Shown one piece after another: positions 1-64,000 of a DNA stretch of 64,000 nucleotides. The translations under genes and the position numbers were made by a program. The notes under the pieces are model-generated. The model saw only the letters and a list, made by a program, of their open reading frames with translations. It made no database searches and was not told where the DNA came from. Every line of letters begins with the position of its first letter. Within the stretch, counting starts at the first letter, position 1. Origin of the DNA: Lepidodermella squamata (lineage: Eukaryota > Animalia > Gastrotricha); NCBI GenBank assembly GCA_047495785.1, contig JBLDXI010000030.1, forward strand, positions 434,001 through 498,000, read 5' to 3'.

Positions 1-862
1 CGATTTTGCAAATCAATTTTTCGCTAGCCCCGTGTGCCCGAACTCCATGCACTAGGTTTATACAGTTCACATGACCCACGAATGACGGGGAACAATAGGA
101 ACAACAGGGACATTAGGAACAAATAGGACCTATAGGAACAAATACATGGATGATATTTCGAAAGAGAATGAGAAGAATGAGAGTAAAGTGTAGGTCTAAA
201 CTTGTATCGCCTTGAAAGTTTTGGAGTTCCCAGTCAAATGTCGAAGGCGGCTAGGCTTACAGTGGCAATTAAAAAAGAAAAAGGGGATATAATGTATGCT
301 GGTAAACGTAGCATCTTAATTCGACTCTCAAATGGATAGACATAGCAACGTAGTTCTCCTCACTGAGGACTCATGGCAGCATTTACATGAGTGGGGTGCA
401 AATTGCCACTTCCTAAACTATATATCCCAGAATCGGTGTTCTTCGGTGTTTGAAGACGTGAAAAGTGGGATTTGGTGGACATTTGAAAGAAATGCCGAGC
501 AGAAAATTCAAAAAGGACGAAAACATCTTTGCTGTTAGAAAAACAATCACAAGGCAATTTAGCGTCTTGTTTGTCTCACTGTAGGCAGTTTAGCCTCGAT
601 GATGCCCAATATATACAACGCCCAATAGTTGAAGGTCAAATTGCCTCAATTCCCCGGTTATGAGACGGTCGCGATATTTAATTACTATTATAAAAAATTC
701 AAGAAAGCTCTCGCATGGATGGACGAACTCAAATATTGCGTGCAAAAAGCGATATTCTTCATGCTAGAAAGGTGATGATAAACCGTGAACGCATGTTGCA
801 GCTTATTTTACTGTAGCTTTGAGTCAAATTTCTCATTTTTTATGTCGTATTTTATCGAAATG

Positions 863-1271
863 TTATTCGCATCTGCAGACATTGTGGAATCCAGACCATG
901 CGGGATTTCTGTGACAAAACAACAAAATTTCAGTTGAGCTGTGAGCAGTAAATTCAAAGTGAAACTAACAGGCCGGCACAGCATGGTGTACCGTCGCTGC
1001 AATCTTCGTACTTCCCGGCGCATTTCGGATCAGCAACAGCAACTTGTGCTATGCAGATGCACCTAGTGCCAAAGTTGTTCACATGCGGCGTGCTGTAATT
1101 TGATGAAAATAAGTTTGCAGAGTACATTTTGGAAAGGTGTCCTTACAGGCCCGTGCAACAGTCTTCATGAAGGCAGCTTCCGTTCAAACCAGCACAATCT
1201 TTTGCGATCCCTGAAGGGATGACTGCAGCGACGAGGGCTAAGACAGCCAAGCAAGCAATGATGCGGTTCAT
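863..1271 (-). CDS. Secreted double knottin-like (two C-C-CC-CxC domains) peptide, 3 exons
   Basis: Manual splice (two phase-2 GT-AG introns, each after CC-x-G-L) gives MNRIIACLAVLALVAAVIPSGIAKDCAGLNGSCLHEDCCTGLTPHVNNFGTRCICIAQVAVADPKCAGKYEDCSDGTPCCAGLNPAWSGFHNVCRCE*. It has a signal peptide and a paralog at 2699-3110 with the same exon structure. Confidence 0.85.
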
Positions 1272-1768
1272 TTTTAATATTTAGGTAGAAATCAGTAATC
1301 TTAAATGCGGGTTGTTATGATTATAACTTTATGTTACAATTCCGGGCAATTTATACAGCGCAGTATGAGAGTCCGCTGTTCGCTCTCACACAAGATACAC
1401 GTGATGTGTTAAGTGCTAAAAAAGAACAATTAGGTCAGCTTTTTAGCTGATTTCGGTGATGAAATAATGTCCCCTATATAGATATCTGATAAGTAAATTC
1501 CTGCATACTTTTGATATTCCCGCTTTGGGTATAGTTAAACCATTTCCTTATTCCCCCGAATCCAGTGACAATGGAAACATTCGAAAACGGACAAAAAAGA
1601 AAATTCGTGATAAGAGAATCGTGTAATTTAAAAGACGGGGCTGGCGGCGGGCTTGCTTTGATAAGCTGGTGTCTTGGCAAATCAGTATATACTGGACATA
1701 GACGAGGAAATATGTCAACGTGAGGTTTTTCACTGTATAGACGACTCGGAGTCCAATTTTTGCTTATA

Positions 1769-2167
1769 CCGTCTATACCGATTTAGTTTTGCCTTGTAAT
1801 AATGAACCCACAACCCCTGCCTTATGAACGGGACCCGGCCTTTATTTCGGCCCTGCTCTATATTTATGGAAATTAACTTTGAGCAACCGTATGCAACGGT
1901 TTTCAAAGCAAAATTACTAGAAATTGCCCTCTTTCACATCTTTTTAAGCTTCGATAGAATGTGAGGTGAAGTGGATTAAACTGCTCATTCGCAGGAGTTT
2001 GAACCCTTGCGAAGCTGCGGGGTAGCACTTGAGACGCATGCACATAATGTGGCCCCTGCCTTGTAATCGGGCCCTGCACTGTATTTTCTTAAACGATTGA
2101 CCTCGAGGCTCTGCCTTATGAACGGGACTACCCTTTAGGTTCTGCCTTGTAAATCGGAGTATACGAA
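1769..2167. mobile_element. Degenerate Tc1/mariner(pogo)-type MITE
   Basis: Left end TA|CCGTCTATACCGATTTA is an imperfect inverted match to the right end TAAATCGGAGTATACG. The internal direct repeat GCCTTATGAACGGGAC occurs at ~1819 and ~2114. Layout resembles the MITE at 33055. Confidence 0.4.
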
Positions 2168-2698
2168 ACATCCAACTTATTCTTGGGGAGTCGCTTTCAC
2201 AGGCGCGATGATAGAGGTTCGAAGCACATTCTCAGGCCTGCCTACGGTACGGCTCTGCGCGCGTTACTACCGGTCAGCTCATTTTGTAAATAAATCTAAG
2301 AGTGAGGTCCGAATTTCACGTCGGCTTTTACACCAAAATGCAGTAAATCGAATTCTCTTTCGTTTGAATATGAGCCGCGATAAGTCAAAACCGTAAGCTT
2401 ACGCAATTACGAGAAATTTTCACCAGAGCGCAAAGAAGCCTTTGCTCATCACCTTGCATGTGAAATTTTTCAAATTATTGGTTATGTTTTTCAGGCCGTT
2501 ATCCAGTGCTACAACAGCTTGACAGATGAAATGCGTTGCATTCCAGTAAACTAAAATAGCGATTCCTGAACTTTCGTGCTCTGAATTGTCGGACTGGAAA
2601 ATTGTTCGATGATCATATATTTTTTACATATATTGCAGCTAATTTTACTGTAACACTGAGTCAATTTCTCATGTTTTATGTCGTATTTTATCGAAATG

Positions 2699-3110
2699 TC
2701 ATTCGCATATGCAGACATTATGGAGGCCAGGCGGCCATGCGGGATTTCTGTGACAGAACAATGAAATTTCAGTTGGGCTGTGAGATGTATTTTCAAAGTG
2801 AAACTAACAGGTTGGCACAACAAGGTGTACCGTTGCTGCAGTCTTCGTACTTCCCGGCGCATTTCGGCCCAGCAACGGCAACTTGTGCGAAGCAGGTGCA
2901 CCTCATGCCAAAGTTATTTACATGTGGCGTGCTGTAAATCGTCGAAAATAAATTTCCAGAGCACACTTTAAAAAAGGGATCTTACAGGCCCGGGCAACAG
3001 TCTTCAACACGGCAGCTCTCGCCCAACCCAGCACAATCTTCAGCATTCCCCGAAGGAACGATTGCAGCTATGCAAGCAAACATAGCCAAGCTAGCAATGA
3101 TGCGGTTCAT
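2699..3110 (-). CDS. Secreted double knottin-like peptide, paralog 2
   Basis: Spliced: MNRIIASLAMFACIAAIVPSGNAEDCAGLGESCRVEDCCPGLTPHVNNFGMRCTCFAQVAVAGPKCAGKYEDCSNGTPCCANLNPAWPPGLHNVCICE*. All 12 mature cysteines and both intron positions are conserved with paralog 1. Confidence 0.85.
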
Positions 3111-3701
3111 TTTTAATATTTAGGTAGAATTCAGAAATATCAAACGAGGCTTGTTGTAACTATTTTCTATGATGAATTTCCTGGCAATTTATACACCCGA
3201 AGTCCGATGAAACGTCCTATGAGAGTCCGCTGTTCGTTCACGCCGTCTCGCAAATTTGAGCTGATAAGATCACGTGACGTGTTAAGTGCCACGAATGAAT
3301 AATCTTGTCTGCAATTTTCGCTGATTGCGGCCAGGAAAAACGTTCCGTTAATGTATCTGATAATTAAATAACTGCATACTTCCAATATTCCCGCCCTGGC
3401 TGTAGTTCAATCATTCCTCAGACTAGCACGGAATTTAGTGACTTAGTAAACATTCGAAAACGGACAAGAAAAAAACACGTGATAAGAGAATTATTATTTA
3501 GTTCAAATGACTAGGCTGGGTTGTTTTGAAAATGTGGTGTCTTGGCAAAATATGGGTTATCATGTGGTTGGCGCACGCGCCGACAAGCTGTTCGATAGAG
3601 GGTTGAATCGCCTTATTTTTAAATCATTCTACTCAATTCAACACACTACAACAACATTTTAAAACACTTGCCTGAATATCACACATTTATAACTACTAAC
3701 C

Positions 3702-4715
3702 ATGCAGGCTAAGACTTCGACTTCAGTCAACTTGCTACTACTGCTCGGTGAGATAGCTTCGTCAATGCAATAGGTCTATGATAATTTTTGTTTCCGATTA
3801 AGGCGTTACTCTACTCGCTCTGGTGATTGCCCATGGCTTCGATTCGAACTCATGCGAAAGCGGGTCTTCCGAATCAGACTTCGTAAGTGCATGAGAGCCA
3901 TTCTCTCTCTTTTCTTCATCAAAATCTTTGGGATTCGAACTAAATTTCCAGAACTAGAGGCTTCGATAGATTTAAAATTAACTAACTTGGTGAATTAAAT
4001 TGTTATTTTTTTATTAAAATTTTTCCGTTCTGACGACAAATTTAGTCATTATTTCCAGGTTTTTATTTGTTTGGAATTTTTATTTTTAATTTATTTTTCT
4101 CTTAGTATGCCTCGGGAATGTTCGATGAATTCTTAGTCTACTTACTTTTTGTTCAATCTCTTCATTTTACCCATTTTTATTTAGCCGAAACCTATGAGTG
4201 GCTTTTACCGATGTGTCAACAAAACAGCACGAGCCAATTTCACGTGCCGCAAGGCGTCTAAAGGCTGTCTCACCGGCGAAGAAGCGTTCCCAGCCAAGGT
4301 TGCTTTCACAACGATGACCAAATGCAAAAACGCCCAGAAACAACTCTACATCGTGAAAAACGCCACCACTTGGGACCAAGCCAAGGCGAACTGCACGAAA
4401 AGCGGCGGCCAACTCGCTACCGTGAAAACAGCCGCAGAGCAGACAACGCTGCGTGGTCTTCTGGCCAACATCGAATCAGCTTGGGTTGGGTTGAAGGCTG
4501 CAACTGTTGGCGGCAACTTCACCTGGATCGATGGTACAGCTTTTGTCGCGCTGCCGCAACAATGGGGCTCTGGAGAGCCGAGCCGCGATGGCGCCTGTGC
4601 TCTGTACTTCACCTACGGCGATACGGACGATTTGCCAGCTGGACTGTACCTGAACGACGCGCCTTGCGATCTCGTTGCGAAATCTGCTGCTTGCGAAAAA
4701 TTTGTGCAAGTCTGA
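3702..4715 (+). CDS. Secreted C-type lectin with an N-terminal 4-Cys module
   Basis: ATG 3702 and a hydrophobic leader split over short exons. The last exon has TWDQAKANC..GGQLAT..AWVGL..FTWIDG..WGSGEPS..C..NDAPC..CE, a canonical CTLD. Confidence 0.85.
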
Positions 4716-4780
4716 ACTCGAAAAAACTCGAAATCTTGTTGATAATATCGTTTATATGAATTGTTTATGGAATAAATGAT

Positions 4781-6311
4781 TCAGATAATTATTCGGATAA
4801 TTACTGACAGGTCAAAAATCAAGACTACAACTAGGCACGTTGCATAAAATGACAAGTCAATTGTTCGAACATGGCTGATACTCATTGATAGCTCCCATCT
4901 TTTGCATAGAGTAACAAAGATGTGTGTTGTTTCTTTCAGCTTCTCAACCTGAGCCAAGGCACATGCAAGCAGAGTGTAGCCAGTGATCGATAGACTGATG
5001 ACGCTGTGAAAGGCCAGGACGCTTTTAATGTAGGGAATCTCAGCAGATTTCGGTATGAAGCTGTCCACAGTTGATTGCAAAACGACGAAGCCTAGCATAG
5101 CTGTTACGCAGAACATGAATCGATTCGACTCGCCAGGCGGCACAAGGCCACTCAACAGCATCGCTGAGAGTAGGACGAAGTTAGGTAGGATTATGTCCAG
5201 AACGTAAACAACGTATTTTCGACGGAAATAAAAGCTAAACGTAACAGATGTGTAATTGCGAAAGGAGCCGCCGAAATACAAGCTCTGCGATGACGTAGAA
5301 GCGTTAGCTGAGAGGAACAGCCATATTTCTTTTGGGCCGATGAACGTTTCTTGATCGATATGTAACGGGTATTCGTCGAGCCCTAATTCCAGGATTTCTC
5401 CATCGTCGAAAGAGTCAATGCTGACGGAACAGAGCTGATAATCGAAGGGGAAGTTTTTCAAGCTGAAATGATCAAGTTGAGATATGAAACGAAAGAATTA
5501 TGCAATTAACCTCAAACTACACGATGAGGTGAGCGAGTCAAGATAAGTTGTCCATGAGATTCCGTCTTGTTGGATATAAACTGGAGTCACGCTCATTTCT
5601 CTATGGAATATAATGACAAAGTTATTTTGCAAAAGAATTCGAAGAAGCTCTCACTCTCTGGCTCGAGATAAGTCACCGGCGCTATTCGAGTGGAATACTC
5701 GCGGAAACCAAGTTTCACTGCCGGGTATGCTGAATGATTTGATGCTTTCACTTTCATTTTGCTGGGAATCCATCCACTCAGCACATTCATGCTGCCAGAC
5801 AAACGAGATTTCTGCTACGATGGAAAATCTAGACAAATCAGATAAATTAAAAGTATTTTTTATTAAAAGATGAATTCAAACAATTTCTCAAATTAATCAG
5901 AAAAAATTATGTAACATTAACTGCGTAGCAATTTAATAAATTTCTGAACGAGTTTTCTAAATTTTTTGTGGAGTGATGAATTAATCAAGTATGTATATGG
6001 TATATGCAAAACTCAATTTCGGTCTTCTACCTTCTAATAATTCTCTTCCAATTTATAGCTTATTTTACAAGATGATCCAACATCCGGATAGGAAGAGCTT
6101 ACGTTTGGTCGACCTCGCTGATACCCCTGAAGTAGTAGGCCTGTATCGAAGTATTCACGGCGACTGGTTTGCTGAGGTGTGTTAATGGCGGAGATTTAGT
6201 GTTGAATAGACACCGGTGAACAATCTCTTGCTTGAGGCTTTCAGATTTTGGCTGAACGGCCAGAATTGTCTGAAAATTGCAGATCAATAATATCAACGCA
6301 GCGAATCTCAT
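4781..6311 (-). CDS. Divergent pentameric (Cys-loop) ligand-gated ion channel subunit
   Basis: Signal peptide; exons at 6099-6311, ~5660-5830, ~5510-5590 and 4781-5461; Cys-loop C..L.NFPFDYQLC; pre-M1 FRRK; four TM helices with a short M3-M4 loop. Confidence 0.85.
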
Positions 6312-6434
6312 GTTTGCTTTTTTTTATTTGGAAAAAAATGTCGTTCGCAATTTGAAATCGCATTTTTTCCCGAAGCAAACAGCACATTTGAGGGTAATCA
6401 ATGACGTTTTTTCCCCTAATAAAAAATGTGTCGA

Positions 6435-6600
6435 TTAAAACCATTATGCGAATGATGATGATGGACAAATCGATGACGATGGCGCAAGAGAATTTCGGAT
6501 TGTCGAAATGTGCGCCAGGTAATCGCAGTCTAGGCACAGACACGCAATGTAACGTCCGGTTGTAAAATGCCTAGGTATGCCTCTGCAACAGCGCGAATGC
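6435..6600 (-). pseudogene. Decayed duplicate fragment of the M3-M4 end of the adjacent channel gene
   Basis: ATGCGAATGATGA..AAATCGATGA..GCGCAAGAGAAT..TAACGTCCGGTTG resembles 6830-6990, with indels. Confidence 0.55.
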
Positions 6601-6820
6601 AACGATATTGGAGACTGATTTGTTAAACGGTTTTTCTGCTGTCAACAGTAGATTATTGCCCTACTGTATGAGGGCCTGGACAATTGTAGCTGCTCTGTAG
6701 CTTGAAATAAGCCTAAAAAATTGAAGCTATTTTGGAGATTTTACTTTAAACTACACTCGTATGGAGGAAACAATTTTTGAGGGCAATGGAGTATAGATTT
6801 TTCCAAGGTAATTTGTCAGT

Positions 6821-8127
6821 TCACAACATAATGCGAATGATGACGGAGAAATCGATGATGATGACGCAAGAGAATATAAAACTGAAGAAAAGGATGTCGT
6901 ATTTTCTGATAGTCGACATTTTCGCTAAGTAATCCCAGCCGAGGAACAGGCACGAAATATAACGGCCGGTTTTCAAATTCCTATGCCGCGCCAGCTCGCA
7001 GGTTATCAGACAGTAAACAGCGCATACAACGCTGACGACGCTATGAAATGCGGTAACCGATTTGATGAACGGAATTTCGGCTGATTTAGGGATGACATTG
7101 TCCATAGAAGATTGTAAAACTGCAAAGGCGAGGACAATCGTGGCGCAAAACATTGGTCTATCAGGCATTTTCGGCGGCATGATCCCAGCTGATAGTAAAA
7201 CTGTCAAAAGTGCGAAATTCGGTAGAAAAATGTCGAGAATATAGATTCCGTAACGCCGGCGGAATGTGAAGATAAATTTAACCCTCGAATAGTCTTAATA
7301 CTCGCCTTCGAAACGGAGATGGTCAAGTTGAACAACTGCTTCAGCTTCCAGGAAGACCCAAGTATCTTTTGGGCTAACAAACTCGTCGAAATCAGAGTTC
7401 TCGATCCCATTTCCGGTTAGTTGGAACTCAAAGTTTCGCGTATCGTCGTAAGCATCGAAATCAATGGAGCAGATCTGAGTGTCGAAAGGAAATTGCTTCA
7501 AACTTTAGGGAAATCAATTTTAACATATTTCCAGAAAGATCGGTAGATCTCACTTCAAAGTACAAACAGATGTGAATGTATCGAGATAGGTCGTCCATAC
7601 TCTACCCCAAGGCATGAAAATAACTGGAGCTCTGTTTAGTTCTCTTGAAAGTTCATGGGATTTGTGAAGTAATTTTGACATGCAGCCAATTTGTACTTAC
7701 TCTCTTACCCGGAACATCTCGTCGTAAGCATTCGAATGGTAGAAGCGCGGGAACCAGGTCTCGTCTCCTCTCATATCAAAATTTCGCACACTCTTGTATT
7801 TTGTAGAGTTCTGCCAGTTGACACATGGATGTTTCCACGACAGTGAAACCTCGCCATCAAGCATGAACCTAGGATTTATTGAACAAATTTCAAAGAATTT
7901 ACAGATAATATCCTGAGTTACGTTTGGTCGAGTTCGGTGATTCCGCGGAAGCGGTAGGCTTGTATCGAAACGTTGATGAGCATGGGATTATTGGAGGGCG
8001 GAGCTTTCGATAATAGAAGGCATTCGGCGATTTTCTCGCTTTTCAGCTCATCAGATTTTATTTCGAAATTTCCAGCTTTGCTTGAATGAAAAATCAAGGT
8101 ATAGCAAATTATTACGCTGAGCCACAT
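6821..8127 (-). CDS. Divergent Cys-loop ligand-gated ion channel subunit
   Basis: Same exon layout as the neighbour; YRFRGITELDQT, WFPRF, C.LK.KQFPFDTQIC, M1-M4 with PPKMPDRPMFC at the start of M2. Confidence 0.85.
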
Positions 8128-8373
8128 GTTGCATAATCTTTCGGCGTTTCAGGCGGTCACACGGATTGAAACCTGTCGATAGTAAATTGCATGCTTTAAA
8201 CTCAAAGTCCCATGAGTGCTATTTGCAAGGTATCTAGATGCATTCAACAGCTGATTGCAGACATTGTTTGCCTAAGCGCATTCGAAAAAAACAGGATGCA
8301 TGCAAAACAATGGATCGATTGTCCCAACCAAGTTGAGATCGCGTTTCGTACTCCATGATTCTATAATTTTTTG

Positions 8374-8528
8374 CAGGGTTCCGACTAGGCCCAGCTCTGA
8401 GGGGGGTAAATCGAGCATTTTGAGCCCAAAATTTGCAAATCAACAGGGGGGACCCTTACGTTTTCCAGAAATTTTCGAACGCCAGGGGGGTTCATTTACC
8501 CCCCTTACCCCCCGTACTCGGACCACTG
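8374..8528. mobile_element. hAT-type MITE (155 bp)
   Basis: CAG...CTG termini with imperfect TIRs (CAGGGTTCCGACTAGG / CGTACTCGGACCACTG) and a perfect 8-bp TSD ATTTTTTG at 8366-8373 and 8529-8536. Confidence 0.75.
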
Positions 8529-8797
8529 ATTTTTTGAAAAAATTCCTTATCTCCATCATTTCAGATATCGCGTTCTTCCTGAATCAGGATCTATTTTGAA
8601 ATTAAATTGAGGCTTTTTTCAATCTTAGGTGTTAAAAGGGTAGTTTTTACTTGTCAACGGGTATGCGCACTTGCCGGTATGATGAATGGAAGCCTTTAAA
8701 GCTTATGCTACTACGCTAATGTTACTACGTCTCATGCCTGCTGAGAGCAACAATATAGTAACAATGCAATACAATGTAACGAGTTGTCAACTACAAA

Positions 8798-10429
8798 ATG
8801 CGAACTGACCTTGGACCCATGCGGAGAATAACGAGGCGATATCTTCAAACAGGTGTGCTGACACTAGCTCTTTTCGCGACATCCTGCATTTTCTACAACA
8901 TCTCTCTACCATCTCGGCTCAGTTTCGTCCTAAATTGCAGAAATTCTATTAGGCAAAACTGGTCTTCACTGTTTGATGCTATTGAATCCGATGGTTCAGC
9001 TGGTTTTAACAACAAATCAACCCTTGAAGATTACGACCGAGATTTACGTCTCAGAAACGAGTTGGCCAACATAATTTCCAATTCACTCATTGAAAAATAC
9101 GTCAAGCCAACGAGCATTATTGTTAAGGAAGCAATTTCCAATAACATGACGCTGAAAATGCTTTCATATGAATGTATCGGCAAGGTTCAAGGCTGTGGCG
9201 GCTTAGGCGATCGTCTCAAAGGTATGGCCAGTTCCTTCATAATAGCCGTAGCTCTCAACCGAACATTTCACCTGAATTGGCAGTACAACAACCGGCTTGA
9301 AGACTTCTTCTATTCTAAACAGAACAGCTATCTGTATGACGCAGATCCTGAGACTTATCAAACTTTGATGGAGAGGTCTATGGCGCAGAAGAACCGTTAT
9401 GTTAAACTCGTTAATCAGGATGAAGAGCTGAACATTATCGAAGAAACTCGGAGTGCTGACTTGATTCGAACGATGGAAGGGGTTGATCATGTTAGGATGA
9501 ATACAAACGTTCTAACTTCAATTGAAGGCGTATTGCGAAACCCTGAGTTTCAAAAAATCCTTCAACCAATCCTCGAACCGGCTTTATGCTGTACGGATAA
9601 TGGGAGAATCGACGGATCTGTGGTCGTCGCAGCGATTTTACGAACTCTGGTCGGCAATCCTGTACCGAATTTAGCTGAAGCCTATGAAACGTGTGTTATC
9701 GGTCCTTCTGGTGGGAGTTACAAATGGTCGAAATCTTATAGAATCGGGGTTCAAGTTAGGCGCGGAGATAACGTTGATACATCTCTGGTTTCATCTCAGC
9801 AAATCGCCTGTTTTGGAGAAATGGCATCGAAAGTCATCAAAGAGCAATCGAATAGGTATAAACGCTTCATAATTTTCGTAACTTCCGAACGAATCGAAAA
9901 GGATCTGCTAGCAATTTTCGAGGAATCTGTGAAAAATGGACTTGGGTCAAGTTATTATACTGAAAAATTAACGATTAAGGTGGTTACAAGCTCTGACGAA
10001 TGCCCGATGTTGGTTCCGACCCATTCCGACAACTTGAATTTGAAAGGGAATGAGGATTTGTGGCTGATAAATGCGAAAACCTTCCTAGACTGGTACGTTC
10101 TGACCAAAATGAACCATCTAGTGATAGCGAGGAGTGGCTACGGCGAAACAGCGTCAATTTTCGGCATGATACCGACGTTAAGATTCGAGAGTGGTCTTTT
10201 TGTTGAGACGCCGTTGAACAAGGAGAGGAACTACCGGCATGGCTATGGGAAGACTTTCGAATTCCAACCAGCTGAAGCTACACTGAAGTCTCTCTTAAGG
10301 ATAAAACCGCCCGATTCGATATTCCATCCTATCGATGAAAAGTCTGTAACTTGTCGCTTTCATTACTACAATAGAATCGGTAGACAATTTGGCTTTGAAG
10401 TCATGGAAACTCACTATTTGGAATTTTGA
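8798..10429 (+). CDS. Type II membrane GT-B fucosyltransferase-like protein (FUT8/NodZ/GT37-like motifs), intronless
   Basis: N-terminal TM anchor; GGLGDRLKG, IGVQVRRGD, IFVTS and DWYVL...SGYG motifs of the alpha-1,2/1,6/O-fucosyltransferase superfamily. Confidence 0.75.
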   Translation: MRTDLGPMRRITRRYLQTGVLTLALFATSCIFYNISLPSRLSFVLNCRNSIRQNWSSLFDAIESDGSAGFNNKSTLEDYDRDLRLRNELANIISNSLIEKYVKPTSIIVKEAISNNMTLKMLSYECIGKVQGCGGLGDRLKGMASSFIIAVALNRTFHLNWQYNNRLEDFFYSKQNSYLYDADPETYQTLMERSMAQKNRYVKLVNQDEELNIIEETRSADLIRTMEGVDHVRMNTNVLTSIEGVLRNPEFQKILQPILEPALCCTDNGRIDGSVVVAAILRTLVGNPVPNLAEAYETCVIGPSGGSYKWSKSYRIGVQVRRGDNVDTSLVSSQQIACFGEMASKVIKEQSNRYKRFIIFVTSERIEKDLLAIFEESVKNGLGSSYYTEKLTIKVVTSSDECPMLVPTHSDNLNLKGNEDLWLINAKTFLDWYVLTKMNHLVIARSGYGETASIFGMIPTLRFESGLFVETPLNKERNYRHGYGKTFEFQPAEATLKSLLRIKPPDSIFHPIDEKSVTCRFHYYNRIGRQFGFEVMETHYLEF

Positions 10430-10578
10430 ATAAAACCCGTTTTTCACTTGGCAAAAACATTATTTTCATGAAACTGCACTTAGCCATAGCAATTGTGTGG
10501 AAACACTCCAGGATGTGTGCTTTTTACAGTGAGCTAACAATTTTACTATTGTAGTATTTTTCTACACTACAGCTTTAC

Positions 10579-11628
10579 ATGCTGTCTAATGTGAAACAAG
10601 GCTTTTACTTGCTGTTTATTGCTGCCGGTTTTATAGCTGGAATTTTTCTACAACATCTATCAACGCAGAATGCTCACGAAGCAGTATCGCATCTTGAGAC
10701 TAATAGTACTGCTGACCTGTTGCTATCTCGAGTTAGAGTCATGTGTTTGATTCTTACAACTGGAAAGTATCATCGGACCAGGGCTAAATTCGTTAATGAC
10801 TCATGGGCTCAAAAATGCGACAAATACGTTTTCGTTAGCGATCAAGACGATGAGACAATCAATGCAAAGGCATTCCATCCGAACTCTTCATATGTATTCC
10901 TATGGCCCAAGGTATTAAAACCAATAGTTTGAATTTCATTAATTTTTAAATATTCAACTGGAACTCAGATCAAAGCCGCATTTGAGTGGGTATACGATTC
11001 AGATCTTGTCAATGATTATGACTGGTTCTTGAAAGCTGACGACGACACCTTTATTTTTATGGAAAATCTCAAGTTTGTTCTCGGCCGAGGCTATAGCCCT
11101 AACAAACCCATGTATCTTGGCCACCAGTTCGTCGAAACTGCCACTAGTGATCGGGATTACGATTATACCCGCTTCGATAATATTCGCCGCGGCAAATTAT
11201 ACCCCTCAGGCGGGGCAGGTTACGTAATATCTCGACAGGGCGTGAAACAACTGGTCGAAAACGCGTTCCGTAAGGTCAAAGATCCGGAAAAATGCCCTGG
11301 GGCATCGAATAATCTACGCGGGATGGTTTTTGAAGATGTGAATATGGGACGTTGCTTGGCTGCCGCGAATGTTACAGCGGTAGAGCCGAGAGATTCTAGT
11401 TTCAGGCAACGATTCAACAACATGGCCGCAGCGAAACTCCTGAACCCTAGTTATCTAGATGATCTGTGGATGTCATTTGGCGAGCGGTTTTACATTGAAA
11501 ATCAAATGGGGCAATTCTGCTGTTCGAATGGACCGATTTCGTATCATTATGTCTCAGATAATCGAACAGCTGAAATGGAATATTTAACCTATGCTTTGAA
11601 AGTGTTTTCAATAAATAAATCCTTTTGA
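10579..11628 (+). CDS. C1GALT1: Core 1 beta-1,3-galactosyltransferase (T-synthase)-like, 2 exons
   Basis: TM anchor; VRVMCLILT, SWAQKCDKYVF, YDWFLKADDDTF, YPSGGAGYVISR, EDVNMGRCL, CCS..ISYHYV. Intron ~10912-10968 joins the two ORFs. Orthology not tested. Confidence 0.85.
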
Positions 11629-11970
11629 TCAGATTGTGGTCTTGGCTCTTGGTAAATTGAGCAGGATTGGAGCCGATCCATGTTATTAAAGCTACTTAGG
11701 ATTTCTAAACAGAGCTCTGACCCTCATTTGAAACAATTATTCCCTGGTGTGGCAGCATTTCCTGTGCTTACTTTGAGTCCCAGAAGAAATGTCACGCCAT
11801 GAACTTGAGCGAACTTTCTTATCAGCTTTCCCACCGTGAGAACGAGAGATGGGCGCACCTGTAATCCTTAATTGATTTCGTGCTCTTGTCGCAATACGCA
11901 ATAAAAAACCGACTCGGTAGCGCATTAAGCTGCAGATCTGTATTTTCTATTGCTCTTGAAACTTGGAATA

Positions 11971-13536
11971 ATGAAGTCTGTAATTATTGTGCTTGCTCTT
12001 GCTGGTTACGGTGAGTCTCTAAAATCCTTTAATGTTGTTGGGGCCCGAGCCCGATTTTGGCCCGTACGCGCTCCGGCCGGCCCGTACGCAGACGGGTAGC
12101 ATTGATTTGCCGCTCCGCGCTCGGGCCGGTTTAAAACTTGCCCGTATGCGACGTTTACTGTAAATTTAATAAATTCGAGAGAATCACGCTTCACCGCACA
12201 CGGGCCGGCCAAGGTGCCAGCCCGAGCACGGCGGAGAACAATGGGATCCAGTGCTATTGTTCAGCGCCGTACTCGGGCTGCCGAGCTCGGGCCGGGACTT
12301 GGTAAAATTGTCGGCGTGGGCGTTGGTTGTAGGATGACCCGAGCCCGGCGACCCAAGCCCGACGACCCGATTCCAGAGGCCCGAGCCCGGCAGCCCGAGT
12401 ACGGCGCTGAACAATAGCACTGGATCCCATTGTTCTCCGCCGTGCTCGGGCTGGCACCTTGGCCGGCCCGTGTGCGGTGAAGCGTGATTCTCTCGAATTT
12501 ATTAAATTTACAGTAAACGTCGCATACGGGCAAGTTTTAAACCGGCCCGAGCGCGGAGTGGTAAAGTGCCGTTACCCGACCGCGTACGGGCTGACCCGAA
12601 CGCGTTCGGGCCGAATTCGGGCTCGGGCCCCAACAATGTTACAAAATAAATCAAATTTTTATACCTCAGCATATTGCGACACGAGGGTCGATGTTGATTG
12701 GAAAGATGTTGCCGACACTATCCGCGGAAAGTACGTTGCTACTCTCTTCATTTTTCGACAAAATCATCTTTTCTTTGCAGGATGAACATGTGTTGGAAAA
12801 ACACGTTCACCCGCGGAGTCGGAAAGCCGGTCCATGCATGCCCGAGCCACCTTGAGAAACACCAAGCTCTGTGCTACAAGCCCTGCAGAGATGGATACAA
12901 GGGCGTTGGTCCTGTTGTGAGTTTGCTTTGAATCCAAAACCCTATCAATCTATCTCCATTCCTATATAGTGCTGGCAAAGCTGCAAGCCTGGCTACACCG
13001 ATACCGGAGCTTTCTGTACCCGTAACGTGAAGATCATTTCGTCGAACAACAAAGCTTGCCCTTGGTACGACATTTGCGGGCTAACCTTTTCTAAAGGCTG
13101 CTCGTTCTGCCCTGAAAACGACCCACCATACAAAAATGACGGATGCACGTGCCGCATCGATGTCCACACCTATGCTAAGCACAGCTATGGCCGCGGCGTT
13201 GGTAAGCCGATGAAGTGTACCGAGGACGAGGAATACGACGCTGGTCTTTGCTACAAGCCGAAATGCGGCGATGGCTACAAGAGCGTTGGTCCAGTCTGCT
13301 GGGCTCATTGTCCCTCGACTCACCCTGTCGACTGGGGAGCTGTTTGCTGCAAGGAAAAGGATAACTGCAAGGACTTCGTGAAGGATGCGACGAAAAGCAC
13401 AGCTGAGATGGTTGCTGCCCTCGTGAAAGGAGGCATGGGTGAAGCTGAGGCGAAGGAAGTCGTTAGCCAAATGCTGTCGACCGGCAAAGATTTTCTTCTC
13501 TTCACTTGCGATAAGCTGCAGCCAATCGAATACTAA
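11971..13536 (+). CDS. Secreted Cys-rich repeat protein (RGVG / LCY / GVGPVCW family), 4 exons
   Basis: Exons 11971-12010, 12670-12730, 12781-~12916 and ~12970-13536 splice in frame. Signal peptide, then repeats CWKNTFTRGVGKP..C..LCYKPCRDGYKGVGPV|CW and SYGRGVGKP..C..AGLCY..C..GY.SVGPVCW. Confidence 0.85.
12036..12635. mobile_element. 600-bp fold-back MITE with TGT...ACA ends and 4-bp TSD (Ginger-type), in intron 1
   Basis: ~260-bp inverted arms, near perfect over ~12110-12294 vs ~12378-12558. Termini TGTTGGGGCCCGAGCCC / GGGCTCGGGCCCCAACA; TSD ATGT at 12032-12035 and 12636-12639. Confidence 0.85.
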
Positions 13537-13834
13537 AACCGGAATTAATAATTCTTGGATCTAATTTTAGCGACGCGCAAGGTCAATAAAATTCAATCGA
13601 AAGGGCAGAAGCCCATATTCCAAACATAATTTTCCGATAATCCCTTTCAAACTCGGCTCTTTTGGGGAGAAGTCGGAAGGCCATGATCTGTTTTTCCTGC
13701 GGAATACGGCTTTACTTAGTTTTCCAATTTCACATCGAATATCATTTCAAAAAATTTAAGAAATATATATTCACTTCTAATTATAAGAGTTATATAAGGT
13801 TGACTTGAGGTATATTCAGCCTTTTCATGCAGCT

Positions 13835-14729
13835 TCAATTGAACGTTTCACAAATGAAACGTGGCGCTCGTAAGGAACAGCTTTGGTCCAAGATGACTCC
13901 GCCATCGGATAGCAAGGCACAGGCATTGTTGCCAGCATCCGGTTGGCCTGGACCCCACGGCGGAAAGTTTTGATACAACGCATCATCCGACCATCTCCAC
14001 TGCCCAGACAGATTCGACAGGCCAATAAATGCGTCCAGACCTGGGGTACTCAGAGCCATAGCTTGGTCGAGTTCTGCCTGTGTTTTGATTGTTGCCAGCA
14101 ATCCGCCGATGCTCGCGCACGTATCGACAGCAGATTCCCGTGTTCCATCGACAGCGTAGTATGTAAATGTTTTAACAGCGTTCTCACAGGCCGATTGGCT
14201 AGGGTAAGTTTTCGCTGGGTATTGCGTCTCGTGACTTTGACACGCTGTCGATCGGCAGGTTACTACGCCATTAGGTCCAAGACAGCGAATCCCACCCTGA
14301 AACAAATACACAAGTTTTGATGATCATGGCGACATTGGAGAGCCTTCAAGATAAATCTTACCCCTGCAACAGTCGACGTAGTTGTCGATGTTGTTGTTGT
14401 TGTAGTTGTAGTTGTTGTTGTTGACGTGGTTGAAGTTGGTGACGTTGATGAAGATTTTCGGTGATAATAATGGGGAAACCACAACGGTACCTCTTCACTG
14501 CTGCTGTCGTAATAGAAGTAAAGCTGTTTAGCCTCGACTTTGTTCACATTTGAGTTGGTATTCGCATTTTCATCGAGAAAAATATGACGCCATTTTCTGT
14601 ATTTCGGTTGTTGCCTGGCCGCAAGAACAGCCAAGACAAGTCCTGGAAGAGAGTATTGAGTTACGTAAGAATAAAATGGGTAGGCGAAGACCAACCATAA
14701 ACGACGCTCATAAAAACAAAAAATTTCAT
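13835..14729 (-). CDS. Secreted C-type lectin with a Thr-rich linker and 4-Cys module (QPD motif)
   Basis: Spliced MKFFVFMSVVYG|LVLAVLAA..., poly-Thr, IRCLGPNGVVTCRSTAC..SACENA, then CTLD with FIGL, WRWSD, WGPGQPD, C..C..FICE. Confidence 0.8.
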
Positions 14730-15916
14730 AGTTCAGAGGAATTAGAAAAAAATCATTTTCAAGTCTTGTTAATTCTGCTGCCGAGTCGCGCGTGCCTGGA
14801 TCATCTCTCATCATTAGCTCCATCGCCTTCAATTTCTCGTCGATGCTCTAGTTTTTTTCCAGCGCGACTTTATTGATTGCAGTTATTTTTCTCATTAAGT
14901 TTCACCGTTTCGCGTTTCCTTGCAGCCCTTTAGTTGCACTACGGCTATGTATGTAGCGCTTTAACTTTGAAAATTACAATAAAATCGTTTCATTATAACT
15001 TAGTTTTGAAAATTTTTGACATTTTTCATCAATGGTATGTCATGAATGTGGATGGTTGAATAACTTGTATTAAATATTGCGATCAATTTTTCTCTGCTAA
15101 GTGGACTTCAGCAATTGCACGCTTGCACTTGGAAATTGCTGTTATCGAATGACGACAGGAGGCCGATTTTTGCTTTTCGATTTGGATATATACTGAATTA
15201 TCCGTGGTTCGGGGGCATATAGAGGTTTTTTCTGCGCAAGAGAAATTCACTATGATTTCAGTCTATAACGATTTTAATTGGGTTCGGATGAGTAGCAACA
15301 GACCACTTAGTTGGATAATCTACACTGAACTCTTCAATGAATATCCAACTGTAAACCGTAAAAACATCAGAATTAACGCTTGAAACGAAAGGTCATACAT
15401 TAACATGATGAAAGTTTCACGTTAGCTAGATGCCGAGGGTTCGTTACGCAGTTTCCACCGTTTACAACAAAGTTCGCTGAAAATTCAAGCGATTCTGATG
15501 ACGGCGTGACTTCCTGCTTCCCGCTTAGCATAATTTATAAAAAAAGTGCGTTAATTATGAAGGTGGATACTGAATACTAATTTTGCACGCTAATTGGCGC
15601 ATTTCTTTCCGGTAGGTGGATTAAATTCCAACATGTATCATAGAGGTCACAAAGGTTGTATACAAAATATGTCCGAAGTCGATGATAAATTGTTCTAACG
15701 TGCCGCCCCACTCTCGGTTAGCAAGCTCACTGTCTCCGACAGCCGTCTGCCCGCGCCTTTATCTTGCCATGTCATGAATGAACCCAAAAAATGCGAAAGC
15801 GTTTCAATGTGACACGTTACAATGTCCCTCTCCTATGTGCATTTACTCTGCTTGGAAATCTGAGAGATTTGCTTTCGGCGGATTAATTCTGATTAGTTTA
15901 GAAAATTACAAAACTC

Positions 15917-18064
15917 ATGTTATTGCCAGTGTCTATAGTAGTGGCTCTTCTCCCGCTCTTGTGTGTCGGTGATCTAACCACCGATTCGTCATTAGAGCAG
16001 CTCGAAGCCAGTGTTCTTGAAGAACTTTTCGAAGCGGTAAGACTGGACAGCATCAACAATGTTGTGGCCATCATCGAAGAACACTGCGACGGCTATAAAT
16101 TGCATGAAATTCGAAACTCATCAGGGTGGACGTTACTACACCAGGCGGCTCTATTCGATAGCAATAAAACTTTGAACTATTTACTTCCTGCTGACCGTAA
16201 AGCCGCTGAACGAAAAGATTCGAAAGAAGAAATAAAAGCGATGATCGAAGCTGTGGATGGGCATAATCTTACTCCTTTTTTCTACGCTTCCCCAAATCTT
16301 CAAACCCGTCTTCTCGACTATTATGCTGAAACTGGCAATCTCGATACCGAAGGCATGCCTCTTAGCCATTTTCTGGTTAAACAGAAAAACTACGGCGCGC
16401 TGGAAAATCTTTTCCGTCATCGAAACGTTGATGGTGATGTTTTCGAAGGTAAAAGCCTCTCACATTCAGCTGCTGAATGGGACTTCCCTGAATTTCTCAA
16501 ATTTTCCGGCCATTTCGATGCTTCTGCCAAAGACAGTAACGGCCAAATTCCGGCTTGTTTAGCGGCCAAACATGGCTACACTCGTTTCGCTTCCGCAATG
16601 ATAGAAATATCACTTCGCATCCACGAAGGCCGTTGCTTGTATGGCAATGGTAACTCAGGCTCGCCTCTTCATGTAGCTGCCTTCTATCGCCATGGGGACT
16701 ATGTAAAACTGTTACTCAATAACGGCGCCAATGTTGCGGCGAAAAGCGAAGGAAACTCGGAAACCCCTCTGCATTCATTGATTGAAGGCAGTTGCAAGGA
16801 CTGGGAAGATTCTGATTTGGAAATCGCTCGCATGCTACATTCATCATATAACGTCTTTAAAAGCCGGGATTCACAACAACTGACTCCATTTCTTCGCGCT
16901 GTATCTTCATCTTGCCTAAAAACGCCCCGAGCGTTGTACGAGTCATTTCCAACAGCCGATCATACAGCGGTGGATGCTTCGGGCTATGGACTTCTTCATC
17001 TGGCTTCTTACGCTGAACTCGCCGCAGATATTTTGACGTTTAAATATGTTGACGTGAACGCAAAAACAGCAAAAACCAGTCTAACGCCTCTTCACGTTGC
17101 CGTTATGAAACACAAAAGCATTAAAATAATCAGACTTCTGCTGAATCATGGGGCAAACAGAAATGATGTTGACAGCTCACGGAATACGGCTGTTCATCAC
17201 GCTATAGAAGCTAATAACTCCCAGGCATTAAACCTATTTCTCAAAGATGATAAATTCAACTTGAAACTCAGAAACTCACGAGGGATGACTCCATTCCTTC
17301 TCGCTATCGAGCTGCAGCGTTCCAATTTGGCAGAACAGATGTTTGATGCAATTGGAAAGCCGTTGCTTGAGGATTTGATTATCAGCACGAACTACTCTGC
17401 GCTTCACCTGGCGGTTCGAGGAAATTTGATCAAAGTAATTGACGTGATGTTGCCAGTTGCCTCTGGCAATTTATCAAATTCTGCTGGGGAAACACCGCTG
17501 CATACAGCTGTTAGGCTGGGAAGGCTTGAAATCATTCGATTGATTCTCGAGAAAAAACTTGACTGGATATCGAAAAAAGATGTATACGCTAGGACACCTT
17601 TGCATATCTTGGCTCTCAACTGCGCAAAACAGGACACACTTTCGATGGCTCAGCTTTTCAGCGATCATTTCCAGAGGATTGAAAAAGAGCGAGATTTGTT
17701 TGATGAAACGCCACTGGAAACGGCAATCAAGCGGAATTGCGTTGACTTGGTGGCGTTCATGCTCGAAAAGAGTTCGAATAGTGTTTGTACAGCATTGAAC
17801 GCTCGCGAAGGCTACTCGCCGCTTCATATTGCTAAAGTCTTGGCTCTCGATGATATGGTCGATGTCATGATCAGATCGAAGAAGTGCAACCTGGACCAGG
17901 TGGACGTGTTGAAGCGAAAAGTGCGCGATGTCACTGCTAAGGAGGAATTTTACACGCCAACAATCAGAGAACGTATGCTATTAGAAATTTCGCTGGTGTT
18001 TCAGAAAGTTATTCTGCCGTTAATCAGGGCTGGATTCCGAGATAAAAAAAATATATGCTGGTGA
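15917..18064 (+). CDS. Ankyrin-repeat protein with an N-terminal signal peptide, intronless
   Basis: 715-aa ORF with many TPLH/ALH-type ankyrin repeats and a hydrophobic leader MLLPVSIVVALLPLLCVG. Confidence 0.9.
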   Translation: MLLPVSIVVALLPLLCVGDLTTDSSLEQLEASVLEELFEAVRLDSINNVVAIIEEHCDGYKLHEIRNSSGWTLLHQAALFDSNKTLNYLLPADRKAAERKDSKEEIKAMIEAVDGHNLTPFFYASPNLQTRLLDYYAETGNLDTEGMPLSHFLVKQKNYGALENLFRHRNVDGDVFEGKSLSHSAAEWDFPEFLKFSGHFDASAKDSNGQIPACLAAKHGYTRFASAMIEISLRIHEGRCLYGNGNSGSPLHVAAFYRHGDYVKLLLNNGANVAAKSEGNSETPLHSLIEGSCKDWEDSDLEIARMLHSSYNVFKSRDSQQLTPFLRAVSSSCLKTPRALYESFPTADHTAVDASGYGLLHLASYAELAADILTFKYVDVNAKTAKTSLTPLHVAVMKHKSIKIIRLLLNHGANRNDVDSSRNTAVHHAIEANNSQALNLFLKDDKFNLKLRNSRGMTPFLLAIELQRSNLAEQMFDAIGKPLLEDLIISTNYSALHLAVRGNLIKVIDVMLPVASGNLSNSAGETPLHTAVRLGRLEIIRLILEKKLDWISKKDVYARTPLHILALNCAKQDTLSMAQLFSDHFQRIEKERDLFDETPLETAIKRNCVDLVAFMLEKSSNSVCTALNAREGYSPLHIAKVLALDDMVDVMIRSKKCNLDQVDVLKRKVRDVTAKEEFYTPTIRERMLLEISLVFQKVILPLIRAGFRDKKNICW

Positions 18065-18701
18065 GTTTTATAACAAATTATAGTCTTGATAGTCTTATTT
18101 GCAATTCCTCGAGTAAAGCAGAAACATCGAGAAGTTCCAAATGTGCTTAAATGTTTTTTATTCTTTTCAAAACTGGTAATAGAACTCCGATCATCAAACG
18201 AAAGTATGTTCATTCACTAGTAAATAGTATATATTTCAAATTGAAAACTCTTTGTTACTTACATCGGAACCATAACGTTTATAAGTCATCAGGGACAATA
18301 AACTAATTTCCATGTGGACTCATGTGGATATTCTGAAATATTTCGTGCCGTTATCCAGGGGTAGATTCGGATATCAAAAACGTGCGTGCTGGTGAGTTTT
18401 TCGGGCAATGAATATATTCGCGATATGTACACTCCTTTTGACACTTGCAGAACTCCGGACAACAAACGAAAGTATGTTATATGATTGTTAAATATAAAGT
18501 GTCAGGGAAATGATGACCGGAGTCTTATGATCGCTCAATTCATGGATCTTTCTCCCAAGGCTACATTGAACCTCTTGAGTTTGCTGCCCTGTTTATTGTC
18601 AGTGGTTGATCACATATCTCAATATCTCAAAACTTCAACGCGAGAGTCCTTTTTCTCACGAATGTAGACTCGGTTGAACATTCGTCGAATCAAGTGAATG
18701 G

Positions 18702-18862
18702 CAGTGATACGGCGGGGTAATGGAGGGTATCGTACCCCCAGTTTGTAAGGTCAAAGTGGAAACCCTAAAAAACCTCAAGGGGGTGGGCCCTTTGTTCATA
18801 GAATGTTGGCCCAAAAATACCCCCTAGTTCGAGGATCCCTATTACGCGCAGTTAGCTAACTG
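18702..18862. mobile_element. Short hAT-like MITE; related copy at ~35997-36140
   Basis: CAG...CTG ends flanked by near-duplicated AGTGAATGG/AGCGAATGG. Shares TTGGCCC.AAAATACCCC.TAGTTCG.GGATCC with the copy inside an intron at 36 kb. Confidence 0.5.
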
Positions 18863-18867
18863 AGCGA

Positions 18868-20111
18868 ATGGCGGTTAGAAAACGTTGGTCAACAATTCGT
18901 ATATTCTGTTTTTCTATATTGTGCCGCGTGATAGGGCTGGATTGGAATATGAACAAGACATATGCCGGTGAGTTTTTTTCGAGCTTCAATTCTAATATTT
19001 GGCTTATCCCTCTTACACTGATTAGTTTAATTTGAATGTTTCGACTTCGCCCTTACATATATATATATATATTATATATGTCGTATGTCATATAGCAATT
19101 CTGCGAATTGCCGATTGAGTTACCAATCGGTCTAAGATGGCCGCATTGGATACATCATTTCCAATAATTCCTTGCTTATTGAGATATCGTATTGAGCATA
19201 ACGTCATTTGGGCTAACAGAGACAAAATATGAAAAAATATGACCCCATGTTATTTTCGCATTTTTTCATCGTTTCAGAGGGCCCTGATTCCGATTTTATA
19301 AGAAGCTAAATTTACCCCAGAGAGGTCCAATTTGCCCCCGTAAGTTTTCCCTAATTTATTTGGCCTTGCTAAATGAGAAATGAGGTATCGCAATCGGTAA
19401 CAATAATTTCAACTTTTATTAAATTGCTGTAAAAACCCACTCAATGGCGATTTGCCTAAAATACGGCAACTCAATCGGTAATTAAGAGGAATTGTTTAAT
19501 GATATACGACATTTATAGTATTATATAATTATTTTTTTATATTTTTTTAATAATATTTATCATATAGCTATCATCCCTTTAAATGCAGCCCAGGTTCATG
19601 GCGAAAATTGTGACTTGGTTGGTAAAGACATTTTACCGGCGCCGATTAAAACAAGAACAGTCAACGAATGCATTCAAATCTGCCGATTGATACCTGGCTG
19701 TACGCATTACACCTGGACCGCTAATGTGTACTGTTATCTAAAAATGGGTCCGCGATCAATGTCACAGGCGACGGTCTTGGCAGAAGCCAAATGTGGCATA
19801 ATGATTTCAATTATTATGTTATGGAGAGACCGTTAGTCTTGTCTCAGTTATGGCCAGGACATTTTGATTTCAAGCTTTTCTTACACAGGCGAGGTTCACG
19901 GCAAAACCGTGACTTGCCGGGACAAGATATTACGGCAGCGCGGCCGATTCAAACAAAAACAGTCGACGAATGCATTCAAATCTGCCGATCAATGCCTAGC
20001 TGTACGCATTATGCCTGGAACGGCGGTTCGAACTGTTATGCGAAAAAAGGTTCGCGATCAATAACGCAGGCTACAGTCGCGGAAAATGCTAAATGTGGCA
20101 TTATATATTGA
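18868..20111 (+). CDS. PAN/apple-domain protein, two tandem domain exons (second probably frameshifted)
   Basis: Exon MAVRKR...GLDWNMNKTYA splices to AQVHGENCDLVGKDI...ECIQICRLIPGCTHYTW..CYLK..CG (stop 19836). The second unit ECIQICRSMPSCTHYAW..CYAK..CG lacks one base near 19905. Confidence 0.65.
19075..19517. mobile_element. MITE with ~50-bp imperfect TIRs in the PAN gene intron
   Basis: ATGTCGTATGTCAT..CAATT..AATTGCCGATTGAGTTACC is the inverted match of GGCAACTCAATCGGTAATT..AATTG..ATGATATACGACAT, in TA-rich flanks. Confidence 0.6.
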
Positions 20112-20275
20112 TAGCATTCATCATTTTTCTGATTATGACTATTAACAATGATTATCCTGGTTATACTATATTATCCTGGTCAAGTAGTAGTTGTATAAGA
20201 CGGAAATGTATGACAAAAATAGCCAAAGCATATCTTTCAAAAAGCAACTCAAAAGGCTGATAGCGCTTTGCAGAA

Positions 20276-21596
20276 TCAAGTAGTCATCTCGGCAAAAATC
20301 ATTCCGTCAATAATGAGGCTTCCAATGACAAGAAAGCAGAAGAACATCAAATCCATGAAGCGAATGACAGTCATCTTGAATTTCGCAAACTTTAACCCCA
20401 CTTTCCGGTCACGAAATGCCGATAATTTAGCCAGTTCGCAAGTTATGAGCGCATAAATCGTGCAAATGCAGCTTGTTACCATCTGCGCACCCATGAAAAT
20501 CAGTGCGTAACTCAGCTCAGAAGATCTAGGCAACGAGTCTGAAACTATTGTCAGCAAAACTGTGTAGGATAGGACTACAGTCATGCAAAAGCTCGGCCTA
20601 TCCGGGTGCTCAGGTGGCATTATCCAGATTGAGAACAGGAGAGATAGAAGCGCGAAGCTCGGCAGGAAAATGTTGAGTAGGTGAAAGGTCGGTTTCCTGC
20701 GGTAGTGAAACGCGAAAGCCACTCGATAGTAACCGTTGTTGATCGCGTCTGAGGATGTTGAATACTGGACAGTATAAATACTGGCATTTGAACCGACAAG
20801 CTCCCAAATTTCGGCCGGGGATATGAAGTTTTCGTTATTTGGGTCTACGAAGTCGTTCTTCCGTTCAGAGAGTTGAAAGCGCAGTTCGGCAACTGAATAC
20901 CAAGATTCAATGAAGACACTGCAAACCTGCTCGTCGAAAGGGAATCTTCCTAATCTTTCGGGAAATTCGAGTCAAATCGAATCAAAGTTTCAAGGCTTAC
21001 TTGAGCCGGCAAAACGAATTGTAACTAAGCACAGTTTGTAGTTGAACCCTTCCATCATAGACGTAATAAAGCTTCCCGGTAGTTTCTATGACTCTACAAC
21101 AACGTCGTGATTTTGCCAATTATTGTCTAGGGTTTAGGTGAACTAACGTGTCAAGTTTTGAAACATCGTCGTTTGAGTTGATATGTTGAACCTTTGGATA
21201 CCAGCATTCCGCGGCGGGTAGTTCAAATTGTTTGAAATGATTAAGGGTATCATTCCACGCAGTACACGGATGATTCCATGTGAAGTCAACCTCAGCGATC
21301 ATCGAGTAACTGAGAGGATTTCATGATTAAAGCGGCTCGTAAAGAACAATTACCTACGTTTGATCTTTGTCGTAGATGCCGAGAAAGCGATATGGGATGA
21401 AATCAACAGTAACATTGACGATATCTTCAGGTTGAGTTAAGGGGCGGCTTTTTGTTTTCAGATTGCATTTCAGAATAATAGCTTGCTTCAGAATTTCGCC
21501 GGGTGGCCAATATTGACCGGGTTCAATTATTTCTATGTCTTCGCCTTGACATAGCTGAGCTAGCCATAAAAATAGCAGGGAAATAATCATTATCAT
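20276..21596 (-). CDS. Divergent Cys-loop ligand-gated ion channel subunit
   Basis: Signal peptide; YRFLGIYDKDQT, CWYPKV, CRLK|LGRFPFDEQVC, YRRKP, four TMs with PPEHPDRPSFC. Confidence 0.85.
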
Positions 21597-22412
21597 TAGG
21601 GAAATTTATACAATATCGCTGCTAAATTGGTCACATTGATTCAGCAATGAGACATTACGAAAAAGGCAGATAATTATCTGTTCATCACCAGGTTACAAAA
21701 TCGAAATTAGTCACACTCGATAAATCCCGCAGTGCTTTTCTGAACTTGCTAATGGCTAGCGATTTGCAGAGTCATTAATTATTCCTCGAAATATCAATCG
21801 TCAGCATTGAACCAGTAATAAACCCAGTAATAAAGAGCTCGTAATAAAATTATTCGAATTATTACTTTATTATACCATATATTGAATCGTGATCCTAAGG
21901 GACAATTTCGTTTGAATTACTAGTTCACGAGATAGCATATATGGTTAGCTAGTTGGCTCTTATTCGAAGCCGTAGTGAGGCCGAGATTGAAGCTGAGCTT
22001 AGGAATGGCTGTTGTTATGCTAGAGCATCTGTCCCTAAAACAATCAAGATGAAGTATACACGAAAAGCTGGTTAGATTCGTGTCGCGACACCCTAGCTCC
22101 GAGCTCCGGGACTCCAACCAGAGGAAAGCAGACAAAAACCATGGGGGACCCTTTGGTTTGTTCATTTGAGTCCTAGAAAAAAAGTAGAAAAAACCTCAGC
22201 TCCCGGATCCTACTTCGCACACTGATCCGGAGTTGCAAACGTCTGGACACGGTTTATTCAAATTTAAATTCACAAGGTTGCAATAGCGTGAGCGAACTTC
22301 CGAACGAATTTCACGATAGATTTGTAAGGGGAACACAGGATGTAAGAGTCAGTAGCATATTATAGATTTCCGCGTGGCAATTGCACTGTTGTCGCATGAC
22401 GTTGCGCGAAGT

Positions 22413-25010
22413 TTAGATAGAACACAGCGCACTAGAGCCAGATTTGCAATTGCTCGTCTGAGTCTTGCCGAAGCTGTTCAGTCGAACGCCTGAAAATACG
22501 AGAGTAATTTTAGTCATTATTGCAAAAAAAATTGCGGAATCTTACAGGGAGCATCGAAACCAAAGCTAGGCTCGTATGCATCCCACGTGAGAACGGAGGT
22601 ATCTGTGGGCATTTCGTCGCCATTGAGCCAGCTGTAGTCTGCGTGACAAGAGGCAATGACAATGCATTTCGCCTATAAATTACTCACCGCTGATTACAGG
22701 ACGATTAGCGCCGACGTAGATGAGGGTCACCGACTTTTCTTTCATGAGGGCTATCGCTTGAGCATAAGATTCCTTCGTTTTGAGGATCAGCATTGTCGAA
22801 CCCGATGAACCGCACGCCACTTGATTATCATTCCAAGTCACTGTAGAGCCCGGCGAGATTGTCATGACGCCGGCCTGTTTGCAAACAATCCAGCGTTAAA
22901 GCAACGGAAAGACCAAGGACTCACGCCGTTTTGGCAAGCAGTCGCATCGGTTAGTTGGTCTGAGCATGAAATTGCCTTGTAACCGGACCAGAACGCATCA
23001 GACGTCAGAGCGATGCCTATAATAAACGAAACATTGAAACCCTCGGGTGGGTGAAACACTCACATTCGCCGTAGTCTGCTGGTTCGCCTGTATAGTACCA
23101 GCCAGGCGTTGTTTCTGAGGCAACAGCGTTGTCTGCCACGTCCCAGACAACCTGCACTCCATCCAGCCATTTCCACGTGCTGTGGCCGCCGAACCATGAT
23201 TTATCACCAGCAGCAGCAGCCACAGCTTCCGTAAATTCAGCCTTTGTCTTGAATACCGCCAGCACGGCCCCCTCTTTTCGACACGCGCGAATAGCGTCCA
23301 CATATGTAAAATCCGCATGTTCCGCAGCGATGAAAAACTTGGGCGAGATTACTGAACAAGATCAACGTGATACAGGTTGGCAAATTAATGCCTGTATTGT
23401 TAACTTACCGCCGCAATCGGAACCTTTGAACCCGCTGGGACAATTGCACGTACTGATGTTTCCAGTGGTCACGCAAGTTCCACCATTCTGGCAATTCAGC
23501 AGGCATGGAGCTGAGAATATCGCAATTAGGATCACATCTGGAAATCACGAAGAACACACCTATCTCGCAATATGTCCCATTGTAGCCGGGCAAGCAGTCG
23601 CACTTTCGTGTCACAGGGTTGTAAATGCCGTTTAAACATTGAGGCTGTGAAGATTTTCAGTATAATAACATAAAATCGCCCGATCATTATTCACCTTTTG
23701 ATCGATATCTTCCAAACAACCCGCGTAGTTGTTGGCGAAATCACGATACGCAGAATATACGAGAAGCTATGAGAAAAAGTAAAGCTAGGGCTGATATCCG
23801 AAATTTGTGACTCACTCTTTGAGATCCGGCAGGACATAGATTGTAACACTGATCGGCACTGCCTGTTCGACACCAGGCAGCGTACTTGGGGGAAGATTGT
23901 ATAATGGAAGTAAAATATGGCAAAATTATGACTTTACTGCCGACTCCCAACTCTTTGAAACTGGGATTATGCACATCAAAAACACATTAATTCTTACCCA
24001 GGATAAGCAGTTGGCTTTGTTGCGGTAGACCCCAGTGGAAAACTCTTCGGTTTCATTGGCGATGCATCGCGATGTGCTCAATCGGCAGGCACTGAATTTA
24101 CGAGTAACAGCGTTGAAGCAGCGGATGTGTGGTTTCACAGCGTCAGCTTGCTCGCCTTCATAGAAATTCAATTATGATCATTATTTAATAGAATAAGAGG
24201 CACTTACTGCTGATACTTCGCAGGCACGCATCCAGGCTCGAGAATCCCGTAGATTTTTTCGACTGAATTCACAATAACATATTAGTAGTTATCGGCAACC
24301 CCTAAAAACAGCAGGTTTACCGAATTACTCGGACAGGCTAGTTCGCTGGGGATGCAGGTGACGAATTGTTGAGCCGAATTGAAACATGTGTCGAATTTTC
24401 GATTCTGTCGGTAAGAAATGTTCGAAATAAATTCGTCAATTTCAGGTTTGCTTCTTACGGGAAAAGAACTGAAATCCGTAGAACAGTTCGCCACGTTTAT
24501 CTTGAAAGGGAAATACCCGTTGTAAGAGTTTCCAATCTGAAACGGAAAATCTGATAGTTGGGAGAAATTAAGAATCAGACATGAAAGAAGCTAATCGTAG
24601 GAGACGCAATGCGCTAACTAACCACGACTTCGGTAGTTTTGCCGCATCCCGGTATTCCCGGCCGACATGTCGCTGCCTTAGTATCATATCGATAGCACAG
24701 TCTAGCAGTCTAAATGGAAAATATTCCTAGGAAAAAGCCGAATGAAATAAGTAAAAATATCTACCGCCTTCAAACAAGCGCTTTGATCAGAAATGCTGCT
24801 TCCAACCTGCCCAAGACACAATGAAATCAATATGTCCATTAATTGCTGTCATCTAACTTGATACTCGCGTAGTTGCTGACAGCCGTTCGGCAGTTGGCGG
24901 CAATCAGTGAACGTATCATCGAATTGCGAGAAGCATCGAGCCCAGTCCACACAAAGCACCAAATCACTGGCTGTTAGTAACGAGATCACAATTACAAATG
25001 ATCCACGCAT
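22413..25010 (-). CDS. Multi-exon secreted protein: ~5x 4-Cys module + 2 EGF + 2 C-type lectin domains (copy 1)
   Basis: Manual splicing: MRGSFVIVISLL.. leader; modules such as RCFSQFDDTFTDCRQLPNGC and RCFNAVTRKFSACRLSTSRC; EGFs CDCLPGYNGTYCE and CQNGGTC..CNCPSGFKGSDC; two CTLDs; stop at 22413. Confidence 0.8.
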
Positions 25011-26639
25011 TGTAAAATATATCTAAGTCTATCAGAAAAACTGCTTAAAAATCGGCAAAAAGTCTCAGCTCTCAGCTGTTCCCAAATAATAGATAAAGTC
25101 TAGGTTTGGATAATTACTACTCCGTGATCCCCTAAAAATAAAAATGCCTATTTATAAATTTTCAAATTGTCAAATTCGGGTTGAAAAAGCGTGTTCTCTT
25201 TTTTTAGACTGGTTATAAATTTCGCAATTAGCCTATTTCAAGTCAAAAATAGATAAAAAAGTATAAAAGTCTTAAGTCTATAAAAAAGTCATGACATAAA
25301 ATTAGAAAATTCCAAAATAATAAATAAACCGCAACACGAGTTCAAGCGTTAGCTGCTCGAGCAATAGGCAGTCATTAAAACAGTCGTTGAAAATTTGATC
25401 TGCTGGCTAACAGAATAAATATTGAACATGAAAGCTGTGGAAAGATTTTGAGTGATTACATTCACCTGTAAATGAAAACGTCTGAATGAGCCTGAAAAGC
25501 AAGCACGGATTTGTGCCACTTTTCATCAAATATTCCATGTGGCTTCTCATATTAGGAGAGAGGTCACATTTGTTGAGCCTCAAGTTATAAATAGCTCTCA
25601 ATTTTTTAAATCGCTGGCGGTCCGTTTTATCCACGCGTGCCATTAATCAATTCGTAAACAGCGTCCTAACGCAAGGCTTGTTATTTATCAAAACAACATA
25701 TATGTAGCTATTTTCGGGTGCTCACTGCTTAAACTTTGAACTCTCGAAACCCGAAAGACAAGCAGAAAAATATATCTGGACTTGTTAGTATGAAAAATTG
25801 AACTGTTCGTTGTCCATTGTCAATATGATGGAGTGAATGAGCCAAATTTGAAATCTCAGATAAGCATACACAAAAACATATTTAAATGAGACATAGCTCG
25901 ATTAAAGCAATCAATATTGTGTGACGCAACAGAAATTATAAGATGCCTAACCATACGCATACGGCTCATCTCGGATGCTTCGGCTCAGGGTGCGATCTTG
26001 GATCCTGGAGCTGCCGGGGATGGAAAAATGGTTTTTGCTGTATTTGCCAAAATGACTAGTCAACATTTTGAAGATTTTCCACTAAACCATGCTCCGTAAC
26101 CTCTCAGAATTAACCTCTCAAAAACAGCAGAACAGCGAAAGCGACAAAACAGCGAATTTTCTGTTTGCGGTATAACAGCAAAAACACAATGTATCTTTTA
26201 CATGGTAATTTTTCGATATTTTGTGCAGCGTTGCTGCGCTTGTTGATTTGGTTATTTGCTGTTATGGCTGTCTTCCGATAATACAAGTCGATACGGTCCG
26301 CAACGGTAAGCTCATTCATAATTTTAAACATCCGAAATTCCCGAGTGAGAGCTGCGAGCGGTCAGTGATGGCAATTCTGAACGATTATTCGTCTGTTACG
26401 GAAGGGAAAATGTTACTAACAGCTGAATGAGTCCGTAATTTCTGAAAAAATATGATTGAAAAGGTCCGACCCGATTATTACAAAAAATATCCGGTTTGTG
26501 TGCTCCAAACAGTTTAGGCTTTATTCAAAACTGTCGAGAGCATAGAGAGCATTTTCGAATGTTTATTTTCAATTTGAGCATCAGTCATCCACGTTCCATC
26601 TATTGCTCCATCCAACGTGACTTGTGGCTAGTGCGAAGG

Positions 26640-29449
26640 CTATGGTTTGATCGAACAAAGCGCCCTCGAATCGAAAAAGCATACGCTCGTCACAACTGCG
26701 CCTAGACTGTTCAAAACCAAGCCTGAACAAAAGGAAATATGCAAAAATTGCAACAAAAGTTATGTAATCTCACAGGAAATGTCCAGGCTAACTGGAGGCT
26801 CGCCTTCATCCCAGGTCAGAACTGTGCTATTCGTCGATATTTCTTCGTCATCAAGCCAGCTGAATGCTGCGGTAAAATCAATGATGAGCATAGAATCATT
26901 GTATTTTGCCAAGCATACTCACATTTAACCACCGGACGATTCGCGCCGACGTATATGAGGCTTACTGAATTTGCTTTCATGAGAGCTATCGCTTGGGCAT
27001 ATGATTCCTTTGTTTTGAGGATCAGCATTGTCGAGCCCTTTGAACTACAAACTGCTTGATTGTCATTCCAACTCAAAGCTGAGCTCGGTGAGATTGTCAC
27101 GACTCCGGCCTGTTTGCTGAACAATTATCATTGAGTCACCAAAATGAGTAGGGTCTTACGGCGGTTTGGCAAGCAGACTCGTTCGCCATTCTATCTGAGC
27201 AAGGAATTGCCATGTAACCTGACCAGTCCGCATCAGATGCCAGTGCGATACCTGCAAAAGAACCCGGATTCAGAGTTCACCAGAATAAAAATCGCCGATC
27301 AACCGATCAAGATGGCACTTACATTCGCCGAGTGGCGCTGGGTCGCCAGGAGAGTACCAGCCAGGCGTTGTCTCTGAGGCATTAGCGCTGTCGGCAAAAT
27401 CCCATACTAAACGCGTTCCGTCCAGCCATTTCAACACGGTGTGACCGCCGATCCACAAATCCGTGTCGGCGAGAGCATAAGAAGACGCAGCCTCGAATTC
27501 AGCTTTAGTCTTCATTTCCGCAATCGTGCCTCCCTGCTGCCGGCACGCACGAATGGCTTCAACAAAGCTCATTTCACTTTCCGTATAGAAGAAAGGCTGT
27601 GAAGTGGCTATTGTAAAACGCTATAGTTCACTCGGGAAATGCAACTGTTGCTAACTTACCGCCGCAATCGGAGCCTTTGTATCCGCTAGGACAGTTGCAC
27701 GAACTGATGTTTCCAGTGGTCCACCATTCTGGCAATTCAGCAGGCATGGAGCTGAGAATAAAACGAGTCATTTTATATCGCAATTAGGATCGCATCAGGA
27801 AATCACGAAGAACACACCTATCTCGCAATAAGTTCCATTGTAGCCGGGCAAGCAGTCGCACTTTCGCGTTACAGGGTTGTAAATGCCGTTTACACATTGA
27901 AGCTGTAAAGAAATTCAGTAACAAACATAGGATCGCCTTAATCCTTTTATTTACCTTCTGAGCTATATCAGCCAAACAGCTTGCGTAGTTACTGGTGAAA
28001 TCACGAGACGCAGAATATACGAGAAGCTATGAGAAAGAGTAAAGCCTGGGCTGATATCCGAAATTTGTGACTCACTCGTTGGGATCCCGCAGGGCATTGA
28101 TTGTAACACTGATCGGCACTGCCTGTTCGACACCAGGCAGCGTACTGAAAAAGGAACGAAAATCGAAAAAATTGAATAAACTTGGCAACAGATTTAACAG
28201 CCTATTATAACAGTCCTTCTGTTCAGATTAAACTCGGAGCTAAAAGAGAAGAGTTAGATAAAGATTTTCTTAATTCGAATTCGAAATGGGGCAGTGAAAC
28301 CTCTTCTCGCAGCACCGACGCAGTACCAACGAGCAATTCTCCCTCACAATTTAGTTTCAATATTAACAAGCATAAACAACTTGAGTATTATTTTCTGTGA
28401 AAAAATCAGTAATCGATTTGGCTTGAGGCATGTTCTAACCCATGATAAGCAATTAGCTTTGTTGCGGTAGACCCCAGTTGAAAACTCTTCGGTTTCATTG
28501 GCGATGCAACGCGATGTGCTCAATCGGCATGCAGTGAATTGGCGTGTGACAGTGTCAAAGCAGCGGATGTGTGGTTTCACAGAGTCAGCCTGTTCGCCTG
28601 AAGCGGAAATATGATTAATAATTTGTGTTAGAACACGATGAACGCACCGCTGATACTTCCTAGGCATGTGTCCAAGCTCGGCAGTCCCGTCGATTTTTTC
28701 GACTGAATTTACAATAACACAATCGATATATAACTCCTAGAAACAATAGCTTTACCGAATTAGTCGGACAGGGAAGTTCGCTAGGGATGCAGGTGACGAA
28801 TTGTTGAGCTGAATTGAAACATGTGTCGAATTTTCGATTCTGTAAAAAAAAATTCTACATAAAGTCGACAGTTCGGGTTTGATTCCTACCGGAAAAGCGT
28901 TAACATCTGATGTACAATTCGCTAAATTTGTCTTAAACGGATAATAGCCGTTGTAAGAGTTTCCGATCTAACACAAAAAATAAAATAAAATTTGAATAGT
29001 GAATGTGAAAGACGAGCTAAGCTATTAACTGTTAACCCAACTTAATTGATCAAAATACTAACCATGATTTCGCTTATTTTGCTGCATCCAGGTGAGCCCG
29101 GTCGGCATGTTGCTGCGTAAGTATCATATCTGTAGCACAATCTAGCAGTCTATAAGAAAATAACTCAATCAAAAAGCTGAATCGAAGTATTAATAAAAAC
29201 CAACCGCCTTTAAACAACTGCTTTGATCAGTATTGCTGCTTCCAACCTATCAACATAATAAAGAAAAGGAGTACTCATTCATGGTGTTCAGCAAACTTGA
29301 TATTCGCGCAATTGCTGACAACCGCTTGGTAGTTCGCGGCAAACGGTGAATGTATCATCGAATTGCGAGAAGCATCGAGCCCACTCTCCGCAAAGCCCCC
29401 ACTCGCTGGCTGCTAAGACCGATATCATAATTGCCAGTGAACCTCGCAT
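26640..29449 (-). pseudogene. Copy 2 of the 4-Cys/EGF/CTLD gene, frameshifted
   Basis: Exon-by-exon paralog of copy 1 but lacks 10 nt (CACGCAAGTT) in the second EGF exon at ~27720. Confidence 0.7.
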
Positions 29450-30129
29450 ATTGCTTAAACTCTCCAGAATCTAGAATGAACTGAATGCCCAGAATATTTA
29501 CATAGTAAAAGGCCAGTTGATGCATGACAGCATAAAATTTGGTATTATTGCTTAGTGGACTAAATTGAAATTTGAAATATATGTCCATTATACTGACGAA
29601 TGCTCACCACAGGGATTCTAAATGTGGCACATAAACAAGGCCAGGAATGTATAATTCGTGCACGCTCCTTCAGCTTAAGAAAATCATAGATAAAGCAAAG
29701 CGTCCGAATCAGCCATGAGCTAAATAAACGATAAACACTTAAAGAAAAGATAAAACTTCTTAAATTCGATAATTGATTCTCATAGATAGGCGTTTGCGTT
29801 CAAAAATATAAGAGCAAAGTTATAAATAACTATTTTTTTTAAACGCTAGCGGTCCGTTTTAGTGACGCGTGCTGTTATCGAATTTTTTAACATCAGCGTC
29901 CGAATACAAGGCTTGCAATTTATTCAAATCTTTCAAATGGCTTTTTCCTTGAAACTTGAACCCATCGAAAAACAACATAAAGGTTCCTCGTTTTACCGGA
30001 ACCAAATTTTGGAATTGCTAGTGGCCTGCTTTCGTGGGTTAAGATTGACCACAATAATTCTCAAAACAATCACCCGTAAATTCAGCGAACAATCTCTATG
30101 AGACAGAGAGCAGAGAGCTGAAGCAGCGA

Positions 30130-30265
30130 GTGAAGCAGGTGATCGACCGAGCTAACATCCGTCTTGCTGCCCTGAGAGCGGTCAGCTTTGGCTTGAAGGC
30201 CAAAAATTATTTGACAGTGAACAAAACCTACGTCCGGGCTCTGCTAGTCTTTGCTAGTCCACATA
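30130..30265 (+). mobile_element. Non-LTR retrotransposon (LINE) ORF2 remnant
   Basis: DRANIRLAALRAVSFGLKAKNYLTVNKTYVRALLVFASP resembles the post-RT 'KA..RL..LR.....L...YK..VRP.LEY.S' segment of LINE ORF2 proteins. Confidence 0.5.
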
Positions 30266-31243
30266 TCTCACGTCATATCATAGTAGTCTCTTGTGAATTG
30301 GATCAAAAAATCCCAAGAAATTTGATCCAACCAGGTAAAAACCGAAAATTACGAACCAGTTACCATCGGGGTAAATTTTCGGTAAAATCGTAGATAAAGG
30401 ATGGAAGATTCCACCAGTGGGCTTAATTTCATAAGTTTTGTTTTATTTCTTGAATTTCCTCAATATTTGCGCATGTACGTTTGAATGCACAGAAAGACCC
30501 GCTCCCGAAATTAGTCGATGGCTCGTCGTGACACGTCTGGCTTATGATTCATCTTGTGGCATTCTCTTCTCGACGGATTTTATCAGTGCAATCTTTGACT
30601 CGAAGACACCAACCTTGAGTTGCGAAGCCAGGTGTCTCTTATACCAGCCTATCCTTACAGCCTATACCAGCCTATATTGTACCAGGCCATTATACCAGAA
30701 ATCAGACACAGCCGAGCAATGCGAATTCCACGGCCAACTTTGCCCCTTGCAGATTTTGTTTTCTAACAAGACAAGGCATCGCCTCATACTGCTTACAAAC
30801 CTGGGCTGAGCCTGAGCCAGTATGGCTTTAAGAAAGTTATCGGAAGAAAGCGAGGAAGTTGATTCATTGGACAGCTCTTAACCGGGATAATATGAGGGAA
30901 AATAGAAGGAACACATTTTTTAAACTCAAAATTCAAAATTCAAAATAGAAGAAGTTTTCCCACAGGAAAAATGTTACATCATTACACTATCGATTCACAT
31001 TGCATTGCGTGCTTTTTATTGGCGGTTTTATTACTGGTCCAATGCCTAAGACTGGTTCTTGAGGAATAATTAATGATCCTGCAAAGTAATTCGCATGCCA
31101 TTAGCGATTAAAAAAAGCCGTGCGATATTTATTGAGTGTGACTTGCCGCGATTTTGTCTCCTGGTAATAGAAAATTCTACTTATTTCGCATTTTAATAGA
31201 TGGTAAAGAAAAAGAGAAATATATTCTATTTTTCTTTCAAGAA

Positions 31244-32560
31244 ATGATTTTACCGCTGTCATTTCTATGGCTTGTTCAGCTATGTTATGGCCAGCAAAGA
31301 GCAACTTCCGATCAATACTGGCCTCTTGGCGAAATTCAAACGCAGAGTATTACACTATAGTATTTCGATGTGCAATCTAAAAACAAAAAGCCGTCCTTTA
31401 ATTCAACCTGAAGATATTGTTAATGTGACTGTGGATTTCATACCTTATCGCTTTCTTGGTATCTACGACAAAGATCAAACGTATATGAATTTTCCTAATT
31501 AGCCCTATTGTTATAAATTCCTCCCTTGAAGATACTCAATGATCGCTGAGGCTGACTTTACATGGAATCATCCGTGTGCTTCATGGAATGCAAACCTTAT
31601 TCAATTTCAGCAATTCGAACTTCCTGCAGCGGATTGCTGGTACCCGAAAGTTCAACATATCAACGCGAACGACGATGTTTCAAAACTGGACACGTTAGTT
31701 ATTACCGTCAAAAAGATTTGGAAAATGACTATGGGGATTGGTAGAGTCATAGAAACTACCGGGAAGCTATACTACGTATACGATGGAAGGGTTCAACTAC
31801 CAACTGTGCTGAGCTATAATTCATTTTGTCGGCTCAAGTAAGTCCTGAATCTTTCCCTTAATTCGTCTCAAAAATCTCGAAATAGGTTAGGAAGATTCCC
31901 TTTCGACCAGCAAATTTGCAGTGTCTTCATTGAATCTTGGTATTCAGCCGCCGAGGTCCGTCTTCAACTCTCAGAACGGAAAAACGACTTTGTAGACCCG
32001 AATAACGAAAATTTCATATCTCCGGCCGAAATTTGGGAGCTTGACAGTTCGAATGCCAGCATTTTCACAATCCAATATTCAGAATCTTCAGACGCGGTCA
32101 GTAACGTCTTTTACCGAGTGGTTTTCTCGTTTCTCTACCGCAGGAAACCGACCTTTCACCTACTCAACATTCTCCTGCCGAGCTTCGCGCTTGCTTCTAT
32201 CTCTGCTGTTCTCAATCTGGATAATGCCACCCGAACACCCGGATAGGCCCGGCTTTTGCACGACTGTAGTCCTATCTTACACAGTTTTGCTGACAATAGT
32301 TTCAGACTCGTTGCCTAGAGTTGAGTCACGCGTTGATTTTTATGGGTGCGCAGATGATCACAAGTTGTGTTTGCACGATTTATGCCCTCGTTACTTGCGA
32401 ACTGGCCAGAATATCCGCATTTCGCGATCGCAAAGTGAGGTTAAAGTACGCGAAATTCAAGATGACTCTCATTCGCTTCTTGGACTTGATGTTTTTTTGC
32501 TTTCTCCTTATTGCAAGCCTCATTATTGATGGCATTATTTTCACTGAAATGACAACTTAA
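31244..32560 (+). pseudogene. Inverted duplicate of the 20276-21596 channel gene, pseudogenised
   Basis: Near-identical peptide blocks (NLKTKSRP..QPEDIVNVTVDFIPYRFLGIYDKDQT; PPEHPDRP) but a stop at 31358-31360 and several frameshifts around 32100-32330. Confidence 0.8.
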
Positions 32561-32889
32561 TTCAGGGAGAGTCCGGAATATTGCTGTCAACAATTATTAA
32601 TTTTTTTGATATCAATTGATATCAATTATCAATTTTTTACTGTGTAACCGCATAAGTGAGCTGTAAGGATATTCTCCAGCCTAATAGAACGCGCCTCAGA
32701 ATAACTCATAATATGAAATTAAATTGAACGATGTGTTGAATTCTCGATTCTGATAACTTTTTCACAATAAACGTTTTCTGAGCTCTGATGTTTAACCGCG
32801 CGCAACTCAAAGAGGAAATTGTCATTTCTGAATGACGTACCTTTACATAATCTCTTTAATACGGATCATCGTTCTTGCGTCGGGATGCC

Positions 32890-33770
32890 GCGCTTTCATT
32901 TCGATTCAGGCGAAACGTGCTTGGAAGTTGTAATTTGAACAGGATTGTTGCGTTGGTTTCCTGCATTTTGATGAAAGATTCAGTTTCGCCCATGCCTGTT
33001 GGTCGCCTTGTCAATCCTGGCCGGGACTGGTGAGTGATAAGTGAAAATGAAATACCGTATATTCCGTAATAGCTTCATATACCCGCTATTACCGCCCGTC
33101 CCGTTTACAACCCCCCTTTTAAGGCCTTTGAAAAAATAAAGCCTCATACTCGCAATAGCTACCCGCGATCTAAATTTTAAATCAAACATCAAACTTAGAA
33201 AATCGCATTTAAAAATAATTGCGCAAACTGTTTTGAAACTCCCTTTCTGAGGCGTTTGATGGGCATGCTTGATAGAAAATGGCGAAACACACGCTCAGTG
33301 AGAGAATTTAAGCAACGAAAATGCCAAAGTAGCAATTGATTTCCTAGCATCCATCATTTGAAAAAAACCTCAAATTTTAAATTGTCAAAAATGTGCATAA
33401 AAATGGCTGAAATTCGCTATCGAACGATGAACTTCTCGATTTTGATGAACATTTGTTGACTTTCGTTCAAAAATTATCAATTTATTCTAATTTTACTCAA
33501 TTTTAACGCTTGAAAACTTGCTTTGAAACAATAACGTCGCATGCTCGCAATTAAAACACGTCCCGTTTACAACCCCCCTTTTTCGAAGCTTTGAAATTAC
33601 AATGCCCCTGAAGCTAATACGGAAAATACGGTAGTTCGATGGTACCAGGTACCAGCTAAAAACGGATATTTCTTCCCATCTTCTCTAGAGCTCATCTATG
33701 TTCCGAAGCCGGAGGATTCGTTAACAAACACGATAGGCAAAAAGCAGTAAAGTTTGTGAGACAAATTAGT
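32890..33770 (+). pseudogene. 5' fragment of a paralog of the Cys-rich gene at 49533
   Basis: CATTTCGATTCAGGCGAAACGTGCTTGGAAGTT, the leader exon ending G|GTGAGT and the exon CATCTATGTTCCGA..GGAGGATT.GTTAACAAACACGAT match 49450-49770. No downstream Cys-rich exons are seen. Confidence 0.65.
33055..33631. mobile_element. Tc1/mariner(pogo)-type MITE, 577 bp
   Basis: TA|CCGTATATTCCGTAATAGCTTCA ... TGAAGCTAATACGGAAAATACGG|TA; TA TSD; internal direct repeat CGTCCCGTTTACAACCCCCCTTT. Confidence 0.85.
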
Positions 33771-34274
33771 AACGGCTCAGTCACACCTTATGACGGAGCG
33801 TGAAACACATTGTAGTTGGTCTTGTGATGAGTAAAGTCATTAGAATTAATTCGGAATCCCGGAAGATACGATTTGAAATTCCAGTGCTGCTGCTCCGGGC
33901 TGTTCCCAGTACACGACCCACCCTATAAAATTCATAATAACATTTTGTTAGGTTCGCTGCGGCCGCGAAATATCTTGCGACAATGTTGTTTTATCCGTAA
34001 TGGCATGCTTTCCTTGGGAAAAATCTCTATTAGTGCCAAGATGCTCTGTCGGGAAAATGTAAACATTCTCGCACAATTTTAAAACTCAGAAATATAGCTC
34101 AATTTAATTGGCTATCAATTATCATATTAGAGGTTTTTACTAGAATAAATGTACAGAATTCGAGCTCATAACGATCACATGACACATGAATTATGCATGC
34201 TTACTATATACAAGAGAACTTTAACATGAATTTTGCTATCATTGCGAAATTTCTCACGAGCTATTGCGCGCGGC

Positions 34275-37200
34275 TCATGCCTCGGTCGAGCAGAGTGCTT
34301 CTGATAAAACTGTGCAATCGTCCTGTCCACCTTTACTGTTGCTGGTGAGACGCATGCCTGGGCAAAAGAGAGCAAATCATTTAATGATGTGGTCAGCTGA
34401 GGTAACTTACAGGGAAAATCAAAACTGAACTTAGGATTCCCGTCATCCCAAGTGATAACTGAGCTATCTGTAGGAACCGCTTCGCCATCGAGCCAGCTGA
34501 AAGCTATATTCAAAGAATAATGAGCTACTTATGCATTGATCCACCTCGCCTAAATCACACCCACCTGTAACATCAGTACGATTTGCGCCAACGTAGATGA
34601 CGTCAAACGACTGCTCCTCCATCAGGGCAATCGCTTGAGCATAAGCTTCTTTTGTTTTGAGATTCAGCATCGCCGAGCCCGTAAAGGCACACCCCGCGCC
34701 GCTCTCGAGCCAATTCAAGTTCGATGGGAAGGCTGAAATGACACCATCCTGTAAGTGGCGGATGATTAGTTATAGTTATAGACATAATATAAGAGGAATA
34801 TTAAAGAGACTCACCGCGTCTTGGCAAACAGTAATGTTTATGATTGAATCAGCGCCTGAAATCGTCTTAAAACCGGACCATAAAGCATCGCGTGCCAGTA
34901 CGACGCCTGGTATGAAAACAGAAGAAATCATTAGCAGTAGCGCAGGATGAGTAGCGCCTAAATGAAAGGCTAGAGTTGATTACTTCGGTTCATGCTACTT
35001 CACTCTACTTGAGTTGGAAAGCTCAGCTGTATGAGAATTATTATGAGAACTATCAAATATTTTGAGAAGTGAAGCGAAGAAAGCGGGCACAGCTACGTGT
35101 TAGATTTATAATCTGACTGCAGTTTGCGAGGGTCTACGTTGTATTAGGTTCTTACATCCTTTATAGCCCACAGCTGGTTCACTTTGATAGTACCAGCCAG
35201 GCGTTGTTCTCGAGTCATCGCTGTGAGCGCCAATCCAGGCCCTAAAACAGACACTACCGCTGCCTGAAATTCGTCCTTCGACTCGATTTTTGCAAGCACG
35301 CCACCCTGCTGCCGACACGCCCGAACGGCGTCAGTATAACCCATGGGACCACCGGAAGCGCGGAAAAACCTTTTAGAGACCACTGAATGGTAAGTATGAA
35401 AATTGATATTTGCAATAAGCAATGGAAACTCTGCATTGCCAACTTACCGCTACAATTGGAACCTTTGAATCCACTAGCACAGTTGCACGCGCTGCTGTTT
35501 CCAGTCACCACACACGTCCCGCCATTCAGGCAATTCAATGTACATATAACTGCAAGCGGAATAATGTGGATTATGGCAGTGACAAACGCAGGGGAAAACA
35601 TACTCTGTTCACAATATGTCCCGTTGTAGCCGGAAAAACAGTCGCAAACCCTTGTCACGGGATTGTAAATGCCGTTTGCACATTGGAGCTGTAAATCAAA
35701 TACAATTCAATCTCGCAGCATAGCAGAGCCATGGCAATTTACCTTTTGAGCCAGGTCAGCCAAGCAGCTAGCGTAGTTGCTAGCGAATCCACGAGACGCA
35801 GAATATATGAGAAGCTATGAAAAAATGTGCAGGTTAAGGCTCAGGTCAGCATTATTGACTCACTTGTGGGGATCCCGCAGGGCATTGACTGTAACACTGA
35901 TCGGTACTGCCTGTTCGACACCATGCAGCGTACTGAATAATGATATGTTATAAGAGACTTGAAAGGAAGGACTTGAAAATAATATTATCGCTCAAGCAGG
36001 GGTTGAAGTACGGGGGAGGGGATGAGAGGTATCGTTCGGCAGCCCAAACTGGAAATACCCCCAAAGCACCACAGGGGGACCCTTTGGCCCGAAAATACCC
36101 CATAGTTCGGGGATCCTAGTTCGCCGTTCGCCGCGCACTGGTTTTACTAGCTAGTAGGTTTTACTAGCCACCCGCGTCCAACCCTCGAAATTTGGCTACC
36201 AAATCTCAAATTTCAAGCTTTCTGGCTATTTTATAGCTCTTAAGGTTCATTTTTACCCAACATGGCGACCGGCCACCACTAATTTAATAAACACTTGTTA
36301 TCGCTAATCGATTTCGCTTATTGAAGCATTTTCTCACCCAGGATAAGCAATTAGCTTTGTTTCGGTAGACGCCAGTAGAAAACTCTTCGGTTTCATTGGC
36401 GATGCAACGCGATATGCTCAATCGGCAGGCAGTGAATTGCCGAGTGACAGCGTTGAAGCAGCGGATATGCGGTTTCACAGTGTCTGCATGCTCGCCTTTA
36501 ATAGAGATTCAATACAAATCTTGTGTTTATGGGAGGCACTTACTGCTTATACTTCGCAGGCACGTGTCCAAGCTTATTAGTCCAATCACGTTTTTGACCT
36601 GAGCTTGCGTTAATGATTATTAACAGCAAAACTTGACAAATCAGTTAGTTTACCGAATTACTCGGACAGGGAAGTCCGCTAGGAACGCAGGTCACAAATT
36701 GTTGAGCTGAGTTGAAACATGCGTCGAATTTTCGATTCTGTTAGTAACAGAAGTTTCTGAATAAAGTTAACAAGTTCAGCTTTGCATCTTACCGGAAAAG
36801 AACTGAAATCCGAAGTACAATTCGCTAAATTGGTCTTCAATGGATAATATCCATTGTAAGAGTTACCGATCTGAAACGATCAAGCTGTTAACAAAGCCTA
36901 ACCGAGCAAACAGTTAACCATGATTTCGGTAGTTTTACTACATCCAGGCGAGCCAGGTCGGCATGTTGCCGCGTAAGTGTCATATCTGTAGCACAATCTA
37001 GCAGTCTATACAGGCAAAATTGTGTCAAAAGCTGACTCGAATAAACAATAAAAGCCTACCGCCTTTAAACAAGAGCTTTGATCAGCAATACTGCTTCCAA
37101 CCTGAGATGAGATTATATAGAGAATAAATTATCGCATCCTTTACTTTCAACCAACTTGATATTCGCGCAATTGATGGCAGCCGCTCGGTAGTCCGCGGCA

Positions 37201-37308
37201 ATCCGTAAATTTGTCATCGAATTGTGAGAAGCAGCGAACCCACTCGCTGCAAAGCCCTGATTCGACAGTCGATAATATCAAGATCACAATCGCAAAAGAA
37301 TTTCGCAT
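34275..37308 (-). pseudogene. Copy 3 of the 4-Cys/EGF/CTLD gene, probably disabled
   Basis: Same exon series as copy 1. CTLD1 has a frameshift at ~35245 and has lost the WKWLDG segment. The nested TE block starts ~25 bp upstream of its ATG. Confidence 0.65.
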
Positions 37309-38216
37309 TTCACCTCAAAGGGAAGTAAATTAAAATGCCGGGGGGAACCCCCATACTGCCACCGTTTGTGAGTTGACAAGTTGTTTGTTTGTTTGTATGT
37401 CGCCAGTGTGCGCACAATCTATGCACGCCTTCCCAAGAAGAAAAATCTTACTTAAATTACTAAGATCTTACTAAGTGTCTTTGTTAGCTTCTTAGTAAGA
37501 CGGGAAGCAGAAATAACTAAGATCTTAGTAGCTGGGTTTTCTGATCGAAAAGTTGAGACAAATCGATTTGCATCTTCAAAACACTCGGCTTTGCTTTACA
37601 AAATGATGATCTTTGCTCATCAAACTCGTGCAACAAACTTGACAAACTTGTTTGTCAAGGATGCAGAAAACTGCGGCTGATTTAGCTGCCTAATCAGTCA
37701 TAAAAAATATTTAGTTTTATCCACAAATTTATATTATTAAATTTTTTTTAATAAAATTATTTTTCATAAAACCTTGACACTTGGCGCGTTTTTGTTCCAT
37801 ACACGTCGCCTTTTTGTGTTTTTTACGCGCACCGCGCGATTTTGGCTAGAACTCATCCTATAGATTATGTACATGGATCTTTTGAGCTTTGATGCTGGCG
37901 CTGTTCCAGCAAGAAATCTTCGCGTGATTTCATGCCAACAACTAATATGCTGTTGTGTTATTTAATATTTTCCAGCTCTCACGACCGTTTCTTGGGATTA
38001 CAGTTGAATTTTTCACTTGATTGCTTGTTACATTAGATCAATTTCGAGCAATGCTGCCGCTGCTATACTTATACGTCTGTATTGTATATATTTCATTCCC
38101 GTGTATAGATTGCGCATTATCATCGTTCATTGGTTATTTGACTCATCTTGCTGCCGGAATCGTTTTGAATTGATAATTTCTTCACATCTGCGCGTTTGGC
38201 TGGATTATACTGCTGT

Positions 38217-41200
38217 ATGAGTAACGACAAGGAAAATAATTCGGTCTACTACTACGGTTCGGCTAAGCGATTTAAACCTGCCGATAATGCGTATAATGCT
38301 GGTGATGACGACGAATTTGAAGAGGCTACTGACGAATTCGACTATGACGCTGATTTCGAAGACAATTCGCTCGGCAATGTCGACGAGGCTGATAATGACG
38401 TTAATGACGATGGTGTGATGGATGATGATTTCACTGACTCTCAGGTCTCTGGTGATAACGGCGGTGGCGTAGTAGAACATCATCAGGTTCTCGCTGTGAT
38501 CGACCAGCCTGCTGAAGTTAACCCTTTTGCTGAAGTCGAAACGCAAATTCCAACTCACGTCTCGCCCGTTCCGGTGGTGGCTGATGAACATGTTGCACCT
38601 AATATTGAAGCGTTGCCTGTTGTCATGCTTGGCGGAAGACCATCAAATGTAGTCCTCGATGTCGAAACGAGCAGCGAGTCGGAAGAAGACGAAGCTTGGC
38701 GCAAAGATGGCATGTCATCTATATCTACGGCATCGTCTGAGTACGATTGGGAGGCGTTGGATGAAATGATTGGCGAATCATATCATAATAATAATGAGCA
38801 AGCAAACGCTGATGTCTACAATCCTGCGCAGCGTTACGACGATGATGGCAGTGATGATGATTACGACTTCAACTATGAACGTCAAGTTCGCCAGGTAACA
38901 ATTGCTGAGGGCAATGACGGCAACTGGGACGTCATTGATTACCTGCGAGATCTTGAAGTTGGCCACAACCTGCCGAGATCAACTTTGGAGCGCGTAATGT
39001 ACGGCTTGGTTCAAGCCGCTAAAAATCATAAGCAATTGCCTTCTATTCCGTCGACGTACTACAAATATGCGAAGAAAGTGCAGGAGAAAGGTTTACTTGT
39101 TGAGCCGATTGAGACCAAGCGTTTCTGCACCCGTTGCTCAGTCGAGTTACCTGCTGATTCAAAATGCCCAGCGTGTGAGAGAATTCTGTCGCCTGGCGCT
39201 CGTGGCGAAGTTATTGTTCCTAATTTATTGTGGCAATTGGCCGTTGTTTTGAAGGATTTCATCGTTGCTGGTCTTATATGCATTGATAAAGGTAAGCTGT
39301 TATATATTCTTTGCTTATAATTACCGTCAAGTCTAATACATATTTGTTTTAAAGAGTTTTCCTTGCAATTCGATTTACTCGTCGATGGTGCTGGTCTATC
39401 GTTCAAGAGCGGCGGCCAGCAAGTGTGGCTACTTCTAGCGAATCTAACAGATCTACCGTTGTTTGCGAGGTTCAAAGTTGAAAACCAACTCCTACTGGGC
39501 AGCTTTCAAGCGCCTGTGAAACCCGATGCAGTCTGGTTTCTCGATTTTTGCCTCAGTCGAACTGTGCGACCTGTCATCCGGGCTTATCATACCATCCGCT
39601 ACAGCAACAATACCATTGCGACATTGAAGCTTGACATGCGTGCCTTCATCGCCGACGTCATGGCCCGGCTGCCTTGCCTCAACATGGGCAACTACAGGGA
39701 GTCCGTAAAGTCGAGGCAATATAAATATGTAGCATAGTACATTACATAGCAAGGGAAAAATCGATAATCTTGGTTATTTTCATCGATCGTGATATAATAA
39801 TAATATGACTGTGAGAAAGACAGAGGCACTGAGCACTGCATGGCCGATCAGAGAATCCACTGTCACAAAGGAACGTACTGCTCTGAATACAAGAGAAGCA
39901 AAAAATGAAGGGACCAAAAAGACGTTTTTTCTTGCGTTTTCTTCAATACTGAAGATTATACTCTCCCCATTCCGTATGAATTTGCGGAATGAAAGATGCG
40001 CGCATAAGAATTTCCAAGCGTATGTAATCGTAGTGCCCACGCGAGAAAAAATATATGAATTATCCTCAAGAAACGACCATATACACATACTTTTATCAAA
40101 AACGCATTGCCGCGATTTTCTTCTTGTCTATAAAAGATGACAGAGAGGTAGCTTCTAGAGCTTCCAGGCTTGATTGTTCCGGCCAGTCTTTGTTGGACCA
40201 CAATCATGGATAAATACAAGGATTGTGGTCACATGGATAAATAAAGTAGGCTTCTGCTGTCGTTCGTGGATCGATTCCTATTCGAAAACTTGCAGCTTGC
40301 TCTGACTCCCTAACCAGTTTGATCTCTATCGCTAAAAGTATCAAGTTCAAGGACGCAAGGACAGTGAGATTTAAGACGCATCTCCGGCAGGTTGGGTGCT
40401 GGATAGTCGAGTCGTACCTGCTAAGGCAGTAGTACTCAAAGTCTGCCCCGCGGGGAGGGATTCAGGGTCATGGCGCGAGAATCAGCATATTTTAGGATAT
40501 TTTCAGCCAAAATTACGGTAAAATATCGTTAGCTGAAGCTCGCTTCGCTCACAGGTGTAGCTAAACTCACGCTTTCTGGAGTCTAATGTGAAATGCTTGA
40601 GTGATTTTTTCTAATTATTGGCTAATGAGAAAATAAGAAGAACAACATTTTTACGTGAATCCAAGTTGTGACCCGTGGGGAATAGGAATAGGGCGGAAAT
40701 AGGACTTCAGCAGTTTTAGCAGAGAGCGAAGTACCACCAGGGATGGTAGGAGTCATTCCTACCAGTTCAATCGGTTCGCAAAGTCGAAGACCAATGATTT
40801 TCAACATCTTAGCCACTTCTGCTGTCCTACTTCGCTCTCAGGTTGAAGGAAGCAACCTTTTTACCTCAGTAAATCCGCTTTGGAAGATAAATTCCAAAGC
40901 TCGTCACGCGTATCGCATACGATTATTCATGCTGCAAGAGTAATTGGACGAGTCTAACACGACGGAGCGAACGAACAATTCATACAAATTGGTGGTTTCA
41001 AGGTTGAAAACGCTTAATAAATGAAAACCCACTGGCGGGATTTTGAAATCCTACGGTGCTCGGTCAGATTACTCCGCGAGTAATCTTTCTGAGAATTTTC
41101 AACCCATTTCACCGTGCATTTAATTATTATTTCAATGAAAACCAGTCCTGGGTGAACAATTGCCCGCAGGACACACAATTTTCCGATGCCATTTGTTCAG

Positions 41201-43729
41201 CGAATGAAATATCAAGAATTCCCACGGTAAATTGCTGCATCCTTCATTGCAGAGGAAAACAAGCCAATAAACGCGGGTATTTACCGCATTGAATTTTGAG
41301 AAACTGCGTTAAGTTGTTGCAAACGCTACGTATTCCAGTTCAAAAAGAATAAGTTCACATTTTACCCAGCATACTCCTTATTATTATATCCTAATCCATA
41401 CAAAAGACGCCTTATCGATTTTTTCAGCGCGCTTGTTTTTTTTAGCAAAATATGCAGATATGTTCTAAAGTGCTGCACAAAATTTCGAGGTAAAAACCTG
41501 GCCCCTTTGCGAACCGCACGGTAGAATTCCCGTTACAAGGAGATTAATGTTTTTTGTAGTAATTCTTATACTTTCACCGAAGGAAATCTGAAAATACACG
41601 GTGAAAGTAACGGACGAAACCAATTTTCATGACTTCACCAGCTATTTCCATTAGGTTTGAAAGTATTTCTGTGATCATCGGATGTGTTCACGGTAAAAAT
41701 CGTTTAAACTTGGCCATCCACGAAGATGAGATGCAACAAATGAGTTGACCGTGTACAATTAATTAATTCAAAGTGGAACGCTTGGAACCAAGTGGTATTT
41801 GGGACAAAAACTCATTCCATCCTCATTCCATCTTCTTTAATCAACTTTTAAAATTTCCTTTGGTGAAAATTTTAAGCTTATTAACAAAATCACTTAGGCT
41901 ACAAAAAAGAATGAATCTACCGTCATGACTAGAATGATATCGCTGTTTTCCGGTGAGAATTCGGTAAAAGCAACCTGTTTTTCATGGAGTTCGCCTGGTT
42001 CGTACTTACATTATTATTATTATACGATCCAGAAAAAATGCTAGATTATCGATTTTTCCCTTGCTATATAATGTACTATGCTATATATTTATATTGCCTC
42101 TATGACTTTACGGACTCCCTGTATAACACCGAGTGTGGCTGTTTCATGTGCCGTCAGCGAGGCCTGTACGCGTGTGGTGCGTGGCGCTACCCTTATATTC
42201 CTAATGGCGATCAGCTGCTGCGTTCCAATAACGAAATAACAGAAACAGCTGCCATGATTACCAGCAACGCCATAGTATCGCACAATAACATCAACGGGCC
42301 TAATCCTATATCTGAGTTTGGCCAAGTGCCGCGATGCGTAGTAGTCGACCATCAACACTGTCAAGAAGAAGGAACCTTTGAAGATTTCACCCGCTCAGTA
42401 ACGACTGGTCGTCAAAATGATCCTGCTCCTGTAACTAAACACTGCCAACAAGCTGTTGCCGTTCTATTACCAACTATTCGATTACCTGGCGATCTGGCAT
42501 CGCTCGTATTCAAGCCAGTTTTCGGCGCTGAGGTGCTTACGATTTGGCATGCACGAAATAAGAAGCTATTCTACGGCTACATTGCGCCATTTGTGTTCGC
42601 CCATTCGCATTTGATGCCAGATTCGTATTTTCTGCACCTGGTTCTAATGTTTTCCGCTTTTCGCATGCTACTTGAATTTGAGCTCGAAAATGAAACACAA
42701 CGTATGCATCAACTGCTGATTGCTCATCGCCTTATGGACGAGTTTCGCTTCACCCTTCCTCGCCTCCACGGTGGTATCGCGGCTGAAAAATACAATCCAC
42801 ACCAGGCCGGCCATCTGGTCAAGTGCTCGTCTCGATTCGGGCACATGGACGAGTATTCTTCCTATGTTATGGAGGATGCGATTGGCAAATTCAAGCAATG
42901 GTTTAATGGAACTCGCGGTCAGATCAGGCAAATGATAAACGCCTTCCACCACCGTCAGCTCACGGCTAAACGGCACCTTGTCGTACCAGAATACGAACTG
43001 AAGAATGAACTGGCCTTTAAGCAGCTTGATAAAGATGCCAGACAATTTATCAAGTCATTTGCGGAGCGCCGCGGTGAATTTAAGATTTTTACTTCTGTTA
43101 TCTACAAGCGGACGAGGTATAACGGGCGGTGGTTGAGGCGCGGCGCCCCTCGTGAACACCCACGAAGCTTTGCCATCGAAGCAGAAGATAGCGTAATTAA
43201 AGAAAATTACGCGGTCGAGGTTTACGGCTTTCTGAAATTTACAAACGAAGACGCACCACTGGCGATAGTTAAGCGATTGGACGAACACCCGAATGCCACT
43301 GGCCGCGGTGTGATTCTTGACCGTGTTGCGGCCATCCAGCGGCGTTTGAACTCGGCGAACGAGCCTGTTGACGAAGAAGAACGGCTGCTGGCAGAGCGTT
43401 CTGGTCGACGCGCCCGAATTGTTGGCAAAATGCGCAAGGACCGGCCCCTGCCGCCAATCGAGGACGACCCGTATTTCAAGGATGACGACAACACCGCTTC
43501 GAACAGTTGCCGGCGTATGGCCTCGCTAATTCAAACGTCAACGTCCGAATGCGGCCTGCTTAAATCGATTTTATTTTCCTATGCTTTTGTTGACGTAGAT
43601 GCCGAGGCGAACGCCTTTGAATTTTTGCCCCTCGACAGGTTTAGGCGGAAATTAATTTTAATCCCTAGTCCCGAAAATCCTTCCGTTCATATAGGTGTCT
43701 ATTGGACCCCCTCGGCCGAGTACCATTAG
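38217..43729 (+). CDS. EnSpm-type DDE transposase (~1006 aa reconstructed), interrupted by insertion
   Basis: 38217-39291 + intron + 39355-39694 + 42124-43729 is one frame. Motifs: CTRC..CPAC finger, VDG..KS..W..LP..R..N.LL.G..KP, ADVMAR..LNMGNY|NTECGCFMC, VDHQH, NPHQAGHL, SSYVME. Confidence 0.88.
39695..42121. mobile_element. Tc1/mariner-type non-autonomous element, 2427 bp
   Basis: TA|CAGGGAGTCCGTAAAGTC...GACTTTACGGACTCCCTG|TA; ~110-bp TIRs; TA TSD at 39693-94 and 42122-23; no recognisable intact transposase inside. Confidence 0.92.
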
Positions 43730-43999
43730 TTTTATTAATTTTTAATTCGACTTAGTTTAGCCAAATTTTCTACTGATCTCTTGAAAGATCAACGTTTTTT
43801 TTACCCGTCGAACGTCGCTTTTTTCTTACCAAAATTTGCAACCCGCTGAATTTAATCAATTTTCGGCTGGGTTGATATGTTACTATTGATTATTTTTTGA
43901 TAAGTGAAATTTCCAAAGTTTTCCAAAGTACCATCTAATTTTGTAATCGACTATATTTCCCAATTGTGTCTAGGTTATTGTTTGTTGTTTTTCTCCATA

Positions 44000-44872
44000 A
44001 TGAACGCCTTCAACGAAGATGATATAAATGCGCCCGTCCTCGCCGCGCCGCCGGGCATACGCGGCCAGCAGCCGCAAATCGCTCACATCGCTGAAATCGT
44101 TCGACAAGTCGAACCCGAGGCTGCCGCAGCAGCTGCTGCTGGTGGTCCTAACGTAAATGTTTTGTTAATAGCGATTACTCTTTTCAGGTGTTTATTTTTT
44201 TCAGAACAACCTGTTGGCACGTGAATTGAGGGCCATTCGGCGTCAGCTGGCCCAGCTGCTGCGCCATCAGAATGCCGCTCAAGCAGTTTGTGCATAATAT
44301 AATGTTTACCTATCACGTTTAACGATTGTTTCTTTCAATAGCCGGCCGAGCCTGCAATTAATTTGGATCATCAACACGTAGTGAGTTGAAATATTTATCG
44401 AGCGCCGACGCGAGTTTGAGATATAACATTTGTTTAGATCTACAAGGGCGTGGATATTACAGCATGGGCGGCTGACAACTTGCCACTACACAAAGATCCC
44501 AACACCGTGGCCAGGTACCTAGCGGAAGGGCTCTTCGGTGTAAGTAAGCTCAAACGAAGGATATTGGAGCTTAAGCGTCGCCGCGCCGACGGCCGAAAGG
44601 CTATGAAGGCCTCAAAAGTGGCTGCATTCAAAAGTAAGTTGGCACAGCTACACGTATAGTTTTATCGTGTTTTTTATTTAATTTGTTTATTTTCGATATC
44701 AGCCTACCTGCAACGCCTCTACCAGGGCCACAACTGGCAGCGGCTGTGGCGCTCGCTAAGTCGATCTGTCAACCAGCACGGACTTGACTTGAAATCCGGC
44801 AAAGTGCAGCCCTACACCTTGGCCAACCCGCTGCTTGTTCGTCAGCGTGCCGATGATGCGATCGAGGAATGA
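44000..44872 (+). CDS. Second transposon gene, BEN-domain-like protein (multi-exon)
   Basis: Splice 44633/44703 gives VARYLAEGLFGVSKLKRRIL..RKAMKASKVAAFK|TYLQRLYQGHNWQRLWRSLSRSVNQHGLD, which fits the BEN helical pattern by eye. The middle exons are uncertain. Confidence 0.6.
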
Positions 44873-46854
44873 GAGGATCTTCGTGACTTGTTATTATTAT
44901 TGTTTTCGTTAAATTTTGATAGCAAAATCAGCTTCAACATTTAGCAATTGAACATTCAGTGATTTAGCATATATTTGCAATCTCAAAAATCCCAAAAAAA
45001 GTCTTATTTCTTTTATACCTACCGTAACTTGATCAATGTTACGGTAGCAGTCGGCCTGTGATTTTTATACTTTTTATATATACACATTTTTTTGTATTCA
45101 AATCTTTCTTTTTTTACCCGGTCTGCAAAACTCGAGTCTCGGCAAGTTAACATTGTTTTTGCCTGTTTCTATTTTCAAGCTTTGTAGGTTTTTAACAAAT
45201 TGAATGATAGCCTTTAACGGATGAACAGTGATCTATAATGTAAGTCCTGATTTAAATGACCGCAGATTAAATGACCGATTAAAAATAAAATCCCATTTCA
45301 GATCGGTCTTTAGCAGTCCAGTTAATTTGACTACTTTGCAACAAGTTGAGTTTACAAACGTTTGATAGTCGATAATGTCAAAATTAATGTATATTGTTTG
45401 AATTTCAGAAAGTTGGTCGCCGTGCGATGCCAGGCTGATCTTCTGTGGAAGTTACCTCTACGCTCCACGTGTTGCATTATTGTTCAAGGTGCGAATTTAA
45501 TTAATCAAATCTGATCTAGTATTGCGTCTCTACTTGAATTTCAAGGGCCCTTTCGACATGCCTATTTTCGAGTCTTCTCATGAAAGCTGTTTGTCTGCCA
45601 CTCTGAATAACCAGCCGAAAGTCGACGTTATCAAGTAGGTTCACAACAATTTATTCCTCGAGATTTTTCACCTGTTTCAACTTCACCTTTATTAGGTATG
45701 TGAGCGAGGCGTATATACAAGGTGATAAATGCGATATAGCCGCGAAAAATTCCTCTACGACTTAGCATAGCAGATGTCGATCGAATTCGAGCAAACCCAT
45801 CTGTACACTCTATACCGCCGGGAAAACTCGTCACTCATACTCGTTTTTTCCTCAGTCTCTGCTTTTTCTACTCTCTTTCCAGCGCGTTTACTATGAATGT
45901 TACATCATATGTGTTTAATTTTTCTTATTTATTTTTGGTGAAGTGCGACATTATTAGTAAAAGTAAAACTACCGGTGGACCTTACAGACTTCCAAAAACT
46001 TGCACCTAGTGATATAGTTAGATGAATAGAGGGGGACGAGTAGGATAGAATGGGACCTAAACCCGGTGCTGCTACCCAGTAAGGACCTAGTAAGATCTTA
46101 CTAAGATCGGCGTTACTTCTTACCAAGATCCTACTAAGATCTTATGAGGACCTACTATGACGATAGCTTGCTCCTAATACGATCTTAGTAAGAAGGCACC
46201 AAAGACTCTTAGTAAGATCTTAGTAAGTCGGTTTTTTCTTTGGGTTTCGCGCACGCTGTTTATTATATCAAATAGTTTTGGCTTTTGGGTCTAAATGCGA
46301 TTGCTGATATTCTTGCGTGGTTATATGACGATTGAGCAACGACAATTCGGCAAAAAAAGAAATGAAAGTTCTTTGTGATTTTTGAGACGTCCCATTCGTT
46401 GAAGGCCATGGGTCCGGAATGAGCACTCTTAGGGTCGCTTGTTGGGGTCTCTTGAGGACAGCTCGGTAGCGATTGGTGCAGTCTTGCTGACATTCCCAAT
46501 CTACCACTTTTGGCTTTTGTAACACGATGAAGTCGTCGGCCACCGTTGGGGCAGGGCGTCATTGATAAATCGTGGTCGACCCGGGTGGAGATCTAACTCA
46601 TGCCCATCGATCTTGACGCTCAATGCCCAGCAGACAGCTATCCACTGAACTACTGTGTGCTCAATTCCACAATATTTGTTTTATTCGATCGAAAACGACA
46701 ACTCGGCAAACGGCAGTGAAAATCCAACATACCCTTGAGCGACAATTTGGCAGAAGACACCACCCGTGCCGCCAGCCGCCAGTGTGCGCACAGTCTATGC
46801 ACGCCTGTCGTCTACTCCACTAATTATTCAGTTTTGGCTTTTTGATCTAAAACT

Positions 46855-48010
46855 AGTTAACCACCCTTTACATTACAGCCGTATCGTACTGGGAGCAAGC
46901 TACGTAACGTCGTTACGTAGCTTGCTCCCGATGCTGTGCTCCCCCAGAGCCATTTTTGCGAACCAAACAGTGCCCTTCGGATTGACCAAAGGCTGTAGGT
47001 ACAAACAATCCTTCGGAGCATCTTCCGGAATGTGCGACAGATACTCAAACCAGGTCGTAATGAGGCATCGATCTCGATCAGCAATCGCATAGTAACGAAC
47101 CTTGTGAGCAGTAACATTAGGCTGTTTAATGTTACAGGTAGTCGTCTTGCTAGGTGGGACAGTCAGCTCCCAATACCGCCCGACCTCGTCATCACCCACC
47201 TCGATAAACCACTGCCGTAGTTCGCGATGTTCACACACAGCACGTAGCGCTCCGTAAAGACCGATTTGGAAAAGAAGGGTGCGGACCAGAACAAACGGAG
47301 AATGGTGACCCAGAGCCCCGATGTCCCACAAGTAAGCCTCCATATCACGAGAAATCACCTCAGCCTTCTGACCAGGTCGCAAAACACCGGCAACATGGCG
47401 CTCACGCAAAACTTCATCCAAAGTACGACGAACCTGAGAAAAACGTGGATCACGACGGAAATCAAAATCTCGGTCATTTTCTCGAAGATGACGCTGAAGG
47501 CCTTCGACAAGTTCGAGAACTGTTATACCAGGATAAGCCGTACCATCTTCCTTCAACACCTCGAATACGAATCTGGAAATTTGGTTGTCCAGCATTTCAT
47601 CAGACATCGTTTCGACAGAAAAGACGGCAAAAATTTCATCGAATAATTGCGCTTTTTCAGCAGCAGAATTGTGTTCATCGCGCCAATGTTGAAATCGATT
47701 TGCCACCTTTCGCTTCAATTCACCGCCAGTCACGAAATTCGCACGCGAAACACCAGCAGAAGAACTTGCTTTTTCAGGAAGCACCTTCAAATTTCGAATA
47801 CCTACTAAATTACCATTACTTAAAAAAACGCAAACAAAAGGACAAAAATAACCTGACAAATCCATGAAAATTTGATGCGCGCACAAGAACCAAAAATGCA
47901 GCAATAAACAAATTCAAAAGCTCTCTTAGGACGACCATTGTGCGCATTTATTACGCAACATCAACACAACAACAGCGTTATATCACACAACTGAGTGTTA
48001 TTCTAAGTTA
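46855..48010 (-). mobile_element. Crypton-type element, internally truncated
   Basis: Contains a DUF3504-type recombinase ORF and is bounded by a candidate 5-bp direct repeat AGTTA (46855-59, 48006-10). No TIR. Confidence 0.6.
46900..47865 (-). CDS. Crypton (DUF3504/KIAA1958/ZMYM-like) tyrosine recombinase lacking the C-terminal catalytic part
   Basis: F..W, RFVFEVLKEDGTAYPGITV..GLQRHL, LW..GALG..SP..L, LRAVCEHREL, SKT, RC....EYLS, LYLQP, WF...LGEHSI. Stops before the HxxR/H/Y motifs. Confidence 0.85.
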   Translation of the reverse strand: MDLSGYFCPFVCVFLSNGNLVGIRNLKVLPEKASSSAGVSRANFVTGGELKRKVANRFQHWRDEHNSAAEKAQLFDEIFAVFSVETMSDEMLDNQISRFVFEVLKEDGTAYPGITVLELVEGLQRHLRENDRDFDFRRDPRFSQVRRTLDEVLRERHVAGVLRPGQKAEVISRDMEAYLWDIGALGHHSPFVLVRTLLFQIGLYGALRAVCEHRELRQWFIEVGDDEVGRYWELTVPPSKTTTCNIKQPNVTAHKVRYYAIADRDRCLITTWFEYLSHIPEDAPKDCLYLQPLVNPKGTVWFAKMALGEHSIGSKLRNDVT

Positions 48011-49532
48011 GGCGAGTAACAAGAGTCCGTCCTACAACTACTACGCCCCCGAGCACTGCTGTCGCTTGCCAGGCGAGTTTGTGTGGCGCATTCAACGCCG
48101 CTATGAGGTAACCTTGGGAGGTAACGCCGTTCGCTAAGTAGTGTCGATGCGTGAGGTTATGGAAAGGTTGCTGTAAATATTGGTCTTGGCATGCATAGAG
48201 ATTACAGCAGGCTCGATTCAGGCCTAACCCGATAGTTTACAGGTAGAACTACCATCATTGTTCTCGTCAGTCTCAAAGGTTCCCCCCGGCGCTACTGCGG
48301 CAGCTTTGCTGCTGCTGTTGCCAATAAAATACAGATTATCTATCAAATAAATCTGAGCTCCATAGGTTCAAATAATTAGCAATTTTTGAAATGATGCCCC
48401 GAAGATCTTTTATCTAGAATTATTTTTAAAGCAAAACCAACGTGAAAGCAAGTACGGAAGTGTAATGCTTCCAAACTCGATGCATGATTATATTAATAGG
48501 AAATAGGGAATAGGTTTGGGCAACATGAAAATAATAACTCTTTATTATTTCCTCGTTTTTAAGACGCCTGTTGTTTACGTCTTGAAAAGTGTCAGAACAT
48601 AATGATTTTCATTTTTCAAAATCGCGTGGATGTTTTCGTGTGCTCATTGATTTAACCTTGATCCGGAAAACAAAGCAAGCCTAGTCAACCGTGGCGATTT
48701 GACCAATTTGGAATTTTTTTATTCAAAATCCACTCAGATATCATGCAAATTTGCGGAAAAGTGATGTATCGCAAAACTGAAAAATGTATGTTTTGCCTAA
48801 AACCTGGTGACTTTGCCTGCCGTTAGCTGCTGCATGAATAAAGCGAAAAAATGTCGGCGATAAAAGTGGCTTGGAATTGAGCTGATCCTCTCTATCCATC
48901 TTCAAAAAAGTTTCTAAAGTATAAAAAGAATTAATGCTATGAAGCCGAATAACGACGATTATAGCAGAATATATCGAGAGATAAATATTTATTAAAAATG
49001 TGGACTGCCTAATTCAGTAATAATTAGGTTGCCTTGCGACACAGTGAGTATACATTATATTTTAATATTATTTGTGTTTTTTGTGGTTGAAATAGATATG
49101 GACTGAATCTTTAAGAATCGATTTTGTAATGTCAGAAAGTAGCTGTTTTGGTAATTGCAATTCCTTAAAAAGTTTCAATGTTTGTTTAGTTATAGTACCA
49201 CGGCTACCCAGGTAGAGTCCTTGCACGGTAACTTCGTCCAGCTTCCATTGTTCACAGATGTCGTTTGCACAGGGTTCTTAAATCTATTTTTACTAGCTAT
49301 CTATTTTTATTTTTATCTATCTATTTTTATGTTTATTTATCTGTGATGCTATTTTTGCACATCAAAGTTCGCTCGTAAATGCTGGTCTTCGAGGAGCACT
49401 TTCTTATTTTTCTTCGAGTCTCATTGTTTTTGAATGAGATTCCCGCGTGCATTTCGATTCAGGCGAAACGTGCTTGGAAGTTATAATCAGAAAGATATAG
49501 CATAAACAAGGTTGTCCTGTATTTGTAGTGAA

Positions 49533-50597
49533 ATGACTCCACTCATTACCGCTTTAGTCGTCTTGTCAGTCCTGGTCGGGATTGGCGAAATGAGCGGAGT
49601 GATTCCACTCATTCCCGGTCCCCCTTTGGTCGCCTTGCCGATCCTGATCGGGCTTGGTGAGTGAAGAAATTAGATGGTACCAGCCACTAAAACCTCTCTT
49701 TCCATCCCCCTAGAGCGCATCTATGTTCCGAGGCAGGAGGATTTGTTAACAAACACGATGGGCCAGAAGTTAGCCAATCAGCCAATACTTCAATTACACA
49801 TTTTATCTTGAATATTTCTCCATTTCAGCCGCGACAATTGCTGGAAGCAAAGCTACGGACGCGGCGTAGGCCGACCGATCCACACGTGTCCTGATCATCT
49901 TGAACAAAACGGACTGTTATGCTACACGAAGTGTGAGAAAGACTACCGAGGAGTCGGCCCAGTGGTAAGTAAAATCATCAGAAATTGTTCGAAATCCCTT
50001 AAAATCTTAAAATTTTAGTGCTGGAAGGACTGCCCGTCCGGATACACCGATATGGGCCTTCTTTGCGTAAGCCCCGGATTCAGTATGATTGGGAAGAGCA
50101 GCTATGGCCGCGGAGCTGGGTGGCCGTTAGGCTGCAAAAAGGACGAAGACTACGACGCAGGTCTTTGCTACTCGAAGAAATGTGGCGGAAATCACTACGG
50201 CGTAGGGCCGATTTGCTGGGCAAAGTGCCCAGCGACTCACCCTGTTGACTACGGCGCAATATGCTGCGTTACTAAAGAGTCGTGTAAATGGATGCTAAGC
50301 TCGGGGCTGACTTCATCTTTTGAGGTTGTTTTCGACTTTTTCCGCCAGAGAAACGTATCTATTCACATTTGCGGGACGAATTATGTGCTCGATCCTAACG
50401 TCACTATAGCCCCACCTCAAGCTGATTTGAGTTCCGAGAGCACAAAGGGAATGAGTAGTACGCCGATCAACGTTATTTTATCCACTGCTGGCACGACGGA
50501 GCCAACGCCGTTCTATAAAATTGACGAGGATATTACTAGCCGCACTCCAGAAGCGGCTTATGGCTTCGTAAGTACCACCCCTCATGGTTATAGCTAA
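49533..50597 (+). CDS. Cys-rich RGVG/LCY/GVGPVCW family protein with Ser/Thr-rich tail
   Basis: CWKQSYGRGVGRPIHTC..LLCYTKCEKDYRGVGPV|CWKDCPSGYTDMGLLC..SYGRGAG..AGLCY..GVGPICW. The leader exon is tandemly duplicated and its splicing is uncertain. Confidence 0.75.
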
Positions 50598-50885
50598 GAA
50601 AGCATGGTGACTCGATGCTGATATTTGAAAAATCAATAAATCACTCGAGGACTCCTTTTTTGTCGATTTTGAGAGAATTATTGAAGATTGATGGCAAATT
50701 CCCATCATATTTTCTTTTTTGAAGGTTCTACGCATGAAGGATCCCATGGCAATCCGGAAGTTTTCGTGATGGGAATGAGCATCATGTAGTAGCAGCTGTT
50801 GTGAAACACGCCAGACTGTCTGATATACAATTCCCAGATTTTTCCATTTAACATTTAAATTCAATTTTTTACATGAATGCACCAA

Positions 50886-51956
50886 ATGCGTCCAAGACTT
50901 GTACTTCTCCTACTACTCGTACTCGTCAATACCGGTAAGACCGCTTAACAAGCAAGATTTAGCTTTTTTGCTGCAGTTTTCTTAGCAGTTGAATGTGCGA
51001 AGAAAAAAGAGGTCCGTCCTACTGTTAATGGTTCGGTGGTGGCACGCAAGCTCAACGACGATTCGGAAGAGTCAGAGACTACTCCATCTGAAGATGGGGA
51101 GACTACTGAGCCTGATGAACCTGAAGAAACTGCAACTATCAAAACCAAAGCTATCACTAGAAGAAGAAAATCGAAGACTACAACGCCGAAAGCCAGAAAA
51201 ACAACCGAGACAAGGTGAATAGAATTCATTATACATCTCCCAATTTCTTTAACTCTCCATAGCAAAAACATGTGCTGGAAGAAGACTTTCACTCGAGGTG
51301 TCGGGGTTCCAGCGCATTCTTGCCCTGAGCACCTCGAAAAGAACCTCGCCTTATGCTACGAGAAATGCAGAGATGGTTATCGAGGTGTCGGGCCTGTTGT
51401 AAGCTTTCCTATCCAAATGCTATCGAATTTTTTGAAATGTTCTTGAATTTAGTGCTGGGAGGACTGTAGACCTGGGTATCAAGACGTTGGGATGCTTTGT
51501 ACCCGGAATGTGAAGATAATTCAGTCCAACACATCAGCCTGCCCGTGGTACGACGCCTGTGGTTTAACCTTCAAGAAAGGTTGCTCCCATTGCCCTGAGC
51601 ACGACCCACCCTATCAAAATGACGGCTGCTTCTGCCGGGTCGATGTCCACATCTACGCGAAGGGGAGTTACGGCCGTGGTTTCGGCTCCCCATTGAAGTG
51701 CAGCGCTAATGAAGAATTCGATGGCGGCCTTTGCTACACGCCGAAATGTGGGAAGGGTTACACGAGCCGCGGCCCGATTTGCTGGGCACATTGCCCGGAA
51801 ACTCACCCAATCGACAAAGGGGCGGTATGCTGCAAAACTAAAGGTGACTGCAAGTCATTAATCAAAGATGCAACGGTTAATGCTGTTGAAATCGTAATGT
51901 CCTTAGTTCAGAACAATGGAGTTGAAGAATTTACTTGCGACAAAGTTGAAGAATAA
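50886..51956 (+). CDS. Cys-rich RGVG/LCY/GVGPVCW family protein with Thr/Glu-rich spacer
   Basis: MRPRLVLLLLLVLVNT leader; four exons; CWKKTFTRGVGVPAHSC..LALCYEKCRDGYRGVGPV|CW. Closely similar to the gene at 11971. Confidence 0.85.
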
Positions 51957-51967
51957 ACTCTTTATTG

Positions 51968-52780
51968 CTATCCACAACTTAGTATTTCTAAAATCCTTGG
52001 CCGGATTGATCGGCGTAAGAATCTACGTGATCTGGCCAATCTTCGAGCTTGGTCAGCGTATAGGAAGCACCTAGCCGCATCAGAACAGCACAATTTGCCC
52101 TGTTGATGCGGGTGGGAAGGCGGACATTTCTGCCAGCACTCGTTATCGACCTTATCGAAATCATTCCCGCACGGCTTGCCGCATTCGCCGCCCACCCAGT
52201 TGTTTTTGAAATCGCATCGCTTAATCCTACCAACCCCACGGGTGTACGTGTGTTTCGCATAGACGTGAACGTCGATTCTGCACGTGCAACCGTCGTTTGT
52301 GTAGTCTTTACTTGGGCAGAATGAACAGCCCCGGGCAAATGTCAATCCACAAACATCCCAACTAGGGCAGTCGCTATTATCTGACGGTATGATTTTTACA
52401 TCTCGACCGCACAACGCCCCGGTGTCGCCGTAACCTGGGCGGCATTTCGCCCAGCACTAGTAAGATATGCTTCGGAATAAAGGGCAACAGATGGCTTTTA
52501 AAAAACTCACGACAAACGATACGCCGTAGTAGCCTTCTTTGCATTTTGGATAGCATAGTCCAACGTCTTCTTCCTCGCCTTCGAGACAGGTTATATGCCG
52601 TATAGCTTCGCCAACAGGTCGAATCACTTTTCGGCATACATCCCCCCTAAAATGGAAACGCAGTTGTATTTTGAGGACGAAAGCTCATTTGGCTCACTGG
52701 ATCTCCTTCGATCGCCTCAGCCGGGAGCTATTTATCGCGGAAAGTCTCGCCAGAAAAATGATGATGAAATATGCGTTCAT
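51968..52780 (-). CDS. Divergent member of the same Cys-rich family
   Basis: CLEGEEEDVGLCYPKCKEGYYGVSFV|CWAKCRPGYGDTGALC..NDGCTCRIDVHVYAKHTYTRGVG. The exon 1-2 join is off by one base at a G run (~52645), so the 5' model is uncertain. Confidence 0.7.
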
Positions 52781-53642
52781 ATTTCAACTGAGTTTTGTTT
52801 ATTCGAAAAAAGCAGTGGATTTGTCGGGATGAAAACGTGACTGGACTGAATTCATGGTGTTTTAGAATAATTTATTGAGGAAAGCTGCGGACAATAGTGG
52901 AAATACATCAAAATTGAAACCCTAGTTCAACAACGGCCTTGCAAAACCTATGTTTCTTCGACAGTTGAGACTGTCCGGCTGAAGCGATTCAGGATTTATT
53001 CAAAAATAGGTCATCGGGACATCAGAGTGACTTCTGATCACTTACTTTTTGTCTCCAGAACTATGAAACACAAATATTGCGATGCGATGCAGCGAAATAA
53101 ACGTAATGTACCTAATGTGTGATGAATTAGCATTAGCTGAGAGGTCCCCAACCTGTGGTCCGCTATCTCGTCTGCGAAATAATGAGCTGAATTGTATGTA
53201 TTCCGACGTTAGAATGAAAGAAAAGCACGTTTAGCTTGTGGTTGGGTGGAACTATTCCTAGATCGTGAAGCAGCGGTACAAACACGACATTTTGTTTACC
53301 TTATTCACGTTTCATAGCACCCATCACCACCACATATAATTGACGATTCCACGAGAAAACTAATAACTAATAATTACCAAATTAATATCAAATTAAATTA
53401 AATTCGATTATTTCGGCAATTTTTTTTGTAGAATGATTTCCACTACTAAAAGCATAAATGCTCACACCATTGGAGCCACGTGTTCCTAGACCAGCAAGAT
53501 TTATTTCGAACTTATTCCATGAACTCATAGGAGTGACTACAAGATCGTATCGGTGTATAAAACAATGCGAAATTCAACAAATTCACGGAAAGCCTAATAT
53601 AATAGCAACAAAATTGATACGAGTGTAGATATAAATAGATAA

Positions 53643-56107
53643 TTATATAGCTTCAAATGTGCTCTTTGCACCAGATCTGGAGATCAGACCAGTTCTCAGT
53701 GGTGTGATGCCGATTGGATGAGACAAATTTCCACCGGGTGATTCTTGTTGTAGTTTGGATTTCACGAGAATCATGGACATCATTGTTTCCATTGAGACTG
53801 CGACAGATGCAACTGCCGCTATCGGCATTGCCGAATCTTCCCCTAAAATGAAGAACATGAACACAGATCCGCCAATGATGGTCAACTGCAAGTAGACGGC
53901 AATTCCTAGCGATTTCGCTTCCATTCGATTATTGATATCAGCGGAGCGATTTGTTGACAACGAGTAGGATGCAAATCCATTTCTAAGAAGCAGTATGATT
54001 TGTGGAATCAGAATAAGCGCTCGAACTGCCGTTAATCCTGAACTTTCACCATCGAATTGACAGGCGAAAGCGAATGGTTCGAAAATGACAGTCTCGTCGA
54101 TATCGCCAGGGAAAGGCTGCAAATCTTTGCGAATCGTTACGAACCGCCAATTCAAAATCAAGAGCAGCAAAAGGGCGAAATTAATCAAAAACCACGCGCT
54201 TGAAATCAGCAGGATTATGATGGATCTAGATGGACGGCGATTCAACATAGAGATTTTGAATGTTAACCCATGATTGAGCACTGTATAACCGACTATCGTC
54301 AGTACTGAGAATGCGTCGCAATGATTGGCAATCGTCTGATCACCTGATGCATTGAGCGGCAGAGCTAGGGAAACAGCGTTTAAGAGAGAGCAGCCGACTA
54401 TGACAATGATTGACGGGAAATCTCTCAAATTCGAAAGTTTCGAATTTCTCTTTAAATTTGTAATGAAAAGAAGAACTAAGAGAACAGCAAGTAAGCACAT
54501 TGTTGCCATGCTGATTCCAAATAGAATCCGTGAAAACGCCGCAGGAAAGAGTGGGACTTCAATATCTTGAAAAAGAGGGCCATCTAACGGGGGCTTTCCA
54601 TCAATAGTTAGCCACTTGAGCTTGGCTGAAATAACTTCTAAAGGTTTTGCATTTCCGCTACTGTAGGTCGCGAATTGTCGTTGTCTGGTTTGAATCGGCG
54701 TCAGAAATTCAGCTTGAGCAAAGGCCCAGATTGAATATCCCTTCGAATTGAGAGCTGTCTCTCTTTCAAACTTGTAGATCCCATTGAGGCCTGAAAATTT
54801 GTGCGTTGAATACATTGCGTCGACCAACGCCGATTCTGAAACGTTTTCCAGCGAGTTTGATTGTGCTATCTTATCAGCTGTTTTCAGAACCTCGCCACCA
54901 AACAGTGTTATTTCATAGGCGTGGAACCTATCCGACAAGAACATTGCCGGTATGCCACCTGCTATTCTTGAGTTAAGCTCTTTCGTAAACTGCTGTTCGT
55001 TGAGACCAGTGACATCAGTCATGTTTTGATCAAATTCGAACCTGCCACCCAGGTAGATGAGACTCCTGACTATTTCAGCTATCATGGCTTTGTTACACCA
55101 GGATTCCATGAAACTTGGTATAACCCCACCCATTCCAATGCCACCGTAGCTCTCCATGATGAAAACATAAGCTGGGCCATGGAAGCCATATTTGTACAAC
55201 AAACATGCTATATCCATGGTGAAGATGTTGAGAATGATGATTCGAGGCTTGTTGCGAGCCATATCAGCAAACTGAGCCTCAGTCTCTGCCATTGTAGCCT
55301 CTCGCCAGATTTTGCCGTACCAAACCAGAGTGATGTTGTTCCGTTCAAGCTCCTCAATCAATTCAGGGTCGATAAGGTTATAGTATGCTTTGAACTCTGA
55401 CAGAATCGCGACCCTTGAATAAAACCAAATCATACGATAATGATTAGTGACAGCAGCTGCACTTACCTTGTCCAATTGAAGAACCTCAATAGGGGAGCTA
55501 TCGCAAAATGTTTCCTTGCCGAGACTTCTTGAAGGCCGAACAATGAGCCGTATCTCGTCCGATCACGATTTACCGCTGATGATTTGAACAAGCTTTGAAT
55601 CGTGAACATTCCAAAGTGCTTCATCGCTTCGCCCATCAGTTGCTCGAGAGCATTACCGGCGATTCCCACACTCAGAATCATCGGTAACAAGTCGCGTTTG
55701 ATTTCGTTCACTTGAAGCCTTCGGATCAATGAATCGATTGCAATATAGTCTGTGCCCATGTCATTCAGCAGTTCGATCGCCACTTCGTAGTTGGGCAGCC
55801 AGCCCTTGTCCAGTTTCAGCCTATCCAAGGCAAGTTGAATTCCCTTAGTCAGCATGGGTCCTTCTGGGAAAATTGGATGCCAGTAATTGATGAGAGCTAA
55901 CAGCTTGATAACTGGTTTTTGGGTTCTGTTCGAAAGTAAAGACGAGTTTGAAGATATCACAAAACATGGCATGGGATCTTGCAGAGCAGCAATTGGCTGC
56001 AACGCACTGTTCGACGATCTGATACTGTCGAAGTCTGATTGGCTGATGGAGGCGATGCCAAGAATCGAAGCGCAGCAAACCCATAGGGACAAGACGATAT
56101 CAAGCAT
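53643..56107 (-). CDS. Class C GPCR, GABA-B-receptor-like (Venus flytrap + 7TM), 2 exons
   Basis: Signal peptide; IQLALD..WLPNYEV, R.RY..LF, FNWTR|VAI; P.DGP linker without a Cys-rich domain; seven hydrophobic helices; EAKSLGIAVY at TM6. Confidence 0.85.
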
Positions 56108-56571
56108 GTTTTGACTTTGCAGAGAATCTGATAGAATTCGAGCCTGCCTAGAAACTCTCTTTGCTCAAGGTTATATGTCGCTGCAGTTTCCAACCCTTGA
56201 GTCAATCATTAGACGTGATCCGCATCTGAAGCATGGTTGATTAGCCATGAAAGCAGCCTAATGCCTAATCTACCTTTTTACGGTCAGGTTTTGTCTTTGG
56301 GAGAGTTACTTGTATTGGATGGAATGACACGACCGTTTGCTGCATAGTTAATTATTAGACCCACGGCAACACGTAATTCATTCAACCTTCAATTGTTTCG
56401 GCTAAACAAAATGGAAAAATTAGGTCAGCGAGAATTCGAATGCCGAAAGGTTCAGACATTGCGCTAAATGAGAGCAGTGTTTTTATTGAGAAACGAAGAC
56501 CTCATTAATTATTTTATTCCGTATTTTTTTTGACTGCTTAATTTTTTGAGTAATTGTATAATTAATCATGT

Positions 56572-59099
56572 CTACTTTTCAGCCATTGAGCCGCGAGGCG
56601 CAGACAAGCTTACCGTTGACTGGCGGCGATTATGATCAGCCGGTGCCACGGGTATGTAGGCCGACGATTTTCTTGGGCCTGACCCGGCGATGGACAAATT
56701 GGACGGCGGTGTGACCTGGCCCAGTTTCACTACAACCAAAGGTACGCAAGCTGCTGGGGTAATGGCAAGGACCGAAGCGGCAACAATGGCCATCGATAGA
56801 TCCCTTCCGAGAATCACAACTATCAAAATTGTGCCAACAATGATGAGCAACTGAAGGTAAATCCCGGTTCCTAAAGCTTTCAATTCTCTCTTGTTCATCC
56901 AATTCTGGCTTGACTTCTTCGTCTCAGAGTATGTGGCGAATCCAATGCGTAACATGGCGAGTAAATTACGTGCCAACAAGATTCCTATTACTATTAAATA
57001 TCCAATCTCATCCCCAGAGAACTTGCATTTATAGACGTATGGCTCGTAGATTAGAACTTCATCGACGTCACCAGGATAAGGAGCTAGAAAGTCTTTCACC
57101 AGCTCAAATTTCCATCTTATCAGGAGAATCGTTAAAAGTACGAATTCGCAGATCGGCAAAATCACGCAGAATATTATCGTTATTCGTGATCTGATAGATT
57201 TCCCTTTCAGCATCAAGTATTTTAGGCAAGAGCCGCAATTCAATAGGATGTAACCCGAGGTCGAAATCACAGCGAAAGTCGTGCATCTTTCAGCTATTTT
57301 CATGCTGTCGGGGGCGAAATCTCGAGGTAACGTGAACGGAACTGCACTTAGCAGTATTCCGCCTGTGAGGATCAAGTAGTTTCCGGCCTCGAAATCACTT
57401 AGTCTAGCGAAACTTGTTGGCAGCGTGTCAGACGACCTTTGGCTCAACTTCATCGCGGAAATGACAGCTAAAACAGCTACGATAGTCAAAACCTCAATAA
57501 TGCCGATTGATGTTAGGATCCAAGGAATGTGAGGCTGAAACAGCAGAACTTCGACTTGCTTCAGCAAAGGCCTATCCAGTGGAGGTAAACCATTTTGAGT
57601 ATACCATTTCAATCTACTTGGATCAACCACTAGAGGAAAGGTTTCTCCGCTGCTGTAGGTCGCAAATTGTCGCTGTCGCGTTTGCGTTGGAGTGAGAAAT
57701 TCAGCTTGAGCGAATGCCCATATTGAATATCCCTTCGAATTGAGAGCTGTCTCTCTTTCAAACTTGTAGATCCCATTGAGACCTGAAAATTTGGGCGTTG
57801 AATACATTGCATCAATAAGACGTGATGATGAGAAGTTATCAAGAGATCCAGATTGTCCAATCATTTTATCAGCTGTTTGCAAGACTTTACCGCCGAACAA
57901 AGTCATTTCATAGGCGTGAAATCTATCCGACATGAACATGCCTGGTATGCCACCGACTATTCTTGAACTAAGTTCTTTTGTGAACTGCTGCTCGTTGAGG
58001 CCCGTGACATCAGTCATGTTTTGATCGAATTCGAACCTGCCGCCCAAGTAAATGAGACTTCTTACTATCTCAGCTATCATGGCCTTGTTACACCAGGATT
58101 GCATTGAATCAGGAATATTCGCGCTCATTCCTATGCCGCCGTAGCTCTCCATAATGAAAGCGTAAGCTGGACCATGGAAGCCGTATTTGTACAACAAGCA
58201 AGCGATATCCATAGTAAAGATGTTTAGAATGATGATGCGAGGCTTTTTACGCGCCATATCAGCAAACTGAGCCTCGGTTTCAGCCATTGGTGCTTCCCGC
58301 CAAATTTTTCCATACCAAACCAGGGTAATATTGTTTCTCTCGAGCTCCTCGATGAGCTCAGGGTCGATCAGGTTGTAATACGATTTGAATTCGGACAGAA
58401 TAGCAACCCTTAATGACAATGGAAAAATTAGCAAATATCAGTTGCTAACTTGAGATTTGAAACATACCTTGTCCAATTGAAGAACCTCATGAGAGGAGCT
58501 ATCGCGAAATGTTTCCTTGCAGAGACTTCTTGAAGGCCGAACAATGAGCCGTATCTTTTTCGATCGCGATTGACTGCCGATGACTTGTAGAGACTTTGGA
58601 TAGTGAACATTCCAAAGTGTTTCATAGCTTCTCCCATAAACAACTCGAAGGCATTTCCAACGATACCAACACTCAAAACCATTGGTAACAAACTTGGGCT
58701 AGCTTCATTTTCTTGAAGTCTTTTGACCAAAGCAGTAATTGCAAGCGTCTCAGTGCCCATATCATTGAACAGCTCTATCACGATCTCGTAGTTCGGAAGA
58801 AATCCAGGGTCTTGCTTCAGCCTATCGAGGGCTAGTTCGATACCCTTACTTAACATAGCTCCCTCCGCGAAAACGGGATGCCAATAATTGACAAGCGCCA
58901 AAATGTTCAATACACGTTTTTGAGAGCTATTCGACATGATCGTGGAATTTGATGAAATGGCATAGCACGGCATGGGTCCACGTAGCTCAGCGACTGGCTG
59001 CAGAGCCGTATTCGATGCCCGTATACTATTCAAATCAGTCGGGCAAGAACTTGTCGAGGCGAACAAAAGCAACAAGGTCAAAAAATTGGCGCAAATCAT
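56572..59099 (-). CDS. Class C GPCR, GABA-B-receptor-like, tandem paralog
   Basis: Same single intron after FNWTR; VFT, PPLDRP, 7TM with ELKALGTGIY. Confidence 0.85.
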
Positions 59100-59357
59100 T
59101 CTATAATTGTCTGAAGTTTCAACTTTTGAAATGCTCAAAGCTTTCAACCACCCTTCCCCACTCGAATTCAGCGAGGCTCTCAAGTTTCAAAATCCGACAC
59201 GAATAACACGAAACTCTGTATCCGCAACGATTGTATATGCTTATTTTAGAACAATGCATCGTGACTAGTGCAAAACTCTCATAGAGCCAGCGGTAAACAA
59301 AAGGCACCGTAATTGTTAGCTTCTCTCATCTCTATGTCACAATAACGTTTTTTCATA

Positions 59358-61795
59358 ATGCTGAGCATTAAATTTTTAATTTTCTTAGCAAATTTAGCTT
59401 TCGTTGAAGCAATTCGGGATTATTCGCTGTACGAAGATGAAACAACTGAGCCGACAACGAGAACTTCCACTACTACTACTACCACTTCTACAACCAAACC
59501 TCCCCAACGCCTCCAATCTGTAAGCTCGAGAATCGTTGGTGGACAAATTTCGAAGCATCACGACTACCCTTGGATGGTTCGCCTCGAAATTTTCACGCAA
59601 CACTCAACGGAAGCTGGCTACTGCGGGGCGTCTCTTATCAGCGATCAATGGCTGCTAACCGCCGCTCACTGCCTCACAGAGTACGGAAACGCGATGACTG
59701 TGATTGCACACCTGGGCGAGTACAACATTTCAGTATCGAACGAGCCAGGCGAAACGCGTAGAACAATCATTGAAACAGTGCTTCATCCCAACTACACGCG
59801 GCAGTATTACAAATACGACTTTGCCTTACTAAAAATGAACGGAGCAGTCTATGCCCCGCAATCTGTTAAGCCAATCAACCTGCCAAGCACTGAATGCACA
59901 AAGAATTATGATAATGAAACGAGCCTCATCGATGGCTGTGATAGATATAAGACAATAGCAACTGGATGGGGTTTAACTGAAACTGGAAAATCTTCAGGTG
60001 TCCTGAGAGAGGTTGAGTTGAATCTCAAACCCTTTTCCTATTGCCTGAGATCCATAGGTGATTCTCACCACTCCGATGCTAAAATCTGCGCAGGAGGTGA
60101 TGCTGAGAAGCACGACACGTGTAAAGGCGACTCAGGAGGCCCCTTGGTGTGCCAAACCGGCTCGGTTCAAGACGGGAATAGCAAGATTTACCAAATTGGA
60201 GTTACTTCCTACGGCGATGAATTGTGTAGCACGAGGGGAAGGAGCACACCAGGAATCTATAGCAGGGTTTGCGCTGTTTTACCTTGGATCAAGCGATACG
60301 TCGCTCTGCCCACAGAATACGGCCTACCTCCAGCAAAAGTTTGATTTTACTTTTCAAATCTACATCTTCTTTCCCCTTAATTTTATAGGCCTGTGTCGTG
60401 CCAACTCTTGAAAACGGCTACTTTGTCGTATTGGACGATTCTGGGCGTGATACTGAAAACTTCGCACCATCAGGGAGTCTGATCGAATCAGCTCAAATCA
60501 TCGCAACCCGATGCGACCCGGGTTCGAAATTCGTGGGAGCCGCATTGACTGTCAACACTTGTGTGAATGGTGTTTGGCTGCCAGCAATCCGAGGTACCTG
60601 CGAGAAGACACATTGCGCCGTGCCTGAGTTACTCAATGGCTATTTCACGGTCACTGACCCCAGTCCGTGGAATCCACCTAAAAACACGTCTTTCCAGAGC
60701 CTAGTACCTGTTGGCCAGGAAATCACGATTCACTGTAAATCTCGTCATAACTACTCAATGCCGTATACCTCAAGCAAATGTGTAGCTGGGTATTGGCAGC
60801 CTGAGATCCAAGGAGTTTGCAGACCTGTTTCTTGCGGTGAAACTACAATGATCACAAATGGGAGATTTCTCAACGGAAATTCTTCTATTGGGTCTATTCG
60901 AAAGATGGAATGTGGTAATGGCTATGAAAACAAGGGACCTACTGAGATAACTTGCCAAGCTAACGGGGAATGGTCTTTGTCAGGCTCCTGCGAATTTATC
61001 TGCGGAATTAGTGGCTCAGATACTAAGACTGAGGTGGATCGCCCATCCTACGCAAAACAGAGCGAGTTCCCTTGGATTGTCTACCTCGAAAGCATTTTCT
61101 ATCGCGATCATCACAATGCAACAATTTTCACAGTAGATTGTGTCGCTAGTCTTGTTTCATCCGACTGGCTTCTTACATCATCATTCTGCGTAAAACAAAT
61201 GGGTAGATTGCCAATTGGAATTCAGGCCTATTTCGGGAAGCTGGACCTTTCAGCTGTCGATGAACATTGGTCGGAGCAAGTTCCGATTTCTCTACCTCCG
61301 ATTTTCCATCCTTCTCACAACATTTCTGACGGAAATGGGGAATATTTCGCGCTACTCAAATTGTCAAAGCCAGTGAACGTCTCAAGGAGAATCGCTCCGA
61401 TTTGCCTATCAGAGGACCGACATTGCCACGATACGTTAGATAGCCGGATTAGGCTTCTTACTGCAGGATGGGGGATATCGAGTTCGTTAGACAATCGGCA
61501 TCTATTGAAGAAGATGCCTGTAGATTTGATTTCGAGGAGCACGTGCCAAACTATTGATGGGTGTGGCTATTGCGACCGCGCAAGGCGAGGTTACAGCTGT
61601 GCGCAAGGAAAGGGCGGGCAGTTGTGCCACGGAGACTGGGGAGCACCGTTAATGGCAAAATTCAGCGATAAGTATTCGCTGCTGGGCGTGAACTCTGTCG
61701 AGAATTACGACTGCGCAGAGAAATTACCGCTTACATTTTCAAGAACCTGCATTGTGCTCGATTGGATAAGGAAAATAATCTTCGACCAGAAATAA
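59358..61795 (+). CDS. Secreted S1 protease: active trypsin domain + 3 CCP/Sushi + inactive protease domain
   Basis: R|IVGG, TAAHC, DFALL, DTCKGDSGGP. A 50-nt phase-0 GT-AG intron (60339-60388) joins in frame to three C..NG..C..G..C..G.W..C modules and a second domain with TSSFC and GDWGAP. Confidence 0.85.
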
Positions 61796-61939
61796 ATGAC
61801 GGGCTGTGGGAAAACACGTGGCTTGTTTCAGAACCACCTTATCTCGGAAATGGAAATTCTGAAATAACTGGGTTAACGTCATTGCCAATTGCTCATAAAG
61901 CTGAAACATTTGGATAATTTAGACTGACATTTGTTGAAA

Positions 61940-62280
61940 ATGAAGGCGGTTGCACTTATTTTGATTTTCGCTATTACTGCTGTTCAGTGTATGCCTGAAC
62001 AAGGATGCTTTGTCGCAAAATGCGAATCGCATGGAGATTGCTGCAGTGGATTGTAAATGATAATCAATCTATAACACTTGCCTTGGTGTTAAATTTTGAT
62101 AATTTTACAGCCGATGTGATTCCGGCAATTGTGTTCATTCGAGCGTCGGCTGCTCCACTGACAATTGCGATGGCGACGTATGCTGTACAGGGTAGGAAGG
62201 GTTTTGCCATAGAGAACACGCTAATAGTTCACGGTTCTCTTTCTAGTGCTTGTCATTTCGGAGTCTGTGCGGGCAGATAG
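61940..62280 (+). CDS. Secreted double inhibitor-cystine-knot peptide, 3 exons
   Basis: Spliced with two phase-2 introns: MKAVALILIFAITAVQCMPEQGCFVAKCESHGDCCSGFRCDSGNCVHSSVGCSTDNCDGDVCCTGACHFGVCAGR*. Two C-C-CC-C-C frameworks. Confidence 0.8.
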
Positions 62281-64000
62281 GATCCTTCACGCACTCACTC
62301 ACGCATGTTAGCTGAATTACACAGCATTAACTGTATTGCTTGCTTAAAATTAAATATGGCTGCAGTTGGTTTATCTATTTCAAATGACTTGGTTCCTGTT
62401 AATGCAAATGCGGAATTATATGCAAATTATATGCAAATATAAAGCCATTAAGAAAGAACGTCGTACTGTATCCGCCTCATCACACTCACTCTGGTACTAC
62501 GCCAAAACCGCTGAAAATTGTTCTCGTTGCGCAACAATCCAAAGGTTTATCTGTCAAGTGTTATGGTGCCTTTTATTTTAGTGTCATTTGTTCCGTATCC
62601 GATTGCTCCAGGGGGCAAAATATAACAACGGCTGCGTTCTTCCCCGTTTGCGACGCATCAAATTGTTGAGCGGTCAATGCGCTCTTAAACAGGGAAAAGA
62701 GGCACGACATTCATCCAAATCTTGTTGAGTTTTATCACCGTGCCGTGAGTGCCATTATTTTTACTGAAATATAATCTAAAAAATAATAATATAAAAGAGA
62801 GGTAACAATCTGACAAATTGAAAAGATCAATTCGTCGGTGCATTTGCAATGACTTTTGGCGACAACTCGAGATGCTTAGAATATTATCACCAAATTTCGA
62901 GTTCTCGTCGACAAAGATCAAAGCGTTTACTCATCTGAAATTTCGGGTATTTTTAGAAATTATCTCAAATTTGAAGTAAATTCGAGGTGCCTTGACTGGC
63001 TACAGTATTAAGCTTTCAGTTAAGCTTTTACCAGGTTCCAATAATTCGGACAAGTCATAGCAACCTTTGTCAGAATCAGATGAGCAGCGAGCATCGTACT
63101 ATTTTTCTACTTATAACTTATAACTCTTCACAAAAAAACAGTGAAAAACAGGGGATACCGTACGTCCCAGCAGTAGGAATCGGCCGAAGCTGGGCCAGCC
63201 ACCTCAAAATAAAATTTTCATCTTTTATCATATTCTCCGCGGCAAATCTTCGGCTTTTCGCATAGCCCATGCGAAATGCAAAAATCATCACCAACGAGTC
63301 AAAATCACCGCCTAGGCATATCCAGCTCAAATTAAATTGAGTTTCACCGAACATCAGAATTTTCCGCTCTAAAAAATTTGAGAATAGCCTGAAAAGGGGT
63401 TGTTTTCAGAACACCACCTAGAAATGAAATTTACTCCGGATAAGACGCCCTGCGCACTGTTTTTTCATTGCTAAAGGGTTACCCGTCAATCATGCGACGA
63501 CGCCTGTGTAAATTTTGAATTTTCCGCCAAAGTAAAAAAGCATGCGGCAAATAATTATTAAATAAAAAAATAAAACATATCAATTTATTATTCCTAGTTA
63601 ACATACATTCTGAAAATGAAGAAAATAACATAAACTTTTTTTTTATTCAAAGTGACCTTGACCGCAAGGTGCGTGGCGTGCACGGAACAGCCAAAACGAG
63701 TTTTTTCATGCTCTGGAACCTTCTTCCGGCGCTTTTAAACCGCTGCAGCTCCGCAGATCAGTATCATTCATGCGAATTACAACTTAACTCAATCGTTTCA
63801 GATAATGAATTTCGCGATTCTGTATTTTTTATAATTTTATAATTTATAATTTATTAATTTATTTTAAATAATATTTTTGAATAAATTCATTTTTATTTAT
63901 TTTTATTTATCTGTTTATTTTTAGATAAATTAAAATGAATAATCTGGAAGACCTGGCCAATCAACTTGGAGCTAGTCATGCGAAATCTACTCTAAAAATT

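Follow-up and report, generated by a model that had tools for sequence, protein, structure and literature searches.

The stretch of Lepidodermella squamata DNA analysed here (64,000 nucleotides, hereafter the window) raises the question of how a large block of mobile DNA came to be built up against the upstream side of a host gene, and whether the order of events can still be read from it. The initial annotation placed the block at 37331-48319 and counted four transposon superfamilies in it. The block is real, but its ends had to be moved to 37335 and 48325 (10,991 bp), and the count of four is an overstatement because we found no independent insertion of a Crypton, the Crypton-like piece being read as cargo. 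We read the block as three mobile elements nested in a readable order: an outer shell, a middle element of the CMC/EnSpm type and an inner element flanked by TA (Table 1). These three are separate mobile families, each with its own reproducible ends in unrelated flanks, and the block very probably results from successive transposon insertions stacked in the 5′ region of the host gene, with a history that can be set out in five steps. Nested transposons are common, and the block is ordinary biology, neatly documented; its main value is that of a clean and checkable case, with independent copies for each layer and an exact paralogous empty site for one of them.

Table 1. Features of the block and of the adjoining host gene (positions in the window)
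Feature	Position	Strand	Remarks
First coding exon of the host gene, signal-peptide-like start	37147-37308	-	ATG at 37306-37308, 26 bp from the shell
Outer shell, non-autonomous, HINE/Helentron-like (structural assignment)	37335-48325	+	Copies with both ends in unrelated flanks
13-bp subterminal inverted repeat of the 5′ end (2 nt in), with a small G5/C5 hairpin	37337-37349	+	12-mer count
(GTTT)n microsatellite	37380-37396	+	Also in other shell copies
Internal ~80-bp direct repeat, copy 1, left part; split by the middle element, resumes at 46247-46295	37401-37431	+	Uninterrupted in the C36 copy
TT target-site duplication, left copy (right copy at 46245-46246)	37430-37431	.	C36 empty site
Putative CMC (EnSpm/Mirage/Chapaev)-type DNA transposon, 8,813 bp	37432-46244	+	Second copy with identical ends
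Transposase gene: exon 1, 38217-39291; intron, 39292-39354; exon 2, 39355-39694 and 42124-43729	38217-43729	+	Open frames, phase-consistent splice
Non-autonomous inverted-repeat element, 2,427 bp	39695-42121	+	TA at 39693-39694 and 42122-42123
Second multi-exon ORF region	44001-44872	+	Open segment from 43904 to 44224
SINE-like repeat, ~310 bp; A-box/B-box-like motifs in the head, T-rich tail	46352-46659	-	Dispersed copies
Internal direct repeat, copy 2	46777-46851	+	Present in all family copies
Perfect 19+1+19 palindrome, left junction of the recombinase segment	46891-46929	.	Fold -21.9 kcal/mol, z -7.1
Foreign segment with 3′-truncated Crypton-like tyrosine-recombinase gene	46910-48021	-	DUF3504/QRICH1
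3′ end module: 13-bp subterminal inverted repeat, 48278-48290; hairpin, 48297-48315; 10-nt tail	48278-48325	+	

Stripped of its inserts the shell measures about 2.2 kb, and about 30 copies, of about 2 kb each, make up its family, the genome containing about 31 of its 5′ ends and about 31 of its 3′ ends. At least eight copies have both ends matching and unrelated flanks with no target duplication; for the eight complete copies, no direct repeat was seen at the flanks. At the locus itself, the comparison is with an approximate paralogous site: the upstream regions of the host gene's paralogs are about 76% identical, and in the paralog on C4 the flanks appear contiguous, with target bases that are unreadable. 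The subterminal repeats are conserved in all the copies, and a genome-wide count of their 12-mer core gives 58 occurrences, versus one for a control. The 3′ repeat lies 35-47 nt from the end of the shell, and the 3′ hairpin, with a stem of 8 bp (fold -11.4 kcal/mol, z -2.0), lies 10 nt from it. This organization resembles that of HINEs, or DINE-1-type non-autonomous Helentrons (Thomas et al. 2014, PMC4067079), which are defined by subterminal inverted repeats of 12-15 bp, which start 2-4 nt inside the element on the 5′ side and lie ~38-60 bp away from its 3′ end, by a palindrome of 5-10 bp located 8-35 bp from the 3′ terminus and by the absence of target-site modification. Placement of the subterminal repeats, 3′ palindrome and unmodified target sites are all found in the shell. 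Further points of likeness are the microsatellite, the internal repeats, the many short non-coding copies and the presence of a foreign gene fragment as cargo. The HINE-like features initially described (13-bp subterminal repeats, microsatellite and 3′ hairpin) could thus all be located.

There are also differences. A preference for TT or T-rich targets has been reported for HINEs (PMC4067079), but the flanks of the shell are not T-rich and show no clear TT; a T conserved at each extreme end may be host or element sequence. Moreover, a fragment of a tyrosine recombinase is not among the captures listed in PMC4067079. Lastly, the assembly yielded no Rep/helicase/endonuclease partner whose subterminal repeat is identical over at least 11 bp, and the 41 Helitron_like_N loci of the genome are all more than 50 kb away from every one of the 58 subterminal-repeat sites. 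A pair of shell-like ends 9.8 kb apart on C7 was considered as an autonomous element and rejected, since it encloses a non-LTR reverse transcriptase and an AIG1 GTPase gene, and no Rep/Hel. The interior common to the canonical copies was likewise rejected as a pointer to a longer parent, because it is confined to the shell family, apart from one small repeat nested in it. As no Rep/Hel partner was found, the classification of the shell as a HINE/Helentron-like non-autonomous element, and the rolling-circle mobility that would go with it, are structural assignments only.

The shell has two further internal features. The first is the direct repeat, whose two copies are 97% identical between 37401-37430 and 46777-46806 and 91% identical between 46274-46295 and 46830-46851. 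The second is the SINE-like repeat, inherited with the shell family, of which the genome contains dozens of dispersed copies, 86-88% identical; its ends were set by alignment with two of these, and searches of its head with ARAGORN and Rfam returned no tRNA or RNA family.

The middle element splits the first copy of the direct repeat. It has imperfect terminal inverted repeats of ~14 bp and, at either end, a subterminal motif of ~17 bp repeated in arrays. A deleted copy (C74:433878-436302) has identical ends, bordered by a 2-bp TA duplication in unrelated flanks; a solo right end is found on C3, and the last exon of the second ORF region, together with the 3′ part of the transposase, is kept in diverged relatives on C33 and C28. 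Evidence of insertion comes also from another copy of the shell, on C36, which constitutes a paralogous empty site: it carries the repeat uninterrupted, as had been anticipated from rejoining the duplicated core on removal of the EnSpm-type element, and has three Ts where the window has two plus three. The duplication is thus of 2 bp, in agreement with the TT first proposed, and the insertion of the middle element is younger than the split of the two shell copies, which are 99.4% identical. The order given at the outset, in which the shell precedes the EnSpm-type element and the latter precedes the inner element, holds by virtue of the nesting, and the empty site supports the EnSpm-type step.

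The classification of the middle element had to be approached through its relatives. A direct Pfam search with the transposase pieces gave no match (the families of the group are PF02992 and PF06869), nor did a word-based protein search with a 534-aa piece return anything; relatives were found by exhaustive phmmer, the exons and the two interrupted halves being searched separately. Eight of the 10 relatives obtained by phmmer carry Transposase_21 or DUF1258 (E up to 0.001), five of them reaching the Pfam cut-off, and the domain lies just N-terminal of the region matched by the middle-element transposase. Among named Atlas clusters, Plavaka and Transposase_21 are the nearest. The pieces are collinear with residues 351-447 and 453-718 of one protein (P0004), across the insertion of the inner element, with the upstream piece covering the DG and D..PA regions of that protein. 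In an alignment with eight relatives, G5, C6, C9, H226, H230 and E250 are invariant, among them the residues of the C(2)C and H(3)H motifs and the E that are required of a CMC transposase (PMC12730594). Relatives with Transposase_21 or DUF1258, a 2-bp target duplication, subterminal repeat arrays and a second gene all recall the CMC group (PMC12730594, PMC4079192), although the region of the second gene has no Pfam match and the transposase is too diverged for a direct one. The duplications, TT in the window and TA at the deleted copy, are within the short range of the group (2-5 bp), but shorter than the 3 bp of EnSpm proper and the 3-4 bp of Chapaev (PMC12730594, PMC4079192). Neither the 3-bp duplication nor the CACTA or CA..TG termini of EnSpm/CACTA proper are found, the termini starting with CCCAAG and ending with CTTTGGG. 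The element would thus be of CMC type, an assignment made at the level of the superfamily.

The inner element interrupts exon 2 of this transposase at a point downstream of the second catalytic D and upstream of the C(2)C motif; when the insert and one TA are removed, a single open frame is recovered. Its inverted repeats are ~110 bp long and 88% identical, and five other full-length copies, 93-96% identical, share its ends, each bordered by TA and lying in unrelated flanks. The genome contains 22 such ends, 21 of them with TA, and about 10 elements delimited by them, all of 1.9-3.1 kb. The TA duplications, the long terminal inverted repeats and the number of same-ended copies are what one expects of a non-autonomous Tc1/mariner element, as which it was originally annotated. 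On the other hand, it contains no transposase-like ORF (no stop-to-stop frame exceeds 115 aa) and no remnant of one, no autonomous partner with these ends and a DD(E/D) transposase was found, and a non-coding derivative of 2.4 kb is a large one. Duplications of TA are, besides, known in some CMC-like and Harbinger-like lineages (PMC12730594). The TA duplication and the inverted repeats of the original description therefore stand, but with no transposase the Tc1/mariner label derives from these two traits only and is a default call. Since the copy in the window is the only coding copy of the middle-element family in the assembly, its silencing by another transposon offers a small illustration of mutual policing among transposons.

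The nesting gives the order of the insertions but not the place where they occurred. The composite could have moved as a unit, with the CMC element already in the shell or the TA element already in the CMC element: rolling-circle and cut-and-paste elements can carry inserts as long as their ends are intact, and all the ends are intact here. We consider this improbable, because the CMC element is found in no other copy of the shell and the TA element in no other copy of the CMC element; furthermore, with the only coding CMC copy residing here, a move after its disruption would need a source of transposase that is missing from the assembly. The middle and inner elements would rather have inserted in place.

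The remaining layer of the initial annotation, a Crypton inserted into the shell independently of the others, fared less well. The recombinase ORF (46903-47904, minus strand, with a likely ATG at 47863-47865) has a QRICH1-type N-terminal region (3.5e-9) followed by DUF3504 (2.8e-20), domains that are typical of Crypton recombinases and their derivatives, and is ~28% identical to its relatives; other diverged genes of this kind exist in the genome, one of them with a complete catalytic tail (L074). A Crypton tyrosine recombinase has a full catalytic set, R..HxxR..H/W..Y. The ORF of the window stops before HxxR..H..Y: its match to one relative (P0089) ends at residue 246 of 293 and that to the L074 ORF at residue 255 of 425, both relatives continuing into the catalytic part, and a search for the missing part across the rest of the block gave no match, even at E 10. 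Nor does the segment have the independent, bounded copies of a Crypton. Three layers of the block have independent genomic copies with matching ends, whereas the recombinase segment exists in two copies only, in the window and on C36, both within the shell, and none was found in the genome outside the shell or with boundaries of its own. It also substitutes for the canonical interior, which differs from it and is common to the canonical copies, instead of being added to that interior. Finally, the two shells that bear it are sisters (99.44% identical, support 96/91), so that the segment arrived here as part of the shell and is older than the arrival of the latter at the locus. A fourth, independent layer is for these reasons quite unlikely, and we read the recombinase piece as a captured cargo, acquired before the shell reached the locus. 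A recombinase domain located within another element does not, by itself, amount to a nested Crypton.

One may also imagine that the recombinase-bearing copies are autonomous masters, the recombinase being what mobilizes the shell-ended elements. In its favour, the reading frame is open, with 99% conservation between the window and C36, and no Rep/Hel partner has been found. This reading is nevertheless very unlikely: the ORF does not reach the histidine, arginine and tyrosine of the catalytic site, and what it lacks is nowhere else in the block; in the family tree the two bearers sit at the youngest tip and not at the root; the 30 other copies have an unrelated interior; and recency is enough to explain the 99% conservation. 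That the nesting is an artefact, i.e. a chimeric join of repeats in a repeat-rich region of an assembly of 151 contigs, is hardly credible, given that all the junctions are exact with matching 2-bp duplications and that each interrupted sequence picks up again in register, as seen in the transposase frame, the repeat of the shell and the empty site on C36.

With the recombinase piece taken as captured cargo, the following history can be proposed. The starting point would be a family of non-autonomous elements of ~2 kb with ends of the Helentron/HINE type, already containing the ~80-bp direct repeat and the SINE-like insert. In one lineage, the interior would have been replaced by ~1.1 kb of foreign DNA, corresponding to the 5′ two-thirds of a Crypton-like recombinase gene. 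The junction is marked by a 19-bp inverted duplication of the shell sequence next to it, which would point to capture of a gene fragment and not to Crypton transposition: canonical copies of the family have the left arm of the palindrome only, the full palindrome being found solely at the recombinase junction. No donor of the fragment was found in the genome at the DNA level, and capture is accordingly inferred from the replaced interior and from the junction, not from a donor-recipient pair. The chimeric shell would then have moved in one piece to at least two sites, the locus of the window and C36. Subsequently, a coding cut-and-paste transposon of the CMC/EnSpm type would have inserted into the first copy of the shell's repeat, duplicating TT, and a non-coding TA element of 2.4 kb into its transposase, disabling the family's only coding copy in the assembly. 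As to the second step, we may only speculate that the recombinase-bearing shell arose recently, when a Helentron-like rolling-circle element captured a gene fragment, and is still mobile, with the inverted-duplication junction as a possible footprint of the mechanism (fold-back or template switching during replication). If so, the junction could inform how elements of the Helitron type acquire gene fragments.

The block had been said to lie ~25 bp upstream of the ATG of a lectin gene. The distance is close to the one we measured; the lectin identity, in contrast, is weakly supported, the downstream exons giving a Lectin_C match below the cut-off (E 0.048) alongside a solid EGF match (2.7e-6). 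An 11-kb block so near the start codon would probably change the expression of the host gene. This gene belongs to a large family, a search of the genome with its first exon giving over 40 paralogous matches.

The observation itself, a composite block of transposable elements initially annotated at 37331-48319, is confirmed, its coordinates needing only slight correction: the block is real and its ends shift slightly, to those of the shell in the table. Its interpretation as four nested superfamilies is partly supported. There are three true nested layers, not four, in the order proposed (shell, then EnSpm-type, then Tc1/mariner-type), an order borne out by the nesting and by an empty site on contig C36; the Crypton layer is the one that falls away.

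Table. Coordinates of the block, its components and related loci (window positions unless a contig is named).
Feature	Position	Strand	Description
Shell	37335-48325		at least 8 copies sharing both ends; unrelated flanks; no target duplication
Middle element	37432-46244		imperfect ~14-bp terminal inverted repeats; ~17-bp motif arrays near both ends
Transposase gene	38217-39291, 39355-39694, 42124-43729		phase-consistent intron after first part; last part follows inner element
Inner element	39695-42121		ends CAGGGAG...CTCCCTG; inverted repeats ~110 bp; TA both sides
SINE-like repeat	46352-46659	-	~310 bp; inherited with shell
Recombinase ORF	46903-47904	-	QRICH1 and DUF3504 domains
Host-gene ATG	37306-37308	-	block 26 bp upstream
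Family members of host-gene first exon/upstream region	24657-25001, 29079-29449; C4:2177454, C3:1605545, others
L076	G000:C7:2114450-2124400		diverged shell-like ends, 77-80% identical, 9.8 kb apart

The end geometry of the shell is the same as that of HINEs as described in PMC4067079: one 13-bp repeat is set 2 nt in from the 5′ end and its partner 35-47 nt in from the 3′ end, a hairpin with an 8-bp stem comes 10 nt before the 3′ terminus, and a microsatellite is also present. About 31 5′ and 31 3′ ends were counted in the genome, which has 58 occurrences of the subterminal repeat's 12-mer core versus one of a control; a TT target was not evident at the insertion flanks. The duplicated core reported for the shell does exist, as an inherited internal direct repeat of about 80 bp found in all copies. 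The SINE-like repeat is abundant (dozens of copies, 86-88% identical, on many contigs); its head shows A-box and B-box-like motifs and its tail is rich in T, and neither ARAGORN nor Rfam called a tRNA there. A canonical shell copy, i.e. one with the usual interior (L056, C30:1005792-1007494), hosts at 364-972 a small nested repeat that shows inverted symmetry internally and recurs at many dispersed sites with 88-98% identity; this is probably a MITE. The assembly also holds at least 41 Helitron_like_N Rep-domain loci, several of them in identically scoring groups (e.g. on C15, C23 and C30), hinting at recent amplification of rolling-circle elements; the search among these 41 loci for a partner of the shell failed, as none lay near a subterminal-repeat site. 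The 9.8-kb pair of shell-like ends at L076 was rejected as an autonomous partner, because two other ORFs lie between them, one of a non-LTR retrotransposon (RVT_1 plus endonuclease) and one for an AIG1-family GTPase.

The C36 shell copy is uninterrupted at the insertion point of the middle element and has three Ts there, against two plus three in the window; this paralogous empty site is exact and proves that TT (2 bp) was duplicated. In an internally deleted copy (C74:433878-436302) the ends are identical, TA is duplicated and the flanks are unrelated, and C3 holds a solo right end; the only coding copy of the family in the assembly is that of the window. Its transposase gene forms a single open frame once the inner element and one TA are taken out. 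Exons and halves, used as separate queries, gave no direct Pfam or word-search match, and an exhaustive protein search returned 88 weak relatives (best 3e-16). Transposase_21 or DUF1258 (E up to 0.001) was present just N-terminal of the matched part in 8 of the 10 relatives scanned, five of the eight reaching Pfam's own cut-off. The two pieces are collinear, because residues 351-447 of one relative, P0004, align with the piece before the insertion and residues 453-718 with the piece after it. The C(2)C, H(3)H and E residues, the signature of the EnSpm/Mirage/Chapaev group (PMC12730594), are invariant when the protein is aligned with eight relatives, and an Atlas feature search indicated Plavaka and Transposase_21 clusters. 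Judging from sequence, the middle element is a CMC element, though not an EnSpm element in the strict sense, since its termini are not CA..TG and its duplication is 2 bp.

The inner element is a real, independent and non-autonomous family, because five further full-length copies (93-96% identical) start and stop at identical bases, with TA on both sides and unrelated flanks, and because it holds no transposase-like frame (none exceeds 115 aa). TA is present at 21 of the 22 ends found in the genome with the terminal 20-mer, and these ends make up about 10 elements of 1.9-3.1 kb each. The putative Tc1/mariner affiliation is drawn solely from its TA duplication and inverted repeats, and TA duplications are known in other lineages as well (PMC12730594). 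Independent copies with the same ends, sought for every layer, were thus found for these three.

The recombinase segment had been taken for a separate Crypton insertion, and here no copies with ends of their own were found: the 1,112-bp segment occurs only in the window and C36 shells. Copies of the shell family match the window as far as 46909 and from 48022 onwards, and between these points the others share a different, canonical interior. Among the candidates of the recombinase protein search, all of which were scored, the best full-length match apart from C36 was just 31% identical, and two short fragments were 56-64% identical. A 19+1+19 palindrome at 46891-46929 is confined to the window and C36 copies; canonical copies carry the left arm alone, which makes the right arm a product of inverted duplication at the junction. 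The ORF ends where the HxxR..GH..Y catalytic tail of its relatives begins: P0089, one such relative, and the L074 ORF run beyond the DUF3504 region into this tail, which in L074 also matches Phage_integrase, and no match to it was found elsewhere in the block, even at E 10. The interior replaced in these two copies only, the outcome of the protein search, the junction palindrome and the missing tail all argue against an independent Crypton insertion. On shared shell sequence, window and C36 are sisters (99.44% identical, support 96/91) nested within the canonical copies. The simplest reading is that one shell lineage acquired a gene fragment, once, and that the chimera then moved; capture of this kind is known for Helitron-type elements. 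Elsewhere in the genome, L074 (G000:C7:4215342-4219085; ORF 991-2265, minus strand, 425 aa), with QRICH1, DUF3504 and a complete Phage_integrase-type tail, may encode a genuine Crypton recombinase, and L073 (G000:C20:1512918-1516331), a long frame with MYM-type zinc-finger-like Cys motifs, a poly-Q tract and a C-terminal region similar to DUF3504, resembles a host gene of ZMYM/QRICH1 type and not a transposon.

On this reading the internal repeat and the SINE-like insert were already in the shell family when the interior of one lineage was replaced by the recombinase fragment; the chimera then spread to C36 and the window locus. The CMC element inserted next, after these two copies split, since C36 is empty, and finally the TA element into the transposase gene. 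We infer that the CMC and TA insertions took place at the window locus itself; no composite copies with layers already combined were found elsewhere in the genome. The block is a tidy example of a common phenomenon.

Around the block, in the window (G000:C30:434001-498000, from an animal-type genome assembly of 121 Mb and 151 contigs), the neighbourhood is one of ordinary host genes, among them ankyrin, trypsin and receptor genes. The neighbouring ATG lies essentially at the distance first given (about 25 bp). In the downstream exons an EGF domain is found (2.7e-6), but Lectin_C appears only below threshold (0.048), which leaves the lectin identity of the gene weakly supported. Its first exon and upstream region are part of a large, partly tandem gene family: more than 40 matches, 68-77% identical, were found in the genome, two of them inside the window. 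Three long open frames without a Pfam match lie at 8798-10429 (plus strand), 53643-55475 and 56572-58434 (both minus), and are 543, 610 and 620 aa long.
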